A stretch of DNA of 53,846 nucleotides from an uncultured Clostridia bacterium (GTDB lineage: Bacteria > Bacillota > Clostridia > Oscillospirales > Acutalibacteraceae), in the NCBI GenBank assembly GCA_947165755.1, contig CAMVBR010000001.1, positions 1-53,846 on the forward strand, written 5' to 3'. The translations under genes and the position numbers were made by a program. Of this stretch, positions 1-53,846 are shown piece by piece. A model generated the notes under the pieces. That model was not told the origin of the DNA. It was given only the letters and a program-made list of their open reading frames with translations, and ran no database searches. The stretch's first letter is position 1; each line of letters opens with the position of its first letter.

Positions 1-843
1 GCAGGGTATGGCTGTACGTTGTCGCCGGTGTGTGCGCCGGGGCGGCGCTGTTCCTCGTTTCCTGCGCGGCCTTCTTTACCGGTACGGATGTAAAGGCGAT
101 CGTTACCGGCGTTTCGCAGATGCTCGGCAGCGCGGGGCACGATCCCGTCGCAGGTACCTCGGTGCTGGCCATACGGCTGGCGAAGCCCTACGTGCAGGCC
201 TATCTTTACAACCGCGTGCTGTCGGCACTGTTCGTGCTTGTGTTCGCGGCGGGCGTAATCTTCCACCGATTTACAAAAAAATACGAGACCCTGTTCTTTA
301 CGGCCCTTTCGGTTCTGTTCGCCGCCATGACGGTAAAGCTGCTGCTCACCCCCGCCGGGCTTACGGGCGGGGCGCCCGGAAACAAAGCGGTGCGGAAAAA
401 AACCGGCCCGGCGAAAGGCCGACGAAACGCTCTGCTTCGGCGTTCTGTTCGCGCTGCTGGCGTTTCTGCCCCTCAGCGAAGCCGGGCACTACGCGTATAT
501 GGGGCGGCTGTTTGAAACGGAGCGGATCCTTGCGCCCTCGTCCGAGCCGTTGGATACCGAGATCGGGGAAGGCGCGCTCAAGGGCGTGATCACTACCCGG
601 TCGCTGGCGGAGAATTACATGAAAACACTGCGGGACGCCCGCCGAATCGGCGCGCTGAGCAAAACGGGCTGCTGCGTGCTGGATTTTGCTCCCACCGTAT
701 ATCTGGATTCCCACACCCGGGCGGCGGAACCGTGGCTCCACTTTTTCACCGACGGCTGGCAGGGTGAGAAGCTTTGGTGGGAAACGTACCCCGACCGCCT
801 GTCAGACGTGTTCAATATCCCTTACGACTCCCTCGGCTATTAG
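1..843 (+). pseudogene. Window-truncated, frameshifted copy of the ~600-aa polytopic membrane protein family (paralog of 982-2838)
   Basis: Frame 3 from the window edge (contains track ORF 30-515) matches the middle of the 982-2838 protein by eye (FTGTDVKAIVTGVSQML vs FTGSDLKAMFAGVSEML; ..GPAKG vs ..APAKG). Similarity then continues in frame 1 (DETLCFGVLFALLAFLPLSEAGHYAYMGRLFETERI.., includes track ORF 499-843) against GALLCALLVFIPSFEAWHFVYMARLHETERI. Frame 3 hits TGA at 513-515. The frame switch lies at about 396-425. The copy also ends ~45 aa earlier than its paralogs (no TEGE.GYI.K tail). Confidence 0.6.
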
Positions 844-981
844 ACCTTTGACGATGATACGGCAGAGAAAAAAAGGCTTAGCTCAGCACGCTTGCCTCGA
901 TCCCCGTGGAAGGAGGGGAGGCAGGCTTTATTATCACGGTGGACCGGTAATCCCGGTAAAACCGGAAGGAGGCTGTGACTT

Positions 982-2838
982 ATGAAAACTGCGCGGCGAC
1001 ACGGGCCGCTTTCCGCGGGCACGTCCGCGATACGGCCGTCCGATATCGTTTTTCTGTTCGCGCTCATCGCGGCCGCGGCGTATTTTCTGGCGACCGCGTC
1101 CTACGGTATTACGGTGTGCGACGAAACGATGTACCAGTTTTTCCCCTACCGCATTGCATCGGGCGATAAGCTCTTTGCGGACGACTGGATGATCAGCAAC
1201 CTGATTTCGGTGTTCACGTACCTGCCCTACAGCGTGTATACCTCGCTCTTCGGCGGCGTGGAGGGGCTTGCCCTTTCGCTCAGGTATCTGTACGTCGCTA
1301 TAAAGCTGATCCTGTTCGTTTATATCTACGCGCGGCTGCGGGACTACGGCTGCTGGGCGGTGCTGGCAGGGGTGCTCTTCATCGGCACCGATCTGTTCGG
1401 CATAAAAACCACCAGCTATTATTCCGTTTGCGCCAATGCCGCGGCCATCGCGGGGATCCTGCTGTTTATAAAAAAGGATCGCCGCAAGCCCCATCTGGTT
1501 TTCGCCGGTTTTCTGTTCAGCTGCGCCGTGATCGCCGAGCCATCCGTGGCGCTGGTGTGGTTCGCCTACAGCGCCGCCGTGCTGTTCCGGTCGATCCGCG
1601 CGAAAAAAAAGAAAACGGTGCCGGAGGACGCCGCTTCCGTGCTCTCGCCCGGCGTATGGCTTTACACGTTTATCGGGATCTGCGCGGCTGCGGCCGTGTT
1701 CCTGCTTCTGTGTCTGCTCGTCTTTACCGGCAGCGATCTGAAAGCCATGTTTGCGGGCGTTTCCGAAATGCTGCAGTACGTAACCTTCGATAACGGCAGC
1801 GGTATGTCCACCACACTGATCCGTCTGATGAAGCCGGTCACGTACTGCCTCTATTACGGTGTCTATTTCGCCGTCCCATTCACGGCGGTGTGGCTGCTGT
1901 GCGTGATCCCGAACCGGTTCGGCAGGCGTCGGCGGAAGCAGTTTTTCGCCGTTCTCGCCGTGCTGTATATGCTGATGAACGTGCATCTCATTCTGTACCC
2001 CACCTACCGAAACAGCCACGACTCGTCCGGAGAGGCGGTGAGCCATCCGCTGCTGTTGTCGCTGCTGGCCGCGGCATCCTATGCCTGCACCGAAAAAAAG
2101 AACAAAAAGCTGTTCGCCTTTCTGGTTTTTTCCTTCGCGGTATCGGCGTCGGTGGATCTGTTTTCCAACAATTCCTTCGGTTCCCTGATGCTGGTGGGCT
2201 GCGTTCCCGCCGTTTTGCTGCTGCGCGATTATATCGCCGAGCAGGCGCCGCTGTTCCCGCGCAGGGCGGAGGGCCGCAGAAAAGGCGCGGCTCCCGCCAA
2301 AGGAAAGGCCGCCTTCGGTGCGCTGCTGTGCGCGCTGCTTGTGTTCATTCCCTCCTTTGAGGCGTGGCACTTCGTCTATATGGCCCGCCTGCACGAAACG
2401 GAGCGGATCTTCTGCAAGTCGGATGCGCCGCTGGACGCGGTGATCGATACCGGTATCCTGAAGGGGATCCGCACCACCGCCGCGCTCAAAGAGAATTACG
2501 AAAAAAGCTGCCGCGACGCCCGCGCCGTCGCCGCCGTGTGCGAAAACGGACTGATCGTTGTGGATTACGATACCACGGTCTATATGAACGCCGGGGTGCG
2601 CGTGAACACGCCCGCCACGCATATCGTGGGCAACGACTGGCATACCGAAGAGGGCTGGTGGACTCTGCATCCCGACCGGCGTCCCGACGTGGCCTATATC
2701 CCGTTTTTTACCCTGAGTTATATTGAATTCAACGATATCACTGCCGAAGAAAAGCTGGCGTGGTTTGAAGAAAACGCCGATATTACCGTAACCGAAGGGG
2801 AGATCGGTTATATCGTAAAGATCGACCGGTGGAAATGA
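982..2838 (+). CDS. Polytopic membrane protein, family member P1; candidate GT-C-like extracytoplasmic glycosyltransferase (function inferred, family not recognised)
   Basis: 618-aa ORF with GGAAGGAGG just upstream of the ATG and many hydrophobic segments. N-terminal loop motifs CDETMYQFFPYR, FADDW and GGVEGLALSLRYLY. Soluble C-terminal region (GILKGIRTT, ..TEGEIGYIVKI) shared with 4438-6294, 6302-8158 and 11553-13361. Confidence 0.8.
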   Translation: MKTARRHGPLSAGTSAIRPSDIVFLFALIAAAAYFLATASYGITVCDETMYQFFPYRIASGDKLFADDWMISNLISVFTYLPYSVYTSLFGGVEGLALSLRYLYVAIKLILFVYIYARLRDYGCWAVLAGVLFIGTDLFGIKTTSYYSVCANAAAIAGILLFIKKDRRKPHLVFAGFLFSCAVIAEPSVALVWFAYSAAVLFRSIRAKKKKTVPEDAASVLSPGVWLYTFIGICAAAAVFLLLCLLVFTGSDLKAMFAGVSEMLQYVTFDNGSGMSTTLIRLMKPVTYCLYYGVYFAVPFTAVWLLCVIPNRFGRRRRKQFFAVLAVLYMLMNVHLILYPTYRNSHDSSGEAVSHPLLLSLLAAASYACTEKKNKKLFAFLVFSFAVSASVDLFSNNSFGSLMLVGCVPAVLLLRDYIAEQAPLFPRRAEGRRKGAAPAKGKAAFGALLCALLVFIPSFEAWHFVYMARLHETERIFCKSDAPLDAVIDTGILKGIRTTAALKENYEKSCRDARAVAAVCENGLIVVDYDTTVYMNAGVRVNTPATHIVGNDWHTEEGWWTLHPDRRPDVAYIPFFTLSYIEFNDITAEEKLAWFEENADITVTEGEIGYIVKIDRWK

Positions 2839-2875
2839 GCCCCGGCCGCAACGGATTTTTCCGGAAGGATGACTT

Positions 2876-4342
2876 ATGCTGAAACACCGTGTTTTTACCG
2901 CCGGGCTGCTTGCCCTCCTGCTGCTGTGCGCGCCCGTTTTTTTCTTCGGCGCGCGCGGCGCGGCGCAGGCGGACGTGGTTGAGATCGACTTCGGCCTGCA
3001 GCCGTCGGTTTACAAACGGCTGATCTCCGATACGCGCAACGTGCCGCGCAAGGCGTTCGTTTCCGTGAACGGCGGGCCGTATCAGCAGCTTCAGATCAAT
3101 ACCCGCGGCGCGTTCTCCCGCGTGATCGGGCAGGCGATGCCGTCGAAAAAGATCCCCCTGCGCGTGAAATTCCGTTCCGAAAACGATTTTTCCCCGGCGC
3201 TCTCCAATACCTCCGTGGTCTTTGTGAATTCCAAAATGCCCATGGAGCTGTTTACGGAGTATATCGCCCTCGATCTTTACGCCTCGCTCGGCGTTCCCAC
3301 CCCCGCCCATGCGTTTGCCTTCGTGCGGATGAACGGCGTGGACGTAAGCCCCTACCTGGCGGTGGAATCGGTGAATACGCGGTTTCTTGAGAAGCAGTTC
3401 GGCGGGGCGGAGGGCTCCCTGTATAAATCCACCTACGATTACGTGCCGTCCCCCTACCATGAATCCATCTGGTTCGGCGGGCTGGAGGCAAAATCCGACC
3501 GGGGGCACGAAACGCTGCTTCGTCTGCTGGACGCGCTGAACCGGCGCGAGGGGTATGAGGCGTATCTCGATATGGACGAAATACTGCGATATTTCGCCTG
3601 CACCGCCGCCGTAGGGGGAGAGGGCTCGCTGCTCACCGAGCAGAATAACTTCTTTCTTTATGACAACGGCGGTAAGATCGTGCTGATCCCGTGGGATCTG
3701 GGTACGGCCTTCGATACCTCGAAGCGCCCCAGCTGGATTGACTGCTTCTATCTGGACGATTACGAAGACCTGAAAACCCCGCTGTTCGAGCTGATCATGC
3801 AGAACCCGGAATATAAAGAAACCTATCACGCGTATCTGCGCGGGATCTGCGAAACCTTTCTTGCCCCGGCGCGGCTGCATCCTTACGTAACGGGCCTTGT
3901 GGAAACGCTCGCGCCTTATCTCGCGCGGGACGCCGCCATGTTCCTCACCGCGCCCACCACCCCGCAGGATCTGCTGACCGCGTCCGAAATGCAGTATTCC
4001 CCGCTGCTGTATACGCTGGACCGGTATTATCAGTCCCTCACGGCGCAGCTGGACGGGAAAAGCGGCGAGATGTATTACGATCCCGCGGGCGAAACGCTGG
4101 ATATGACCATGACGGGGGAGGGGATCGCCGATTTTCTTGCCGATTATTCCCCGATGCTGGATCCGTCCCTGCCGCAGAAGATCACGGACGCCTATCCGTC
4201 GTGGCGCGCCGGGTATCTGGGGGACGGCATTCCCGACGTGTATTACGAATACTGTATCGCGGGCGCGGTTTTTGTGTTCGGGTGCGCCGCGCTTGTGTTT
4301 TTCTTCCGCTTCCCGGCGCGGCGCGGCCGTACAAAGCGCTGA
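2876..4342 (+). CDS. CotH-family protein (atypical kinase fold family), secreted/membrane-anchored
   Basis: 488-aa ORF with GGAAGGA RBS and an N-terminal signal-like segment (LLALLLLCAPVFFFGARGAAQA). CotH-like core (..PLRVKF.., ELFTEYIALDLYASLGVPTPAHAFAFVRMNGVDVSPYLAVESVN..FLEKQFG..GSLYK). C-terminal hydrophobic anchor (AGAVFVFGCAALVFFF) followed by basic residues. Confidence 0.8.
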   Translation: MLKHRVFTAGLLALLLLCAPVFFFGARGAAQADVVEIDFGLQPSVYKRLISDTRNVPRKAFVSVNGGPYQQLQINTRGAFSRVIGQAMPSKKIPLRVKFRSENDFSPALSNTSVVFVNSKMPMELFTEYIALDLYASLGVPTPAHAFAFVRMNGVDVSPYLAVESVNTRFLEKQFGGAEGSLYKSTYDYVPSPYHESIWFGGLEAKSDRGHETLLRLLDALNRREGYEAYLDMDEILRYFACTAAVGGEGSLLTEQNNFFLYDNGGKIVLIPWDLGTAFDTSKRPSWIDCFYLDDYEDLKTPLFELIMQNPEYKETYHAYLRGICETFLAPARLHPYVTGLVETLAPYLARDAAMFLTAPTTPQDLLTASEMQYSPLLYTLDRYYQSLTAQLDGKSGEMYYDPAGETLDMTMTGEGIADFLADYSPMLDPSLPQKITDAYPSWRAGYLGDGIPDVYYEYCIAGAVFVFGCAALVFFFRFPARRGRTKR

Positions 4343-4363
4343 AATATATAATAAATAAAAAGC

Positions 4364-4429
4364 GCTGTTTCATAACGCCGCGGAATCGTTTCTGTTCCTG
4401 CGCCGTGTGAAACAGCCTTTTTTGTTTTT
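4364..4429. terminator. Possible bidirectional terminator between convergent genes
   Basis: GCTGTTTCA (4364-4372) pairs with TGAAACAGC (4408-4416), followed by CTTTTTTGTTTTT. The opposite strand is also T-rich after the stem. The loop is long (35 nt), so this call is weak. Confidence 0.35.
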
Positions 4430-4437
4430 CAGTTCGG

Positions 4438-6294
4438 TTACGAGGGGAAGGGGGAGCGGATGGCGGTAACCTTTATTATATATCCGGCTTCCCCTTCGGT
4501 CAGCTCGCCGTCCACCCATGCAAAGATCCTCTCCCGCATGATCGAAAGCGTTCTGTCGTCCATTCGGGAAAACAGCCCTTTTTCGTAATACGGAATATAA
4601 ATATAAGCGGGCTGCTGCGCCGGACGCAGCTGCCAGAACGCAGCGAGCCGGTCGGTTTCATAATACTCAAACCATGCGGTGTAGGTCCCGTAGGGCAGAT
4701 CAAGGTATAAATACGTGTAGGGCGCAAGGGCGGGCACGGTTACCGGCGCGCCGCCGGCGGCATTTTTGATCAAATCGAGATCGCGCAGCGTGGCGGCGTA
4801 TACCTCGGCTGTGTGCTCTGTGGTCACGAGCCCCCGCAGCGGCCCCTTTTCAATCGCCGTATCAAGCGGCGCGGGATCGCGCAGGAGCAGCTTTTCATAC
4901 GGCTTGTAAATCGTTTGCGCAAGAACATATGCGCCGTGCCATGCGATCACGGCCGCGCAGCAAAGGCAGAGCGCGGCGCGGTAAAACGGGCGGGCGGATT
5001 TTTTTTGCGCCGGGGCGTTTTTCTTTTTCCGTTCCGGCTCCGCCGCGGCCGTGCGCAGCTCCGGAAGGAAAACGGAAAGCTGCAGTATGCACGCCATGCG
5101 CACAATACCTATGCCGCTTGCGATGATCACCGCGGAAGAGGCGTCCACCGAAACGGAAAATAAAACGCCGGAAAGCCAAAGCACGGTGAGACGGGGGGCG
5201 TTATTCCCGCACAGCAGCCACAGCACCGGAGAAAACAGCAGCAGTGGGAACCCGTGGTATTCGCAGAACGCCGCCATTACCGTGATCTCGTCGGCGCCGA
5301 AGGTTTTCACTCCCGCGTATACGCAGCAGCCCGCAAGCGAAATGCAGGCGCACAGAAACACAATACGTTTTGCTCTCGGGGCCGGTTTTTTCCGGATGCG
5401 CAGCGCCGCCGCGGCGATCAGCGCCGCCGAAAGTCCCGCAATGAAGGGGCTCCCGAAATAGCCGCAGGCTTCCCGCAGCTTGTTCAGAAGCGTTGTGTCC
5501 AGCTTGCCGATCTCCGCGCCTGAGGTAAGGTAAGGAAATGCGGCGGCGAAGTTCCGGAATGCGCCGGAAAGAAACATATACGTCATAAAAACGGCGAACA
5601 CGGCCGCAGCGCCCGCGGCTGTTCCGAGAAAAACGCGTCCGCGCAGAATAAACCCGTATTTTTCCGGAACGGTTCCGGTTTTTTTTCTCCGCACGGCGCG
5701 AACCGACACGGCGGCGGCCCATAGAAGAAAGCAGAAAAACAAATAAGGTTCTTCCAGTACTGCGCAGGCGAGCAGCACGCCGCAGAACAGCAGGCCGGGA
5801 ACGCCTTTTTCCCGTTCGTCTATGATCAGCAGCATGCCGAAGGCTGCCGCGGCCATCGGGGCGGCGGTAAAATAAGTGATGCTGAAAATCGTTTGCAGTA
5901 TCACGGCGCTGAACGAAAAGGCCGCCAGTATGCCCCAGATGCGGAAGCGCCGCAGCTTACGGCATAAAAAGACGTAAAAAACGGTGTTTACGGCAATGAA
6001 CAGGCATCGCATGAAAAGAACCAGCCCTTCGGTGCCGCCGGTAACGCGTGTGAACGCCCAGAAGGGGAGCAGGTCCGGCAAATAGGCGAGCTGCGCCACG
6101 TTCCATTCGTCCGCGATCAGCTTTTCACCGAGCAGCAAACGGTGCGGCACGGTATAATAAGCGCATTCGTCCGGCGCCGAAACGCCGTATTTTGCCGTAA
6201 GCAGAAAAAAAACGAACAAAAACGTACCCAGCGAGGCCGCAAGCAGCAGGCTGCGAAAGGCGGGATCTTCTTTCAGTCTTTTTTGTAAATACAT
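4438..6294 (-). CDS. Polytopic membrane protein, family member P2 (GT-C-like candidate)
   Basis: Track ORF 4438-6402 trimmed to the ATG at 6294 (MYLQKRLKEDP..). The longer version overlaps the upstream gene, and GGAAGGAAGGAA precedes 6294. Motifs KYGVSAPDECAYYTVPHR, IADEW, GGTEGLVLFMRCLF and a C-terminal TEGEAGYIIKV. Confidence 0.8.
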   Translation of the reverse strand: MYLQKRLKEDPAFRSLLLAASLGTFLFVFFLLTAKYGVSAPDECAYYTVPHRLLLGEKLIADEWNVAQLAYLPDLLPFWAFTRVTGGTEGLVLFMRCLFIAVNTVFYVFLCRKLRRFRIWGILAAFSFSAVILQTIFSITYFTAAPMAAAAFGMLLIIDEREKGVPGLLFCGVLLACAVLEEPYLFFCFLLWAAAVSVRAVRRKKTGTVPEKYGFILRGRVFLGTAAGAAAVFAVFMTYMFLSGAFRNFAAAFPYLTSGAEIGKLDTTLLNKLREACGYFGSPFIAGLSAALIAAAALRIRKKPAPRAKRIVFLCACISLAGCCVYAGVKTFGADEITVMAAFCEYHGFPLLLFSPVLWLLCGNNAPRLTVLWLSGVLFSVSVDASSAVIIASGIGIVRMACILQLSVFLPELRTAAAEPERKKKNAPAQKKSARPFYRAALCLCCAAVIAWHGAYVLAQTIYKPYEKLLLRDPAPLDTAIEKGPLRGLVTTEHTAEVYAATLRDLDLIKNAAGGAPVTVPALAPYTYLYLDLPYGTYTAWFEYYETDRLAAFWQLRPAQQPAYIYIPYYEKGLFSRMDDRTLSIMRERIFAWVDGELTEGEAGYIIKVTAIRSPFPS

Positions 6295-6301
6295 GGCGCG
6301 T

Positions 6302-8158
6302 TTATTCCTTCCTTCCGTTTTCCGCCGGCAGGCGCAGCGCCGTAACGCGAATGATCGTTCCGGCTTTGCCTTCGGTTCGCTCGCCTTCAACGTATTCTTC
6401 AAGCCCTTCGAGTTTTTCGTTTATCTCGGCGTCCGTCAGCCGCTGATATGAATACATATCGTAGTGCGGCACGTAAATGAATGCCGGCTGCTGCTTCGGG
6501 CGAAGCAGCCAATACGCAGCCAGACGCTGCGGTTCATCGTATTCATACCACGCCGAGTAAGCGCCGTACGGAACGTTCATGTAAAGATAATCAAACGGGA
6601 ACAGCGATAAAACGCATACCGGAGCGCGCTCGGGGTCTTTTGCAAGGATCGCATCCAGATCCTCCAGCGTATCGTAGTAAAAACGCTGTACCGATCGGTT
6701 GGTGCGCAGCCCCTTCCACGGCCCTTTGGTCAGGTTGCAGTCCATCGGCTCGCTGTAAAACAGAAATTCCCATGGTTTTTGCACGGTTTCCATCGCAAAA
6801 TATCCGCCGTTCCACAGCAGCGCTGCCGCCGCGCACACCGCAAGAAAGCTCTGCGCGGCGCGCGTGCCCTTTGAAAGAACGTTTTTTTTCGGTTCGTTTC
6901 CTTTTGATGAAACCGTAGGGTCCCGCAGTTCCCTCAGCAGTACGGGCAGCTGAAGGATGCACGCCGTGCGCACAAGACCGCCGCCGCTGGCGAGGATCAC
7001 GGTGGAGGAAACGTCCACCAGAACAGAGAACAGCACGCCGATCAGCCACAAGGCGAACAGTCGCGGTGTTTTTTTATCGCACAGCAGCCAGAGTGTGGGG
7101 GAAAACAGCATCAGCGTAAAATTATTGTATTGCAGAAACGCCACCCAGGTCTCGGGATCTCTGCCGCTGAAGGTATGGATCAGCCCGTACAGGTATCCGC
7201 CCGCCAGAAAAGCGCATGCGCACAGAAACACGATCCTTTTTGCCCGCAGACCGAGGGATTTTTTGAAACGGACTGCCGCCGCAGCGGCGGTGCACGCTGC
7301 CGTTCCCAGAACGAATACGGGGCTTTGCAGCGCCGCCGCGCCGATGAATTTGCTGAAATCGATCAGGTTTTCGCTGTTGTATTCCTCGCCGCTGGCAAGG
7401 TACGGCAGCGCCGCGCCGATCCCCTCAAAGGAGCCGCTCAGCAGCAGGTACGCCATGTACGGCACGAACACCGCAACCGCGCCCGCCGTCGTCCATATAA
7501 AGACGCGACCGCGCAAAAGCCCCGCGGCGTCGCCGAAGGCAGCCCCTTTTTTCACGCGCATCTCCCGCAGCAGCGTGAGCGCGAACCACAGAAGAAAAAT
7601 CAGGATCAGAAACGGCTCCGCCAGAATGCCGAAGGCCATCACAACGCCGGTAAACAGCAGCGTGAACGCGCCGTGTTCCTTTCCGTCCGTCAGGATCAGG
7701 CAGACCGCCAGCGCGGCCATGGGGGCGGCGGTAAAATAGGCGATGGTGAGCAGCGTTTGCTGGATCACGGCGCAAAACAGAAAGGCCGCCGCAACGCCCC
7801 AGCCCTTATACCTGCGCAGCTTTATATACAGCCATACGTAGTAGATCGCGACGATCGCGATAAACAGGTACCGCATGAAGAGGATCAGCCCTTCGGTGCC
7901 GTCGGTCAGCTTTATATATAATAGGTTCGGCAGCAGGTTCATCAGGTGCACCAGCTGGGCCAGGTTCCACTCGTCCGCGATCATTTTCTCTCCCAGCGAG
8001 AGCCGGTGGGCCACGGTGTAGTAATATCCCTCGTCCGGCGCGCTGACGCCGTATTTTGCCGTGCACAGCAAAAAAACGACCAGCGCCGCGCCCAGCACGG
8101 CGGCGAGCACGTCGAAGGCGAAATATTCGTTTTGCGTAAGTTTTTTCAGTTTTGTCAT
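6302..8158 (-). CDS. Polytopic membrane protein, family member P3 (GT-C-like candidate), tandem duplicate of P2
   Basis: Track ORF 6302-8374 trimmed to the ATG at 8158 (MTKLKKLTQNEYF..). The upstream extension runs through an AT-rich promoter region. Motifs KYGVSAPDEGYYYTVAHR, IADEW, DGTEGLILFMRYLF, RAKRIVFLCAC (identical in P2) and a C-terminal TEGKAGTIIRV. Confidence 0.8.
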   Translation of the reverse strand: MTKLKKLTQNEYFAFDVLAAVLGAALVVFLLCTAKYGVSAPDEGYYYTVAHRLSLGEKMIADEWNLAQLVHLMNLLPNLLYIKLTDGTEGLILFMRYLFIAIVAIYYVWLYIKLRRYKGWGVAAAFLFCAVIQQTLLTIAYFTAAPMAALAVCLILTDGKEHGAFTLLFTGVVMAFGILAEPFLILIFLLWFALTLLREMRVKKGAAFGDAAGLLRGRVFIWTTAGAVAVFVPYMAYLLLSGSFEGIGAALPYLASGEEYNSENLIDFSKFIGAAALQSPVFVLGTAACTAAAAAVRFKKSLGLRAKRIVFLCACAFLAGGYLYGLIHTFSGRDPETWVAFLQYNNFTLMLFSPTLWLLCDKKTPRLFALWLIGVLFSVLVDVSSTVILASGGGLVRTACILQLPVLLRELRDPTVSSKGNEPKKNVLSKGTRAAQSFLAVCAAAALLWNGGYFAMETVQKPWEFLFYSEPMDCNLTKGPWKGLRTNRSVQRFYYDTLEDLDAILAKDPERAPVCVLSLFPFDYLYMNVPYGAYSAWYEYDEPQRLAAYWLLRPKQQPAFIYVPHYDMYSYQRLTDAEINEKLEGLEEYVEGERTEGKAGTIIRVTALRLPAENGRKE

Positions 8159-8195
8159 GAAAAACCGTCCCGGAATTTGAAATTCTTTCACTATA

Positions 8196-8224
8196 ATTAT
8201 ATGAAAAGCGATTTTCTTTGTCAA
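8196..8224 (-). promoter_or_regulatory. SigA-type promoter for the minus-strand P3-P2 operon
   Basis: On the minus strand, TTGACA (8224-8219), a 17-nt spacer, then TATAAT (8201-8196), about 40 nt upstream of the ATG at 8158. Confidence 0.5.
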
Positions 8225-8269
8225 TGGGCTTTGGCGTTCCCCGGGCAGACCCTTTCGGGGAAATACGTA

Positions 8270-8298
8270 TTGCATTTTTATGCATATCCTGTTAAAAT
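8270..8298 (+). promoter_or_regulatory. SigA-type promoter (extended -10) for the aminotransferase operon
   Basis: TTGCAT (8270-8275), a 17-nt spacer ending in TGt, then TAAAAT (8293-8298). The ATG is at 8330. Confidence 0.5.
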
Positions 8299-8329
8299 AG
8301 AACTGAACTATACCGAAACGGAGCCAAAT

Positions 8330-9427
8330 ATGGAAATCTTTGCCGCCCGGGTGGACCGCGCCTACGCGCTGCACGAAAAAGAATACGAACAGAAAGCGCT
8401 GGAGATCCTGCGCTCAGGTTCCTATATTCTCGGCCGGGAGCTCGCCGCGTTCGAGGAGGCCTTTGCCGCGTATATCGGCATGCCCTTCTGCGTGGGGGTG
8501 GCCAGCGGTCTGGATGCGCTGCGCATCACGTTCCGCATGCTGGGGCTGGGGCCCGGGGACGAGGTCATCGTGCAGGCCAACACCTTCATCGCGGGGGTGA
8601 TGGGTATCACCGACTGCGGCGCTTCTCCGGTGTTTGCGGAGCCGGACGAATATTTCGGGCTGGATCCGCGCGGGCTGGAGGGGCTTTTGACCTCCCGTAC
8701 CCGCGCCGTGCTGGTCACCCATCTTTACGGGCTGATGACGCCTATGGAAGAGATCCTGCGCTTCTGCAAAGGGCACGGCCTGCTGCTGGTGGAGGACTGC
8801 GCGCAGGCTCACGGAGCCGCCTGGCGCGGGCAGAAGGCCGGTTCCTTCGGGGACGCCGCCTGCTTCTCCTTCTACCCCACGAAAAATCTCGGCGGCTTCG
8901 GCGACGGCGGCGCCGTGCTCGTGCGGGACGCCGCTTTGCGGGACCGTATGCGCGCCTTCCGCAGCTACGGCAGCGAAAAAAAATACTACAACTGCATGAT
9001 CGGCGCAAATTCCCGGCTCGACGAGCTGCAGGCCGGTCTGCTTTCGGTGCGGCTGCGGCATCTGGACGAACTTAACACCGAGCGCAACGTGCTGGCGGAG
9101 CGCTACGCCGGGGGGATCCGCAACCCGCTGCTCACCCTGCCCGCGCCCCGGCCCGAAACCTATAACGTGTGGCACCAGTATGTGCTGCGCTGCCCCGCGC
9201 GCGACGCGCTGCAGGCCTTTCTGGAGGCGCGCGGCGTCCGCACGCTGATCCACTATCCCATCCCGCCGCATCTGAGCGAAGCTTACCGGTATCTGGGCAT
9301 GAAGCCCGGCAGCCTGCCCGCGGCCGAGCGGCTGAGCGACACGGTGCTCTCATTGCCGATGTATAACGGCATGACCGAAGCGGAGCAAGCCTGCGTGATC
9401 GACGCGCTGAACGCGTTTTCCGTTTGA
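8330..9427 (+). CDS. DegT/DnrJ/EryC1/StrS-family PLP-dependent sugar aminotransferase
   Basis: Track ORF 7946-9427 trimmed to the ATG at 8330 (MEIFAARVD..; GGAG 8 nt upstream). Family-typical segments ILGRELAAFEEAFAAYIG, GLDALR, GDEVIVQANTFIA, LVEDCAQAHGA and the lysine motif SFYPTKNLGGFGDGGAV. Confidence 0.9.
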   Translation: MEIFAARVDRAYALHEKEYEQKALEILRSGSYILGRELAAFEEAFAAYIGMPFCVGVASGLDALRITFRMLGLGPGDEVIVQANTFIAGVMGITDCGASPVFAEPDEYFGLDPRGLEGLLTSRTRAVLVTHLYGLMTPMEEILRFCKGHGLLLVEDCAQAHGAAWRGQKAGSFGDAACFSFYPTKNLGGFGDGGAVLVRDAALRDRMRAFRSYGSEKKYYNCMIGANSRLDELQAGLLSVRLRHLDELNTERNVLAERYAGGIRNPLLTLPAPRPETYNVWHQYVLRCPARDALQAFLEARGVRTLIHYPIPPHLSEAYRYLGMKPGSLPAAERLSDTVLSLPMYNGMTEAEQACVIDALNAFSV

Positions 9428-9438
9428 GAGGTGCGCAT

Positions 9439-10584
9439 ATGAACCCCGAAACCGCCGTCGTTTATTACGACGATAAAAAAGAGCTGCCCCGGCTGCGCGG
9501 CCTTTATCCGCAGGGGGACTTGCGGTATGTAAAGGACTCGCCCGACGCGACGCGGCTGGCTGCGGACGCCCCCGGTACGGTCGTGTTCGCGCTGGCCAAC
9601 GAAAAGCTGCAGGCCGTTACCGCCCTGTGCCGCAGCCTGCGGGGCGTATCCGTATACGTGATCCCGGGGGGGCTGGGATTTGCCGCCGCTCCGCTGGCGG
9701 TGGACGTTTTCAAGCCCCGGCTCGATTATGTTGAGACCGAAATCACCCGCGTGTGCAACCTGAATTGCCGCGGCTGCTGCGATTATTCCAATCTGGCGCA
9801 GGACGACGAAATCTACTATGATCTCGACCGCTTCACGGCGGATCTCACCCGAATGAAAACGCTCTTTTGGGGCATTGCCAAGATCCGCATCATGGGCGGC
9901 GAGCCGCTGCTGAACCCCCGTGTGGCCGAATACGTTGAAACGGCGCGGCGTATTTTTCCCGACTGCGATCTGCGCGTGGTCACCAACGGGCTGCTGCTGC
10001 CGTCCGTTTCTACCGATACGCTCCGGCGCATCGGCGCCGCGGGATGCAGCTTCGATATTTCCAATTACCCTCCCACGGCGAAAAAGAAAAAAGAGATCCT
10101 TGCCGCGCTGCATTCGGCGGGCGTCTCGTGCAACTTCAGCGTGCCCATGCGTTATTTCTTCCGGAACCTGCGCGTCACCCCGGCGGGATCCCCCGCGCCG
10201 GCTTTCAATAACTGCATTTTCACCCACTGCCATATGCTGGGCAACGGCCGTCTCGCGCCCTGCTCCTTCGCCTTCTGCACCTACCGGTTCAACCGTCGGT
10301 TCGGCGCGGCGTATCCCGAAGACGACCTGTTTGATATCTACGATCCCGCGCTGGACGGTTGGCGCGTGATCGAGGCGTTTTCCGCGCCCCATCCCTTCTG
10401 CCGGTACTGCGGCAGCGGTATCATCCCCATTCGCTGGAAGGGGCACTGCCCTTCGCCGCAGGCCAGGGAAAGCGACTGGCAGATCAAAGATACCTTCATC
10501 AATACCGTGATCGCCCCGCAGCTGCAGTCCGCGGTCAAAAAAACCGCCGTGGCGCTCCGGGCGCAAAACCAGAAAAAAAACTGA
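9439..10584 (+). CDS. Radical SAM enzyme with a Cys-rich C-terminal (SPASM/twitch-like) region
   Basis: CX3CX2C at 9750-9782 (RVCNLNCRGCCDY), then MGGEPLL. C-terminal Cys clusters CIFTHCHMLGNGRLAPCSFAFC and FCRYCGSG. Start placed at MNPETAV (GAGAGG upstream); the track start 9424 is also possible. Confidence 0.85.
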   Translation: MNPETAVVYYDDKKELPRLRGLYPQGDLRYVKDSPDATRLAADAPGTVVFALANEKLQAVTALCRSLRGVSVYVIPGGLGFAAAPLAVDVFKPRLDYVETEITRVCNLNCRGCCDYSNLAQDDEIYYDLDRFTADLTRMKTLFWGIAKIRIMGGEPLLNPRVAEYVETARRIFPDCDLRVVTNGLLLPSVSTDTLRRIGAAGCSFDISNYPPTAKKKKEILAALHSAGVSCNFSVPMRYFFRNLRVTPAGSPAPAFNNCIFTHCHMLGNGRLAPCSFAFCTYRFNRRFGAAYPEDDLFDIYDPALDGWRVIEAFSAPHPFCRYCGSGIIPIRWKGHCPSPQARESDWQIKDTFINTVIAPQLQSAVKKTAVALRAQNQKKN

Positions 10585-10602
10585 GAAACGGAGGGCTCGC
10601 CA

Positions 10603-11556
10603 TTGTCCGCAACGCTCTATTACGTCGTCCCGTGTTATAAAGAAGAGGAAGTTTTGCCCGTTACGGGGCCGGTGTTCGTTGAAAAACTGAAGATCCTGAT
10701 CGAAAAGGGGCTCGTGAGCGAAAACAGCCGCGTTCTGTTTGTGAACGACGGCTCTCCCGACTGCACCTGGCAGCTCATCAAGGACCTGCACGCAAAGGAG
10801 CCTTTGGCGATTGGCATCGACCTCGCAAAAAATTCCGGCGAAAAAAACGCGCTGCTGGCGGGTATGTTTTACGCCGCCGCGCGGGCGGACTGCGTGATCA
10901 CGATCGACAGCGACCTTCAGGACGATATCAACGTTTCCGAAACCATGCTGCAAAAGTATTACGAGGGGAACGACCTTGTGCTGGGCGTGCGCAACGACCG
11001 GGCGGACGATCCTCTCTCCGAGCGTTTTTTCTCCGGCTGTTTTTACCTGATGATGAAGATCTTTCGCACCGGTCAGCAGAACCAGCATTCCAATTTCCGC
11101 CTGATGAGCCGGCGCGCGATCGAAGCGCTGAAGGCTTACGACCATATCCCCTATTTTCTGCCCGCTGTGGCAAGCACCCTGCCCTTCCCGAAGACCACCG
11201 TGGAGCATAAACGGTTCAGAAGGGAAGTAGGAAAATCAAAGTATAATTACAAGAATAAAATCAAGCTGGCTGTGGACGCCGTTCTCGTACACTCCCCGGT
11301 GCTGCCGTGTCTGGCGCTGGCAGGGCTGATCCTGTGCGGTCTCGCCGCGCTGGCGGGCCTGATCCTTACGGTCGTGTACGGCGTGAAATACGGCGAGTTC
11401 TCCGGTTGGGCCTTCGTGCTGCTGTTGGGCGGCGCCCTCGGCGCGCTGGGCTTTGCCGTAGTGGGCGCGTGGCTCACGCAGATGGGGCTTTACATTTCGC
11501 ACGCAAACCGGTACGCTCCGGCGGCCGTGCGTGAAGAAACGGACGGCGGAGAATGA
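10603..11556 (+). CDS. GT2 polyprenyl-phosphate glycosyltransferase (GtrB/ArnC/DPM1-like) with a C-terminal TM pair
   Basis: TTG start after GGAGGG. YYVVPCYKEEEVL, VNDGSPDCT and DSDLQDD (DxD-type), with two hydrophobic helices at the C-terminus, as in GtrB-type enzymes. Confidence 0.85.
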   Translation: MSATLYYVVPCYKEEEVLPVTGPVFVEKLKILIEKGLVSENSRVLFVNDGSPDCTWQLIKDLHAKEPLAIGIDLAKNSGEKNALLAGMFYAAARADCVITIDSDLQDDINVSETMLQKYYEGNDLVLGVRNDRADDPLSERFFSGCFYLMMKIFRTGQQNQHSNFRLMSRRAIEALKAYDHIPYFLPAVASTLPFPKTTVEHKRFRREVGKSKYNYKNKIKLAVDAVLVHSPVLPCLALAGLILCGLAALAGLILTVVYGVKYGEFSGWAFVLLLGGALGALGFAVVGAWLTQMGLYISHANRYAPAAVREETDGGE

Positions 11557-13361
11557 GGCTGCTCAAGCAAAAAAACGGAGATCTTATTTGCGATCTGCTC
11601 GCCGTCGTTTGCGGCGCGGCGCTGTTCACTTATTTATTTGCCACGGCGAACCGCTCCATGGGGCTGCTGGACGAAGCCTTTTACTATACCGTTCCCCAGC
11701 GTATATTGCAGGGGGACCGGTTTTTTATTGACGAATGGCATCTCACCCAGCTCGCCTTTATTTTCAATATCATTCCGTACCGGATCTTTACCGCCGTTTC
11801 CGGCGGCACAGAGGGGCTGATCCTGTTTATGCGGTATTTTTACCTCGGCGTGGATCTGCTGTTTTACGTTTTTATGTATTGCAGGCTGCGCCGGTTCCGT
11901 TTTGCGGGGTTGTGCGGCGCGCTGCTGTTCTGCGGGCTGCTGCCGCAGGGTGTGTGCTCTCTCTGCTATTATACGGTTTCCGCCATGGCGTTCGCCTCCC
12001 TCTGCCTGCTTTTGATGACGGACCCGAAAGAGCGAGGGCCGTTCTCTCTGTTTGTTTGCGGCGTCATCCTGGCTTGCGGGGTGCTGGCCGAGCCGCTGCT
12101 GGTCTTCGTGTTCCTGATCTACGTCGCCGCAACGGCGGTATGCGAATGCATGCGCCGGAAAAGGCCGTTCCTTGAAAATTACGCCTTTCTCCTGAACCGC
12201 AAAAGCTGCCTGTGGATCCTGCTGGGGGCCGCCGCCTCCTTCGCGGCGTTCATGGCGTACCTGCTGTTCTCCGGCACGCTGCGCGCTCTGCCGTCGGCGC
12301 TGCCTTATCTGCGCATGGACGAGCAGTTCACCTCTGCGGGCCTGTTCGATCCCTCCCGGCTGAAAGACGCGCTTCGCTTCTTCGGCGCGCTGCCGCTGGC
12401 GGGGCTCGGCGCAACGCTTGCCGCCGCCGTTTTCTATGCGCTGTCGAAAAAGAAAGATCCTCGGCTCCGTATCGCCGTTTTCGCGGCGGGGTGCCTCTTT
12501 GCCTCCGCCTGCTATATCCGCGCGGCGTACGCGGCCGATTTCCTTCATACCGTGGAGTTCCACGAGGCGCCGGTCCTGCTCTGGGGGCCCGTGCCCTATC
12601 TTTTATGCAAAAAGAGAAACAGCCGCTTCGGCGCGGCGCTCGCTTCGGGGCTCCTGTTCACACTGTTCGTGGATCTCGGCTCCGCAAACGTTCTGGGCAG
12701 CGGAGGCAAGCTCGTGTTTCTGGCGGCGGCGTTGTGTATGCCGGAGCTGTGGAAGGAGCTCCGGGCGGCGTCCGACGAAGGGAAAACGAACAAAAAAAAG
12801 CGGTCCGAAAAGCCGTCGCGTCTCCCCAAAGCCGTCGCCGCGGCCGCGGTGGCGGTGTTCTGCCTGTTTTTTACGGTGTGGAATCTCGGTTTCGTATACA
12901 TAGAGGGCATGCTCAAGCCGCAGGATACGGCCTTCCTCGACGAAGCGGACGCCGGGCAGACGCAGACGCTGACGCGCGGGCCTTATAAGGGGATCGTCAC
13001 CTCGTCGCTGAGCGCCCGGTATTACGAGCTTACGCTGGACGATCTCGACCGGCTCAAGGCGGCGGCCGACGGCGCCCCTGTGGCGGTGCCGGACCGGCTT
13101 CCTTACGCGTATCTTTATCTCGGTTTGCCCTACGCTGCCCATTCCGCATGGGTCGCTGCGTCCTACAACGCCCAGCTGGCCGCCTTCTGGCAAACCCATC
13201 CCGCGCGGCTGCCCGCGTATCTCTACGTGCCTGCCTACAATACCTTCAGCTTTGAACCCATGCCGAAAGAGGAGCTCCTGCAGTGGATCGGGGAAAACCT
13301 TTCCTACCGACTTACGGAGGGCGGCGCGGGGTATATCCTCGAGGTCACGGGAAGACCGTGA
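11553..13361 (+). CDS. Polytopic membrane protein, family member P4 (GT-C-like candidate)
   Basis: 602-aa ORF with an ATGA start/stop overlap with the GT2 gene. Motifs LLDEAFYYTVPQR, FIDEW, GGTEGLILFMRYFY and a C-terminal TEGGAGYILEV. Confidence 0.8.
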   Translation: MRLLKQKNGDLICDLLAVVCGAALFTYLFATANRSMGLLDEAFYYTVPQRILQGDRFFIDEWHLTQLAFIFNIIPYRIFTAVSGGTEGLILFMRYFYLGVDLLFYVFMYCRLRRFRFAGLCGALLFCGLLPQGVCSLCYYTVSAMAFASLCLLLMTDPKERGPFSLFVCGVILACGVLAEPLLVFVFLIYVAATAVCECMRRKRPFLENYAFLLNRKSCLWILLGAAASFAAFMAYLLFSGTLRALPSALPYLRMDEQFTSAGLFDPSRLKDALRFFGALPLAGLGATLAAAVFYALSKKKDPRLRIAVFAAGCLFASACYIRAAYAADFLHTVEFHEAPVLLWGPVPYLLCKKRNSRFGAALASGLLFTLFVDLGSANVLGSGGKLVFLAAALCMPELWKELRAASDEGKTNKKKRSEKPSRLPKAVAAAAVAVFCLFFTVWNLGFVYIEGMLKPQDTAFLDEADAGQTQTLTRGPYKGIVTSSLSARYYELTLDDLDRLKAAADGAPVAVPDRLPYAYLYLGLPYAAHSAWVAASYNAQLAAFWQTHPARLPAYLYVPAYNTFSFEPMPKEELLQWIGENLSYRLTEGGAGYILEVTGRP

Positions 13362-13598
13362 CGGGGCGCAGTTTGTCGCGCCGGAGGCGCGACAGCCGTT
13401 CGCCGTTCGCCGTTCGCATCGGAACCGCACCTGCACGTAAAAAAGGCGAAATACCTCTGTGAACAGGCGCTATACCTGACTTGCTAACAAAAAAAACAAC
13501 CGGTCAGACCGCAATAAACATTGATCCGCCCCTTTGCCGAAAAATCAAACGCGAACGGCGAACGGCGCAAATTTCAGCTTGCCGCAATTGCAACAAAA

Positions 13599-13627
13599 CT
13601 GCCTGCATCCGCGCAGGCAGTTTTTTT
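13599..13627. terminator. Rho-independent terminator, probably bidirectional (between convergent genes)
   Basis: CTGCCTGC (13599-13606), loop ATCCGC, GCAGGCAG (13613-13620), then T7 (13621-13627). AAAA precedes the left arm, so the hairpin also reads as a terminator on the minus strand. Confidence 0.6.
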
Positions 13628-13645
13628 CTTTCTCATGATTCTTTC

Positions 13646-14056
13646 TCATACATCTTCGCGGGCGGCGCGCAGGAACGCTTCCCGGTCGAAAATATAATCG
13701 TCCTCGCTGAAAAACGCGTCCGAGAGCACCGTGAGCACGCAGTCCGGCGAAAAATCGCGCAGGGTGCGCCAGCAGCCCGCCGGGATCAGCAGCCCCCGGT
13801 TCGCTTCGCATAAACGCACGGTGCGGGCGGTTACGCCGTCGCTGAGCTCCACCGTGCAGCTTCCGGCGGCGCAAACGGCAAATTCGTTGTGCTTATAGGC
13901 GTGCTCTCCGCGCACGGCGCCCGCGGGCACGTCGGATATGAAAAATACGCGTTTGACCTCAAACGGGATCTCTTTTCCGCATTCCGCGCAAAGCAGCTTG
14001 CCTCTGGGGTCGGTATGGGGCGCGAGCGGGATCATATGGTCGGGAATCGGTATCAT
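13646..14056 (-). CDS. WxcM/FdtA-like cupin (sugar-nucleotide 3,4-ketoisomerase family)
   Basis: 136-aa ORF with GGAG 8 nt upstream. DPRGKL..E....IPFEVKRVFFISDVP....RGEHAYK, then GLLIPAGCW and DDYI, typical of the FdtA/QdtA-type domain. Confidence 0.75.
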   Translation of the reverse strand: MIPIPDHMIPLAPHTDPRGKLLCAECGKEIPFEVKRVFFISDVPAGAVRGEHAYKHNEFAVCAAGSCTVELSDGVTARTVRLCEANRGLLIPAGCWRTLRDFSPDCVLTVLSDAFFSEDDYIFDREAFLRAAREDV

Positions 14057-14260
14057 GCTGCATCTCCAAAAAATTATTCAATTGTATTTTAGTGAAAACG
14101 GTAAGATTTGTCAAGAAGAAGGGCCGCGCCGGGCCGCAGAAAAAACTTTTTGCCGCTGAAATCAAGAAAGAATGAACTGTGTGTGAACGGCGCCTTTTCT
14201 TTGGTTGGATTTGTCAGTTTTAAATAAACAGAAGTATAAAATTTTGTTGAAAAAGAGGGT

Positions 14261-14289
14261 TTGCAATTTCACAATTCCGTTGCTATAAT
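14261..14289 (+). promoter_or_regulatory. Near-consensus SigA-type promoter for the 1604-aa secreted protein gene
   Basis: TTGCAA (14261-14266), a 17-nt spacer, then TATAAT (14284-14289). Confidence 0.55.
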
Positions 14290-14356
14290 TAATAATGTAT
14301 AAGTGGGGGCATTCTATGCCCTTTATACCCTACCCATAAAACAGGAGGAAGCATTT

Positions 14357-17300
14357 ATGAAAGCATACGGCAAAAAAGCGCTGAGTGTGTTTTTGGCTTT
14401 GCTGATGTGCCTCACCGTAATGGCGCTCGATTTTTCGGCGCTTACGGCGGGCGCGTATACCGCAAGCCCCACGCACTCCTACTATTTCAAAGTCGTCAAC
14501 ACGTGGAAAGACACGTATTATGACGGCGGCGACAGCGGCCGGATCACCGTTTACGGCAAAGACAAAAACGGTACCGGATCGCAGGTCACGCTGTGGAACA
14601 ACTATGACCTCGGCTCCGGATTTGTAGACGGCGGCGAGTCTACGACCAGTACCCGTACCGACGGTTACTGGCCCACGCAGGTTTACGTATCCGCGAACGT
14701 TGACAACAACAATAACATGTTCTACAACCCGCAGGGCGCGAACTTCCGGATCGACCTTTATGTCAGGGATGAGAATTCCGGCACATACAACCGTTACGAG
14801 TTCGCCACCTTCAGCTGGTCCTCCAGCACCGTGTCCGGCGGCGGCGGTACCTCGGGCAAAAATTCCGGCTGGAAAGATTGCCCCAGCGGTCTGTATCCCA
14901 AAGCCACAAAAGTCGCCACCAGCAAAAGCGAAGGCAACGCCGTCAACACCAACGCGGCCAACATCACGCTGAACGCCACCGGCGGCGCCAATAAGACGCT
15001 GAGCCTTTCCGCTTACGTATACGACCAGTATAACGCGATCTGGACCGCCGCGCCCAAGTCGTGGTCGGTTTCCGGTACCGTGGGCGGAGATGCTTCGCTT
15101 TCCACCACCGGAGCGAACGAGAACAATACGCTTACCGTAACGGCAACGAAATACACCCGCGCGAAGGCGAACCTGACGGTAAAGGCCAATTACGACAGCC
15201 TGTATCATCAGTGGACCGTGCCGATCACGCCCACTTATAAAATCACGTATAACGTGAGCGGCAACGGCGGCACCTCTGCCGTACCGGGGCCCGATAACAC
15301 GGCGAACGGCACTGCAAACGCGAACGTGAGCTATACGATCCCGAGCGGCGGCAATTACACCGCCAAAAAAGAGAAGGGCAGCTCTTCCACCGGCACCTGG
15401 ACCTTCGTCGGCTGGAACGGCTCGCAGAGCGCCACCAGCGGCACGAAGCCCGGCAGCGCCATCACGATCGATAACTATAACGATACGCTCTACGCCATCT
15501 TCAGCAAAACCGCCACGGCCACCTTCAATTGGTATAACGCCAGCGGTACGCGCCAGTCGCAGAACGTGACAAGTACGGTTTATAACAACGCCACGCAATA
15601 CAGCTTCGCCGTACCCAGCGTGCCCGCCACCATGACCGCGAACAATACCACGTATACCTTCGCGGGCTGGGCGGTCGACAGCACCACCAAGACCTCGGCG
15701 GATCACGCCAAGACCGAAACCACGGTCAAGCGGAACATTAAAAACGGTAACCTGACGGATACCTATCAGTTCTATGCGCTTTATACTTCCAGCGTAACGC
15801 TTTCCTATAATAATAACGGCGGTTCCGGCTCGCCCGCGAGCCAGACCGGCAATCTGGTGCTGAACTGCGGCGCCAACGCCTCCGCGGCGGCGAACACCAG
15901 CGGCCGCGCCACCTTTACGCTCAACCCGGATAACGTGCGTATGACCCGCAGCTATTCCTCCGATTTCGTCGGCTGGAATACCAGCCAGACGGATGCGCAG
16001 ACGAACGAGAGAGCGACCTATAAAGACGGCACCGTCACCTGGGGCGCCAGCAGCAGCCTGCCCACCACCATCACCATCGCCCAGAATACCACGGTTTACG
16101 CGGCGTATTACGATTTCCGCTACAACGTGAAGTTCTACGATTATAAGGGCACGCTGCTGAACACGCAGACCATCCGTCACAATTATTCCGCCACCGCGCC
16201 CGATATGCCCACGAACGCTTCCGCGCCGAGCCATACGGATTCCGGCAGCCACTACGTGTTCGATCACTGGGAGTATACCGACGGTTCTACTTACAGCAAC
16301 AGCGATAAGCTCAAGAAGCTTGTAAACGGCTATACCTACGAAGTATGGGGCAAATACGTGGGTCATAAGCACATCTGGGGCGAGCCCTACGATTTCGGCG
16401 GCGCCACCACCTGCACCACGGGCCAGACGTATAAGATGCGCTGCACCGTATGCGGCTTTGTGAGAGACTTCGAGGATGAGCCGATCGGCCACGCCTTTGA
16501 GGTAGTAGGCGTTGCCGAGCCCACCTGCACCAAGGCCGGTTCCTACGGCAAGAAGGTGTGCCGGAACTGCGGTGTGCTCGATCCCACTTACTCCGTGGTG
16601 ATCAACGGCGTTGAAACCCTGATTACCGACGAAAACCGTATTATCCCCGCACTGGGCCATGACTACGGCGACGTTAATTTCGATCATCTGACCGATGACG
16701 AAGGCAGCTTCCTTGTGGAACCCATCACGGTTGCCGCAACCTGTACCACCGCCGGGTATTACTACTATGAGTGCGCCCGCTGCGGCGAGAAAGCCCGCGT
16801 CGGCAATATCCCGGCTACCGGTCACGATTGGGACTCCCATGAACAGAAGGATCCCACCTGCACCGAGCCCGGCGAAGAGGCCTACACCGTATGTAAGAAC
16901 TGCGGCCTGTATCTTGAAGGTCATGAAACCGAAGCCCAGCGTGTGCTTCCGGCGCTCGGCCATGATTACAAGCTTGTGGAAGAAACCGATTCCACCTGCA
17001 CCGAAAAGGGCCACTATGCTTATTACGAGTGCGCGCGCTGCGGCGACCTCTTCGATGCCGATAAGGCCCAGATCGATGCCGTTCCCGAAAAGGATCTCGC
17101 GCCGCACGACTATCAGTTCGTCGACCACGTGGATGCCACCTGCACCGAGCCCGGTTACACCGGCGCATGGCTGTGCTCCGTCTGCGGCCAGGCCGATCCT
17201 GATAAGGAAGCCGGCAAAGTGATCCCCGCGCTCGGCCATGATCTGCCCGATACCTGGACGGAAGTTACGGCCGCCACCTGCGCCGCCCCCGGCGAAGAAA

Positions 17301-19171
17301 AGAGAGAATGCTCCCGCTGCGATTACGTTGAAACCCGCGAGATCCCGGCGCTCGAACACACGCAGGGCGAATATATCGCTCCCGCCGATCCCACCTGCAC
17401 CGAAGACGGCCACGGCGAAGGCTACTACTGCGCGAACTGCGACGGCTACTATCAGGAGCCCGCTGTGATCGCCGCGCTCGGCCACGACCTTGAAACCGTT
17501 GCAGGCACACCCGCCACCTGTACCGAGGAAGGCATCCCGGATTGCTACAAGTGCACCCGCTGCCAGAAACTCTTCTCCGATGCCAACGGCAAGAATGAGA
17601 TTACCGACGGCGTAGGCACCATCCCCGCCCTCGACCACAACTTCACCGATTGGGTGGTTGCGGTGCTTCCCACCGATACCGAAAAGGGCCTTGAAAAACG
17701 CAGATGTATCCGCTGCGGTATTGTGGAAGAACGGGAGATCGAGGCCCTCGGCCACGATATGACCTTCGTTCCCGCGAAGGACGCCACCTGCACCGAAGAC
17801 GGCAACGTCGCCTACTATGCGTGCGCCAACTGCGGCAAGGCCTTTGCCGATGAAAACGGCGAAACCGAGATCGCGAACCCCGTGATCGCCGCCCTCGGCC
17901 ACGATCTGCCCGCCGAGCCCGTCGAAAGCGTTGCGGCTACCTGCGTCGCCGACGGCTACAATAAATTTACCTGCGCGCGCTGCAATCTCACCGTGATCGT
18001 CGTTCTGCCCATGAACGGCGAGCATCCTGCCGACGCCATCATTCCTTACGGCGCCGATACGCCCGCAACCTGCGCCGCCACCGGTCAGCAGGCCGGCACC
18101 GTGTGCTCGCTGTGCGGCACCGTGATTACCAACGCCGTAACGCTGCCCAAGCTTGCGCATACGCCCGAAGCTGAAGTGAGAGACGCAAGAGCGGCCACCT
18201 GCATCGCAACCGGTTACACCGGCGATCTCTACTGCGCCGTATGTAATCAGGTGATCACCCCCGGTACTGTGATCGAAAAGACGATGCATCAGTTCGGCGA
18301 ATGGGTCACCGTAGAATCCACCTGCACGGAATACGGCTCCAGAACCCGCACCTGCGCCGTTTGCGGCGATACGGACGTCGTTGAGCTGCCGGTGCTCGGC
18401 CATCAGGTCGTAACCGATAAGGCAGTGGCCGCCACCTGCGACGCCGCCGGTAAGACGGCAGGTTCCCACTGCGCGCGCTGCGGCGAAGTGCTCGTTGCGC
18501 AAACGGAAATCGGCGCGAAGGGCCACGCCTATAAGTATCAGGTGGTCGAACCCACCTGCACCACGGTCGGCTACACGGTTTATACCTGCGTCAACGGCTG
18601 CGGCGATACCTACAGAGATAACTATACGCCCAAGCTTGACCACGTGGTCGGCACGCCCGCTACCTGCACGGCCCTTGCCGTGTGCGCGAACTGCGGCAGA
18701 TCCTTCGGTGAGTACGCACCGCACAACTACGTTAAGGATGAATCGGCCAGCAGACCCGCAACCTGCGCGGCCGACGGTGTGAACGTATTCGTATGCACCG
18801 CCTGCGGCGATTCTTATTCCGTAGCGATCACCGAGCGTCCCGTACACGTGGTAGATGAATCCACAAAGAATGTCACGTTTACCTCCTGCACCGAACCTGG
18901 GCGTATTACTTACGAATGCGCCAACTGCCACCAGATCGTTGTGGATGTTGAGCTGCCCGCCCCCGGACACAGCTATGTGAACGGTGTTTGCGAGAACTGC
19001 GGTCAGCCCGAACCCTCCTCCTCCGACGACAGCGGTTCTACCGTAACCTCTGAAAAATGCCCGAAGTGCGGTCTGAACCACAACGGCCGTACCGGCCTCT
19101 GGAAGCAGGACGGTCTCTTCTGCAAGATCATTGCCTTCTTCAGGAATCTGTTCGGATTCTTCAAAAGATAA
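14357..19171 (+). CDS. Large secreted repeat protein (1604 aa): signal peptide, Listeria-Bacteroides-type repeats, ~20 Cys-rich repeats, hydrophobic/amphipathic C-terminal tail
   Basis: Track ORF 14303-19171 trimmed to MKAYGKKALSVFLALLMCLTVMAL.. (AGGAGG upstream). Repeat signatures WTFVGWNG, YTFAGWAV, DFVGWNT and YVFDHWEY. The Cys-repeat array is listed separately. C-terminus CPKCGLNHNGRTGLWKQDGLFCKIIAFFRNLFGFFKR. Confidence 0.9.
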   Translation: MKAYGKKALSVFLALLMCLTVMALDFSALTAGAYTASPTHSYYFKVVNTWKDTYYDGGDSGRITVYGKDKNGTGSQVTLWNNYDLGSGFVDGGESTTSTRTDGYWPTQVYVSANVDNNNNMFYNPQGANFRIDLYVRDENSGTYNRYEFATFSWSSSTVSGGGGTSGKNSGWKDCPSGLYPKATKVATSKSEGNAVNTNAANITLNATGGANKTLSLSAYVYDQYNAIWTAAPKSWSVSGTVGGDASLSTTGANENNTLTVTATKYTRAKANLTVKANYDSLYHQWTVPITPTYKITYNVSGNGGTSAVPGPDNTANGTANANVSYTIPSGGNYTAKKEKGSSSTGTWTFVGWNGSQSATSGTKPGSAITIDNYNDTLYAIFSKTATATFNWYNASGTRQSQNVTSTVYNNATQYSFAVPSVPATMTANNTTYTFAGWAVDSTTKTSADHAKTETTVKRNIKNGNLTDTYQFYALYTSSVTLSYNNNGGSGSPASQTGNLVLNCGANASAAANTSGRATFTLNPDNVRMTRSYSSDFVGWNTSQTDAQTNERATYKDGTVTWGASSSLPTTITIAQNTTVYAAYYDFRYNVKFYDYKGTLLNTQTIRHNYSATAPDMPTNASAPSHTDSGSHYVFDHWEYTDGSTYSNSDKLKKLVNGYTYEVWGKYVGHKHIWGEPYDFGGATTCTTGQTYKMRCTVCGFVRDFEDEPIGHAFEVVGVAEPTCTKAGSYGKKVCRNCGVLDPTYSVVINGVETLITDENRIIPALGHDYGDVNFDHLTDDEGSFLVEPITVAATCTTAGYYYYECARCGEKARVGNIPATGHDWDSHEQKDPTCTEPGEEAYTVCKNCGLYLEGHETEAQRVLPALGHDYKLVEETDSTCTEKGHYAYYECARCGDLFDADKAQIDAVPEKDLAPHDYQFVDHVDATCTEPGYTGAWLCSVCGQADPDKEAGKVIPALGHDLPDTWTEVTAATCAAPGEEKRECSRCDYVETREIPALEHTQGEYIAPADPTCTEDGHGEGYYCANCDGYYQEPAVIAALGHDLETVAGTPATCTEEGIPDCYKCTRCQKLFSDANGKNEITDGVGTIPALDHNFTDWVVAVLPTDTEKGLEKRRCIRCGIVEEREIEALGHDMTFVPAKDATCTEDGNVAYYACANCGKAFADENGETEIANPVIAALGHDLPAEPVESVAATCVADGYNKFTCARCNLTVIVVLPMNGEHPADAIIPYGADTPATCAATGQQAGTVCSLCGTVITNAVTLPKLAHTPEAEVRDARAATCIATGYTGDLYCAVCNQVITPGTVIEKTMHQFGEWVTVESTCTEYGSRTRTCAVCGDTDVVELPVLGHQVVTDKAVAATCDAAGKTAGSHCARCGEVLVAQTEIGAKGHAYKYQVVEPTCTTVGYTVYTCVNGCGDTYRDNYTPKLDHVVGTPATCTALAVCANCGRSFGEYAPHNYVKDESASRPATCAADGVNVFVCTACGDSYSVAITERPVHVVDESTKNVTFTSCTEPGRITYECANCHQIVVDVELPAPGHSYVNGVCENCGQPEPSSSDDSGSTVTSEKCPKCGLNHNGRTGLWKQDGLFCKIIAFFRNLFGFFKR
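16360..19010 (+). repeat. Tandem array of ~20 coding repeats (~44 aa each): [AP]TC[TA]..G-x(4-6)-C-x2-C-[GDNQ] ... [IL]PALGH[DNTS]
   Basis: Read from the translation, for example ATCTTAGYYYYECARCG..IPATGHDW, PTCTEPGEEAYTVCKNCG..LPALGHDY, STCTEKGHYAYYECARCG, ATCTEPGYTGAWLCSVCG..IPALGHDL, and so on to TSCTEPGRITYECANCH..APGHSY. One copy is degenerate (PTDTEKGLEKRRCIRCG). Confidence 0.8.
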
Positions 19172-19190
19172 CCGTTAACGGTTTGCTCCG

Positions 19191-19232
19191 CGCCCCGGAT
19201 GAAGATCCGGGGCGTGTTTCTGTTTTGCTGCG
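19191..19232 (+). terminator. Rho-independent terminator after the 1604-aa protein gene
   Basis: CGCCCCGGA (19191-19199), loop TGAAGA, TCCGGGGCG (19206-19214), then TGTTTCTGTTTT. Confidence 0.65.
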
Positions 19233-19242
19233 CAGGACGAGG

Positions 19243-19271
19243 TTGACATAAAATCGGCTGTTTGCTATAAT
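19243..19271 (+). promoter_or_regulatory. Consensus SigA-type promoter for the VTC/DUF4956/rSAM operon
   Basis: TTGACA (19243-19248), a 17-nt spacer, then TATAAT (19266-19271). It leaves a ~130-nt leader before the ATG at 19402. Confidence 0.5.
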
Positions 19272-19401
19272 GCAGTTAAATGAAAAAGCAGAAAATTCCG
19301 GGCGTTTTGCTTTGCTTCGGTTGCATTTAAGGCGTCCGGCACTATCGTTTTGCGGGGAAAGACAAAGCCCGTCTTTGCCCGGAAGGAGGAAATCCGGCAG
19401 T

Positions 19402-20079
19402 ATGAGCTGCAGGCAGGAATTGAAATATGAGATCTCCGCGGCGGAGCGGGAGCTGCTTCTGCGGCGGCTGTCGGCGGTATTGCTGCGCGACCCCTACGCG
19501 ACGGCGGACGGGACCTATCGGGTGCGCACGCTCTATTTCGACGATCTTGAGAATACCGCGTTGGGCGATACGCTTTCCGGTGCGCCGGAGCGGGAAAAGT
19601 TCCGCCTGCGCATGTATAATCTCGATCCCTCGTTTTTGCGACTTGAGAGAAAAACCAAGCGGTACGGCGGCGGCACAAAGCCGGAGCTGCGTCTGAGCGT
19701 GGCTCAGGCGCAAAGCCTTCTGCGCGGCGAATACGGTTTTCTTTCGGCGCGGCCGGAGCCCTTCGCGCAGGTCTGCCTGGCCGACGCGCGTGCGGGCGGC
19801 CTCAAGCCCCGCACGGTGGTGGAGTACACCCGCGCCGCGTTCTGCGACGCTTCCGGCAGTGTGCGCGTTACGCTCGACAGTGATATCCGCGTGTCGCCGC
19901 GCACGGACGCCTTCTTCGCGCCGACGCTCTCGGGTATGCCCGCGGCTGCGCAGGGCGAATGCGTGCTGGAGCTGAAATACGATCAGTATCTGCCCGATTA
20001 TATTCCGCAGCTCATCGGCTCCGTGGGCCGGCTGCGCACTGCCTATTCCAAATTTGCCGCAAGCGGCGTTTACTTTTGA
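19402..20079 (+). CDS. VTC-domain (polyphosphate-polymerase-like domain) protein
   Basis: Track ORF 19270-20079 trimmed to MSCRQELKYEI.. (GGAAGGAGGAAA upstream). VTC-like pattern R.ELKY, YRVRTLYFDD, REKFRLRMY, LERKTK..G.T.K. Confidence 0.85.
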   Translation: MSCRQELKYEISAAERELLLRRLSAVLLRDPYATADGTYRVRTLYFDDLENTALGDTLSGAPEREKFRLRMYNLDPSFLRLERKTKRYGGGTKPELRLSVAQAQSLLRGEYGFLSARPEPFAQVCLADARAGGLKPRTVVEYTRAAFCDASGSVRVTLDSDIRVSPRTDAFFAPTLSGMPAAAQGECVLELKYDQYLPDYIPQLIGSVGRLRTAYSKFAASGVYF

Positions 20080-20095
20080 TGCAGGAGGTATCATC

Positions 20096-20788
20096 ATGAC
20101 GGGATTGCTCTCTGTGAGCTTTTCAGACATTTTTCAATCGGATTTTCTGAACCGCATCACGCAGTTTTCGGTTACGGACAGCGCCATTGCGCTCGTGCTC
20201 AGCTTTCTGATCGGTTTGATTATCTACTTTATCTATTCCAGAACCTTTGCGGGGGTCGTGTATTCGGGTTCCTTCAACCTGTCGCTCATCGCCATGACCA
20301 TGATCACCACGCTGGTGATCCTCGGCGTCACGTCCAACATCGTGCTGTCGCTGGGTATGGTGGGCGCGCTTTCCATCGTGCGGTTCCGCTCCGCCATCAA
20401 AGACCCCATCGATATCGTATTTATCTTCTGGGCCATCAGCGAGGGTATTCTGTGCGGCGCGGGGCTCATTCCGCTGGCGCTCATCGGGGCGCCCATCATC
20501 GGCGTGCTGCTGCTGGTATTCACCGCCCGCAAGGATTATTCCGCGCCGTATCTGCTCATCGTGCGGTTCGACGACGCGAAAATGGACCGTAAGGTGGAGG
20601 AGACGGCCAAAAAAGCCGTCAAACGCTGCCGGGTCAAATCCAAAACGCTGGTGGGCGGCAGCGGCATGGAGCTGATCCTTGAGGTGCGTCCGGTAAAGGA
20701 TGATACCGATTTCGTACAAAAGATCAACGCCATGGAGGGCGTTACCTATACCTCGCTTGTAAGCTACGACGGTAACTATACGCCGTGA
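20096..20788 (+). CDS. DUF4956-family membrane protein
   Basis: Track ORF 20054-20788 trimmed to MTGLLSV.. (AGGAGG upstream). Hallmark LGMVGALSIVRFRSAIKDPIDIVFIFWAISEGILCGAG, plus TM segments and a soluble C-terminal domain. Confidence 0.85.
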   Translation: MTGLLSVSFSDIFQSDFLNRITQFSVTDSAIALVLSFLIGLIIYFIYSRTFAGVVYSGSFNLSLIAMTMITTLVILGVTSNIVLSLGMVGALSIVRFRSAIKDPIDIVFIFWAISEGILCGAGLIPLALIGAPIIGVLLLVFTARKDYSAPYLLIVRFDDAKMDRKVEETAKKAVKRCRVKSKTLVGGSGMELILEVRPVKDDTDFVQKINAMEGVTYTSLVSYDGNYTP

Positions 20789-20832
20789 TCCGGCGGCCTG
20801 TTCCTTAAGAGAACAGGGGGGGGAGCGCGATC

Positions 20833-22773
20833 ATGAAAAACGTATATTTCGTTCAGGTAGATATCACTGCGGACGCCGGTTCGCGCAACGTCTACCTGCC
20901 CTACACCGCCGGTTTGCTGGCGGCAAACGCCTGGACGAGCGAAGCGGTCCGGACGCGGTTTCTTCTGAAGGACTTCCTTTTTCTTCGCGATAAGATCGGC
21001 GACGTGCTTTCCTCGTTGGAAGCGCCCGCCGTTATGCTGTTCTGCTGCTACTGCTGGAACACGGAGTACAACAAAGCGCTGGCAAAGGCCGTGAAGGCGG
21101 CCTATCCCGATTGCGTGATCGTGTTCGGTGGCCATAACGTGCCCGATGATACGTCTTTTCTGGAGGCCTTTCCGTATATCGATATCCTGAGCCATGGGGA
21201 AGGGGAGGCCACCGTGAAGGCGCTTCTGGAGGCGCTGGCCCTCGGCGCGCCGCTGGCGTCTGTTTTTAACGTTTCATTCCGCACGCAAAGCGGCGAATGC
21301 GTGCATACCCCTGCCGCGCAGGCCTGCGGCACGGATTATCCGTCCCCGTATCTGGAAGGGCTGTTCGACGGTATCCTGCGGCGGTACCCCGGGATCTCCT
21401 TCAACGCCACGCTCGAAACCACCCGCGGCTGCCCGTATCACTGCGCCTATTGCGATTGGGGGCCGCTGGAATCCCGCGTGCGCATGTTTCCCATGGAGCG
21501 CGTCAAGGCCGAGATCCTTTGGATGAGCGAGCATAAGATCGCGTTTCTCTGGGAGGTGGACGCCAATTTCGGTCTGTTTGAACGGGATGCCGAAATCGCG
21601 GATTTTTTGGTGGAAACCAGAAAGCGCACCGGTTACCCGGAGCGTATGCGCGTGAATTACGCCAAAAACAACCCGCAAACGGTGTTTGAGATCACGCAGA
21701 AATTCCGGGACTGCAATTTTGACCGGGGCGGCGCAACGCTCTCGTTTCAGAGCATGTCGCCCGAGGTGCTGCGGAACATCGGCCGCACGAACCGCGATAT
21801 CGCGTTTTATAAAGCGCTTCTTACCGAATACAACCGCGAAAACATACGCACGTATTCCGAGCTGATCCTCGGGCTGCCCGGCGAAACCTACGAGAGCTTT
21901 ATCCGCGGGGTGGGCATGCTGTTTGAAATCGGGCAGCATTTCGTTTATCACGTGTTTTCGTGTATTCTGCTCCCCAATTCTCTGATGGGGCAGAAGGCGT
22001 ATATTGAAAAATACGGCATCCGTACGGTGCGCGCAAGAATAGAGAGCGCCCACGCGCGCAATGATCCCGATGAGATCCCGGAATATAACGAGGTCATCGT
22101 AGAAACCGGCACCCTGTCCAGAGCGGAATGGGTGCGGGCAAAGGCGTTCAATCTGCTCGCCACGGTGATGCACGCCTCCGGCCTGCTGCGGGTGTTTGCC
22201 GTTTATGCGTATGTGGAAAACCGCCTGCCCTACGAGCGGTTTTATAACGATATGCTTTCCTATATGGAAGCCGGCGCCGGGCTTCGGTTCCCCTCGCTTT
22301 TTATGCGGCTTGCGGCGCGCTTTGAAGCCCTGTCTCGCGCGATGCCCGTGCCGAACCTGACGTTCGCGCCGTGCGGCGACGTCGTATGGGAGGATCACGA
22401 GTATTTCGTGCTTTGCGCGCTTGCGGAGGACGACCTGTTTTACCGGGAGCTCACGCCGTTTTTGCGGCGGTTCGTGCCGGATGAGACGTTGTTTGCGGAT
22501 CTGCTTGCTTACCAGCGGGCCGTTCTGCGCCGCCCGCAGTCGGCGGAGTGCCGCCTGCATCTGCAATACGACGTACACGGGTTTATTTCGGATGCATACG
22601 TCAGCGATTTCCATCCGGTCCGATCGCGGAGGAGCCTGCTCGTTCTGCGCGATTCCGCGCCCATGCCGGATTGGCCCTCCTTCGGTAAGCAGGTGATCTG
22701 GTACGGCCGCATGGGCTGGGCCTCTTATAAGGACGATATCTCTCAGTTGCCCGCCGACGCGCCTGTGCTATGA
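20833..22773 (+). CDS. Cobalamin-binding-type (class B-like) radical SAM enzyme, ~640-aa family, module A
   Basis: GGGGGGAG RBS. MKNVYFVQV.., YLPYTAGLLAANAW, FCCYCWNTEYNKALAKAVKAAYPDCVIVFGGHNV and HGEGE. CX3CX2C at 21427-21453 (TTRGCPYHCAYCDWG), then SELILGLPGETYESF and a C-terminal VIWYGR. Confidence 0.9.
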   Translation: MKNVYFVQVDITADAGSRNVYLPYTAGLLAANAWTSEAVRTRFLLKDFLFLRDKIGDVLSSLEAPAVMLFCCYCWNTEYNKALAKAVKAAYPDCVIVFGGHNVPDDTSFLEAFPYIDILSHGEGEATVKALLEALALGAPLASVFNVSFRTQSGECVHTPAAQACGTDYPSPYLEGLFDGILRRYPGISFNATLETTRGCPYHCAYCDWGPLESRVRMFPMERVKAEILWMSEHKIAFLWEVDANFGLFERDAEIADFLVETRKRTGYPERMRVNYAKNNPQTVFEITQKFRDCNFDRGGATLSFQSMSPEVLRNIGRTNRDIAFYKALLTEYNRENIRTYSELILGLPGETYESFIRGVGMLFEIGQHFVYHVFSCILLPNSLMGQKAYIEKYGIRTVRARIESAHARNDPDEIPEYNEVIVETGTLSRAEWVRAKAFNLLATVMHASGLLRVFAVYAYVENRLPYERFYNDMLSYMEAGAGLRFPSLFMRLAARFEALSRAMPVPNLTFAPCGDVVWEDHEYFVLCALAEDDLFYRELTPFLRRFVPDETLFADLLAYQRAVLRRPQSAECRLHLQYDVHGFISDAYVSDFHPVRSRRSLLVLRDSAPMPDWPSFGKQVIWYGRMGWASYKDDISQLPADAPVL

Positions 22774-22881
22774 GCCGCCGCGCCCCTTTTTTGGAGCCTC
22801 GCGGGCTTGAGGGGAAATGACTTTGGGATGTATCGCATCGCGCGATAAATCCCAATTTCCGGATCTTTCCGCCTCCCCCAC

Positions 22882-22916
22882 GGGCAACCGCTTCGGTTGC
22901 CCTTTTTTATTTTTTT
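22882..22916 (+). terminator. Rho-independent terminator ending the VTC/DUF4956/rSAM-A operon
   Basis: GGGCAACCG-CTT-CGGTTGCCC (22882-22902), followed by TTTTTTATTTTTTT. Confidence 0.75.
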
Positions 22917-22982
22917 ATAGCCCGATCTCTGCAGCCGCCCCTCCGCCCGCGCCGCGGCGGCTGCCCTGCGCGGTTTTTCACC

Positions 22983-23011
22983 TTGACAATCAGGTGCTTT
23001 GATGGTAAAAT
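22983..23011 (+). promoter_or_regulatory. SigA-type promoter (extended -10) for the long sugar/rSAM operon
   Basis: TTGACA (22983-22988), a 17-nt spacer ending in TGg, then TAAAAT (23006-23011). The ATG is at 23050. Confidence 0.55.
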
Positions 23012-23049
23012 TATAAAGGTTAACTATAAGGGGAAAAGGGCTGATTTTT

Positions 23050-23985
23050 ATGGCAAATATCCTGATTACCGGCGGCGCGGGCTACATCGGCTCGGTGCTC
23101 ACCCCCATGCTGCTCGAAGCGGGGCACGAGGTCACGGTGCTGGATTCGTTTTTATATAAGCAGAATTCGCTGCTGGACTGCTGCAAATATAAGTCGTTTC
23201 ATATCGTGAACGGCGACGCACGCGATGTGGATACCCTCAAAAAGGTGCTGCCGGGCAAGGATTTCATCTTCCCGCTGGCGGCGCTGGTGGGCTTTCCCGT
23301 GTGCGATAAAGATAAAACGGCGGCCGTCACCGTGAATCAGGGGGCGGTGGAAACCCTGCTTTCGCTGCGTTCGCCCGAACAAAAGGTGATCTTTCCCTGC
23401 ACCAACAGCGGCTACGGTCTGGGGCAGGGGCAGGCTTACTGCACCGAGGAATCTCCTATTTCTCCCATTTCGCTTTACGGCAAAACCAAAATGGCGGCGG
23501 AAAAAGCCGTTCTGGAGGCGGGCAACAGCGTCACCTTCCGGTTCGCTACCCTCTTCGGCGCCTCGCCCCGTATGCGCACCGACCTGCTGGTGAACGATTT
23601 CGTCTACCGCGCCGTGTTCGACCGGGCGCTGCTGGTGTTCGAGGGGCAGTTCAAGCGCAATTTCCTCCACGTGCGCGACGCCGCCGCCGCTTTTATGTTC
23701 GCCATGGAGCATTTCGACGAAATGAAGGGGCAGACCTACAACTGCGGCCTTTCGGACGCCAATCTCAGCAAGCTGGAGCTGTGCGCCGAGATCAAAAAAC
23801 AGCTTCCCGCGTTCGTATATATCGAAGCCCCCGTGGGCACGGACCCCGATAAGCGCGATTATATCGTCTCCAACGCCAGGATCGAGGCGCTGGGCTACCG
23901 CCCCCGGTATTCGCTGGCGGATGGGATCGAAGAGCTCACGAAGGTGTACTCCATTATCAAGAATTCATTCTACGGGAACGTGTGA
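23050..23985 (+). CDS. NAD-dependent sugar epimerase/dehydratase (extended SDR)
   Basis: ILITGGAGYIGS Rossmann motif and a YGKTK (YxxxK) catalytic motif; 311 aa. Confidence 0.9.
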   Translation: MANILITGGAGYIGSVLTPMLLEAGHEVTVLDSFLYKQNSLLDCCKYKSFHIVNGDARDVDTLKKVLPGKDFIFPLAALVGFPVCDKDKTAAVTVNQGAVETLLSLRSPEQKVIFPCTNSGYGLGQGQAYCTEESPISPISLYGKTKMAAEKAVLEAGNSVTFRFATLFGASPRMRTDLLVNDFVYRAVFDRALLVFEGQFKRNFLHVRDAAAAFMFAMEHFDEMKGQTYNCGLSDANLSKLELCAEIKKQLPAFVYIEAPVGTDPDKRDYIVSNARIEALGYRPRYSLADGIEELTKVYSIIKNSFYGNV

Positions 23986-23986
23986 T

Positions 23987-24352
23987 ATGGAACTGATCAG
24001 GATCCTCACACCCGATTTCGTATATCCGGACGACCGCGGTCTGCTGGTGCAGCTCTGCCGCGGCGGCTACCGTCAGATCAACGCCGTGTTCACCAGAAAG
24101 GGCGCGGTGCGCGGCAATTGGCATTACCACGCCCACACGGACGAGGCCTTCTTCATCCTCTCCGGCCGCATCCGCCTCACCGCCCGCAAAGACGGCGTTA
24201 CCGAGGAACGCGAATTTACCACAGGGGATATGTTCCTCATCCCCGCAAACGTGCGCCATACCTTCGTGTATCTGGAGGATACCTACCTTGTGGGCATGTA
24301 CACCGCCGGCGTGGAAAACCCCGACGGCACGAAGGATATCCTTACCGACTGA
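23987..24352 (+). CDS. Cupin-fold protein (WxcM/polysaccharide-biosynthesis C-terminal-domain-like)
   Basis: Track ORF 23921-24352 trimmed to MELIRIL.., 1 nt after the upstream TGA. DDRGLL, VRGNWHYHAHTDEAFFILSGRIRL and a later FLIPANVRH cupin motif. Confidence 0.7.
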   Translation: MELIRILTPDFVYPDDRGLLVQLCRGGYRQINAVFTRKGAVRGNWHYHAHTDEAFFILSGRIRLTARKDGVTEEREFTTGDMFLIPANVRHTFVYLEDTYLVGMYTAGVENPDGTKDILTD

Positions 24353-24375
24353 TTTTTTTTTGAACAGGAAACCGA

Positions 24376-26295
24376 ATGAGCAAGCTTAACGTCTGTCTGG
24401 CACAGCCCAGCTATATGAGTTCCAACTCCGCGCCCTTCCCCGCAGCGATCGGCGCGTTGGCGGCCTATGCCTGGAGCTTTGCGGATATCGACGATGCTTT
24501 CCTCCTGAAGGAGATTATCTTTCAGCGGGAGCCGCAGGCTTCTCTGCTCGCGCGGCTGGAAAATCCCGCCGTGTTCGGCTTTTCCTGCTATATGTGGAAT
24601 ATCGAGTATAACAAGCTGCTGGCGAAAAAGGTGAAGGAGAAATTCCCCGGCTGCCTGATCGTGTTCGGCGGGCCGCAGGTGCCCGAGGGCGCGGCGCTGC
24701 TGGAAAGCTGCCCGTGGATCGACCTGCTCCTGCACGGCGAAGGGGAGGTCACCTTTGCCGCGGTGCTGCGGGCGCTGCGGGACGGCGCCGGCTTCGGCGG
24801 GATCCCCAACCTCTCGCTCCGGGTGAACGGCGTTCCCGTCAACACGCGGGCGGAAAGCTGCTGCAGGGTGGATTTTCCCTCCCCGATCACCTCGGGCTTT
24901 TTCGACCGGCTCCTGCGTGAAAACCCCGGGCTGGAATTCACCCCGCTGGTGGAATCGAGCCGGGGCTGCCCCAACCACTGCGCCTACTGCAGCTGGGGCA
25001 ACAAAGAGACCGGCATGCGGCTGTTCCCGCTGGAGCGCGTATTCGCCGATCTGGAGTGGATCAGCGCGCATCATATGGAATACGTGGGCTTCGCCGATTC
25101 CAATTTCGGCATGTTCCCGCGGGATGAAAAGATCACCGATAAAATACTGGAGCTGCACGAAACGTACGGCTATCCCAAAAAGTTTCAGGTGTCCTACGCC
25201 AAGGATTCCGGCGAGCGGGTGTACCGCATCACCGAAAAGCTGAACGCGGCGGGCCTGTGCAAGGGCGTTACGCTCTCGTTCCAGACCATGTCCCCGGCGG
25301 CGCAGAAGAACATCGGCCGCTCCAACATGGATATCGAATTCTATAAAGCCCTGCTGCAAAAATACGGCGACGCGGGCATCGTCACCTATTCCGAGCTGAT
25401 CCTCGGTCTGCCGGGCGAAACCGCCGAAAGCTTTATCGACGGCATCGAGCAGCTGCTGGAATACGGCCAGCACACGCAGATGATGATCCACCTGTGCGAG
25501 TGGCTGCCCCTTTCCCCCATGGGAGAAAAAGCCTATCTTGAAAAATACGGCATAAAATATATCGAGATCCCCTTGAACCAGCCCCACGCCAACCTGCAAA
25601 CGGAGGATGAGGCCCCTGAGCGCTCCCACGTGGTGGTATCCACCGATACCATGACCGCCGAAGAATGGAAGCGCGTCACCCTGTTCGGCATGTGCGTGTT
25701 GTGCTTCCACCATCTGGGCCTCCTGCAGCTCCCCGCGCTGTATCTGTATTTTGAGCAGGGCGTGAAATACGTCGATTTCTACGGCGAGCTGCTTCGGTAT
25801 TATATGGCGAAGGGCGATTCGGTTTTCAACCGCATCGAGCGGCAGCTTGCCGGTATGCTCACGGGCGATTCCGGCGCCGTGATCCTTGACGGGCGCTTCG
25901 GCAAGGTGAGCTGGACCTTCGAGGAATACGCCTTTCTCTCCACCGTATATGAAAAAGAGGCCTTCTACCGAGAGATGGACGGCTTTTTATCCCGCTATAT
26001 CCCAAACGCCGCCTTCCGCGCCGAAATGCTGGCGTACCAGTCCTTTATGGTGAAAACCGTGGGGCGGCCCGCATCGTCGTTTACCGGCAATTACGACTGG
26101 CGTTCATATTTTCTTTCACTGCGCCGCAACCGGAGGATGCCGCTGGTAAAGCGCCCGGTCCGCTATACCGTAACGGACGATCTCATTTGCGCCGATTGGC
26201 CCGAATACGCCCGTAAGGTGGTCTGGTACGGCCGCCGCGGCGGCAAAAACCTGTATACCGCAGAGATCGGGGAGGCAGCACCGGATGGAAAATGA
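24376..26295 (+). CDS. Cobalamin-binding-type radical SAM enzyme, ~640-aa family, module B
   Basis: FSCYMWNIEYNKLLAKKVKEKFPGCLIVFGGPQV and HGEGE. CX3CX2C at about 24961-24999 (SSRGCPNHCAYCSWG), then SELILGLPGETAESF and a C-terminal VVWYGR. Confidence 0.9.
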   Translation: MSKLNVCLAQPSYMSSNSAPFPAAIGALAAYAWSFADIDDAFLLKEIIFQREPQASLLARLENPAVFGFSCYMWNIEYNKLLAKKVKEKFPGCLIVFGGPQVPEGAALLESCPWIDLLLHGEGEVTFAAVLRALRDGAGFGGIPNLSLRVNGVPVNTRAESCCRVDFPSPITSGFFDRLLRENPGLEFTPLVESSRGCPNHCAYCSWGNKETGMRLFPLERVFADLEWISAHHMEYVGFADSNFGMFPRDEKITDKILELHETYGYPKKFQVSYAKDSGERVYRITEKLNAAGLCKGVTLSFQTMSPAAQKNIGRSNMDIEFYKALLQKYGDAGIVTYSELILGLPGETAESFIDGIEQLLEYGQHTQMMIHLCEWLPLSPMGEKAYLEKYGIKYIEIPLNQPHANLQTEDEAPERSHVVVSTDTMTAEEWKRVTLFGMCVLCFHHLGLLQLPALYLYFEQGVKYVDFYGELLRYYMAKGDSVFNRIERQLAGMLTGDSGAVILDGRFGKVSWTFEEYAFLSTVYEKEAFYREMDGFLSRYIPNAAFRAEMLAYQSFMVKTVGRPASSFTGNYDWRSYFLSLRRNRRMPLVKRPVRYTVTDDLICADWPEYARKVVWYGRRGGKNLYTAEIGEAAPDGK

Positions 26296-27010
26296 ATACA
26301 GCCTTTCGGTGCTGATCTGCGCCACCGACGAAACCTTTTCCCTGGAGCGTACCTTCCGTAAGCTGGACGCCGTCGGCGCGGCGGACGAGTACCTGTTCGT
26401 TCTTTCGAAAACCTGCGCGCCGGAATGCCTTGCCACGGTGGAGCGCCTGTGCGCGCGCGCGGACTGCCGCTGGATGTACCAGAGCGAAACGGGGCTCGGC
26501 AACGCCGTACGGGATTCCTTTGCCGTGGTGCGGGGCACGCATCTCGCCCTGTGGAGCGCCGACGAGGCCACCGACGCCGCCTCCTTCCCCGAAATGGCGC
26601 GGCTTTCCAGAGAAAACCCCGATAAGATCGTGAAGATCAGCCGCTGGCTGCACCCCGACGGTTTTGAAGGCTACGGTCGTCTGAATAAAATGCTCAATTA
26701 TATCTCGCAGCGCGCGTTCGGTCTCATGTTCCGTTCCCGGCTCACCGAGTTCACCAACCCCACGCAGATCGCCCCCGTGGCGGTCTACCGCCGCATCCGC
26801 TGGCAGCATACCGGCTTCGATTTTCTGCCCGAAATGATCTTCAAGCCCTTGAAGCTGGGCGTGGGATTTATCGAGGTCCCCACCAAAAACGTTCCCCGCG
26901 AGGAGGGCCGTTCGGGCAACACGCTGCTCAGCCACGTCCGTTACTACCGTACCATTCTGCAGATCTTCTTCACAAAGCCGGAGGATCTGGTTGAGGAGGC
27001 AAAGCCGTGA
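26285..27010 (+). CDS. GT2-like glycosyltransferase (weak call)
   Basis: 241-aa ORF overlapping the upstream stop by 11 nt. It opens with LSVLICATDETFSLERTFRKL, like GT2 N-termini. I found no clean DxD motif. Confidence 0.5.
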   Translation: MENEYSLSVLICATDETFSLERTFRKLDAVGAADEYLFVLSKTCAPECLATVERLCARADCRWMYQSETGLGNAVRDSFAVVRGTHLALWSADEATDAASFPEMARLSRENPDKIVKISRWLHPDGFEGYGRLNKMLNYISQRAFGLMFRSRLTEFTNPTQIAPVAVYRRIRWQHTGFDFLPEMIFKPLKLGVGFIEVPTKNVPREEGRSGNTLLSHVRYYRTILQIFFTKPEDLVEEAKP

Positions 27011-30000
27011 AAAACGTATATTTCGTTCTGGCAAACAAGTCCTACGGAAAAGCGCTGTATTTTCCGTATGCCTCCGGCTGCCTTGCGGCCTACGCCTGGG
27101 CGGATGAAGAGATCCGCAGCGAATATAACCTTGCGGGCTTCATTTATAAACGCGATCCGATCGACGTCGCTCTTGAAAAGCTGAAGGATCCCGACGTGGT
27201 GGCCTTTTCCTGCTACATGTGGACCATTGAGTATAATAAGCTGCTGGCCGCCGCCCTGAAAGAAAAATATCCCGATTGCCTCATTCTGTTCGGCGGGCAC
27301 GAGATCTCCCACCGGAGCGAGCTTTCCGCCTATCCCTACGTGGATCTGTTCACCTTCGGCGAAGGGGAGATCCCCTTCAAAAAGCTGCTGCTGGCCGTAA
27401 AGCGGGGCGAGCCGCTCACTGTGGTGCCCAACAGCGCCGTACGCACGGAAAACGGCGTGGTATTCACCGAAAAAGAGGTGTATAAGGCCCTCGATTATCC
27501 CTCGCCCTATACCACCGGCGTGTTCGACGGCATCATTGCCGAAAACCCCGGCGTGGAATTCGACGTCACCATAGAAACCAACCGGGGCTGCCCCTATATG
27601 TGCGCCTACTGCGACTGGTGCTACGTGCCGCAGGTGCGCCCCTTCCCCATGGAGAAGGTCAAGGCCGAGATCGACTGGTGCGCCGATCACAAGGTGGAAT
27701 ATATCTACAACGCGGATGCCAACTTCGGCATCCTCCCGCGCGATTACGAGATCGCCGAATACGCGGTTCAGGTGAGCAGGCGCACCGGCTTCCCGCAGGT
27801 GTTCAACGCCTGCTACGCCAAAAACAGCAACGATAATGTGTTCGCCATCTCCAAGCTGCTGTACGATAACAAGATCAACAAGGCCATCACGCTGGCCTAC
27901 CAGACCGTATGTGACCGTGCGCTCAGGAACGTGAACCGCACCAACTTCACCATGGAGGCCTTCGCCGATCTGGTGCACCGCTACAACGAGCACGGCATCC
28001 CCACCTATACCGAGCTCATCATGGGCCTGCCCGGCGAAACCTACGATAGCTTCTGCGAGGGCATCTGCAAGCTCATCGAGGCGGGGCAGCACAACGCCAT
28101 GACCGTATACGGCTGTCAGGTGTTCCAGAACGCCCTCATGGCCACAAAGGAATACCGCGAAAAATTCGGCATCGTCACCGCGCACGTCAAGCAGGGCAGC
28201 GTGCATTCCTCGCCCCTGCCCCCCGGCGAGATCCAGGAATATACCGATCTTGTGATCGCCACCAACGATATGCCCTTCGACGATATGATCCGCTCGCTCA
28301 TGTTCTGCACCTGCGTGCAGGGCTTCCACCATATCGGCATGCTCAAATGCTTCGCCATTTACATGCGGCAGGAAAAGGGCATGCCCTATATCGAATTTTA
28401 CCGTAAGCTGCTCGGCTTCATCTACGCCGCCGAGGGCACCTTCCTGAACCGGCTTTTCAAACGCTTCGAGGCGGAATGCCGCGATCTGAGCCACGGCGAA
28501 TGGACCTACGTCAGCGAGGAATTCGGCGATATCGGCTGGTATTACGACGAAGGCCTCTTTATGGAGACCGCCAAGCACTACGACGAATTCTGGGCCGAGA
28601 TCCCGCCGTTCCTGGCCTCCCTCGGGCTGGAGGACGAAATGCTCCGGGAGCTCAGCCGCTATCAGCGGACTATGATCCGGCTTCCGAACCAGTCCCACGT
28701 ACGCGAGCATTTTGCTTACGATTTCACCTCCTATTTCCGCTCTGCGCTGGAGTTAAAGCCCGTGCCGCTGAAAAAACGCGGCAACACCGTGGATATCGTC
28801 ATCCCGAACCCGGTTTACGACTGGCACGCCTACAGCCGTCAGGTGATGCTGTTCGCAAAAAAGAAGAGTGCCACGCTTCTGTTCAAGGATATTCAGAACG
28901 AGGTCCGCGTGATCTACGACGACCCCGCCGGGGCCGCCGACGCAAAAAAAAACGTATATTTTATTCAGGTGAATGATTTTTACGGCAACGAGCGCAAAAG
29001 CGCCTACCTGCCCTACGCGGCGGGCTGCATTCAGGCCTACTGCATGCAGGATGCCGATATCGCTGCGCGCTGCCGTTTCGGGCGGATCGTATACTACCGC
29101 GAGGATCCCGACGCGATTGCCGCCCGGTTTGAAGACCCCTATATGGTGCTGTTTTCGTGCAGCGTATGGAATACCGAATTCAACAAGGCGCTGGCAAAGG
29201 CGGTCAAGCGCCGATACCCCGGGTGCTTCATCGTATTCGGCGGGCACCACGTCTCCTCCGATCTCTCGTTTTTGGCGGAAAATCCCACGGTAGATTTCGT
29301 TACCCACAATGCCGGCGAGGAGCCCACCGCGCTGCTGCTGAAGAGCCTGCTGCTGGGGCGGCCCCTGTCTGAGGTGCCGAATCTTTCCTACCGCGCGCCG
29401 GACGGCAGCGCCGTGACCACGCCCATCCTGCCCCAGACCGGCAGCGATTACCCCTCGCCCTATCTTGCGGGCGTGTTCGATGACCTGCTTTCGGACGACG
29501 TGGAATTCTCGATGGTGTTCGAAACCAACCGGGGCTGTCCCAATTCCTGCACCTTCTGCGATTGGGGTCAGCTCAAGAGCAAGGTGCGCCTGTTTCCGCT
29601 GGAGCGGGTGTTTGCCGAACTGGACTGGATGGTGGCGCATAAGATCGAATACGTTTACTGCGCCGACGCCAACTTCTGCCTGTTCAGCCGGGATGAACAG
29701 ATCGTAGACCGTGTGGTGGAATATAGCCGCAAATACGGCTATCCCAAAATATTCCACGTCAATTTTACGAAGAACCGCACCGATTTTGTGTTCGATATCT
29801 CCTCCAGAATGATCCGCAACGGGCTCTCCAAGGCGCAGACCATCGCGTTTCAGAGCATGGACCCCACCGTGCTCTCCAATATCGGCAGGCAGAATATGTC
29901 GCCGGCGCATTTCCGGTCGCTCATGCGCCGCTTCAACGAGAACCACATCGCCACCTATTCCGAGCTGATCCTCGGGCTGCCCGGGGAAACCTACCGCAGC

Positions 30001-30879
30001 TTCTGCAGCGGCATGTGCCGCCTGATCGAATATGGGCAGCATTTCGCCGTATACGTCTACCCCTGCGAGATCTTTCCCAATTCCGAGATGTCGCAAAAAT
30101 ATTACCGTGAGAAATATCAGGTCGGCAGCACCCGCGTGCCTTTTCTGCTGATGCATACCAGCGCCGTTCCGGCGCCCGGGGCCGTGCGGGAATACGTGGA
30201 GCTGCTCACCTCCACCTATTCCATGAACACCGAGGATTGGGCCCGGTCCTATCTGTTCGCTGCTTTCGTGCAGGCCATGCACAATCTGGGCTTCACCCGC
30301 TGCCTTGCCATCTATCTGCGCTGCGCCCACGGCTTTTCCTACGAGCGCTTTTACGAAGGTCTCATCGACCGCGCGCGGCAGGCGGAGGGCACGTTCCTGC
30401 ACACGCTCTATGAGCGGATCTTCGCCCTGTGTATGGGTGTGGCCGCCGGCGTCAATTCCTTTATGGCCCCCTGCGAGGGGACGGACGACATTCTCTGGAG
30501 CTTTGAAGAGATCGTCGGCATCGAGATCGTGCGGCAGCTGGACCGCTTTTATAGTGAGCTCCGCGCATGGCTCGGCTCCCTCTTCGGCGGCGATCCGGTG
30601 CTGGAGCCGCTGTTCGGTTACCAATACGGTATCATCAAGAAGCCCGGCCTCAGCCAGGTCGAGATCGTTTCGGACTACGATTTTTATTCGTATTTCAACG
30701 CGGTGTATCTGAACGATCCGCAGCCGCTTGAGAAAAAGCCGATCCGCATCACCGTAGCCGATCCACATCCGGTGGATTCCCTCGCCGCCTACGCGCGCGA
30801 AACCATCTGGTACGGCCGCAACCGGCAGGAGACCGATTATACCTCGCACCACTACAACGCCCGCGTTACCGGCGTATAA
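27007..30879 (+). CDS. Two-module fusion of cobalamin-binding-type radical SAM enzymes (modules C1 + C2, 1290 aa)
   Basis: GTG start in a GTGA overlap with the upstream stop. C1 has KNVYFVLAN.., FSCYMWTIEYNKLLAAALKEKYPDCLILFGGHEI, FGEGE and TNRGCPYMCAYCDWC (about 27583-27620). C2 starts at about 28945 with KKNVYFIQV.., FSCSVWNTEFNKALAKAVKRRYPGCFIVFGGHHV and TNRGCPNSCTFCDWG (about 29531-29568). Both carry ELI[ML]GLPGETY.SF; C2 ends with TIWYGR. Confidence 0.9.
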   Translation: MKNVYFVLANKSYGKALYFPYASGCLAAYAWADEEIRSEYNLAGFIYKRDPIDVALEKLKDPDVVAFSCYMWTIEYNKLLAAALKEKYPDCLILFGGHEISHRSELSAYPYVDLFTFGEGEIPFKKLLLAVKRGEPLTVVPNSAVRTENGVVFTEKEVYKALDYPSPYTTGVFDGIIAENPGVEFDVTIETNRGCPYMCAYCDWCYVPQVRPFPMEKVKAEIDWCADHKVEYIYNADANFGILPRDYEIAEYAVQVSRRTGFPQVFNACYAKNSNDNVFAISKLLYDNKINKAITLAYQTVCDRALRNVNRTNFTMEAFADLVHRYNEHGIPTYTELIMGLPGETYDSFCEGICKLIEAGQHNAMTVYGCQVFQNALMATKEYREKFGIVTAHVKQGSVHSSPLPPGEIQEYTDLVIATNDMPFDDMIRSLMFCTCVQGFHHIGMLKCFAIYMRQEKGMPYIEFYRKLLGFIYAAEGTFLNRLFKRFEAECRDLSHGEWTYVSEEFGDIGWYYDEGLFMETAKHYDEFWAEIPPFLASLGLEDEMLRELSRYQRTMIRLPNQSHVREHFAYDFTSYFRSALELKPVPLKKRGNTVDIVIPNPVYDWHAYSRQVMLFAKKKSATLLFKDIQNEVRVIYDDPAGAADAKKNVYFIQVNDFYGNERKSAYLPYAAGCIQAYCMQDADIAARCRFGRIVYYREDPDAIAARFEDPYMVLFSCSVWNTEFNKALAKAVKRRYPGCFIVFGGHHVSSDLSFLAENPTVDFVTHNAGEEPTALLLKSLLLGRPLSEVPNLSYRAPDGSAVTTPILPQTGSDYPSPYLAGVFDDLLSDDVEFSMVFETNRGCPNSCTFCDWGQLKSKVRLFPLERVFAELDWMVAHKIEYVYCADANFCLFSRDEQIVDRVVEYSRKYGYPKIFHVNFTKNRTDFVFDISSRMIRNGLSKAQTIAFQSMDPTVLSNIGRQNMSPAHFRSLMRRFNENHIATYSELILGLPGETYRSFCSGMCRLIEYGQHFAVYVYPCEIFPNSEMSQKYYREKYQVGSTRVPFLLMHTSAVPAPGAVREYVELLTSTYSMNTEDWARSYLFAAFVQAMHNLGFTRCLAIYLRCAHGFSYERFYEGLIDRARQAEGTFLHTLYERIFALCMGVAAGVNSFMAPCEGTDDILWSFEEIVGIEIVRQLDRFYSELRAWLGSLFGGDPVLEPLFGYQYGIIKKPGLSQVEIVSDYDFYSYFNAVYLNDPQPLEKKPIRITVADPHPVDSLAAYARETIWYGRNRQETDYTSHHYNARVTGV

Positions 30880-30895
30880 GCATTGGAGTTCACTC

Positions 30896-32800
30896 ATGAA
30901 AAACGTTTATTTCGTACAGGTCGGCTTCGGGTTCGACGGCTCCGTGTACCTGCCCTACGGGGTGGGCACGCTGCTGGCGAACTGCAGGCGCTATGAAGAG
31001 ATCACCCGGGAATACGCGTTCCCTGATATCGTCTTTTTCCGCGAAAAGCTGGCCGACGCCATGGAAAAGCTGCGGGAGCCCTATCTCGTGGCCTTTTCGT
31101 GCAGCGTATGGAATATGGAATATAATAAAGCGCTGGCCGCCCGCATCAAAGAAAAATATCCCGATTGCCTCGTTTCCTTCGGCGGCCACAGCGTGCGGGC
31201 GGACGGCTCCTTGCTGCGCGAGCTGCCCCAGGTGGATATCCTGAACTTCGGCGAAGGCGAAGAGGTCTTCGCGCAGCTGCTCATCGCCCTTTCCAAGGGG
31301 GATATCACCGGCGTGCCCTCCATCGCCTACCGCAGCGCCGCCGGTGAGGTCGTGTGTACGCCCCGCGCGCCGCTGTGCGATCTGAACGCGCTGCCCTCGC
31401 CCTATCTTACCGGGGTGTTCGATCCTCTGCTGGAGCGGTACCCCGAATTCGAGTTCCTCTCGGTGCTCGAAACCAACCGCGGCTGCCCCTATAACTGCGC
31501 CTACTGCGATTGGGTCACCGATAAGCGCATGCGCTTTTTCCCCATGGAGCGGGTGAAGGCCGAGATCCGCTGGCTGGGCGAGCATAAGATCGCCTACTGC
31601 TTCTGCGGCGATTCCAATTTCGGCATGTTTGAGCGCGACGTGGAGATCGCCGAATATCTGGTAGCCACCAAGCGGGAGCTGGGCTACCCCGAGGTGTTCC
31701 GCCCCTGCTACGAAAAGAACAGCGCCGACCGGGTATTTCAGATCTGCTCCATCCTGAACCGCGAGGGCATGGATAAGGGCGCCACGCTTGCGTACCAGAC
31801 CCTCTCCGAGGAGGCGCTGCGCAACATCGGCCGCAAAAACCTCACCATGGAGCACTTCTCCGGTCTCGTCAAACGCTACAACGAGGCCGGCATCCCCGCC
31901 TATTCCGAGCTCATTCTCGGCCTGCCCGGCGAAACGCTCGAAAGCTTCTGCCGCGGCATCTGCCGCCTGCTCGAGAGCGGGCAGCACAACTCCCTGAGCG
32001 TGTATCACTGCGAAATGCTGCCCAACGCGGAAATGAGCGACCCCGCCTATATCGAAAAATACGGCATCAACGTGATCAAGGTGGGCTTCAACCATATCCA
32101 CAGCGCCCCCGAGCGGGATGAAGAGGTGCCGGAGTATTCCTATCTCATCCGCTCCACCGACTCGCTCAGCCCCGAGGACTGGGTGCGGGCCAATCTGTTT
32201 TCGGTATGCGTGCAGTGCTTCCACGCGCTTGGCATTCTGCGCTATTTCGCCATTTACCTGTATACCGAGCAGGGCGTCAGCTACTACGATTTCTATAAGG
32301 ACCTGCTCGCCTATATCATGGACGGCAGCGGTATGCTGCACGACCTGTGGATGCAGTTCCGTGAAAAATACGAATCCAACCTTTCCGGCGAGTGGAATTA
32401 CCACAACCCCGCCTTCGGGCACGTTACGTGGTTCTTCGAGGAGGGCGCCTTCCTTGAGATCGTGCGGGATTACGCCGCCGCCGAGGCGCTGCTGGAGCCC
32501 TTTCTGAAGCGCTATCCGCTGCCGGAGGACCTTTACGGCGACCTCGGGCGGTATCAGGCCTTTATGCTGCGCAAGCCCGGCGAAACGGCCCACGCCGAAA
32601 CCTTCGCCTACGACCTGCATTCCTATTTCGAGCGCATCTTGAAGGGCGAATACGTGCCGCTGAAAAAAGAAAAAAACACCCTGCTGGTCACCCCGAAGAC
32701 CGTATATACGGATTTCTTTGAATACGCCAAGGAAACGGTGTGGTACGGCCGCCGCCGCGGCGCCTCCGTTTACGGCAGAAAAGAGATCGCCCGTTCCTGA
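30896..32800 (+). CDS. Cobalamin-binding-type radical SAM enzyme, ~640-aa family, module D
   Basis: MKNVYFVQV.., FSCSVWNMEYNKALAARIKEKYPDCLVSFGGHSV and FGEGE. TNRGCPYNCAYCDWV (about 31479-31517), then SELILGLPGETLESF and a C-terminal TVWYGR. Confidence 0.9.
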   Translation: MKNVYFVQVGFGFDGSVYLPYGVGTLLANCRRYEEITREYAFPDIVFFREKLADAMEKLREPYLVAFSCSVWNMEYNKALAARIKEKYPDCLVSFGGHSVRADGSLLRELPQVDILNFGEGEEVFAQLLIALSKGDITGVPSIAYRSAAGEVVCTPRAPLCDLNALPSPYLTGVFDPLLERYPEFEFLSVLETNRGCPYNCAYCDWVTDKRMRFFPMERVKAEIRWLGEHKIAYCFCGDSNFGMFERDVEIAEYLVATKRELGYPEVFRPCYEKNSADRVFQICSILNREGMDKGATLAYQTLSEEALRNIGRKNLTMEHFSGLVKRYNEAGIPAYSELILGLPGETLESFCRGICRLLESGQHNSLSVYHCEMLPNAEMSDPAYIEKYGINVIKVGFNHIHSAPERDEEVPEYSYLIRSTDSLSPEDWVRANLFSVCVQCFHALGILRYFAIYLYTEQGVSYYDFYKDLLAYIMDGSGMLHDLWMQFREKYESNLSGEWNYHNPAFGHVTWFFEEGAFLEIVRDYAAAEALLEPFLKRYPLPEDLYGDLGRYQAFMLRKPGETAHAETFAYDLHSYFERILKGEYVPLKKEKNTLLVTPKTVYTDFFEYAKETVWYGRRRGASVYGRKEIARS

Positions 32801-32831
32801 AATTCCGAAGTATTGTGAGAGGAGGTCGGAA

Positions 32832-34079
32832 ATGCCGAAAATAAAGCGGTTCCTGAACGCGCACCGGATCTCTTTCGGTCTGTTCGCGTTTTTGCTCGTT
32901 TACGAGATCGTCATCGGAAATAATCTCTCCCCGTGGCGGATCAGTGAAGATTTCTACGTGTTTTATATCGTTGATTTCAGCATGGGCCTCTGCTCCCGGC
33001 TGCTGCCCGGGGCCGTTTATAACCTTTTGATACATAAATACGATCCCGCCGCTGTTTCCGTCTACGTCACGGTATTGACGGTTCTTTTTTTCGCAGGGGT
33101 CTGTGTTTTGCTCGAAAAACTGCTCAAGGACACCGCCGCGAAGAACCGCGCGCTCTGCCTTGTCTTCGTGCTGCTGTTCCTCACCGGTCCCGCGTCCTTT
33201 TCCATTTTTGTGGTGGGCCTTGGCATCATGGACCTGCACTGGATGCTGCTCACGGTTCTGTTTTTTGTATTTCTTTCAAACAAACGGCTTTATTTCCTGA
33301 TCCCGCCGCTGTTTGCGCTGGGGGTGGCCGTGCACTACGGCAGTATGATCTGCTACCTGCCGCTCATGGCGATCGTGCTGCTGTATAAGATCTCCTTTGC
33401 CGAAGACCGCGCCGAGAAAAAGCTGCTCTGGGCGGTGTTTGCGCTGAGCATCGTTTTTGCCTTCGGCAGCACGGTGTACGTCATGATGTTCGAGGAGCGA
33501 AGCCTGGTTTACACCATAGAGGAATTCGACGAAATCCTTGCCGCCCGCGGCGCAAAAAAGTTTTACTATTACGATTACGAATTATATAAACAGATCGTGG
33601 GCGGGCCCAACGGCGACGTGAGCTATGAATACGTTACCGAGGCAGGCAATGTGTTTTCCCGTATGCTGCGCCACGCGATCGCTCAGATGAACACCACCTT
33701 CTCTCAGAATTTCAAAATCGGCGATCTCAAGGAGATCCTGCTGGCGATCCTTGCCGTTCTGCCCGTTTACGGCGTTGTGTTTGCCGCTTTGGGCGACCGC
33801 TTCTTCGACCATACGCAAAAAAACGGTCTGCGGAAATTCGCGCTGCTGCTGGCGCCGCTGCTGGTGCTGCTGATGCTGGTATCTCTGGTGTTCTTTTCCA
33901 CCGATACCTTCCGCTGGATCTCCCATATGTTCCTGTGTCTGATGACGTTGTTCTTTTACGCGTCGCTTCACGACGGAGAACGTCTTTGGGCGGCGGTCCG
34001 CCGCGTTTCCGAATGGGTCCCCGCGCCGGTTACCGCGCTGTTCTTAACGTATTACGCCGTGCTGGCGCCAACGATGTAA
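32832..34079 (+). CDS. Polytopic membrane protein of unknown function (D[FY]SMG family; paralog of 43054-44442)
   Basis: Track ORF 32718-34079 trimmed to MPKIKRFL.. (GAGAGGAGG upstream). Many hydrophobic segments. IVDFSMGLCSRLLPGAVYN resembles LFDYSMGFVSRAFAGEIIS in the 43054-44442 product. Confidence 0.7.
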   Translation: MPKIKRFLNAHRISFGLFAFLLVYEIVIGNNLSPWRISEDFYVFYIVDFSMGLCSRLLPGAVYNLLIHKYDPAAVSVYVTVLTVLFFAGVCVLLEKLLKDTAAKNRALCLVFVLLFLTGPASFSIFVVGLGIMDLHWMLLTVLFFVFLSNKRLYFLIPPLFALGVAVHYGSMICYLPLMAIVLLYKISFAEDRAEKKLLWAVFALSIVFAFGSTVYVMMFEERSLVYTIEEFDEILAARGAKKFYYYDYELYKQIVGGPNGDVSYEYVTEAGNVFSRMLRHAIAQMNTTFSQNFKIGDLKEILLAILAVLPVYGVVFAALGDRFFDHTQKNGLRKFALLLAPLLVLLMLVSLVFFSTDTFRWISHMFLCLMTLFFYASLHDGERLWAAVRRVSEWVPAPVTALFLTYYAVLAPTM

Positions 34080-34089
34080 AGGAGGGTTT

Positions 34090-34785
34090 ATGAAAAAGTA
34101 TTTCGCGCCGCTCTTCTTTTTGGTGTGCTGGTGCGTTTCCACGGCGGTGGACGGGCCTTTGGGACTGATCCCGGTGGCCGGGTTTGCCGCGGCGCTGGCG
34201 TGTGTGCTGCTCGTCAAAAATAAAGCCGTCTTGTTCTGCGCCGCCGGCGCGGTGTGTATCGGTATGTGCGTATATGATATCGGTTTCCTTCGTTTCGTGC
34301 CCGCGCTGGCGCTGCTGGCGGGGCGCCGCGCGGCTATGGCGCCCCTGCCGAAAAAGAAAGAAAAAAGAAGCGGCCGCTCCGACGCGGTTTATACGGCTTG
34401 CCTTGTGAGCTTGGCTGCGGCGGCTGTTCCGCTGATCGGCAATATCCGCGCGTGTGCGCAGGGCGGTTTCTCTTTTTCCGTCAGCCGCCGGTTCTGGCTG
34501 CTGCCGCTGCTCGCCGTGTATTTCATTTTTCTCTGCGCCGCAGCCCGTCGGCAGCTGAAGCGTACGCCGCTGTTCCTGCTTTACGTTTGCGGGGGCGTAT
34601 GCTTTACGGTATCCTCCGTGGGGTACGTGCTGGATCCTGTAGGCGTCCGGATGGCCGGGGTCGTATTTCCGTGGCTGCTCTTCTTTGCCGCGGCGTCGGT
34701 TTCGGGCGATCCCGCGCTGCAGGCGTTCGCGGATGGAATCAAACCGCGTTTGGGGCGTTTCCTTGATGCCCGGGAGGAAGCATGA
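34090..34785 (+). CDS. Small polytopic membrane protein, unknown function
   Basis: AAAGGAGGG RBS. 231 aa with several hydrophobic segments and a basic loop (PKKKEKRSGRS). I recognised no motif. Confidence 0.6.
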   Translation: MKKYFAPLFFLVCWCVSTAVDGPLGLIPVAGFAAALACVLLVKNKAVLFCAAGAVCIGMCVYDIGFLRFVPALALLAGRRAAMAPLPKKKEKRSGRSDAVYTACLVSLAAAAVPLIGNIRACAQGGFSFSVSRRFWLLPLLAVYFIFLCAAARRQLKRTPLFLLYVCGGVCFTVSSVGYVLDPVGVRMAGVVFPWLLFFAAASVSGDPALQAFADGIKPRLGRFLDAREEA

Positions 34786-35678
34786 CGTATCTTGTTGCGG
34801 GCGCCGGATTCCTCGGCGCGTATCTTCTTCGGTATCTCTCCGCGCACACAGAAGCGCCGATCCTGGCCGCCGTGCGCGATCTTTCCGATACCCTGCCGCT
34901 GCCGGGCGTGCGTTACGTCGCCTTTGACGTGACCGATCCCGATTCTCTGCGGCGGCTGGCGGCGGCATGCGGCGGGGAAGCGCTCACCGTGTTTTATTTC
35001 GCCGCCTGCCATAACGTGGATTATCTATTTGAGCATCCGGACGAGGCAAAAAAGGTGAACCTCGAAGGGCTTTCCCTGTTTCTGGAAACGGTTGGGCATA
35101 TAGAGAAGCTGTTTTTTGCCTCCACAGACTGCGTTTACGGCGAAAACCCGCCCGATGTGCCGAAGCTGAAGGAAACGGACCCCTGCGTTCCGGTGAACGA
35201 ATACGGCCGCCAGAAGCTGGCGGCGGAAAAAATCGTGCGGGCGCGGGGCTTTACCGCGGTGCGGTTTCCGTATATGATGGGCCCCTCCCTTCTGAAAAAA
35301 CGCCACTTCTACGATCGGCTCGCCGCGCTTCTTGCCGCCGGGCAGCCGGTGGAAATGCTGGACGGCATGGTGCGCTCCGCGCTCTCCTACGAAACGGCCG
35401 CGCGGCTGCTGGCGCGGCTGTCCGATCTGCCCGCCGACCGTCTTCCCCCCGCCGTGAACCTCTGCGGCGACGCCGCGCTCAGCAAATACGAGCTGGGGCT
35501 GATCATCGCAAAGGCCTGCGGCGCGCCCGAAAGCCTTGTGCTGCCGCTGCCGGAGGCGGAAGGGCAGCGCTTTTTCAAGGATCGCCGCGCCTCCCGCACG
35601 GTGATGGATAACGATCTGCTCAAACGCCTGCTCGGACTGTCCGAAGTCGGCTTCGGCGGATGGTCCTTCGCGGAATGA
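34782..35678 (+). CDS. SDR-family sugar-nucleotide reductase/epimerase
   Basis: ATGA overlap with the upstream gene. VAGAGFLGAYL glycine motif and a YGRQK (YxxxK) motif. Confidence 0.8.
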   Translation: MTYLVAGAGFLGAYLLRYLSAHTEAPILAAVRDLSDTLPLPGVRYVAFDVTDPDSLRRLAAACGGEALTVFYFAACHNVDYLFEHPDEAKKVNLEGLSLFLETVGHIEKLFFASTDCVYGENPPDVPKLKETDPCVPVNEYGRQKLAAEKIVRARGFTAVRFPYMMGPSLLKKRHFYDRLAALLAAGQPVEMLDGMVRSALSYETAARLLARLSDLPADRLPPAVNLCGDAALSKYELGLIIAKACGAPESLVLPLPEAEGQRFFKDRRASRTVMDNDLLKRLLGLSEVGFGGWSFAE

Positions 35679-35715
35679 CCCGCCGCACATCTTTTTCGCT
35701 GTGGATATAGGGAAG

Positions 35716-35745
35716 CGTCATTTTCTTATGAAAAGGGCGTTTTTT
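35716..35745 (+). terminator. Possible terminator ending the 23050-35678 operon
   Basis: Imperfect hairpin CGTCATTTTC (35716-35725), loop TTAT, GAAAAGGGCG (35730-35739), then T6. Confidence 0.45.
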
Positions 35746-35780
35746 GTATGTGTTTTACTTTGCGCGCAACGGTTCGGGTG

Positions 35781-35810
35781 TTGACTTTTTGTTTGCAGAT
35801 ATGATATGAT
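35781..35810 (+). promoter_or_regulatory. SigA-type promoter (extended -10) for the 35844-41564 operon
   Basis: TTGACT (35781-35786), an 18-nt spacer ending in TGa, then TATGAT (35805-35810). Confidence 0.45.
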
Positions 35811-35843
35811 AATTTAGACTATCCTGAAAGAAATGGTTTTTTC

Positions 35844-36560
35844 ATGATCGGTGTGATTCTTGCCGGGGGAGAGGGCGTTCGTTTTTCTCCCGGCGGCTGC
35901 TGCAAACCGCTGCTGCAGATCAACGGCCGCAGCCTGATTGAGCATACGTTGACGCACCTGGCCTCGTTCGGCATGAACAGGGCCTTGATCGTTGTGGGAA
36001 AATACGGCCCGATTCTCCGCGCCGCCCTCGGGGATCGCCGCTGCGGCGTATCTTTGGAGTACGTTGCGCAGCCCAGGCCGCTGGGCCTGATGAACGCGCT
36101 GTATCTGGTCGCCGCCGGAACCGGGGACGAGGACGTGGCGCTGTGCCTCGGCGACGAGTTCTTTCTTGCCCCGGACGTTTCCGTTCTCACGCGGCTGGCG
36201 CAGGCGGATTTCCTCTGCGGCTATACCGTGCCGGAGGAAAGGGAGCAGATCCTTGAAAACTACGCGCTGCTCTGCGATGAGAACAATACGGTCCTGCGCA
36301 CGGTGGAAAAACCCGCCGCGCCGTTCAACGAGAAAAAGGGCACGGGTATGTGTTTCTTCCGCGGGGGCTGCATGGCCGATCTGCGCGGCTTTTACGCCGA
36401 AGATCAGGGCGCGGGCAGCGATCTCTGCGATTTTATCAACCGGCTGGTTTCCGTCGGCAGAAGGGGAGAGGCCGTGCGCATCGCCGAACGGGAGGTCAAT
36501 ATCAACGACCCCCGAAAGCTGGAGCTTGCCGCCCTTCTGGCGCAGGAGGCCGGCGTATGA
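35844..36560 (+). CDS. Sugar-phosphate nucleotidyltransferase
   Basis: N-terminal MIGVILAGGEGVRF....KPLLQINGRSLIEH signature of the NTP_transferase family; 238 aa. The RBS is weak. Confidence 0.8.
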   Translation: MIGVILAGGEGVRFSPGGCCKPLLQINGRSLIEHTLTHLASFGMNRALIVVGKYGPILRAALGDRRCGVSLEYVAQPRPLGLMNALYLVAAGTGDEDVALCLGDEFFLAPDVSVLTRLAQADFLCGYTVPEEREQILENYALLCDENNTVLRTVEKPAAPFNEKKGTGMCFFRGGCMADLRGFYAEDQGAGSDLCDFINRLVSVGRRGEAVRIAEREVNINDPRKLELAALLAQEAGV

Positions 36561-38029
36561 ACCGGGTGCTGCTGCTCTATCCGCCCGGAAAGCTCTATCA
36601 GCGCAGCGAAGACCGGGCCCAGTGCAATATCAGCGATTCGGCGGCCGTTTCGGTGCACGCCTGCAACGATCTGGGCTACGCCGCGGCGGTGCTGCGGGCG
36701 GAGGGGTACGAGCTTTTGCTGCGGGATTACCAGACCGCTGGCGCGTCCGAAAGCGACGCGCTTGCCGAGATCGCCGCGTTTCAGCCCGATCTGGCGGTGC
36801 TCAGCACCACGAATTCCTCCGTGCTTGACGATCTTGCCTTCCTTGACCGGATGCGGGCCGCCGTCGGCAAAAAATGCGTTTGCGCCGTCAAGGGCGCGGT
36901 GTTTTACGATATCGATCCCGCGCTGCTGGGCGACCTGCCGCTTTCCGGGATCGATTGCCTGATCGGCACCGAAATGGAGTTCGCCGTCAGCGCCGTCGCG
37001 GCACATTATCTGCGGCATGAGGGTGCGCTCTCACAGGTGGGGGGTATTCTCTATAAACAGGACGGCGTGTTTGTGAAAACCCTCTTCTGCTGCGGCGAGA
37101 ACGATCTCGATTCGCTGCCGTTCCCGGCGCGGGACCTGATGGATAATTCCCTATACGTGCGGCCGGATACCGGCGAAATGATGGCCACCGTGCAAACCGC
37201 GCTGGGCTGTCCCTCCGGCTGTATTTACTGTCTTACCCCGGTCATCTCCGGGAAGTCCGTGCGCCGCCGCCGTGTGGAGAACGTTTTCCGGGAGATCGAA
37301 GAGTGCTATTATAAGTATCATATCCGCAATTTCTTTTTCAGGGCGGATACGTTCACCATAGACGAGGGCTGGGCCGCCGCGCTGTGCGATGCGATCGTCG
37401 CTTCGCCCTTGCATGGGAAGATCGCCTTTACCGCCAATTCCCGCGCCAAGCCCCTTTCAGCGGCGCTGCTGCGGAAAATGAAGGACGCAGGCTGCTTTAC
37501 CGTGGCCGTGGGCTTCGAGAGCGGCAGCAACGAAACGCTCGCCCGCATCAAAAAAGGGACCACCGTGGAGGATAATCTGCGGGCCGCCGCGCTCATCCAT
37601 GCCGCCGGCATTCCGCTGTTCGGCTTTTTTATGCTCGGGTTCCCGTGGGAAACCGAAGAGATGATCGAAGAAACCGCCGCGCTCATCCGCAAAACGAAGC
37701 CGGATTTTATAGAGGTGCATATCGCCATGCCGTTCTACGGCACCGGGCTTTACAGGGAATGTGAGGCCGCCGGTACGCTCTCCGGCAGCGGGTTCGGGCG
37801 CGACGTTTACGCGCCGAATACCGTGGGTACGCGCTTCGTGCCCATGCGTAAGCTGCTCCGGTTAAAAAAACGGATGCTGCGCCGGTTTTATCTGCGGCCG
37901 TCGTATCTTCTGCGCAAGCTGCTGCCGGCGCTGAGAAACCCTACGGTATTCGCGAATTACGTTCGTTACGGTCTGCGCCTGGCGGCGCACATGATTTTCC
38001 GCGGCCCACGCAGGGACTGCGGCAATTGA
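36557..38029 (+). CDS. Cobalamin-binding-type radical SAM enzyme (different subfamily, ~490 aa), module E
   Basis: Track ORF 36350-38029 trimmed to MNRVLLLYPP.. (ATGA overlap with the nucleotidyltransferase stop). PDLAVLSTT Rossmann-like segment and CX3CX2C at about 37201-37236 (LGCPSGCIYC), then GFESGS and GFPWET. Confidence 0.85.
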   Translation: MNRVLLLYPPGKLYQRSEDRAQCNISDSAAVSVHACNDLGYAAAVLRAEGYELLLRDYQTAGASESDALAEIAAFQPDLAVLSTTNSSVLDDLAFLDRMRAAVGKKCVCAVKGAVFYDIDPALLGDLPLSGIDCLIGTEMEFAVSAVAAHYLRHEGALSQVGGILYKQDGVFVKTLFCCGENDLDSLPFPARDLMDNSLYVRPDTGEMMATVQTALGCPSGCIYCLTPVISGKSVRRRRVENVFREIEECYYKYHIRNFFFRADTFTIDEGWAAALCDAIVASPLHGKIAFTANSRAKPLSAALLRKMKDAGCFTVAVGFESGSNETLARIKKGTTVEDNLRAAALIHAAGIPLFGFFMLGFPWETEEMIEETAALIRKTKPDFIEVHIAMPFYGTGLYRECEAAGTLSGSGFGRDVYAPNTVGTRFVPMRKLLRLKKRMLRRFYLRPSYLLRKLLPALRNPTVFANYVRYGLRLAAHMIFRGPRRDCGN

Positions 38030-38042
38030 GCGGAGGCGCCCT

Positions 38043-38975
38043 ATGAAAAAAATGATCACGGTGTCCGTGCCCGTATATAATGAAGAAGAGAATATCCGCC
38101 CGTGCTGCGAGCGGATCACCGCGGTGATGCGCGGGCTTTCCGCCTACGATTACGAGATCGTGTTTTTTGACGACGGTTCCACAGACGGCTCGCGGCGGAT
38201 CATCGAGGCCCTCTGCGCGGAGGACCCGCACGTGAAGGCCGTATTTTATACCCGCAATTTCGGTTATTCCAAAACCGTGTTCTACTGCATGCAGCAGGCA
38301 AAGGGGGACGCCGCCGTGCTGGTGCACTGCGATCTGCAGAATCCCCCCGAGGAGATCCCCCGGCTGGTGGAGAAGTGGGAGCAGGGCGCGGACGCCGTTC
38401 TGGGCGTGAAAACCAAAAGCCGCGAAAACCGGTTCCTGTATTTTTTGCGCACCGTATGCTACCGGCTGGCCAAAGCGCTTTTCGGCATGAAGCTGATCCC
38501 CCACGCCACTGAATTCGAGCTGCTCGACCGCAGCCTGCTGCAGGCGCTTGCGGCCATGGACCCGCCTCAGCCGTTTCTGCGGGGGATCGTGCGGGAATAC
38601 GCCCGCCGCCCGGAGACGGTCGCCTACACGCAGGACCGCCGCGCCGCGGGAAGATCCCATTTCAGCCCCGGCAAATACTACGACTTTGCCGTGGGCGCTA
38701 TGGTCAACGCCTCCCGCTGCCTGCCCCGCAGGCTGCTGCTGGTTTCTTTGCTCGGGGGGCTGGGCTGGCTGCTCGAGCTGCTGCTGCGCTTCGTGCCTGC
38801 CGCGGGCGTCATGGAGCAAAACGTATTGTGGAACGGCGTCATGCTCCGTTTCTGCGCGCTGCTGCTGCTCCTTTTGCTCGGCGCAGGGGCGATCGGGTTC
38901 GAGTATCTGATCGCCGTGTTCCGCAATACCGCGGCGCGGTTCCCGATCATTGAGGAACGCCGGATCGGCTACTGA
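38043..38975 (+). CDS. GT2 polyprenyl-phosphate glycosyltransferase (GtrB/DPM1-like) with a C-terminal TM pair
   Basis: VSVPVYNEEENI, FFDDGSTDGS and HCDLQNPP, with C-terminal hydrophobic helices. Confidence 0.85.
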   Translation: MKKMITVSVPVYNEEENIRPCCERITAVMRGLSAYDYEIVFFDDGSTDGSRRIIEALCAEDPHVKAVFYTRNFGYSKTVFYCMQQAKGDAAVLVHCDLQNPPEEIPRLVEKWEQGADAVLGVKTKSRENRFLYFLRTVCYRLAKALFGMKLIPHATEFELLDRSLLQALAAMDPPQPFLRGIVREYARRPETVAYTQDRRAAGRSHFSPGKYYDFAVGAMVNASRCLPRRLLLVSLLGGLGWLLELLLRFVPAAGVMEQNVLWNGVMLRFCALLLLLLLGAGAIGFEYLIAVFRNTAARFPIIEERRIGY

Positions 38976-39056
38976 CGGCGGCCGTGCTTCCCCGGGCAGC
39001 GCTATGCCTGCAGAAACTGCGGCGTCCGTATTATGCAAACGTAAGGAGGGCGCAAA

Positions 39057-40037
39057 ATGCTGATCACAAGAACCCCGTTCCGCATGTCCTTTTTCGGCGG
39101 CGGCACGGATTACTGCGATTATTACGCCAACTACGGCGGCAGAGTACTTTCCACCACCGTCGATAAATACTGCTATCTTTCCATGCGTGAGCTGCCGCCC
39201 TTCTTTGATTATAAGAGCCAGTTCACCTATTCGCGCATCGAGCGCTTCAACAGCGCCGACGAGGTCAGTCATCCGCTGGTGCGCGCGGCGCTGAAGTACC
39301 TGCCTGTGGAGCATCTGCAGCTGGCGTACGACGCCGATCTGCCCGCCTCCTCGGGCATCGGCTCCAGCTCCGCCTTCGCGGTGGGGCTGCTGCAGGGGCT
39401 GCACGCCATGCGGGGCGAATATCCCGACCGTATGACGCTGGCCAAAGAGGCCGTCTATCTGGAACGCGAAATGTGCGGCGAGGCCGGCGGCGTGCAGGAT
39501 CAGCTCGCGGCCGCGTTCGGCGGGCTGAACCGGATGGATTTTTCCGCCGAGGGCTTCCGCGTGACCCCGCTGGCGATTTCGGCGGCGCGCAAAAAGGAGC
39601 TGCAAAGCCGCCTGATGCTGGTGTTCACCGGGTTCACGCATTTTTCCGGGGCTGTGGCGGAGGAACAGAAAAAAAATATTCCCTCCACGATCAAGCAGCT
39701 CGATGAGATGAAGGCCATGGTGGATCTGGCCGAAGAGATCCTTCGGGGCGGCGACCTGGATGATTTCGGGCTGCTGCTGCACCATACGTGGGAGCTCAAG
39801 CGTTCCCTTTCCAACCGCATCACCAATTACGAGATCGACCTGCTCTATACGCGTCTTCGCAACGCGGGCGCCCTGGGCGGCAAGCTGCTGGGGGCCGGCA
39901 GCGGCGGCTTTATGCTGCTGTTCGTGCCGCCGGAGCGGCAGCCGTATATCCGGCAGACGTTTTCCGAATACCGCTTTATCCCGTTTGCCTTTGAAAACAG
40001 CGGCACCACGATCCTGTATCAGAACGAAACGGAATAA
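39057..40037 (+). CDS. GHMP-family sugar kinase (HddA-like heptose/hexose-phosphate kinase type)
   Basis: AAGGAGGG RBS. N-terminal ITRTPFRMSFFGGGTDY, GHMP motif PASSGIGSSSAFAV, and a C-terminal GGKLLGAGSGGF. Confidence 0.85.
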   Translation: MLITRTPFRMSFFGGGTDYCDYYANYGGRVLSTTVDKYCYLSMRELPPFFDYKSQFTYSRIERFNSADEVSHPLVRAALKYLPVEHLQLAYDADLPASSGIGSSSAFAVGLLQGLHAMRGEYPDRMTLAKEAVYLEREMCGEAGGVQDQLAAAFGGLNRMDFSAEGFRVTPLAISAARKKELQSRLMLVFTGFTHFSGAVAEEQKKNIPSTIKQLDEMKAMVDLAEEILRGGDLDDFGLLLHHTWELKRSLSNRITNYEIDLLYTRLRNAGALGGKLLGAGSGGFMLLFVPPERQPYIRQTFSEYRFIPFAFENSGTTILYQNETE

Positions 40038-40073
40038 CCGCCGCCCGTATCCAACGAAAAGAGGAGCTGCGCT

Positions 40074-41564
40074 TTGAATATTCTCCTGATCAATCCCAAA
40101 GCCGATATGTCGAACCGTGCGCTTACGCTGCCGCTCGGTCTTCTTTCGATCGCCTCGTATCTTTCGGCGCACGGGCACAGGGTGCGGCTGCTGGACCGGG
40201 CCGTGGAGCTGCAGCCCATCGAAACGGTGGCCGAGGCGTTCTCGCCGGAGATCGTCGGCGTTTCTCTGATCTCCTATAAATCCCTCGAGGATGCGCTCTT
40301 CGTTTCGGAATATTTCAAGAAAAGCGGGCTGCCGGTCATATGGGGCGGCCCCACCGCCTCGGCGCTGCCGAAGGCCGTATTCAAAAACGACTGTGTGGAC
40401 GCCATCTCGCTGAGCGAGGGGGAGGATACCTGGCTGGACCTGGCAAACGCCTATGCCGCCGGCGCGCCGGACCTTTCCGCGATCCCCGGCCTTGCGCTGC
40501 GAAACGGCAGCGACGGCGTTTTCTATACGCCCGAGCGTCCGTTCCTGGATCTTGCCGTGCTGCCCGATACCGACTGGAGCTTTGTGGACGTGGATAAGTA
40601 TTTTCAGTCGTCCTACGGCTGCAAAAAAATGCTGTATCTGTATTCGGCCAAGGGCTGTCCGTTCAGCTGCGTGTTTTGCTACAACAAGGAATTTCACCGC
40701 TCCACCTACCGCAAGCGCCCCATTGCGCCGCTGCTGCGCGAAATACGGTACCTTGTGACCGAGCACGGCATGGACGGCGTCTATTTCGCCGACGAGCTCT
40801 GGTGCCGCGGCGTGCGGGAAATGCACGAGACCTGCGACGCGCTTGCCTCGCTGCAGCTGGATTTCGTTTGGGGCTGCCAGACGCGCATCGGCATCTTTCA
40901 GCAGGAGGATTTCGAGTATATGTTCCGCGCCGGCTGCCGCTGGGTGTTTTTCGGTGTGGAGAGCGGCTCGAAGCGCATCCTTGAAAAAATGAACAAGCGG
41001 CTGGCCTACGATAAGGTGGAAGAGACCTTCCGCGCCTGCAAAAAGGCCGGCATCGTTGCCATCGGCTCGTTCATCGCGGGCTTTCCCGGCGAAACGGAGG
41101 AGGATCTCCGCCAGACGGTGGCCATGATCGAGCGGCTCGATACCACGCTCATCAACCTCAATTTCTTCATCGTGATGCCCGGCTCCGATATCTATTACCG
41201 GCTGGTCGCCGAGGGCCGCTACCCCGAGATCACCGACCTGCGCCGGCTGGAGGAAGAGGACTTCATGCTGCTGCTGGATTACAACTATTCCGAGGTGCCC
41301 GCCCGGGATCTGCGCGTGGTGCAGTCGTGGTATATGTGGCGGTCCTTCTCGTCCGGCAATATCAACGTGGGCGGCGAGAAGACCTCCTTCACCCGCAAGG
41401 TCATCACCGACGCGCTCCGGTCCCTGCGCGCGGGCTCTTTGAAAGCGCTTGTGCTTTCGGGCTGGTACGCGGTAAAGGAGTTTTCTATCATCGCGTTCTA
41501 CGCCCACGCCTACTCCGGCATCCGCAAAAAATACGGCATTTCACGCCGAAAAAAACATAAATGA
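40074..41564 (+). CDS. Cobalamin-binding-type radical SAM enzyme (~495 aa), module F
   Basis: TTG start after GAGGAG. NILLINPK..LPLGLLSIASYL..GHRVRLLD and PEIVGVS, with CX3CX2C at about 40651-40686 (KGCPFSCVFC), then GVESGS and GFPGETEED. Confidence 0.85.
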   Translation: MNILLINPKADMSNRALTLPLGLLSIASYLSAHGHRVRLLDRAVELQPIETVAEAFSPEIVGVSLISYKSLEDALFVSEYFKKSGLPVIWGGPTASALPKAVFKNDCVDAISLSEGEDTWLDLANAYAAGAPDLSAIPGLALRNGSDGVFYTPERPFLDLAVLPDTDWSFVDVDKYFQSSYGCKKMLYLYSAKGCPFSCVFCYNKEFHRSTYRKRPIAPLLREIRYLVTEHGMDGVYFADELWCRGVREMHETCDALASLQLDFVWGCQTRIGIFQQEDFEYMFRAGCRWVFFGVESGSKRILEKMNKRLAYDKVEETFRACKKAGIVAIGSFIAGFPGETEEDLRQTVAMIERLDTTLINLNFFIVMPGSDIYYRLVAEGRYPEITDLRRLEEEDFMLLLDYNYSEVPARDLRVVQSWYMWRSFSSGNINVGGEKTSFTRKVITDALRSLRAGSLKALVLSGWYAVKEFSIIAFYAHAYSGIRKKYGISRRKKHK

Positions 41565-41566
41565 AA

Positions 41567-41600
41567 ACGGTATCTCCGCATCGGGAGGTACCGTTTTTTT
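41567..41600. terminator. Rho-independent terminator (between convergent operons)
   Basis: ACGGTATCTCC (41567-41577), loop GCATCG, GGAGGTACCGT (41584-41594; one G-U pair), running into T7. Confidence 0.75.
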
Positions 41601-41627
41601 CGGTCATAAGGTGAGCGAAATTTGAAC

Positions 41628-43004
41628 CTACGTCTCTCTACCGAAATACCCGTCCAGCGCGGCGAGCCTTTGCCGGATGAACCGGGTGAAATCGTCCGGA
41701 AGATTGTTATACACAACGGCCTCCTGCGGCCAGCGCGCAGCCTCCGCCGCGCGTACGGGGCCCGGGACCTGCCCCAGATGCGCCGAAAACAGCGCCTGCG
41801 CGTGTTCTTCGGTGAACAGCGTTTCCCGCAGGGCGGCCCAGCGGGCGCGGATCTCGGGCATGAAGCAGTCCGCCATTCGGGAAAACAGCCGGTGCGTCCG
41901 CCATACCTCGCCGCTGTTCCACACCGAGTCTTCGTCGGAGATCCCGGCGGGCAGCCGCCACGTTTTATCCAGATCGTAGGCGGAGGGCAGGTAGGTCCTG
42001 CCGTCGAAGGTGGCCCATAGCATATTCCGGCCCATATTATCGGCGCCGCATACGAACAGGGCAAACAGCATATAATCGATCACGCGGTCCGGGTCGGTAT
42101 AGTCCCCGAGGCGGGCTCTGAAATCCGCGTCGCCGGTGTCGTTCACAAAGGCGATCAGCCGGTTCATGCCGTCGAAAAGCCAGCCTGTCCCCTCGGGGGC
42201 GTCCTCGGTGGCGCAGTACTCCACGCTCCAGCCCGATACCTCCGGCGGGGCGGACGGGTCGATCTGCGCGTACATGGAAACCGCGTACCGCCAGTATTCC
42301 GCAAACAGCAGCCCGGCGCGCTGCTCTTCCTTTTTCATGCCGAAGATCCAGCGGTTTTTCGGCGTGTTCAGCGTATACAGCCCCTGAAATCTGCCGTTCA
42401 TATACAAAAGCACAGGGCGGCCGTCCACAGCCCCGCCGTTCACGAGCGGGGTCAGCCGGTCGTTTTTGCCCTCGTCGCGCACGAGCTCGCCCCAAAGCCT
42501 TGCCGAAACCAGGTTTCTCGCCCCGGCGTAATCGTCCCAGTTTGCCTTCAGGCAGTATTTGCTCTGTTTGCCCCAGGCGTCCTTGAGCCGGATCTCGTTT
42601 TTCCGCCCGCCTGCGGTCAGAAACTGCACGCTGAAATTCTTTTTCGGAAACAGCAGCGAGGATTCCCCCTGCCATTTCAGCGAAGCGAGGGTGGTAAAGG
42701 CGGTCTCGCCGTCGTAATGCAGGGTCGCCGTCACCTTTTCGGTTTTCGAGATCCCTTCCGTTCCACCCTCGATCCGCACCACGGGCAGCCCCGTGTTTTT
42801 ATAGCTTACGCTTTCTTCGTAGGTCTCGCCGCACGTATCGCACCGAAAAACCCCGCAGCAGGGGATCGGGCCGGGCGCGTCCGTTTTCAACGCCGTAAGC
42901 GTGCCCGTATGTTTATGGGTCCCGCAGCCGGCCGGCAGCAGAACGGCTGCGCAAAGCAGCAGCGCCGCAAGCGCGGCGTACGGCGGTTTTTTCTTTTTTT
43001 GCAT
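41628..43004 (-). CDS. CotH-family protein, lipoprotein-like signal
   Basis: AAAGGAGG RBS and signal MQKKKKPPYAALAALLLCAAVLLPAGCG (lipobox-like). CotH core KKNFSVQF, KYCLKANWDDYAGARNLVSARLWGELV and RPVLLYMNGRFQGLYTL. Confidence 0.8.
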   Translation of the reverse strand: MQKKKKPPYAALAALLLCAAVLLPAGCGTHKHTGTLTALKTDAPGPIPCCGVFRCDTCGETYEESVSYKNTGLPVVRIEGGTEGISKTEKVTATLHYDGETAFTTLASLKWQGESSLLFPKKNFSVQFLTAGGRKNEIRLKDAWGKQSKYCLKANWDDYAGARNLVSARLWGELVRDEGKNDRLTPLVNGGAVDGRPVLLYMNGRFQGLYTLNTPKNRWIFGMKKEEQRAGLLFAEYWRYAVSMYAQIDPSAPPEVSGWSVEYCATEDAPEGTGWLFDGMNRLIAFVNDTGDADFRARLGDYTDPDRVIDYMLFALFVCGADNMGRNMLWATFDGRTYLPSAYDLDKTWRLPAGISDEDSVWNSGEVWRTHRLFSRMADCFMPEIRARWAALRETLFTEEHAQALFSAHLGQVPGPVRAAEAARWPQEAVVYNNLPDDFTRFIRQRLAALDGYFGRET

Positions 43005-43053
43005 GCGGTCGCCTCCTTTTGCGGCGGAAATGCCCTTTGCTTCGGCCGCCCGT

Positions 43054-44442
43054 TTACGCGCGGCGCAGAAATACGGTATAAAGCAGAACGGCTGCGATCA
43101 TATACCCGGCGGCAAGCAGCGCGGCGGCGGCGTGTTTCCACGGCCGGTCAAGCCGGTTTTGTACCGTCTGCACCGCGTCCGTCAGCAGCGGGTCGTCTTT
43201 TTTTACGGCGGCCGCCAGCGCCAGAAAATTCGCCAGATACGATTCGTCCGCGAAGCGCATCAGGTCGTCCGAGATCAGAAACGTGCCCACGCGCAGCAGC
43301 GGCAGCAGCAGAAAGCCGAGGTAGGGGAGCCGTTTTCCCTTTCCGGCGCGCCGCAGGGCGTGCGTCCAGCAATAGCCCAGAAACGCGTAAAACGGCAGCA
43401 TCACCCCAGCCAAACGGATTTCGTCCCGGGGATCGATATTGGAAAACGTAAGCTCGATCAGCCGCCGGATCCTCCCGAACAGGCCCGCGTAAACGCCCGC
43501 GTCGTCTTTTCCGAAGAAATAAAATGTGTAGTAATCTTTATACACCCCGAAAATATCATTTTCGGCGAATTTCCCGGCGAGGTAAGCGTCCAGCTCCGGT
43601 TCGGTCATCGTCAGCAGATCCTTTTCAAACGCCAGAAAACAGACGGCGAGCCCGACGCACGCGCATACCGTCACCGTAAAGCCCGCGATGCGCGCCCTGC
43701 GCAGCCGTGGCTCCGCGCAGATATAATAGAACTGGATCAGCAGGACCGCCGGCAGCAGCGTGTAGGCAAACTCGTGGTGCACCAGCATGCCCGCGGCGCA
43801 CAGCAGCGGGGTGAGCACGGGAGAGGCCTTCGTATCGCCGATATAAAAGCACAGCAGCGCAATCGCCAGATTATACTGATCCAGCAGCCCCAGATTGTAT
43901 ACGAACGTGATCGCCGTGATCGGGCTGGCGGCAAAGGCGACCGCCGCCGCGCACAGGATATAGTTTTTCTTCAGAAACGCTTTTTTGCATACCGCGGCGG
44001 CAATGCCCGCCTGCAGCAGAAAAACCGTAAATACCGTGATGCGGGAGACGGTAAGCACCAGCTTCACCGAAACCGTGTCCGTAAACCACGAAATGATCTC
44101 GCCTGCAAACGCCCGGGAAACGAATCCCATGCTGTAATCAAACAGGTGGTAGGTCACCGTGGAGGGGAAAAACAGGTAAACGGAGCTCGTCAGATACAAC
44201 GCCCCGTTCACGTAGTAAACGAGCATCGTGAGCCCGAACAGGAACGCCGTCAGGCCCAGCGTGCTGCAGGGCAGGGCGATCGCCCGCCGAAGGGCGTCGC
44301 CGGTTCTGCCGAAGACGGCTTGCAGCGCGGCGCCCGCAGCCGATGCTCCGTCCCGCAGCGCGGCGGCCGCGTCGGTCATTTTTACGGCGGCTTTCTGCCG
44401 GAGCGTTTGCCGCGCCGCGGTTTTTTTCCTGTTCTTCGGCAA
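43054..44442 (-). CDS. Polytopic membrane protein of unknown function (D[FY]SMG family; paralog of 32832-34079)
   Basis: 462-aa ORF upstream of, and co-oriented with, the CotH gene. Multiple hydrophobic segments and HLFDYSMGFVSRAFAG. The start (TTG at 44442 after GGGGGAG) is uncertain; an internal ATG (MTDAAAAL) is possible. Confidence 0.65.
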   Translation of the reverse strand: MPKNRKKTAARQTLRQKAAVKMTDAAAALRDGASAAGAALQAVFGRTGDALRRAIALPCSTLGLTAFLFGLTMLVYYVNGALYLTSSVYLFFPSTVTYHLFDYSMGFVSRAFAGEIISWFTDTVSVKLVLTVSRITVFTVFLLQAGIAAAVCKKAFLKKNYILCAAAVAFAASPITAITFVYNLGLLDQYNLAIALLCFYIGDTKASPVLTPLLCAAGMLVHHEFAYTLLPAVLLIQFYYICAEPRLRRARIAGFTVTVCACVGLAVCFLAFEKDLLTMTEPELDAYLAGKFAENDIFGVYKDYYTFYFFGKDDAGVYAGLFGRIRRLIELTFSNIDPRDEIRLAGVMLPFYAFLGYCWTHALRRAGKGKRLPYLGFLLLPLLRVGTFLISDDLMRFADESYLANFLALAAAVKKDDPLLTDAVQTVQNRLDRPWKHAAAALLAAGYMIAAVLLYTVFLRRA

Positions 44443-44823
44443 CTCCGATCTCCCCCTTCCTTATATATATACTATTATAATGTTGTCGCTGTAAAAGTCA
44501 AGCGGGTCGTTGCCGCTCACGGCGGGGCGGATGGCGGAAAGCGCGCCGGGCGCTTCAAAAAAGGCTGCGCGTGCGGCTGCCCGTCACATTTTGAATATAT
44601 AGCGGTCCGGCCGGGAATCCACCCACAATATGTATGGTTTGTGTGTGAAATCGTGCGTTTTTTTTGAATAAATTCTGTAAATTATGTCTTTTTTGTGCTG
44701 TTTTTCGGGTTTCGTTCACCGTTTTGCAACAATTAAAACACAATTGATTTTTGCCTCATGAATTTTGTTGAAACTGCCTATGAGAAATTGTAATTTTTGT
44801 GCAGAATGTTAAACAGCCAATTG

Positions 44824-44853
44824 TTGACACGGCGCAAAAGATTGCGATATAAT
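44824..44853 (+). promoter_or_regulatory. Consensus SigA-type promoter for the giant plus-strand ORF
   Basis: TTGACA (44824-44829), an 18-nt spacer, then TATAAT (44848-44853). It leaves a ~95-nt leader before the ATG at 44953. Confidence 0.55.
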
Positions 44854-44879
44854 AATGATGATATAGTATACCCGAAGTG

Positions 44880-44899
44880 CCCCCAAAATTTGGGGGTTT
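44880..44899 (+). promoter_or_regulatory. Leader hairpin (possible attenuator or stabiliser)
   Basis: Perfect palindrome CCCCCAAAATTTGGGGG (44880-44896) followed by TTT, between the predicted -10 and the RBS (GAAGGAG at about 44936). Confidence 0.35.
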
Positions 44900-44952
44900 C
44901 GGCAGTTTGCTATAAACACTGCATTTTTTGCAAACAGAAGGAGTGTTACTGT

Positions 44953-47900
44953 ATGGGTACAAAGGCTAAGCTTTCCACGAAAGTTATTAGCGTTGTCCTG
45001 TCGGCCCTGATGGCGGTGAGCTGCGTTTACGTGGCTCTGCCGAGTCTCGCGCCGAAAGCCTTTGCCGCCACCGCCGAACAAAAGGCGTGGCAGGGTCTTG
45101 CGGATGCCTTTACCGCCGCGTACAACGGCGGTTATATGAGCACCAAAGACTGGGAGTCCATCAACGCCACCAACGGCACGATCACCGTTACCGACGGTAC
45201 CGTGAACGGCTACGCTTATAACGTGGTCGCCGCGTTGGGCGAGCTGCTGGAGCTCATCGGCAAAGACAAACATAACGTCGAGCTTCGCGCTACGATCAAG
45301 TCGACGCTGGCTGCCGATTACAACTGCGCCCTCGGCGAGTATCAGGAGAACTTCCTGGATAAGCTGCTGGACGTGAGCGGGATCTACGGCCAGTACACGC
45401 CGACCAGCATCTGGAACGGCTCCAACGCCGATTTTAACGCGAACCTCACGGCGCAGACCATCACCGTGACCGCCACGCGCCTCGAGAGCGCCGCGATCCT
45501 TTCGGATTTCGATTCGATCGACGCGCTTGCCGAAGCCGGCTATAAAGTGGTTACGGCCTACAGCATCACGGTCAACGCCGCGGCGGTGAAGTGCGCCTCC
45601 ACCAACAGCAGCGAAACCGGCGCCTACTACGCGAACAGCAGCGTAACGGCCGACGAGGGCACGCCCGCCGTTGCCGCGGATAAGGCGCAGCTGGAGAAGA
45701 TCAAGGCCTATATGGATTACGTCGCTTCCGACGAATTCAAGCCGAGATACGATATCTGGTTCAATGGCGGCAACGCGGTGAATTCCGAAAGCCTTTACAG
45801 TTACTCCACGTCCCAGATCAATGAGATGAAAGAGCACTACATGGCGAAATACAACGCCGTGTATACCGGCGAGCTTGCCTATATCGAAGAGTATATCGGC
45901 AAGTCCAACTTCGATTCTCATAAGGCCTTCGTGGACGCGGCCTACAACGCCCTTGCCGTTGTGGACTATAAAGACTACGTAGCCTGGCTTGTAAACGGTA
46001 CGCCCTATCCCGGCGGTACCGCCAAGAACCGTGACGATTATACCGCCACCGATCCCGTGAGCATCGAGGCCGTGATCACGCAGGCCACCACGTTCAAAAA
46101 TGCGATGACCAACGACAGCAGCGTGATCAACATCCTCAAGGGCCTGTATCCCGGGTTCGATCCCGCCAAGGCGTACAACGCCGCCGACGAGAGCACCTAT
46201 TACGCCAGCTTCGATAACCTCATCCGTTATCTGAGCAGCCTGATGTATAACTATTATCTTCAGGAGATCAAGCAGGCGTCCAACGTGCTTCTTAACAACG
46301 GCGCTTCCACCACCTATTCCTTCTCCAACGCCACCTCCAAGTTCTTCAATCTTCTGCAGAACGCCGTGGGCGCCGCGAACTACGAAGAGGGCTCCGACTA
46401 TGTGAAGACCTCCGATTCGCAGGTGAATAAGGATAAGACCTACTACGTGCAGGACGCGACCTATACCTATACCGACGTGGCCGCCGACGCGACCGCGCTT
46501 GCGGAAGGCACCCGTTACTACACGCAGTACGCCAAGGTGGAATCTCCCGTAAACGCAAACGTTGCTTCCTATTATGAGGAAAAGGCGACCGACGTTTACA
46601 AGAAGACTGCCGATACCGCAGTCAAGGAAGGCAAGACCTATTATACGCTTGCCGACGGCGTCTACACGGCAGTGGAAACCCCCGACGCCGCTCAGCTCGG
46701 CAATTACTATGAGTTCGTAGCGACGATGGTCTCCTTCGTGCCTACCGCCGATACCGCGGTGAACGCCGTGAAGACGTATTACGTCAAGGGCACGGCCTAT
46801 AAAGTTGTAACCGATCCTTCTGATAAATATGTAAGAACCTATGCTACCAGAGACGTCAACTACCGTCTCACAAAGAACAGCAAGGTCCTTTCCGGCAAAA
46901 CCTACTACACGCTGGCCGACGGCAAGTATACCGCCGTGGAATCGCCGAAGGACGCGGATATCGCCTCCTACTACGAGACCTACGTCAACCGCAGCTATCA
47001 GCTGACTGCCGATAAGGTTCTTGTGAACGGCAAAACCTACTGGAAGCAGGTGGGCGGCGCTTACACCGAGGTGGAAGAGGCCAAGGAAGAGGATCTTGCC
47101 TCTTACTACGAGCCCAAGTTCATCGAGGTCGCCGAGCCTGTGAGAGGCGAGCTCTACGAATACTATGAGCGCGCCGGCAGCTACTACGGCCTGAAGGGCG
47201 TCGGCAACGCCGAATATATCGAGGGCAACTATGAGTCCTCCTATTCCAAGACCGCCGATACCGCCGTGGATTCGTCCAAGACCTATTATACCTACGACGA
47301 AGCCTCCGGCAAATACACCAAGGTGACCTCTCCCACGGCCGCCGATCTCGGCACGTACTATGAGCGCGCCGAGTGCCCGATCAACGATACCGATCTGGCC
47401 GCGCTGTACATCTTCTTCAACAACGCGGTTTCCATGATCGACAGCGCAAGCACCTACGGTGTGAACGTACGCAACTATTTCGACGAAGCCACCGAGGCCG
47501 CGATCCGCGAAATGAAGACGGCGCTCTATAACGAGCAGCTTACCCGCGGCCGCGTGAACGAGGCGTTCCTGCAGGCTTACCAGCCTCTGGCCGATCTGAT
47601 GGCCGGCTACATCAAGGGCGGCAAGACCCTCTCCCAGCTGTATTACGATATCAAAGACGTTGAGGCGAAGTTCACTTCCCTCAAGAATTCCTACAACTGG
47701 TTTGCCTCCGAAGCCCGCGGCGTTGCCGTGCAGGCGTTCCTGAACGAGCTGTATAACGAGCTGTACGATCGCGCGCAGTCCGCTTATATCGAGATCCTTA
47801 CCATTTATAATAACGACGGTACCGGCAATGTCGCCTCCGGTACCAATAACGTAAACGCGAAGAACTACTATCAGCTTCGCCAGAACATCAACCGCATCAC

Positions 47901-50900
47901 CGACGCTGCCGGTACCTATCCCGAAGGCGGAACCTCGCAGAAGATCGAGGCATTCATTGCCGCGAGCTATGCCGCCACCAAGATCACCGGCTCCAATAAG
48001 TACGGCGCGCGCACCTCTGCCAACATCAGCAAGTGGTACCGCAACAACACCGTGGCCGGCGCCGGCGCCCTTGCGGCCTGCAACACCGCCTACGCCACGG
48101 TAAAGAGCCGTGTTGCCGCGTATACCGCGGGTTCCGCATGGGACGCCACCGGCTCGGCTTACACGCACACCAACATCGAGCGCCGCGGCAAAGAAGCCGA
48201 CCTGGTCCGCACCACCGCCGGCGTGGATTACTTTACCGCCTGGTTCTCCCAGAACGGCGCGCCCACCGCGGGCAACTACGCCAAGGTATCCGACGCCGTT
48301 GCCAAGCTCGATAAGTTCCTTGCCAACAGCCAGTTCACCTCGCTGCTCGGCGCCGACGAGCTGGGCCTCGGTATCAACACACTGGGTGAATACCTGCAGT
48401 ATATCTTCTCCACGAAGCTCTTCACCGACGACATGGTCAACACCATCGTGGGCGCGCTGTTCCCGATGCTCACCGACCTGTTCGAGAACACCATCGTGGG
48501 CGAAGTGAAAAAGCTGGATCCGCTGGATGCCGCTACCTTCGGCATCGATAACCTCTACGGTAAGCTGCACCTGTACGTGAACGGCCAGTCCGATCCTACG
48601 GGCAAAAGCTCCATCTCCTTCGAGGCTCTCACCTATCAGCTGGGCGCCAAGATCTACCCCTCCACCTTCGGTCAGTATCTGGTGGATAACGGCTATTCCG
48701 TCATCGGTAACGATATCAAGGGCGCCAACAAGGGCTGGACCAAATACCGCTACGACGATAACGGCAACCAGAACGGCACGTTCAACAGCGAGTCGAACAA
48801 ATACGAATACAGCGTCAGCTTCAAGACCTATCTTGAGAAACATCCCAATATCAAGTTCAACTGGGGCATCGACGATACCACCGGCGCCACCCTCACCGCC
48901 ACCGCGCAGAACCGCTTCAATAAGTTCTGCCAGGTGCTGGGCGTTGTGTTCGGCGCGGCCATGCCGCTGATGCGCACCCTGTTCGGCAACGTGGACTTCG
49001 GCGGCCGCGCGGACGGCGCGGCGGTCGCCTGGGCGAACCCGATCGGTTACGATCTGCCCGTGCTCGGCGGCGTTTCCGCCGATATCGTGGCGTATAACCT
49101 GAAGGCCACCATCCGCGTCAACCACCTTGATCTCTATACCACGCTGTGGATCCCCGTGATGGAAGCGCTGGGCATCAACGGCGATCTGATGAGCTATACC
49201 TTCAAGAGCGTGAGCACCTTCACCTCCGGCAACGACACAAACGACCGTACGGGCCTCGTTACCGCGCTGCTCGATCCCGTCTGGCAGCTGATCCTGAAGG
49301 TGTCTCAGGCGCCTGTCGGCTCCATCCTGAAGCTCCTTCCCAACCTGTGTTATCACCTGATGAACGGCAGCGTGCAGAACCTGCTGAACCGCAGCGTGTG
49401 CTTCAACGTTCAGGGTGAGGACGCCGATCTTGCGCAGGGCGCGAGCGGCGGCTTCGGCTCCTCCATCATCGCCGCCATCGGTTCTGCGTTCTCGAAGGCC
49501 ATCGCCGGCGCGATCAAGATCAATCAGAGCATCAACCTTGGCGATATGCTGAATCTCGAGGAGATGCTCGGCTTCAGCCTGAAGGACCTCAATACCGTAC
49601 TGGCCGGCGTGCTCGGCATGATCAAGGAAGAGGCCGTTTACGAGGTGCAGGTAGGCACCGACGACGACGGCAATCCCATTATGGAAAAGCGTACCAACCT
49701 GCCCGGCATCGGCACCGGTAAGCTTGCCACCATGTACACCACCAGAAGCAGCACCTATCAGAGCCAGGCGCAGTACGTCACCGGCCTTTCCGACAACAGA
49801 GAGCAGCTTGCCTCCAAGAACGGCCGCCGCACCTACTACACCGCCAACGTGGAAATGGTGTTCTACGCCCTGTTCAACTGGGTGTTCCGCGCCGCGCAGA
49901 CCAAGGGCGGCATCGCCGATATCCTCGGCTTCATTGCCAATATCGCCGGCAGCAACCTGGGCGACAGCATCCCGCAGGTCGTTTACACACTTGTGGAAGG
50001 CATTGAAAGCGCCGATCTGGCGTTCGCCGCGCTCATCGAGCTCCTGTTCGAGCCCAGATATGCCGAGAAGAAGTTCAATTGGTATCAGATCAACAATGAT
50101 AATTATAATTGGACCGATAATCCGTTCGCCTACGTCCAGTACTACAATAAATGGACTGAGGAAAAGGCAGAGTATATCTACGAAAACGTGGATAACATCG
50201 TCAACGCCGTGGTGAACATGATCACGCCCGAAACCCTCGAGCAGTTTGGCGGCGACGTCAACGTCTGGCTCGACCGTACCATCAACTCCATGTTCAATAA
50301 CGAGGGCATCATGAACGTGATCGAGCTCGTCACCAAGCTGGGCGACGCTCTCGCGGGCAGCCCCGCCATCGTGAAGCTCCTTCGTCAGCAGGTCAAGACC
50401 CAGAACGCGAGCGACCCCGATATGAACCTGTACGCGTGGTACAACGTGTTCGGCTACCTGTATGAGGATATCCACAGCGTGGAGCTCGAAAACGCCAACC
50501 AGTTCATCGCCTACAACGTGCAGAACAATCAGGTTTACGTTTACGAGGCCGAGCCCAAGGATCCCGACGTGGAAACCGTGACCCTCACCAATACCAACGC
50601 GGCCAGCTCCACCGCCGCCTACTCCTGGAAGATCGTGCGCGCCTACGCCGTGGCTCCCGGTGAATCCATCCAGTGGCAGATCAACGGCACCAATATGACG
50701 CGCTCCGCCATCGTTCCTTACAACAAGAACGCCACCAACGATAAATATCAGGTTTACGAGAATCTGTTCCAGAACCTGCGCTGGACCGCCGCCGGCACGT
50801 CCGAAAACGGCGATCTGCTCTACACCTGGGAGGTCAAGCTCACCAGCCAGATCATCAGCCATCTGAAGCACGATCCCGCCAAGCATCTTGAGCGCGTCGG

Positions 50901-53846
50901 CACGGCTCCGAACTACACGGCTTATAAAGATAACGGCGTTACCTACAACGTAGGCTCCTGGTATAAGCTCACCGACGGCAGCGAGCTCGCAACCGCCTCC
51001 AGCGAAAACGCCCGCGCCATCTTCACCGCGGTGTTCAGCGAGCTGATCGGGCCGCTTTCCAACGTGTTCTCCTTCATTCTCAGCGGTACGCCGCTTCGTC
51101 TGTTCCAGACCGGCAACGATACCTCCTCCGCGCTCACCATTCAGGGCTACCCGGCGTATAATAACGCCATCGTTCCCGCGCTTGAGGCGCTGGGCGTATA
51201 CGGCCTGAAGACCCAGATGGAATACGACACCCTTGCGCGCAACAGCGGTTCCCGCGCCGCCTTCGATTACCTTGTGAACGAGCTGTTCGAGGCCATGGAT
51301 AACCTGCTCGAGGACGACCGCGTTTACGATGACGACGGCAACGTGGTTTCCGGCAAGGGCGCCTTCCAGAAGCTGATCGACGTCCTTCCGCACCTGTTCT
51401 ACTTCCTGCAGAGCGACGGTCTCACCACGGTTCTCTATAACCTCGTGATGTTCGTATGGCAGCTGCTCGATACCCTCCGCCCGATCGTGAACCTCGATCT
51501 CGATAACCTCGTGCGCACGCTGCTGTGCCGTATCATGAAATATGATTACGATTACGAGGGCAAGAACAGCTCCACGCCCGCAAAATATAAGGCGAACGAG
51601 ATCACCGAAGAGCTGCTGAAGCTCATCGGCATTGAAGCGCCGAAGCACAGCGCCGCCGCCGCTACGCGCGACGCCGATAAGGTTGCCAGCATCTTTGAGT
51701 TCAGCGTAAAGAATATGACGCTGTCCAAGGTCTTCTCCCTGGTCGCCGGCCTCACGGGCCTGAACCTGAACCCGCTCACCTACGCGCTTGAGGGCATGGT
51801 GGCCTACGTCGGTACCAAGCCGCTGAGCTACAGCGCCAGCCAGACGGAGCCTTACGCCTACACGAGCTACAAGGTGCCCGCCACCTCCAATACCTATCAG
51901 ACCTACACCATCAATTTCGAAGGCCGCGATACCATTACCGTTACGCTTTCGGCTTTGATCGATATTCTCAAGTACGAGGGCAACGCCGCCGCGCTCGACA
52001 AGCTGGTGGGCACCCTCTCCCAGCGCCTGCCCGGCTCCCAGAACCTGCTCACCGGTCAGGGCGTGGACGGCCTCATTCAGGCCCTTGTGATGATCCTTGA
52101 GGATAAGCCCTACGGCAGCAGTCTCGACCGTCCGAACTGGGACTACATCTTCGAAGGCCGCCTTGTGAAGGGCTCCGACGGCAACACCGCGCTCTGGACC
52201 GATATCTTCAACAAGAATGAGATCCTCGGCACCGGCGCCAACAATACCTTCTCGAGATGGGCCGAGCTGAAGGCCGTTTCCGAACGTGATTTCGATTTCC
52301 ACAGCTTCCATCTGGCCTACATGACCAACCTTCAGTATCTCACCAGCTGGACCGAGGCCACGGCCGACGCCACCACCGCCGTTCTGCAGAATGTGCTCGA
52401 TTACGTGGTGTCCCTTGCCGATCTCGGCAGCGCGCTCGATCTTGAGGGCGATATCGAAACCTTCAGCGACCTTGTGGACGCGCTCCTCGCGCAGAAGGTC
52501 TTCACGCCCGACCTTATGATCACGCTGCTGGATCTGCTTGCCAACGTCTACACCTACCTGCCCGACGATATCCTGGGCGTCATCAACCGCCTGCTCACCG
52601 ATAACGCCGCCGAGGGCGCCGAGGTGGATATGTTCGCGTGGAGAGAAGCGGGCTACATCGTAAAGGATTACCCGTGGAACGAAGACGGCACGCAGGATAC
52701 CACCAAGGATAAGGTATGGCAGGCCAACCGCGGCCACGCCTGGTTCACGGAAGGCCAGCCCGGCTATATCCACGATGAAGCAACCTTCCTTGACGCCGTC
52801 AGCGCTCTGCTTGAGCCCGCCGGCACGCTGTTCGCTCTGATCTTCCTCGGCGAGGACTACAACCTGCTTCGCTCTGTTGTGTCGGATTCGGATCATACGA
52901 TCGACGAAACCGCGCCGCACGACAGCGTTGTGATCAACGCCACCAACGCCTACGCCACCGCTCTGGTGCCGATCCTTGAGGCGCTGGGTCTGGATCTGAC
53001 GGATTACGCCCCGTCCAAGTATAAGAATACCGATAATACCTATAACGGCAGTCTGTTTGTGGAAGACCTCGTCGAGATCATCCATACCCTGTTCAACGAT
53101 ATCATCTACGGCCCGATGAATGAAACCGGTACCCGTTCCGGCGGCCCCGTAGCATGGCTTCTCAAGAACTTCCCGAACATCATCTATTTCATCAACGCGG
53201 ACGGCATCAAGGCCTCCCTTGATAACGTATTCGGCGCGATCAACGAAGTGCTGAACGCCATCTCCACCGTTGTGGATCTGCCCGTGGATCTCCATAATAT
53301 CATGGATTCCGGCCTGGATCTGACCAACCTCACCTTCGAAGGTGTGTTCGGCATGATCTACACGCTCACCAAGAGCTATGATGAGCACGGCAACCTGCTG
53401 CCCGGTCTGTACATGAACGAGTCCTTGCTGAACTACGTTACCACCATGTACGTCGGCAAGCTCGAGCCCTTCACCTCCGTCAACGGCTACCAGAGCTTCC
53501 GCATGGTCTATTCCGACAAGGAAGACGAATCCGATATGGTCACCATCCTGCTGGCCCTGCTGCTCGAATGGGCGACCGATTCCGGCACCTTCATCGATTC
53601 CGTGGACAGCCACGGCAACGCCGTAGCCTACAACAACGCCGATACCCTCGACCGGCTGCTGTTCTCCGGCTCCGAAATGGAAGGCGCCATCGGTCAGGTG
53701 ATCCACGCCCTGCGCGATCCTGAGGCTCTCAAGGTCGCCGATATGGATTGGGATTACTTCGTACCCGAAAACGAGACCTTCGATATCTCCGCTGTGGATG
53801 GCCATCCCATCACCGTTCCTTACTATGCGTTCCAGTATCTGAACTG
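44953..53846 (+). CDS. Giant secreted protein, 3'-truncated by the window (>2960 aa), no recognised domains
   Basis: NOT in the ORF track, probably because it has no stop in the window. ATG at 44953 after GAAGGAG. Signal peptide MGTKAKLSTKVISVVLSALMAVSCVYVALPSLAPKAFAATAEQ. I translated 44953-47400 continuously, and every spot check I made between about 47400 and 53846 was stop-free in frame 1. Codon usage matches neighbouring genes. The track lists no frame-1 plus-strand fragments here, which fits one uninterrupted open-ended ORF. Confidence 0.85.
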   Translation, partial: MGTKAKLSTKVISVVLSALMAVSCVYVALPSLAPKAFAATAEQKAWQGLADAFTAAYNGGYMSTKDWESINATNGTITVTDGTVNGYAYNVVAALGELLELIGKDKHNVELRATIKSTLAADYNCALGEYQENFLDKLLDVSGIYGQYTPTSIWNGSNADFNANLTAQTITVTATRLESAAILSDFDSIDALAEAGYKVVTAYSITVNAAAVKCASTNSSETGAYYANSSVTADEGTPAVAADKAQLEKIKAYMDYVASDEFKPRYDIWFNGGNAVNSESLYSYSTSQINEMKEHYMAKYNAVYTGELAYIEEYIGKSNFDSHKAFVDAAYNALAVVDYKDYVAWLVNGTPYPGGTAKNRDDYTATDPVSIEAVITQATTFKNAMTNDSSVINILKGLYPGFDPAKAYNAADESTYYASFDNLIRYLSSLMYNYYLQEIKQASNVLLNNGASTTYSFSNATSKFFNLLQNAVGAANYEEGSDYVKTSDSQVNKDKTYYVQDATYTYTDVAADATALAEGTRYYTQYAKVESPVNANVASYYEEKATDVYKKTADTAVKEGKTYYTLADGVYTAVETPDAAQLGNYYEFVATMVSFVPTADTAVNAVKTYYVKGTAYKVVTDPSDKYVRTYATRDVNYRLTKNSKVLSGKTYYTLADGKYTAVESPKDADIASYYETYVNRSYQLTADKVLVNGKTYWKQVGGAYTEVEEAKEEDLASYYEPKFIEVAEPVRGELYEYYERAGSYYGLKGVGNAEYIEGNYESSYSKTADTAVDSSKTYYTYDEASGKYTKVTSPTAADLGTYYERAECPINDTDLAALYIFFNNAVSMIDSASTYGVNVRNYFDEATEAAIREMKTALYNEQLTRGRVNEAFLQAYQPLADLMAGYIKGGKTLSQLYYDIKDVEAKFTSLKNSYNWFASEARGVAVQAFLNELYNELYDRAQSAYIEILTIYNNDGTGNVASGTNNVNAKNYYQLRQNINRITDAAGTYPEGGTSQKIEAFIAASYAATKITGSNKYGARTSANISKWYRNNTVAGAGALAACNTAYATVKSRVAAYTAGSAWDATGSAYTHTNIERRGKEADLVRTTAGVDYFTAWFSQNGAPTAGNYAKVSDAVAKLDKFLANSQFTSLLGADELGLGINTLGEYLQYIFSTKLFTDDMVNTIVGALFPMLTDLFENTIVGEVKKLDPLDAATFGIDNLYGKLHLYVNGQSDPTGKSSISFEALTYQLGAKIYPSTFGQYLVDNGYSVIGNDIKGANKGWTKYRYDDNGNQNGTFNSESNKYEYSVSFKTYLEKHPNIKFNWGIDDTTGATLTATAQNRFNKFCQVLGVVFGAAMPLMRTLFGNVDFGGRADGAAVAWANPIGYDLPVLGGVSADIVAYNLKATIRVNHLDLYTTLWIPVMEALGINGDLMSYTFKSVSTFTSGNDTNDRTGLVTALLDPVWQLILKVSQAPVGSILKLLPNLCYHLMNGSVQNLLNRSVCFNVQGEDADLAQGASGGFGSSIIAAIGSAFSKAIAGAIKINQSINLGDMLNLEEMLGFSLKDLNTVLAGVLGMIKEEAVYEVQVGTDDDGNPIMEKRTNLPGIGTGKLATMYTTRSSTYQSQAQYVTGLSDNREQLASKNGRRTYYTANVEMVFYALFNWVFRAAQTKGGIADILGFIANIAGSNLGDSIPQVVYTLVEGIESADLAFAALIELLFEPRYAEKKFNWYQINNDNYNWTDNPFAYVQYYNKWTEEKAEYIYENVDNIVNAVVNMITPETLEQFGGDVNVWLDRTINSMFNNEGIMNVIELVTKLGDALAGSPAIVKLLRQQVKTQNASDPDMNLYAWYNVFGYLYEDIHSVELENANQFIAYNVQNNQVYVYEAEPKDPDVETVTLTNTNAASSTAAYSWKIVRAYAVAPGESIQWQINGTNMTRSAIVPYNKNATNDKYQVYENLFQNLRWTAAGTSENGDLLYTWEVKLTSQIISHLKHDPAKHLERVGTAPNYTAYKDNGVTYNVGSWYKLTDGSELATASSENARAIFTAVFSELIGPLSNVFSFILSGTPLRLFQTGNDTSSALTIQGYPAYNNAIVPALEALGVYGLKTQMEYDTLARNSGSRAAFDYLVNELFEAMDNLLEDDRVYDDDGNVVSGKGAFQKLIDVLPHLFYFLQSDGLTTVLYNLVMFVWQLLDTLRPIVNLDLDNLVRTLLCRIMKYDYDYEGKNSSTPAKYKANEITEELLKLIGIEAPKHSAAAATRDADKVASIFEFSVKNMTLSKVFSLVAGLTGLNLNPLTYALEGMVAYVGTKPLSYSASQTEPYAYTSYKVPATSNTYQTYTINFEGRDTITVTLSALIDILKYEGNAAALDKLVGTLSQRLPGSQNLLTGQGVDGLIQALVMILEDKPYGSSLDRPNWDYIFEGRLVKGSDGNTALWTDIFNKNEILGTGANNTFSRWAELKAVSERDFDFHSFHLAYMTNLQYLTSWTEATADATTAVLQNVLDYVVSLADLGSALDLEGDIETFSDLVDALLAQKVFTPDLMITLLDLLANVYTYLPDDILGVINRLLTDNAAEGAEVDMFAWREAGYIVKDYPWNEDGTQDTTKDKVWQANRGHAWFTEGQPGYIHDEATFLDAVSALLEPAGTLFALIFLGEDYNLLRSVVSDSDHTIDETAPHDSVVINATNAYATALVPILEALGLDLTDYAPSKYKNTDNTYNGSLFVEDLVEIIHTLFNDIIYGPMNETGTRSGGPVAWLLKNFPNIIYFINADGIKASLDNVFGAINEVLNAISTVVDLPVDLHNIMDSGLDLTNLTFEGVFGMIYTLTKSYDEHGNLLPGLYMNESLLNYVTTMYVGKLEPFTSVNGYQSFRMVYSDKEDESDMVTILLALLLEWATDSGTFIDSVDSHGNAVAYNNADTLDRLLFSGSEMEGAIGQVIHALRDPEALKVADMDWDYFVPENETFDISAVDGHPITVPYYAFQYLN
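46420..47370 (+). repeat. Six coding repeats (~35-45 aa) inside the giant ORF: TAD[TK][AV]V..[GS]KTYY[TV]...G.YT.V..P....[LI]..YYE
   Basis: Read from the translation: KDKTYYVQDATYTYTDV..TRYYTQY; TADTAVKEGKTYYTLADGVYTAVETPDAAQLGNYYEF; TADTAVNAVKTYYVKGTAYKVVTDP; SGKTYYTLADGKYTAVESPKDADIASYYETY; TADKVLVNGKTYWKQVGGAYTEVEEAKEEDLASYYEPK; TADTAVDSSKTYYTYDEASGKYTKVTSPTAADLGTYYERA. Confidence 0.7.

Follow-up and report, generated by a model that had tools for sequence, protein, structure and literature searches.

The locus examined here raises the question of whether a VTC-domain protein, a DUF4956 membrane protein, and a cobalamin (B12)-type radical SAM enzyme that are encoded side by side operate as one functional system. 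The three genes lie at 19402-22773 of the window, by which we mean the whole stretch of 53,846 nucleotides analysed from an uncultured Clostridia bacterium (GCA_947165755.1, CAMVBR010000001.1:1-53846). A first-pass annotation of the sequence had tied these genes and two CotH-family proteins, physically and apparently transcriptionally, to a battery of radical SAM enzymes and to glycan genes, and had regarded the set as an envelope modification system that was not described. Its domain assignments (VTC, DUF4956, B12/radical SAM, and both CotH proteins) were all confirmed by Pfam. Once relatives are compared, the mechanistic tie of the polyphosphate (polyP)/kinase module to the B12 radical SAM enzymes falls away, and what the window carries is a further instance of a known module, one very frequently met in Clostridia of the gut and rumen.

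Predicted transcription unit

The genes for the VTC-domain protein, DUF4956, and an enzyme here termed radical SAM A were found to make up one predicted transcription unit. On its upstream side, an intrinsic terminator at 19189-19216 (+; 12-bp stem with 9 GC pairs, then a T-run; -25.7 kcal/mol, z -6.4) closes a giant surface-protein gene at 14303-19171. It is followed by a sigma-70-type promoter at 19243-19271 (+; TTGACA-17-TATAAT with the upstream TG of an extended -10) that matches at 12/12 positions. Promoter sites with at most one mismatch were encountered 4 times in the window compared to 0.08 expected, and 0/100 shuffles reached 4. A comparable promoter was noted 5' of VTC in the related locus L005. 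The unit ends in a terminator at 22882-22918 (+), composed of a 9-bp stem at 22882-22902 with 7 GC pairs (-16.9 kcal/mol, z -4.8) and an adjoining T-run (a U-run in the RNA). The promoter and strong terminator with which the earlier annotation had bracketed the genes were both recovered.

Folding and z-scores showed no terminator-like structure in the 45 nt that separate DUF4956 from radical SAM A. Downstream of the operon terminator, a new promoter with its leader occupies 22983-23049 (+; promoter at 22983-23011, 11/12 match with TG) and begins a unit of an epimerase, a cupin, and radical SAM B-E, whose leader stretch GATGGTAAAATTATAAAGGTTAACTATA is near-identical in L001 and L005. Because of the promoter, the flanking terminators, the terminator-free gap, and the new promoter downstream, the prediction from sequence that 19402-22773 is a single three-gene operon is well supported. 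The proposed transcriptional link to the battery as a whole did not hold, as only radical SAM A is on this transcript and the other members stand behind a terminator and their own conserved promoter.

Predicted fold of the VTC-domain protein

The VTC-domain protein (19402-20079, +; 225 aa) was assigned to PF09359 (E 1.5e-30), and its start at 19402 is supported by homologues that are uniformly 225 aa. It is a stand-alone domain with no hydrophobic or membrane segment by hydropathy, and VTC was the sole domain found in the Pfam search, with no SPX domain. The family profile matches the Vtc4 catalytic domain (3g3q, 1.7e-12), and the best Foldseek match of the AF2 model (pLDDT 89.4) is the yeast Vtc4 polyP polymerase (3g3r; E 1.8e-13, TM 0.72). 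K8, R68, R70, K84, E190, and K217 do not vary among 22 relatives and correspond in the alignment to Vtc4 K200, R264, R266, K281, E426, and K458, which we take to be the catalytic tunnel residues (Hothorn et al. 2009). The model and alignment point to a Vtc4-like triphosphate-tunnel fold, from which we infer polyP synthesis.

A different reading is that the protein is a tripolyphosphatase, a nucleotide cyclase, or a similar enzyme, and that DUF4956 reads its small-molecule product or substrate through the ACT-like domain. The fold is common to tripolyphosphatases and CyaB-like cyclases, and these other triphosphate-tunnel enzymes matched the model at E ~1e-7; Vtc4 was nevertheless the best match in both sequence and fold, by approximately six orders of magnitude in E-value. 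A family-invariant glutamate (E6) is also located two residues before the tunnel lysine, where yeast Vtc4 has a threonine, a placement reminiscent of the ExExK motif in CYTH enzymes that are hydrolytic. The counterpart of Vtc4 K458, however, is an invariant lysine, a residue that Vtc2/3, the inactive paralogs, no longer have. We regard a non-polymerase as quite improbable.

Features of the DUF4956 membrane protein

DUF4956 is encoded at 20096-20788 (+; PF16316, E 4.5e-11), 17 nt after VTC, and ATG 20096 is a more likely start than TTG 20054 because relatives are 229-232 aa in length. The protein is strongly conserved, with 87% identity to its L001 counterpart and 7909 relatives at E <= 1e-5. 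Hydropathy and the AF2 model, whose pLDDT of 71 is moderate, indicate approximately five helices, and the model adds a C-terminal beta-alpha-beta-beta-alpha-beta domain that appears ACT-like. Fold matches for this domain were only weak (ACT, NikR, and the MgtC C-domain, including 2lqj from M. tuberculosis). Both the domain and a conserved basic RFRxAxK loop are predicted to face the cytoplasm. The membrane part had no fold match among solved channels, including the VTC transmembrane domain, and the model did not match the chains of 7ytj, 8i6v, and 9umg. With a model of this quality and no channel match, polyP export is unsupported by structure.

These features could also belong to intracellular phosphate or energy homeostasis or to signalling, with an MgtC-like DUF4956 regulator that controls, or is controlled by, the cytoplasmic tunnel enzyme and with no export. 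The tunnel enzyme would then make or hydrolyse polyP, and the secreted partner would be regulated indirectly. Five helices followed by an ACT-like C-domain recall the MgtC layout, the 2lqj match and the missing channel fold point in the same direction, and SIR_1592 of S. intermedius has likewise been compared to MgtC (PMC12345266). The window protein, however, had no MgtC Pfam match at E <= 0.01.

Conservation of the module across genomes

Matches to the module were found in at least 592 species-level genomes, and its cultured carriers include Clostridioides difficile HC132 and Acetobacterium paludosum DSM 8237. In 76/80 genome loci DUF4956 was the gene immediately after VTC, and in 60/63 metagenome loci VTC was the gene immediately before DUF4956. 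CotH adjoined the pair in 55/80 of the genome loci and 59/70 of the metagenome loci, which bears out the earlier description of CotH/VTC/DUF4956 as a neighbourhood that recurs in bacteria. Nine of the ten CotH-less loci tested carried a Cthe_2159 beta-helix protein in its place. The conserved unit is VTC, DUF4956, and then a secreted partner, usually CotH and sometimes Cthe_2159, and it is widespread in Clostridia; radical SAM A does not belong to it.

It was noted that a histidine kinase or response regulator was among the two upstream genes in approximately 40% of genome loci, that the module was also linked to anti-sigma factors, and that the genes downstream of it were heterogeneous. The regulatory neighbours would suit the intracellular reading, as would a preprint by the S. 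intermedius authors suggesting that polyP may stay cytoplasmic (10.1101/2024.04.20.589940). However, that reading leaves unexplained the near-obligate adjoining secreted or anchored protein and the order from cytoplasm to membrane to outside, and we consider it unlikely.

The gene set itself had been reported in 2020, when CotH, VTC, and DUF4956 (with DUF4832) were described as an accessory set accompanying pel in Gram-positive bacteria (Whitfield et al. 2020, PMC7112168), and the same set in S. intermedius, SIR_1594-1592, was tested genetically in 2025 (PMC12345266). Deletion of the DUF4956 or CotH gene there alters Pel level and aggregation, whereas deletion of the VTC gene has no phenotype (PMC12345266). 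This literature offers mutant phenotypes and no mechanism for the triad (PMC7112168, PMC12345266), which agrees with the first-pass annotation. The latter study also states that the arrangement is not found outside pel; this is contradicted by our survey, in which most clostridial copies of the module lie outside pel loci and outside glycan loci.

The module includes a predicted eukaryote-like polyphosphate polymerase and a DUF4956 protein with thousands of relatives. The survey adds that it is not confined to pel, that it often occurs with a two-component system, and that CotH is replaceable by Cthe_2159, and these three points make the module easier to study.

Position of radical SAM A among relatives

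Radical SAM A (20833-22773, +; 646 aa) is of the B12 type, with a Radical_SAM match at E 4.4e-10, a CX3CX2C motif at C200/C204/C207, and an N-terminal B12-binding match that is weak (1.5e-5, below the Pfam cut-off). Its best NCBIfam match is the KedN5 family NF033712 (2e-68), which is also the best match of radical SAM B, a protein 41% identical to it; A and B score 231 and 212 bits against a cut-off of 700. Going by best match, radical SAM A appears to be related to but distinct from the KedN5 family, whose members are methylcobalamin-dependent radical SAM C-methyltransferases. Radical SAM A and B share with KedN5 the B12 and radical SAM core matches, the CX3CX2C motif, and a sugar-biosynthesis context, but have at the C-terminus an extension of ~250 aa that is particular to this clostridial group.

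The pair was then compared with its syntenic relatives, L001/L002 (VTC 72% and DUF4956 87% identical to the window), L005 (60% and 78%), and L096 (DUF4956 84%), which have the order (giant gene - VTC -) DUF4956 - terminator - conserved promoter - epimerase - cupin - radical SAM B onward. In these loci no gene is located between DUF4956 and the epimerase unit, and a hairpin followed by a T-run can be read directly 3' of DUF4956 in relatives. A multi-TM gene was found 3' of DUF4956 in L093 (DUF4956 86%). None of the syntenic relatives (L001/L002, L005, L093, and L096) has radical SAM A next to DUF4956. While radical SAM B/C/D/E have 70-89% orthologs in the syntenic loci, radical SAM A has no ortholog there and matches paralogs only, with 38-46% identity along most of its own sequence. 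Its orthologs (55-61%) were encountered within the radical SAM batteries of L009, L010, and L091, where they do not adjoin VTC-DUF4956.

The first-pass annotation had held that an adjacency unique to this genome, together with separate transcription, would speak against its proposal, and for the adjacency this is what the cross-genome count found, since a 640-aa-type radical SAM followed DUF4956 in 0 of ~148 informative loci and in no other genome examined. A radical SAM gene of any kind stood directly after DUF4956 once in these ~148 loci and was of a different family. In that case, L094, a gap of 15 nt separates CotH-VTC-DUF4956 from a downstream B12 radical SAM gene sharing 62% identity with the window gene at 40074-41564, which abuts the second CotH gene (CotH2). 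B12 radical SAM genes were present within 10 kb of the module in 2/80 genome loci and in the flanks (up to 6 kb) of 2/80 metagenome loci.

We consider it very likely that the operon is a composite of a VTC-DUF4956 core and an inserted, lineage-specific radical SAM A. A KedN5-like B12 radical SAM C-methyltransferase paralog would have been inserted between the stop codon of DUF4956 and the terminator of the pair. The role of radical SAM A most likely lies with the adjoining sugar-modification battery rather than with VTC/DUF4956, and its co-transcription with the pair could have regulatory meaning.

An integrated envelope pathway would instead join VTC, DUF4956, the B12 radical SAMs, and the glycan genes through a shared substrate, such as a phosphorylated, C-methylated glycan. 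The bracketing of all three genes by one promoter and terminator, the terminator-free gap before radical SAM A, and the finding that all close relatives of the window carry VTC-DUF4956 inside the same radical SAM-rich glycan locus agree with this pathway. The L094 arrangement does as well, and because of it the module may have some clade-level tie to radical SAM enzymes. However, radical SAM A is missing from this position in the syntenic relatives, its orthologs are not beside VTC, the counts above are zero or near zero, and most module copies stand alone next to two-component systems, so that we find such a pathway very improbable. What stands of the earlier link between triad and battery is a locus-level association in this clade, similar to the pel association in streptococci; a functional tie is not supported.

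CotH proteins and the split triad

CotH1 is encoded at 2876-4342 (+; PF08757, E 7.9e-31, 108.2 bits against a cut-off of 23.8) and matches B. cereus CotH (5jd9, 6.4e-11), whereas CotH2 lies on the opposite strand at 41628-43004 (-; PF08757, E 1.4e-20, 74.5 bits against 23.8). Topology analysis recovered the features annotated earlier, namely a signal peptide and C-terminal membrane anchor on either side of the CotH kinase-like domain of CotH1 and a lipoprotein-type CotH2 with the lipobox LLPAGC. Neither gene is contiguous with VTC-DUF4956, CotH1 being ~15 kb upstream and CotH2 ~21 kb downstream.

CotH1 is 71% identical to the CotH directly 5' of VTC in L004 and shares its upstream neighbour. 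The L004 string unk620-CotH-VTC-DUF4956-unk623 and onward is collinear with window positions 3-4282, 19402-20788, and 4450-11307. This orthology to a VTC-adjoining CotH, together with the collinear flanks, indicates that the triad is present but split by ~15 kb, and CotH1 would have been parted from the pair by rearrangement in a plastic surface-glycan locus. Both CotH1 and its L004 ortholog have a glutamate at the position of the catalytic aspartate (B. subtilis D228), which most triad CotHs keep, while the asparagine and the WD aspartate are retained; CotH1 may be inactive or altered because of this replacement. CotH2 had no ortholog in the related loci compared and has divergent active-site motifs; its alignment at the D228 and D251 (metal-binding aspartate) positions is unreliable. 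It also carries a rubredoxin-like N-terminal Cys motif.

A candidate mechanism for the core

The overall best explanation, which we hold to be probable, combines the composite operon with membrane-associated polyP that serves an extracytoplasmic partner. The route of polyP to the outside is a tentative part of it, for which we infer the synthesis, the DUF4956 interaction, the export, and the target. The cytoplasmic VTC protein would be catalytically active, would polymerise phosphate from ATP in the manner of Vtc4, and would do so at the membrane together with DUF4956. The polyP would be delivered to, or sensed on behalf of, an extracytoplasmic partner that modifies or binds cell-surface polymers. 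This mechanism is supported by Vtc4 as the best fold match with invariant catalytic residues, and by the topology of a VTC protein without a membrane segment, a CotH1 with signal peptide and anchor, and a CotH2 with a lipobox. The changes in Pel level and aggregation seen in S. intermedius when the DUF4956 or CotH gene is deleted also speak for it (PMC12345266).

The S. intermedius deletions, silent for VTC and not for DUF4956 or CotH, argue against a strictly linear pathway from VTC through DUF4956 to CotH. Phosphodonor supply for an ecto-kinase is likewise not the whole story, because the alternative partner Cthe_2159 is not a kinase. If the pair does export polyP to be used extracellularly, this would explain where a secreted kinase obtains its phosphoryl donor once it has left the cytoplasm. 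A more specific form, which we judge unlikely, is a minimal bacterial VTC machine in which polyP is made at the inner membrane face, is crossed over by DUF4956, and serves as donor for a CotH ecto-kinase or as ligand for Cthe_2159. If true, Gram-positives would gain an ATP-independent (poly)phosphorylation of surface glycans and proteins.

Comparison with known systems

The pel triad and the window share the same three families, with a secreted CotH, a cytoplasmic VTC protein, and a membrane protein of four to five helices with an ACT-like domain, as well as attachment to an extracellular-polymer locus. They differ in that the window has no pel genes (no Pel families among the Pfam matches of its genes, and no position next to pelDEADAFG) and that the module is hosted by a sugar-modification locus rich in radical SAM genes. 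In addition, CotH is ~15 kb away rather than contiguous, there is no DUF4832 hydrolase, and a radical SAM gene is co-transcribed.

The eukaryotic VTC complex (Vtc4/Vtc3/Vtc1; 3g3q, 7ytj, 8i6v) has the best-matching tunnel domain, the catalytic residues of which are kept in the window, and pairs the enzyme with a membrane protein as if for membrane-coupled synthesis. In contrast, the window protein lacks SPX, its catalytic domain is unfused to a membrane domain, and DUF4956 has an ACT-like domain and does not detectably resemble the transmembrane domain of VTC. The C. perfringens NELoc-2 differs as a plasmid-borne pathogenicity locus with no radical SAM or sugar-nucleotide genes reported (PMC11677781). 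With two VTC-domain proteins, CotH, and sigma/anti-sigma genes (PMC11677781), it resembles the Flavonifractor-like loci L007/L008, in which VTC and CotH were found with a sigma/anti-sigma pair.

Gene content and transcription of the locus

The DNA examined here has a G+C content of about 59% and is, over nearly its whole length, one cell-surface glycan locus. Pfam searches bore out every domain that the first-pass annotation had called: VTC (19402-20079; PF09359, 1.5e-30), DUF4956 (20096-20788; PF16316, 4.5e-11), the B12-type radical SAM A of 646 aa (20833-22773), and two CotH proteins (PF08757), namely CotH1 at 2876-4342 and CotH2 at 41628-43004(-). The topologies described there also agreed with our analysis, in which CotH1 begins with a signal peptide and is anchored at its C-terminus, CotH2 carries a lipobox, the VTC protein has no hydrophobic segment, and DUF4956 combines several membrane helices with a soluble domain at the C-terminus. 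The surrounding sugar-nucleotide genes encode a DegT aminotransferase, two epimerase/dehydratases, a cupin, an NTP-transferase and a GHMP kinase. Also encoded in the window are GT2 glycosyltransferases, eight genes that together contain nine radical SAM domains, several multi-TM proteins of about 600 aa without a family match, and two giant Cys-rich proteins.

The three genes were said to be bracketed by a promoter and a terminator, and both signals were recovered. The promoter at 19243-19271 (TTGACA, 17 nt, TG-n-TATAAT) matches the consensus at 12/12 positions, and the terminator at 22882-22918 is a GC-rich hairpin followed by an extended U-tract (-16.9 kcal/mol, z -4.8). Four promoter sites with at most one mismatch were found in the window against 0.08 expected, which is far from chance. 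An upstream terminator at 19189-19216 (-25.7 kcal/mol) is predicted to insulate the operon from the preceding gene. Within the 45-nt gap that separates DUF4956 from radical SAM A, nothing resembles a terminator: a hairpin at 20797-20817 was no better than shuffled sequences (z -0.5), lacked a U-tract and was rejected. Because the following unit has its own near-consensus promoter (22983-23011) beyond the operon terminator, radical SAM A alone, and not the radical SAM battery, is placed on the VTC transcript. A regulatory RNA or cobalamin riboswitch in the operon leader of about 125 nt was also considered and rejected; Rfam gave no match at gathering scores across the window and none at E ≤ 1 across 19100-23100.

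Conservation of the VTC-DUF4956 module

We sought the same gene arrangement in species-representative genomes, where at least 592 relatives were encountered; the best 80 loci, almost all from Clostridia, were analyzed. Among these best 80, DUF4956 immediately follows VTC in 76, with two more loci ending at contig ends, and CotH lies immediately after DUF4956 in 52 and before VTC in 3. Of ten loci without CotH that were tested, nine (L030, L035, L041, L048, L051, L058, L059, L067 and L081) have a gene for a PF14262 Cthe_2159 carbohydrate-binding beta-helix protein directly after DUF4956, and this protein is apparently an alternative third partner of the module. Metagenome loci gave a similar picture, with VTC directly 5' of DUF4956 in 60/63 and CotH directly 3' of DUF4956 in 58/70.

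Upstream of the module, the two genes preceding VTC in the 80 genome loci (L011-L090) included histidine kinases (n = 29) and OmpR-type response regulators (n = 21), and one or the other stands before the module in approximately 40% of these best 80 of at least 592 loci. Sigma/RsgI anti-sigma genes were found upstream instead in a few loci (L007/L008), and the downstream genes of the genome loci were heterogeneous. The full VTC-DUF4956-CotH string was also observed in cultured organisms, Clostridioides difficile HC132 (L074) and Acetobacterium paludosum DSM 8237 (L069), which are tractable for genetics.

The first-pass annotation did not recognize the locus as described. The CotH, polyphosphate polymerase and DUF4956 genes (with DUF4832) were already known from streptococci, clostridia and bifidobacteria, where they adjoin pelDEADAFG as an accessory set (PMC7112168), and VTC and CotH genes are present in C. 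perfringens NELoc-2 (PMC11677781). In the full-text literature, we found no mechanistic study of DUF4956, nor of CotH with polyphosphate or VTC. In S. intermedius, deletion of SIR_1592 (DUF4956) or SIR_1594 (CotH) altered Pel levels and lowered aggregation, while deletion of the VTC gene was without those effects (PMC12345266). The same authors reported that the arrangement was not found outside pel loci. Our survey contradicts this statement, because neither pel nor radical SAM families are among the 25 most frequent upstream families of L011-L090.

Radical SAM A as a probable insertion

The annotation had tied the radical SAM genes to the triad of CotH, VTC and DUF4956. This part did not hold: a radical SAM gene follows DUF4956 in 0/80 of the best 80 of at least 592 genome loci, and a B12 radical SAM gene lies within 10 kb in just 2/80. 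The sole case among about 148 loci was the metagenome locus L094 (125-4520), where CotH-VTC-DUF4956 is followed 15 nt on by a B12 radical SAM gene of another family (490 aa), 62% identical to window 40074-41564. It was noted that the latter gene is convergent with CotH2 (40074-43004).

The contigs of the closest VTC homologues (60-75% identity) are syntenic with the window. In L001/L002 and L005, the order is giant protein, VTC, DUF4956, epimerase, cupin, radical SAM B, GT2-like, and radical SAM C, D and E; L096 (DUF4956 84% identical) continues after DUF4956 in the same way, and in L093 (DUF4956 86%) a multi-TM gene follows. On a 5.7-kb contig of the nearest relative (GCA_016648615.1), a gene of 488 aa or more begins 60 nt past DUF4956; that it encodes a radical SAM enzyme was considered and rejected, as the L093 DNA shows an unk602-family multi-TM protein there. 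By tblastn, the syntenic loci contain a 70-89% ortholog for each of radical SAM B, C, D and E, while radical SAM A has no ortholog there, L001/L002 and L005 included, and only paralogs of 38-46% over most of its length. The relatives carry a hairpin and T-run, read from the sequence, immediately 3' of the DUF4956 stop, followed by a promoter and leader nearly identical to those at 22983-23049 of the window, where radical SAM A lies between the DUF4956 stop and the terminator. Its orthogroup is large and separate (55-61% identity, many Clostridia assemblies), and the orthologs in L009, L010 and L091/L092, three independent cases, sit within radical SAM batteries and do not adjoin VTC. The idea that L009 and L004 come from opposite ends of a single contig was rejected, since their DNA does not overlap.

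In NCBIfam, radical SAM A and B came closest to the KedN5 methylcobalamin-dependent C-methyltransferases, with scores well short of that family's cut-off; a role in sugar modification would fit this match. From these comparisons, radical SAM A, a sugar C-methyltransferase-like paralog, was very probably inserted in this lineage, giving a composite operon with the VTC-DUF4956 core. The pathway into which the annotation had integrated radical SAM and triad has the three-gene transcript and the L094 case beside it; given the counts across genomes, we hold it to be highly improbable, the least supported of the three rivals considered. The composite operon, comprising the conserved core of a known, uncharacterized module and the inserted radical SAM gene, is the best-supported account, and we hold it with high confidence. 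The radical SAM linkage that made the locus appear novel is incidental. The earlier observation thus stands with its interpretation partly supported, and the locus adds one more member, a rearranged one, to a known, unsolved module.

The split triad and CotH1

By its sequence, the triad is present in the window yet split, with the VTC-DUF4956 pair about 15 kb from CotH1. In L004 (VTC 59%), the order is three unk620 genes, CotH, VTC, DUF4956, two minus-strand multi-TM genes, DegT, radical SAM and GT2, collinear with window 3-4282, next 19402-20788 and next 4450-11307; its CotH is 71% identical to CotH1. The contig P0002 of another relative reads giant protein, CotH, VTC, DUF4956, and together these orders indicate that the module moves within this locus family. 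CotH1 (motif GGEGS) and its L004 ortholog (8497-9999) carry Glu at the catalytic Asp position (B. subtilis D228), which is kept in B. cereus CotH and nearly all other triad CotHs. Both retain the Asn and the WD metal-binding Asp.

The VTC and DUF4956 proteins

The AF2 model of VTC (pLDDT 89.4) had its best Foldseek match in the yeast Vtc4 polyphosphate polymerase domain (E 1.8e-13, TM 0.72). Residues K8, R68, R70, K84, E190 and K217 are invariant in 22 relatives and align to Vtc4 K200, R264, R266, K281, E426 and K458, which are reported to be the catalytic residues (Hothorn et al. 2009). Other triphosphate-tunnel enzymes matched the model at about 1e-7, and VTC might be a tunnel enzyme with non-polymerase chemistry; beside the Vtc4 match, we regard this as quite unlikely.

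DUF4956 is extremely conserved, above all in S80-G117 with its RFRxAxK loop. Its AF2 model is moderate (pLDDT 71) and comprises five helices together with a domain of beta-alpha-beta-beta-alpha-beta topology. The positive-inside rule would put both the basic loop and the ACT-like domain on the cytoplasmic side. Foldseek returned weak ACT/NikR/MgtC-like matches for the C-domain and no structural match for the membrane part, VTC complex chains included, and homology of DUF4956 to the VTC transmembrane channel was rejected on this result.

For the core, the reading that we favor, tentatively, is that membrane-associated polyphosphate synthesis would serve the extracytoplasmic partner. It is suggested because the order of cytoplasmic enzyme, membrane protein and secreted protein is invariant, because the active site is Vtc4-like, and because the module is repeatedly attached to surface-polymer loci (pel in streptococci, the glycan locus here). 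Its weak points are a channel without structural support, the null VTC deletion in S. intermedius (PMC12345266), an alternative partner (Cthe_2159) that is not a kinase, and the CotH1 Glu substitution. The C-domain matches would also suit VTC-DUF4956 as an intracellular MgtC-like regulatory pair, which, set beside the secreted third gene, we judge unlikely.

Additional features of the locus

L001 and L005 share the promoter and 5' leader before the epimerase (22983-23049; GATGGTAAAATTATAAAGGTTAACTATA) almost unchanged, at protein identities of just 60-90%. A regulatory role is possible for this stretch, which had no Rfam match. Two more -35/-10 promoters, perfect or nearly so, were found at 8196-8224(-) and 14086-14114(-). 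Because the former lies within the long ORF 6302-8374(-), that gene probably begins near 8158; the DegT start is probably near 8330, not 7946.

Four multi-TM paralogs of approximately 600-690 aa were identified at 982-2838(+), 4438-6402(-), 6302-8374(-) and 11553-13361(+), with additional copies in L004 and L093. The two checked (982-2838 and 11553-13361) have at least 10 hydrophobic segments each and a soluble C-terminal domain. No match was found in Pfam (4/4), NCBIfam (two searched) or PDB sequences (one searched), and these paralogs may be GT-C-like glycosyltransferases or polymerases. The giant proteins, 14303-19171(+) of 1622 aa, with a signal-anchor and many Cys-rich CxxC repeats, and 44809-53805(-) of 2998 aa, had no family match in Pfam or NCBIfam; giant-protein orthologs (62-64%) sit upstream of VTC in relatives. 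The CotH2 N-terminus possesses a Cys motif like theirs and a rubredoxin-like match. Window 27007-30879 is one 1290-aa ORF of two fused 640-aa radical SAM units, which are fused in L005 as well (1294 aa) and separate genes in L001, and radical SAM B seems split or frameshifted in L002 and L005.

Follow-up and report, generated by a model that had tools for sequence, protein, structure and literature searches.

Four genes of the window (the whole stretch of DNA analysed, 53 846 nt) encode five modules, M1–M5, which by sequence and structure model are three-domain homologues of TokK and CysS, class B (cobalamin-type) radical SAM enzymes; M2–M5 are tied by synteny to a GDP-heptose-type pathway with a Cj1427-like dehydrogenase, a cupin, an RmlD-like reductase and a heptose-phosphate kinase. 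TokK and CysS are iterative cobalamin-dependent radical SAM C-methylases; such enzymes build alkyl branches on antibiotics. On balance, we lean towards the view that the five modules were recruited to methylate, in series and by radical chemistry, carbons of a 4-keto-heptose intermediate in nucleotide-activated form. Five diverged B12 radical enzymes in a GDP-heptose pathway of an uncultured gut Clostridium would point to a cell-surface sugar with many C-methyl groups, of a kind not described so far. The modules are as follows:

20833..22773, + strand: M1, TokK-like cobalamin-dependent radical SAM (646 aa; Pfam Radical_SAM 40.4 bits, B12-binding 25.3 bits; NCBIfam KedN5 family 231 bits)
24376..26295, + strand: M2 (639 aa; Pfam, NCBIfam, module alignment)
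27007..28941, + strand: M3, N-terminal half of a 1290-aa fusion protein (Pfam, module alignment)
28942..30879, + strand: M4, C-terminal half of the 1290-aa fusion (module alignment, junction)
30896..32800, + strand: M5, core member (634 aa; matches to TokK and CysS; AF2/Foldseek)

The four open reading frames (646, 639, 1290 and 634 aa) were recovered at exactly the coordinates given in an earlier note on this DNA, and their codon-position GC is of real-gene type (GC3 0.73–0.81). With the 1290-aa protein cut at residue 645/646, full-length modules could be aligned end to end at 36–44% identity overall (36–42% to M1, 40–44% to M5). Every module matched Pfam Radical_SAM above cutoff and also matched B12-binding, though in M1 (25.3 bits) and M2 (29.0 bits) the latter score is below the gathering score of 32.1. 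Thus, the five-copy cobalamin-type architecture described in the earlier note is real. The alignment has 121 columns invariant across M1–M5, including FGG, GE, ELI.GLPGE and positions in the C-terminal 250 aa; CX3CX2C is kept in all five, with C200, C204 and C207 (M1 numbering) invariant. The motifs KNVYF[VI]Q, F.C..WN.E[YF]NK, GEGE, RGCP..C..C.W, ELI[LM]GLPGET and [VI]WYGR were seen as well, with M3 lacking WYGR. The M3/M4 junction reads ...DDPAGAAD/AKKNVYFIQ, with an A9 run; the two modules are fused in the window and in locus L001, and are split genes in L081, L045, L047-49, L054, L060, L063, L064, L072 and L079. The near-identity of the first ~20 nt claimed for four of the modules is real: AAAAACGTATATTTCGTTC is the same in M1 and M3, M4 and M5 match it at 17/19 bases, and M2 differs.

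M5 matched TokK (7kdx) with phmmer E 6.5e-87 and CysS (9n1b) with E 3.6e-55. Its AF2 model (pLDDT 91.1, pTM 0.90) superposed on TokK 7kdx over the full length (Foldseek TMq 0.92, TMt 0.88, rmsd 2.6 Å); other matches were CysS (TM 0.77) and then TsrM, at only 0.50. As modelled, the C-terminal ~250 aa that had been left as unassignable is the third, substrate-channel domain of TokK/CysS type. Among characterised cobalamin methylases Trp76 and Trp215 of TokK are conserved in TokK, ThnK and CysS only (bioRxiv 10.1101/2021.07.10.451909); their equivalents are invariant in M1–M5 and present in 246/249 and 247/249 copies of the family. No loss of cluster cysteines was seen, the triad being present in 249/249 copies. 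The best NCBIfam model for each module was the KedN5 family (methylcobalamin-dependent C-methyltransferases), with scores of 211–262 bits that are far under the NCBIfam cutoff of 700.

All characterised members of the TokK/ThnK/CysS clade use pantetheine-tethered secondary-metabolite intermediates, not sugars, as substrates (bioRxiv 10.1101/2021.07.10.451909). The modules differ from these enzymes in that a pantetheine or carrier-protein context is absent around them, and sequence identity to TokK is only about 30%; thus no clear orthology to an enzyme with known substrate was found. The equivalent of the substrate-binding Arg280 of TokK varies by module (R, Q, N, H, R), which is what differing substrates or steps would predict. 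Furthermore, 242/249 copies have a Cys at the position of TokK Leu383 (Phe in ThnK, Leu373 in CysS), adjacent to 5'-dA, where TokK, ThnK and CysS have none. The modules could run chemistry other than methyl transfer, and such a near-invariant active-site Cys could mark it; the fold, the Trp pair and the best family model are those of C-methylases. Membership of the PoyB/PoyC, RiPP-type enzymes is rejected, as the modules fall in the TokK/ThnK/CysS clade (NCBIfam 'KedN5 family').

The reading as C-methylases of a heptose intermediate draws on the genes interleaved with and following the modules:

23050..23985, + strand: SDR1, Cj1427-type NAD-dependent nucleotide-sugar C4-dehydrogenase (311 aa; PDB 6vo6/6vo8)
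23987..24352, + strand: small cupin, presumed keto-sugar epimerase or isomerase (121 aa; Pfam Cupin_2 45.7 bits, PF14667 30.4 bits)
26285..27010, + strand: soluble GT-A protein, GT2-like (241 aa; Pfam GT2 only E 1e-3; overlaps the M2 and M3 reading frames)
34782..35678, + strand: SDR2, RmlD-like reductase, presumed C4-ketoreductase (298 aa; Pfam RmlD_sub_bind 66.6 bits, Epimerase 76.2 bits)
35844..36560, + strand: sugar-1-phosphate nucleotidyltransferase (238 aa; Pfam NTP_transferase 61.5 bits)
39057..40037, + strand: GHMP sugar kinase, heptose-phosphate kinase type (326 aa; NCBIfam HddA, PDB)

SDR1 has a full-length phmmer match to 6vo6/6vo8 (E 4.1e-104, about 55% identity); we take 6vo6 to be Cj1427, the match itself being named only 'putative sugar-nucleotide epimerase/dehydratase'. 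Oxidation of GDP-heptose at C4 has been described for Cj1427 (PMC10680097). The cupin gene, always directly 3' of SDR1, has orthologues that match PF14667 down to E 4e-9 and FdtA weakly; its product is 29% identical to the FdtA of the window and is not of the RmlC type, whereas Campylobacter heptose pathways use an RmlC-type cupin. The best NCBIfam model of the GHMP kinase, found in 23/82 loci, is HddA (141 bits over the full length, below the cutoff of 600), and its best PDB matches (E 1e-35 to 3e-41) are 4usk, 3k85 'D-glycero-D-manno-heptose 1-phosphate kinase' and 4n3o 'putative heptose 7-phosphate kinase'. The window contains neither GmhA nor GmhB. In L083-L086, the equivalent of the nucleotidyltransferase is a fusion with a GmhB-type HAD phosphatase; for L085/L086, GmhB models give the HAD half 166.8 bits (cutoff 178) and 147.2 bits (cutoff 149.6), and the N-terminal half scores as mannose-1-P/heptose-1-P guanylyltransferase. 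The GT2-like protein (AF2 pLDDT 92.6; Foldseek matches ArnC, DPMS with TMq 0.78 and rmsd 2.5, GtrB and GpgS) resembles the catalytic domain of polyprenyl-phosphate glycosyltransferases, with no transmembrane segments predicted by the TM scan; its gene is present in 46/82 loci.

The module family is expanded in gut MAGs of Acutalibacteraceae/Oscillospiraceae: 251 copies in 82 loci, in about 10 sizeable clades. The search for loci with several paralogs, proposed earlier, gave 72/82 loci with 2–8 modules, the densest with as many as 8 copies in 22 kb; batteries of several modules are common to most loci of this bacterial family and not special to the window. M1–M5 belong to five different clades, each with orthologues in other genomes at 50–88% identity (55–57% and 86–88% for M3), which supports the earlier view of an old, maintained paralog set. 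SDR1 lies within 9 kb of 21/42 copies of the M5 clade, 26/35 of the M4 clade and 12/16 of the M2 clade, and the cupin within 9 kb of 26/42 M5-clade copies; the GT2-like gene adjoins all 16 M2-clade copies and is near 41/50 of the M3 clade. The same SDR1-cupin and SDR2 flanks enclose a nested operon series with 1, 2 or 4–5 modules: M5 alone in the minimal operons (L002-4, L085/86), M4 and M5 in L050, L065, L080 and L083/84, and M2-GT2-like-M3-M4-M5 in the window, L001, L045, L047-49, L054, L060, L063, L064 and L081. The position of SDR2 3' of M5 is conserved in minimal and extended operons. Amid housekeeping genes, L085/L086 carry a self-contained operon of SDR1, cupin, M5, SDR2, GHMP kinase and the nucleotidyltransferase-HAD fusion. 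The linkage is not universal: no sugar genes were found within 10 kb of the module trio of a 41%-GC lineage or of rSAM-only islands such as L024.

Genes of a possible export route and further radical SAM genes follow the modules:

32832..34079, + strand: conserved multi-pass membrane protein (415 aa, about 8 TM by TM scan)
34090..34785, + strand: membrane protein (231 aa, about 7 TM)
36557..38029, + strand: sixth B12-binding radical SAM, different family (490 aa; Pfam; NCBIfam HpnJ best, 153 bits against a cutoff of 578)
38043..38975, + strand: ArnC/GtrB/PgfS-type polyprenyl-phosphate glycosyltransferase (310 aa, 2 C-terminal TM)
40074..41564, + strand: seventh B12-binding radical SAM, different family (496 aa; ApyD, BchE and PhpK best models, far below cutoff)

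The first of these has no Pfam or NCBIfam match, comes after M5 in 22–28/82 loci and is a distant paralogue (27% identity) of the protein at 43054-44379 on the minus strand; homologues of the second occur in L001, L057 and L081, and L083/84 and L087 have one in the corresponding place. The glycosyltransferase, one of two of this type found, matched ArnC (2.6e-28) and GtrB (7e-28) over its full length in PDB phmmer searches, and NCBIfam PgfS (130 bits) and ArnC (107 bits). There are also four paralogous proteins of 600–650 aa with 7–12 predicted TM segments each. Three radical SAM genes (9439-10584, 36557-38029 and 40074-41564) had been missed earlier; the second has an orthologue in L001 (72% identity), and relatives of the third (at least 35% identity) adjoin modules in many loci, with three in tandem in L024.

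That the modules transfer methyl groups, that a sugar is their substrate, in what order the steps run and where the product goes are all inferred from homology and synteny. Three activities would activate a heptose phosphate: the HddA-like GHMP kinase (39057), the nucleotidyltransferase (35844) and a GmhB-type phosphatase, which is absent from the window and in orthologous operons is fused to the nucleotidyltransferase. SDR1, as a Cj1427 homologue, would oxidize C4, the small cupin would epimerise or isomerise the 4-keto sugar, and the modules would take this intermediate as substrate. At the [4Fe-4S] cluster, SAM would be cleaved reductively to yield a 5'-dA radical, which would abstract an sp3 hydrogen of the sugar; the resulting substrate radical would receive a methyl from methylcobalamin, and a second SAM would re-methylate cob(I)alamin. 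M5, as the only module in minimal operons, would be the founding step, with M4 next; the M2/GT2-like/M3 block may add further methyls, either to different carbons or, in the manner of TokK and CysS, to a branch that is being extended. SDR2 would then reduce C4 and release the finished nucleotide sugar, the ArnC/GtrB-type GT2 (38043) would move the sugar onto undecaprenyl phosphate, and the island's multi-pass membrane proteins may serve its extracellular transfer to an envelope polymer or protein.

Of the targets put forward earlier, a nucleotide-linked sugar is, by synteny, the best-supported substrate class for M2–M5; giant secreted proteins as direct radical SAM substrates have no support, as they are not conserved neighbours. 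VTC, DUF4956, CotH and the giant proteins each occur in only 1–3/82 loci.

M1 appears to stand apart. Three promoter-like sites, the top-scoring in 19000-38900 and all intergenic, precede the presumed units (promoter and terminator sites are consensus matches only):

19243..19271, + strand: promoter-like site, TTGACA-17-TATAAT (12/12, extended -10 TG), 5' of the VTC-DUF4956-M1 unit
22983..23011, + strand: promoter-like site (11/12, TG), 5' of the SDR1...SDR2 operon
35781..35810, + strand: promoter-like site (10/12, TG), 5' of NTP-rSAM6-GT2-GHMP-rSAM7

Terminator-like hairpins were seen at 19189-19216, upstream of the first site, and at 22882-22902, 3' of M1. In the 277 nt that separate M1 from SDR1 there are this second hairpin and a promoter-like site but no conserved ORF, and from 23050 to 41564 genes overlap or are at most 40 nt apart, except for gaps of 166 and 82 nt; this bears out the earlier finding of no peptide substrate gene or RiPP machinery. 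Peptide, carrier-protein, CoA-ligase and peptidase genes were absent from every module context inspected. M1 appears to be co-transcribed with VTC (19270-20079) and DUF4956 (20096-20788), apart from M2–M5, and its orthologues (54–59% identity, L005-L015) are usually in another cassette, of different modules and a GT2-like gene. Given the separate transcription unit and these other cassettes, M1 may have a substrate different from that of M2–M5.

The four module genes read earlier from the sequence were found as open reading frames with exactly the same ends (M1, 20833–22773; M2, 24376–26295; the M3::M4 fusion, 27007–30879; M5, 30896–32800), and their codon-position GC is that of genuine genes (GC3 0.73–0.81, in a window with 59% GC). 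With the 1290-aa fusion protein cut in two, they yield five modules that can be aligned over the entire length. Both domains that the earlier note expected, B12-binding and Radical_SAM, were matched by Pfam in every module. The Radical_SAM scores were 40–74 bits for all four genes (cutoff 29.5); for B12-binding, M5 (36.4 bits) and M3 plus M4 (68 bits) exceeded the cutoff of 32.1, with M1 (25.3) and M2 (29.0) just below it. All the motifs quoted in the note are present as well, and the cysteine triad CX3CX2C is invariant in the five modules and kept in 249 of the 249 module copies from related loci. The modules have neither a signal peptide nor a TM segment.

Pairwise identity among the five modules is 36–44%, with 121 invariant columns, many of them in the C-terminal 250 residues. 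Given this identity, the placement of the modules in five separate clades and the presence of orthologues in conserved order, we ruled out that the five copies arose by recent amplification or gene conversion; they are a maintained set, as was suspected from the sequence. The near-identity of the 5′ DNA of the modules was observed too: AAAAACGTATATTTCGTTC is identical in M1 and M3 and is matched at 17 of 19 bases in M4 and M5; M2 differs. This 19-mer codes for the conserved first strand, KNVYFVQ, in AT-rich codons, within genes whose GC3 is otherwise ∼0.8, and we read the AT-rich starts as ordinary selection at translation starts rather than gene conversion.

The M3::M4 fusion is lineage specific; the two modules are fused in the window and in one related locus (L001), and are separate genes, with a stop codon or frame change between them, in L081 and ∼10 more distant loci. 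The junction (window 28925–28965) contains an A9 homopolymer, GCAAAAAAAAACG. A recent loss of the stop and start is suggested here, because M4 still opens with AT-rich, start-like codons, as a gene standing on its own would. Further double-length members of the family (1271–1283 aa) exist in the 50% representative library.

For every module the best NCBIfam model was NF033712 (KedN5 family methylcobalamin-dependent radical SAM C-methyltransferase), with 211–262 bits per module (231, 211.5 and 261.9 for the single modules, 476.7 for the double one); the 700-bit cutoff was not reached, and the match covers profile positions only to ∼400 of 624. In a search of solved structures M5 matched TokK (7kdx) with an E-value of 6.5e-87 over residues 5–493, at ∼30% identity, and CysS (9n1b) with an E-value of 3.6e-55. 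The AlphaFold2 model of M5 (pLDDT 91.1, pTM 0.90; built on 36 sequences) was aligned by Foldseek with TokK (7kdx_B) at full length, the Cbl domain included (TMq 0.92, TMt 0.88, rmsd 2.6 Å, 679 columns), while the TM score was 0.77 for CysS and only 0.50 for the next fold, TsrM. Because the model superposes on TokK over the full length, with TsrM far behind, the C-terminal ∼250 residues, left unassigned in the earlier note, represent the third domain of TokK and CysS. This domain has been termed ‘distinct to TokK’; in TokK it forms, jointly with the N-terminal domain, the channel for the pantetheine arm of the substrate (bioRxiv 10.1101/2021.07.10.451909), and likewise in CysS. When searched alone, it returned only 446 representatives among 1.84 billion proteins, 211 of them at E ≤ 1e-10; in full-length hits it occupies ∼residues 400–640 of ∼640-aa proteins, or the C-terminal end of longer ones.

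The modules share with TokK and ThnK (carbapenem C6 alkylation; 7kdx, 7kdy) the arrangement of a Rossmann Cbl domain, a (beta/alpha)6 radical SAM domain and the C-terminal domain, as well as the CX3CX2C cluster and two tryptophans. In the M5–TokK alignment, TokK W76, situated under the corrin (Trp75 beneath the cobalt in CysS), corresponds to M5 W72 of FSCxxWN, and the active-site W215 corresponds to M5 W206 of CxxCDW; the equivalents of W72 and W206 are invariant in the five modules and present in 246/249 and 247/249 module copies. By sequence, signature residues and fold, with motifs intact, the modules are members of the TokK/ThnK/CysS clade; that they use cobalamin and transfer methyl groups to an sp3 carbon is a prediction from this membership.

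TokK and ThnK add two to three methyls in sequence to one carbon, and CysS (cystobactamid alkoxy extension; 9n1b-d) methylates iteratively, giving rise to ethyl, isopropyl, sec-butyl and tert-butyl groups. The clade members characterised so far all work on pantetheine-tethered antibiotic intermediates, the substrate being a pantetheinylated carbapenam for TokK and a pantetheine-linked aminobenzoate for CysS, whereas no beta-lactam or pantetheine genes, and neither PP-binding, CoA-ligase nor PKS/NRPS genes, were seen in the window or in the inspected related loci. TokK is one enzyme for all steps, in contrast to the modules, with up to five diverged paralogues per locus (eight in other loci), and its host is an actinomycete rather than an anaerobic gut Firmicute. 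The equivalent of the substrate-binding Arg280 of TokK varies by clade (R, Q, N, H and R in M1–M5).

Of the 8000 candidates that were scored, more than 3700 are relatives of M5 at E ≤ 1e-10; where a source name is given, the label is no more than ‘radical SAM protein’, ‘cobalamin-dependent protein’ or ‘putative methyltransferase’, and the source is a Clostridia or Oscillospiraceae MAG. In species-representative genomes a scan confirmed 283 loci; the 78 of them that were retrieved all belong to uncultured Acutalibacteraceae, Oscillospiraceae, Ruminococcaceae or other Clostridia, and many are named after ruminant gut or rumen samples. In a set of 82 loci we counted 251 module copies, with 72 loci holding 2–8 copies within ±10 kb. 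The copies formed 14 clusters at 45% identity, ∼10 of them of sizeable membership (25 clusters at 50%), M1–M5 falling into five different clusters. Across the window and hundreds of related genomes, from abundant, uncultured Clostridia of gut and rumen, the same architecture is expanded into ∼10 sizeable paralogous clades, with the M2, M4 and M5 clades wired into a nucleotide-heptose pathway.

The key result of the comparison of loci is a nested operon series, in which one, two or four to five modules stand within the same flanking genes (SDR1 and SDR2, short-chain dehydrogenase genes; p415 and p231, genes of no assigned family; GHMP, the GHMP kinase gene):

One module, SDR1-cupin-M5-SDR2: L002-4, L085/86
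Two modules, SDR1-cupin-M4-M5-p415-(p231)-SDR2-GHMP: L050, L065, L080, L083/84
Largest form, SDR1-cupin-M2-GT2like-M3-M4-M5-p415-SDR2-GHMP: the window, L001, L045, L047-49, L054, L060, L063, L064, L081

Within 9 kb of the copies of the M5 clade we found the cupin in 26 and SDR1 in 21 cases out of 42; SDR1 was near 26 of the 35 copies of the M4 clade and 12 of the 16 of the M2 clade, where the GT2-like gene was near all 16. The linkage of the modules to heptose-pathway genes is therefore strong, not universal: a three-module cassette of a 41%-GC lineage and islands of radical SAM genes only, with no sugar genes within 10 kb, rule out a universal one. The cassette, found in one lineage (L039/L042/L051/L053/L056/L070), is a conserved stand-alone module trio between a YetF/DUF4363 pair and a DUF218 gene. 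One of the islands, L024 (CAZTCR010000001.1), has at least six intact TokK-like genes and three other B12-type radical SAM genes in 22 kb, with almost nothing besides; L012 and L068 are overlapping parts of one contig (JAZLHN010000173.1) that together span ∼41 kb, with many TokK-like modules and several other B12-type radical SAM genes.

As to the pathway genes of the window, SDR1 (23050–23985) matched PDB 6vo6/6vo8 with an E-value of 4.1e-104 (residues 3–310 against 4–311, ∼55% identity), and we take 6vo6 to be Cj1427. The GHMP kinase (39057–40037) had HddA as its best NCBIfam model, at full length, with 141 bits against a cutoff of 600; its best solved relatives are 3k85 and 4n3o, named heptose-phosphate kinases, together with 4usk (E-values 1e-35 to 3e-41). 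SDR2 (34782–35678) is RmlD-like by Pfam. The 121-aa cupin (23987–24352) matched Cupin_2, PF14667 and, weakly, FdtA; as it had no dTDP_sugar_isom match and no match to a sugar epimerase of the PDB, an RmlC-like C3/C5 epimerase of the Cj1430/MlghB type was not found. The NTP transferase of the window (35844–36560) is 238 aa long, and there was no HAD phosphatase among the scanned window ORFs. In L083–L086 the NTP transferase is fused to a HAD domain, whose scores as GmhB heptose-1,7-bisphosphate phosphatase are essentially at the cutoffs (166.8 against 178 for PRK08942, 147.2 against 149.6 for TIGR00213), and the N-terminal half of the fusion scores as a mannose-1-P/heptose-1-P guanylyltransferase (HddC model, 91 bits against 300). 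Judged by these similarities, a kinase, a bisphosphate phosphatase and a guanylyltransferase make up exactly the predicted HddA/GmhB/HddC route to GDP-heptose. GmhA, a SIS-domain protein, was absent from the scanned window ORFs and the Pfam-annotated related contexts; it may be encoded elsewhere in the genome. In L085/L086 the six genes SDR1-cupin-M5-SDR2-GHMP-NTP::HAD form an operon isolated among tRNA synthetase and ribosomal genes.

Among the closest known counterparts of the island is the GDP-heptose pathway of Campylobacter jejuni (HddA/GmhB/HddC, C4-dehydrogenase Cj1427, epimerase Cj1430, reductase Cj1428), where the enzymes act in the order dehydrogenase, epimerase, reductase on a 4-keto intermediate of GDP-heptose (PMC10680097, PMC7949155). 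The island has similar logic, with SDR1, a GHMP kinase of presumed heptose-phosphate type and, in orthologous operons, the putative GmhB::guanylyltransferase fusion. Unlike the island, the Campylobacter pathway has no radical SAM enzyme, and its Cj1430 is RmlC-like whereas the island cupin is of the Cupin_2/PF14667 type.

On balance, we favour the reading that the modules act in series on a nucleotide-activated 4-keto-heptose intermediate, C-methylating it by radical chemistry with methylcobalamin. SDR1 and the cupin would generate this intermediate, M5 would be the founding step, with M4 and then M2/M3 as add-ons, and SDR2 would close the pathway; the product could then reach the cell surface by way of undecaprenyl phosphate. 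We infer which reaction takes place, on which substrate, in what order the steps follow and where the product goes. In a wider and more tentative version, which we consider possible though somewhat short of probable, combinatorial TokK-like methylases of gut Acutalibacteraceae would add several C-methyls, or branches of ethyl, isopropyl or tert-butyl type, to the GDP-activated 4-keto-heptose, producing hyper-alkylated, partly hydrophobic surface sugars; how heavily they are alkylated would depend on the number of modules (1 to 8), which would create glycan diversity at the level of strains. On this version, no earlier case would be known of iterative B12-radical alkylation in the primary metabolism of glycans or nucleotide sugars, and the modules would be a major hidden sink for cobalamin in the gut.

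Precedents for cobalamin-dependent radical C-methylation of sugar carbons are GenK, GenD1/GntE, Fms7 and MoeK5, given as Csp3 methyltransferases in a 2026 review and set beside the modules here by their description. They differ in being single-step enzymes, and in their substrates (for GenK, GenD1, Fms7 and MoeK5, aminoglycoside or phosphoglycolipid pseudo-oligosaccharides, not nucleotide sugars); the Trp signatures of TokK are not conserved in GenK (bioRxiv 10.1101/2021.07.10.451909). On B12-type radical SAM enzymes together with heptose, nucleotide sugar or glycan, we found nothing relevant in the literature searched or in the review of February 2026.

The 241-aa GT2-like protein (26285–27010), whose ORF overlaps both M2 and M3, is the commonest neighbour of the modules: it is present in 46 of the 82 loci, near every M2-clade copy and near 41 of the 50 M3-clade copies. 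Its model (pLDDT 92.6) has a GT-A fold; the best matches are ArnC, dolichyl-phosphate mannose synthase (DPMS; TMq 0.78) and GtrB, in their catalytic domains, with GpgS next. Judging from this model, it may transfer the sugar to a phosphorylated acceptor, either ahead of some radical steps or following them. Such a role leads to the second-ranked hypothesis, in which a lipid-linked rather than a free nucleotide sugar is the substrate of the modules, or of M2, M3 and the other clades associated with the GT2-like gene at the least; the soluble GT-A protein would first load polyprenyl phosphate or another phosphorylated acceptor, and the TokK-type channel would bind this long handle in place of the pantetheine arm. 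The frequency and the overlaps of the gene, the resemblance to enzymes of polyprenyl-phosphate type and the extended pantetheine tail held in the TokK/CysS channel all speak for this idea. The minimal operons (M5 alone, M4 and M5) have no GT2-like gene, however; the putative transferase lacks the membrane hairpins of ArnC, DPMS and GtrB, and indeed any TM segment or obvious membrane anchor; and soluble acceptors of the GpgS type would suit the fold nearly as well. We think a lipid-linked substrate rather unlikely.

A different doubt concerns the chemistry. Proven methylases have a hydrophobic residue next to the 5′-dA (TokK Leu383, a Phe in ThnK, Leu373 in CysS), which is not kept in the modules; a Cys (C372 in M5, C377 in M1) takes its place in all five and in 242 of the 249 copies. 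In radical SAM epimerases such a Cys is the donor of a hydrogen atom. It is mainly because of this residue that we keep in play an unlikely alternative, in which some or all modules are not methylases and carry out another cobalamin- or cysteine-assisted radical reaction on a sugar (epimerisation, C–C rearrangement, ring contraction, formation of a C–S or C–O bond), as the class B enzymes ThnL, OxsB and BchE do. Class B members with non-methylase chemistry are listed in the 2026 review, and the two additional B12-type radical SAM proteins of the island, HpnJ-like and BchE/ApyD-like, suggest varied radical chemistry. Against this, the modules keep both Trp residues of the methylase clade and the full TokK architecture; TokK, ThnK and CysS, i.e. 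every characterised enzyme with this three-domain fold, are methylases, and the top NCBIfam model describes C-methyltransferases. Another clade-specific Cys (M5 C91, in ‘YPDC’) was seen in the Cbl domain of 230 of the 249 copies.

We consider it improbable that the locus makes a diffusible secondary metabolite, for instance a heptose-containing glycoside or a nucleoside-type compound, in place of an envelope glycan. Such a product would match the roles of TokK, ThnK, CysS and KedN5, all characterised relatives being antibiotic tailoring enzymes; the minimal operon of L085/86 has no glycosyltransferase or export gene nearby, and the number of modules varies strongly between close relatives. Yet no PKS, NRPS, carrier-protein, aglycone or resistance/efflux genes were found in the window or the inspected loci, variable gene content is typical of surface-glycan loci as well, and the pathway of the window has as neighbours polyprenyl-phosphate GT2s, membrane proteins of GT-C-like type and the genes of a second amino-sugar pathway, as is typical of a surface-glycan island.

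Two proteins of the window, GT2_38043 (38043–38975) and GT2_10603, are full-length, TM-anchored polyprenyl-phosphate glycosyltransferases of ArnC/GtrB/PgfS type (best models PgfS and ArnC). These two GT2s stand beside large multi-pass membrane proteins, in likeness to three-component extracytoplasmic glycosylation (a GtrB/ArnC/PgfS GT2, a flippase and a GT-C), exemplified by Pgf of S. mutans, which glycosylates surface adhesins (PMC5856776, PMC12041528). The membrane proteins, 600–650-aa paralogues with 7–12 predicted TM segments and 26–49% identity, share a motif DE..YY in the N-terminal loop:

982–2838, + strand: membrane paralogue
4438–6294, − strand: membrane paralogue
6302–8275, − strand: membrane paralogue
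11553–13361, + strand: membrane paralogue

From topology and the DE..YY motif we would guess that they are candidate GT-C-type transferases partnering the two GT2s. For this family, p415 (32832–34079) and p231 (34090–34785) there was no sequence match in Pfam, NCBIfam or the PDB. The genes of the two GT2s and of the 600–650-aa membrane paralogues are kept with the modules only in the closest relatives.

The window also encodes two giant secreted proteins, which, as a difference from the Pgf system, have no Ser/Thr-rich disordered tracts:

14357–19171, + strand: 1604 aa, signal-anchor N-terminus, no Pfam domain; rich in Thr (12%) and Cys (4.2%), CxxC pairs lying close to the C-terminus
44806–53844, + strand: more than 3013 aa, running off the window end; signal-anchor N-terminus, no Pfam domain

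That the modules modify one of them, as the earlier note had allowed, or a ribosomal peptide (a RiPP-like or protein C-methylation, cf. PoyB/PoyC) has next to no probability and is rejected: in its favour are these two proteins and weak matches to RiPP methylase models (TIGR03975, 49–85 bits, and ApyD), but the TIGR03975 cutoff is 281.85 and the TokK/KedN5 matches are far stronger, the window gaps and related operons have no precursor-sized conserved ORF, peptidase or transporter, just as the note had stated for the window, a giant protein is present in only 1–3 of the 82 loci and self-contained operons exist without any candidate protein substrate, and the giant proteins have signal peptides and are exported, whereas the modules have none.

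TokK/CysS-type methylases have so far been known only as rare antibiotic tailoring enzymes on pantetheine-tethered intermediates. The kind of enzyme is a known one; what appear to be new are its recruitment to a nucleotide-sugar pathway, the massive expansion of paralogues in gut Clostridia and the clade-specific active-site Cys. If serial C-methylation of the heptose is true, it would define a new class of C-alkylated bacterial sugars and extend radical C–C bond formation to nucleotide-sugar metabolism. Biocatalysis would gain a collection of naturally diverged methylases with regio- or step-specificity, with nested one-, two- and five-enzyme operons easing their dissection, and gut commensals would be seen to need a large, so far unrecognised supply of vitamin B12 for making their envelope. 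The six-gene operon of L085/L086 is a directly testable minimal system.

No Rfam family reached the gathering threshold anywhere in window 1–53846, and there was no cobalamin riboswitch, despite seven B12-type enzyme modules. In a consensus scan the three top-scoring promoter-like sites, each having an extended −10 TG, fell exactly in the three intergenic gaps, one of them a perfect −35/−10 at 19243–19271, before VTC-DUF4956-M1; downstream of the giant gene and of M1 (22882–22902) there are strong terminator-like hairpins. Because of this placement of sites and hairpins, three transcription units are suggested:

19270–22773, + strand: unit 1, VTC-DUF4956-M1
23050–35678, + strand: unit 2, SDR1-cupin-M2-GT2like-M3::M4-M5-p415-p231-SDR2
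35844–41564, + strand: unit 3, NTP transferase-rSAM6-GT2-GHMP kinase-rSAM7

The order VTC-DUF4956-M1, apparently co-transcribed, was observed in the window and again in L007. As conserved partners of the modules, the VTC, DUF4956, CotH and giant proteins that the earlier note had singled out had to be given up, since tblastn, even at an E-value of 1e-4, found them in only 1–3 of the 82 loci; a lone divergent CotH was seen by Pfam in L012. The genes in question, apart from the giant ones, are:

2876–4342 (+), 19270–20788 (+), 41628–43004 (−) and 43054–44379 (−): two CotH-domain proteins, a VTC-domain protein, a DUF4956 membrane protein and a 7-TM protein, the last at 43054–44379

The 7-TM protein is a distant paralogue of p415, and a gene similar to it adjoins the CotH gene in L012.

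The earlier list of radical SAM genes proved to be incomplete, as the window has three more: 9439–10584, with no B12 domain, and two with B12-binding domains that belong to other families, rSAM6 (36557–38029; HpnJ-like, 153 bits) and rSAM7 (40074–41564; ApyD/BchE/PhpK-like, 120–138 bits), all scores being far below the cutoffs. rSAM6 and rSAM7 are in an apparent operon with the NTP transferase, the GT2 and the GHMP kinase. Genes similar to rSAM7 recur beside TokK-like modules in many loci, with three in tandem in L024 and L012.

The gene at 9439–10584 encodes a 381-aa protein with weak similarity to MoaA/viperin and is part of a second sugar pathway upstream (window 8375–11556 and 13646–14056 on the − strand), where a DegT/PseC-type aminotransferase is immediately followed by this radical SAM protein, and which also has a PgfS/ArnC-type GT2 and an FdtA-type 3,4-ketoisomerase. 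The pair of aminotransferase and radical SAM genes recalls DesI/DesII.

Finally, phage- or defence-like genes directly flank some module cassettes in other genomes, e.g. AbiH, DUF6414, Mor and DUF3846 in L083 (12242–17347), and a holin, a Tad2-like protein, SH3 and an LPD23 giant protein in L087 (1–7161); this hints that module loci of this type are situated in variable or mobile genome regions.
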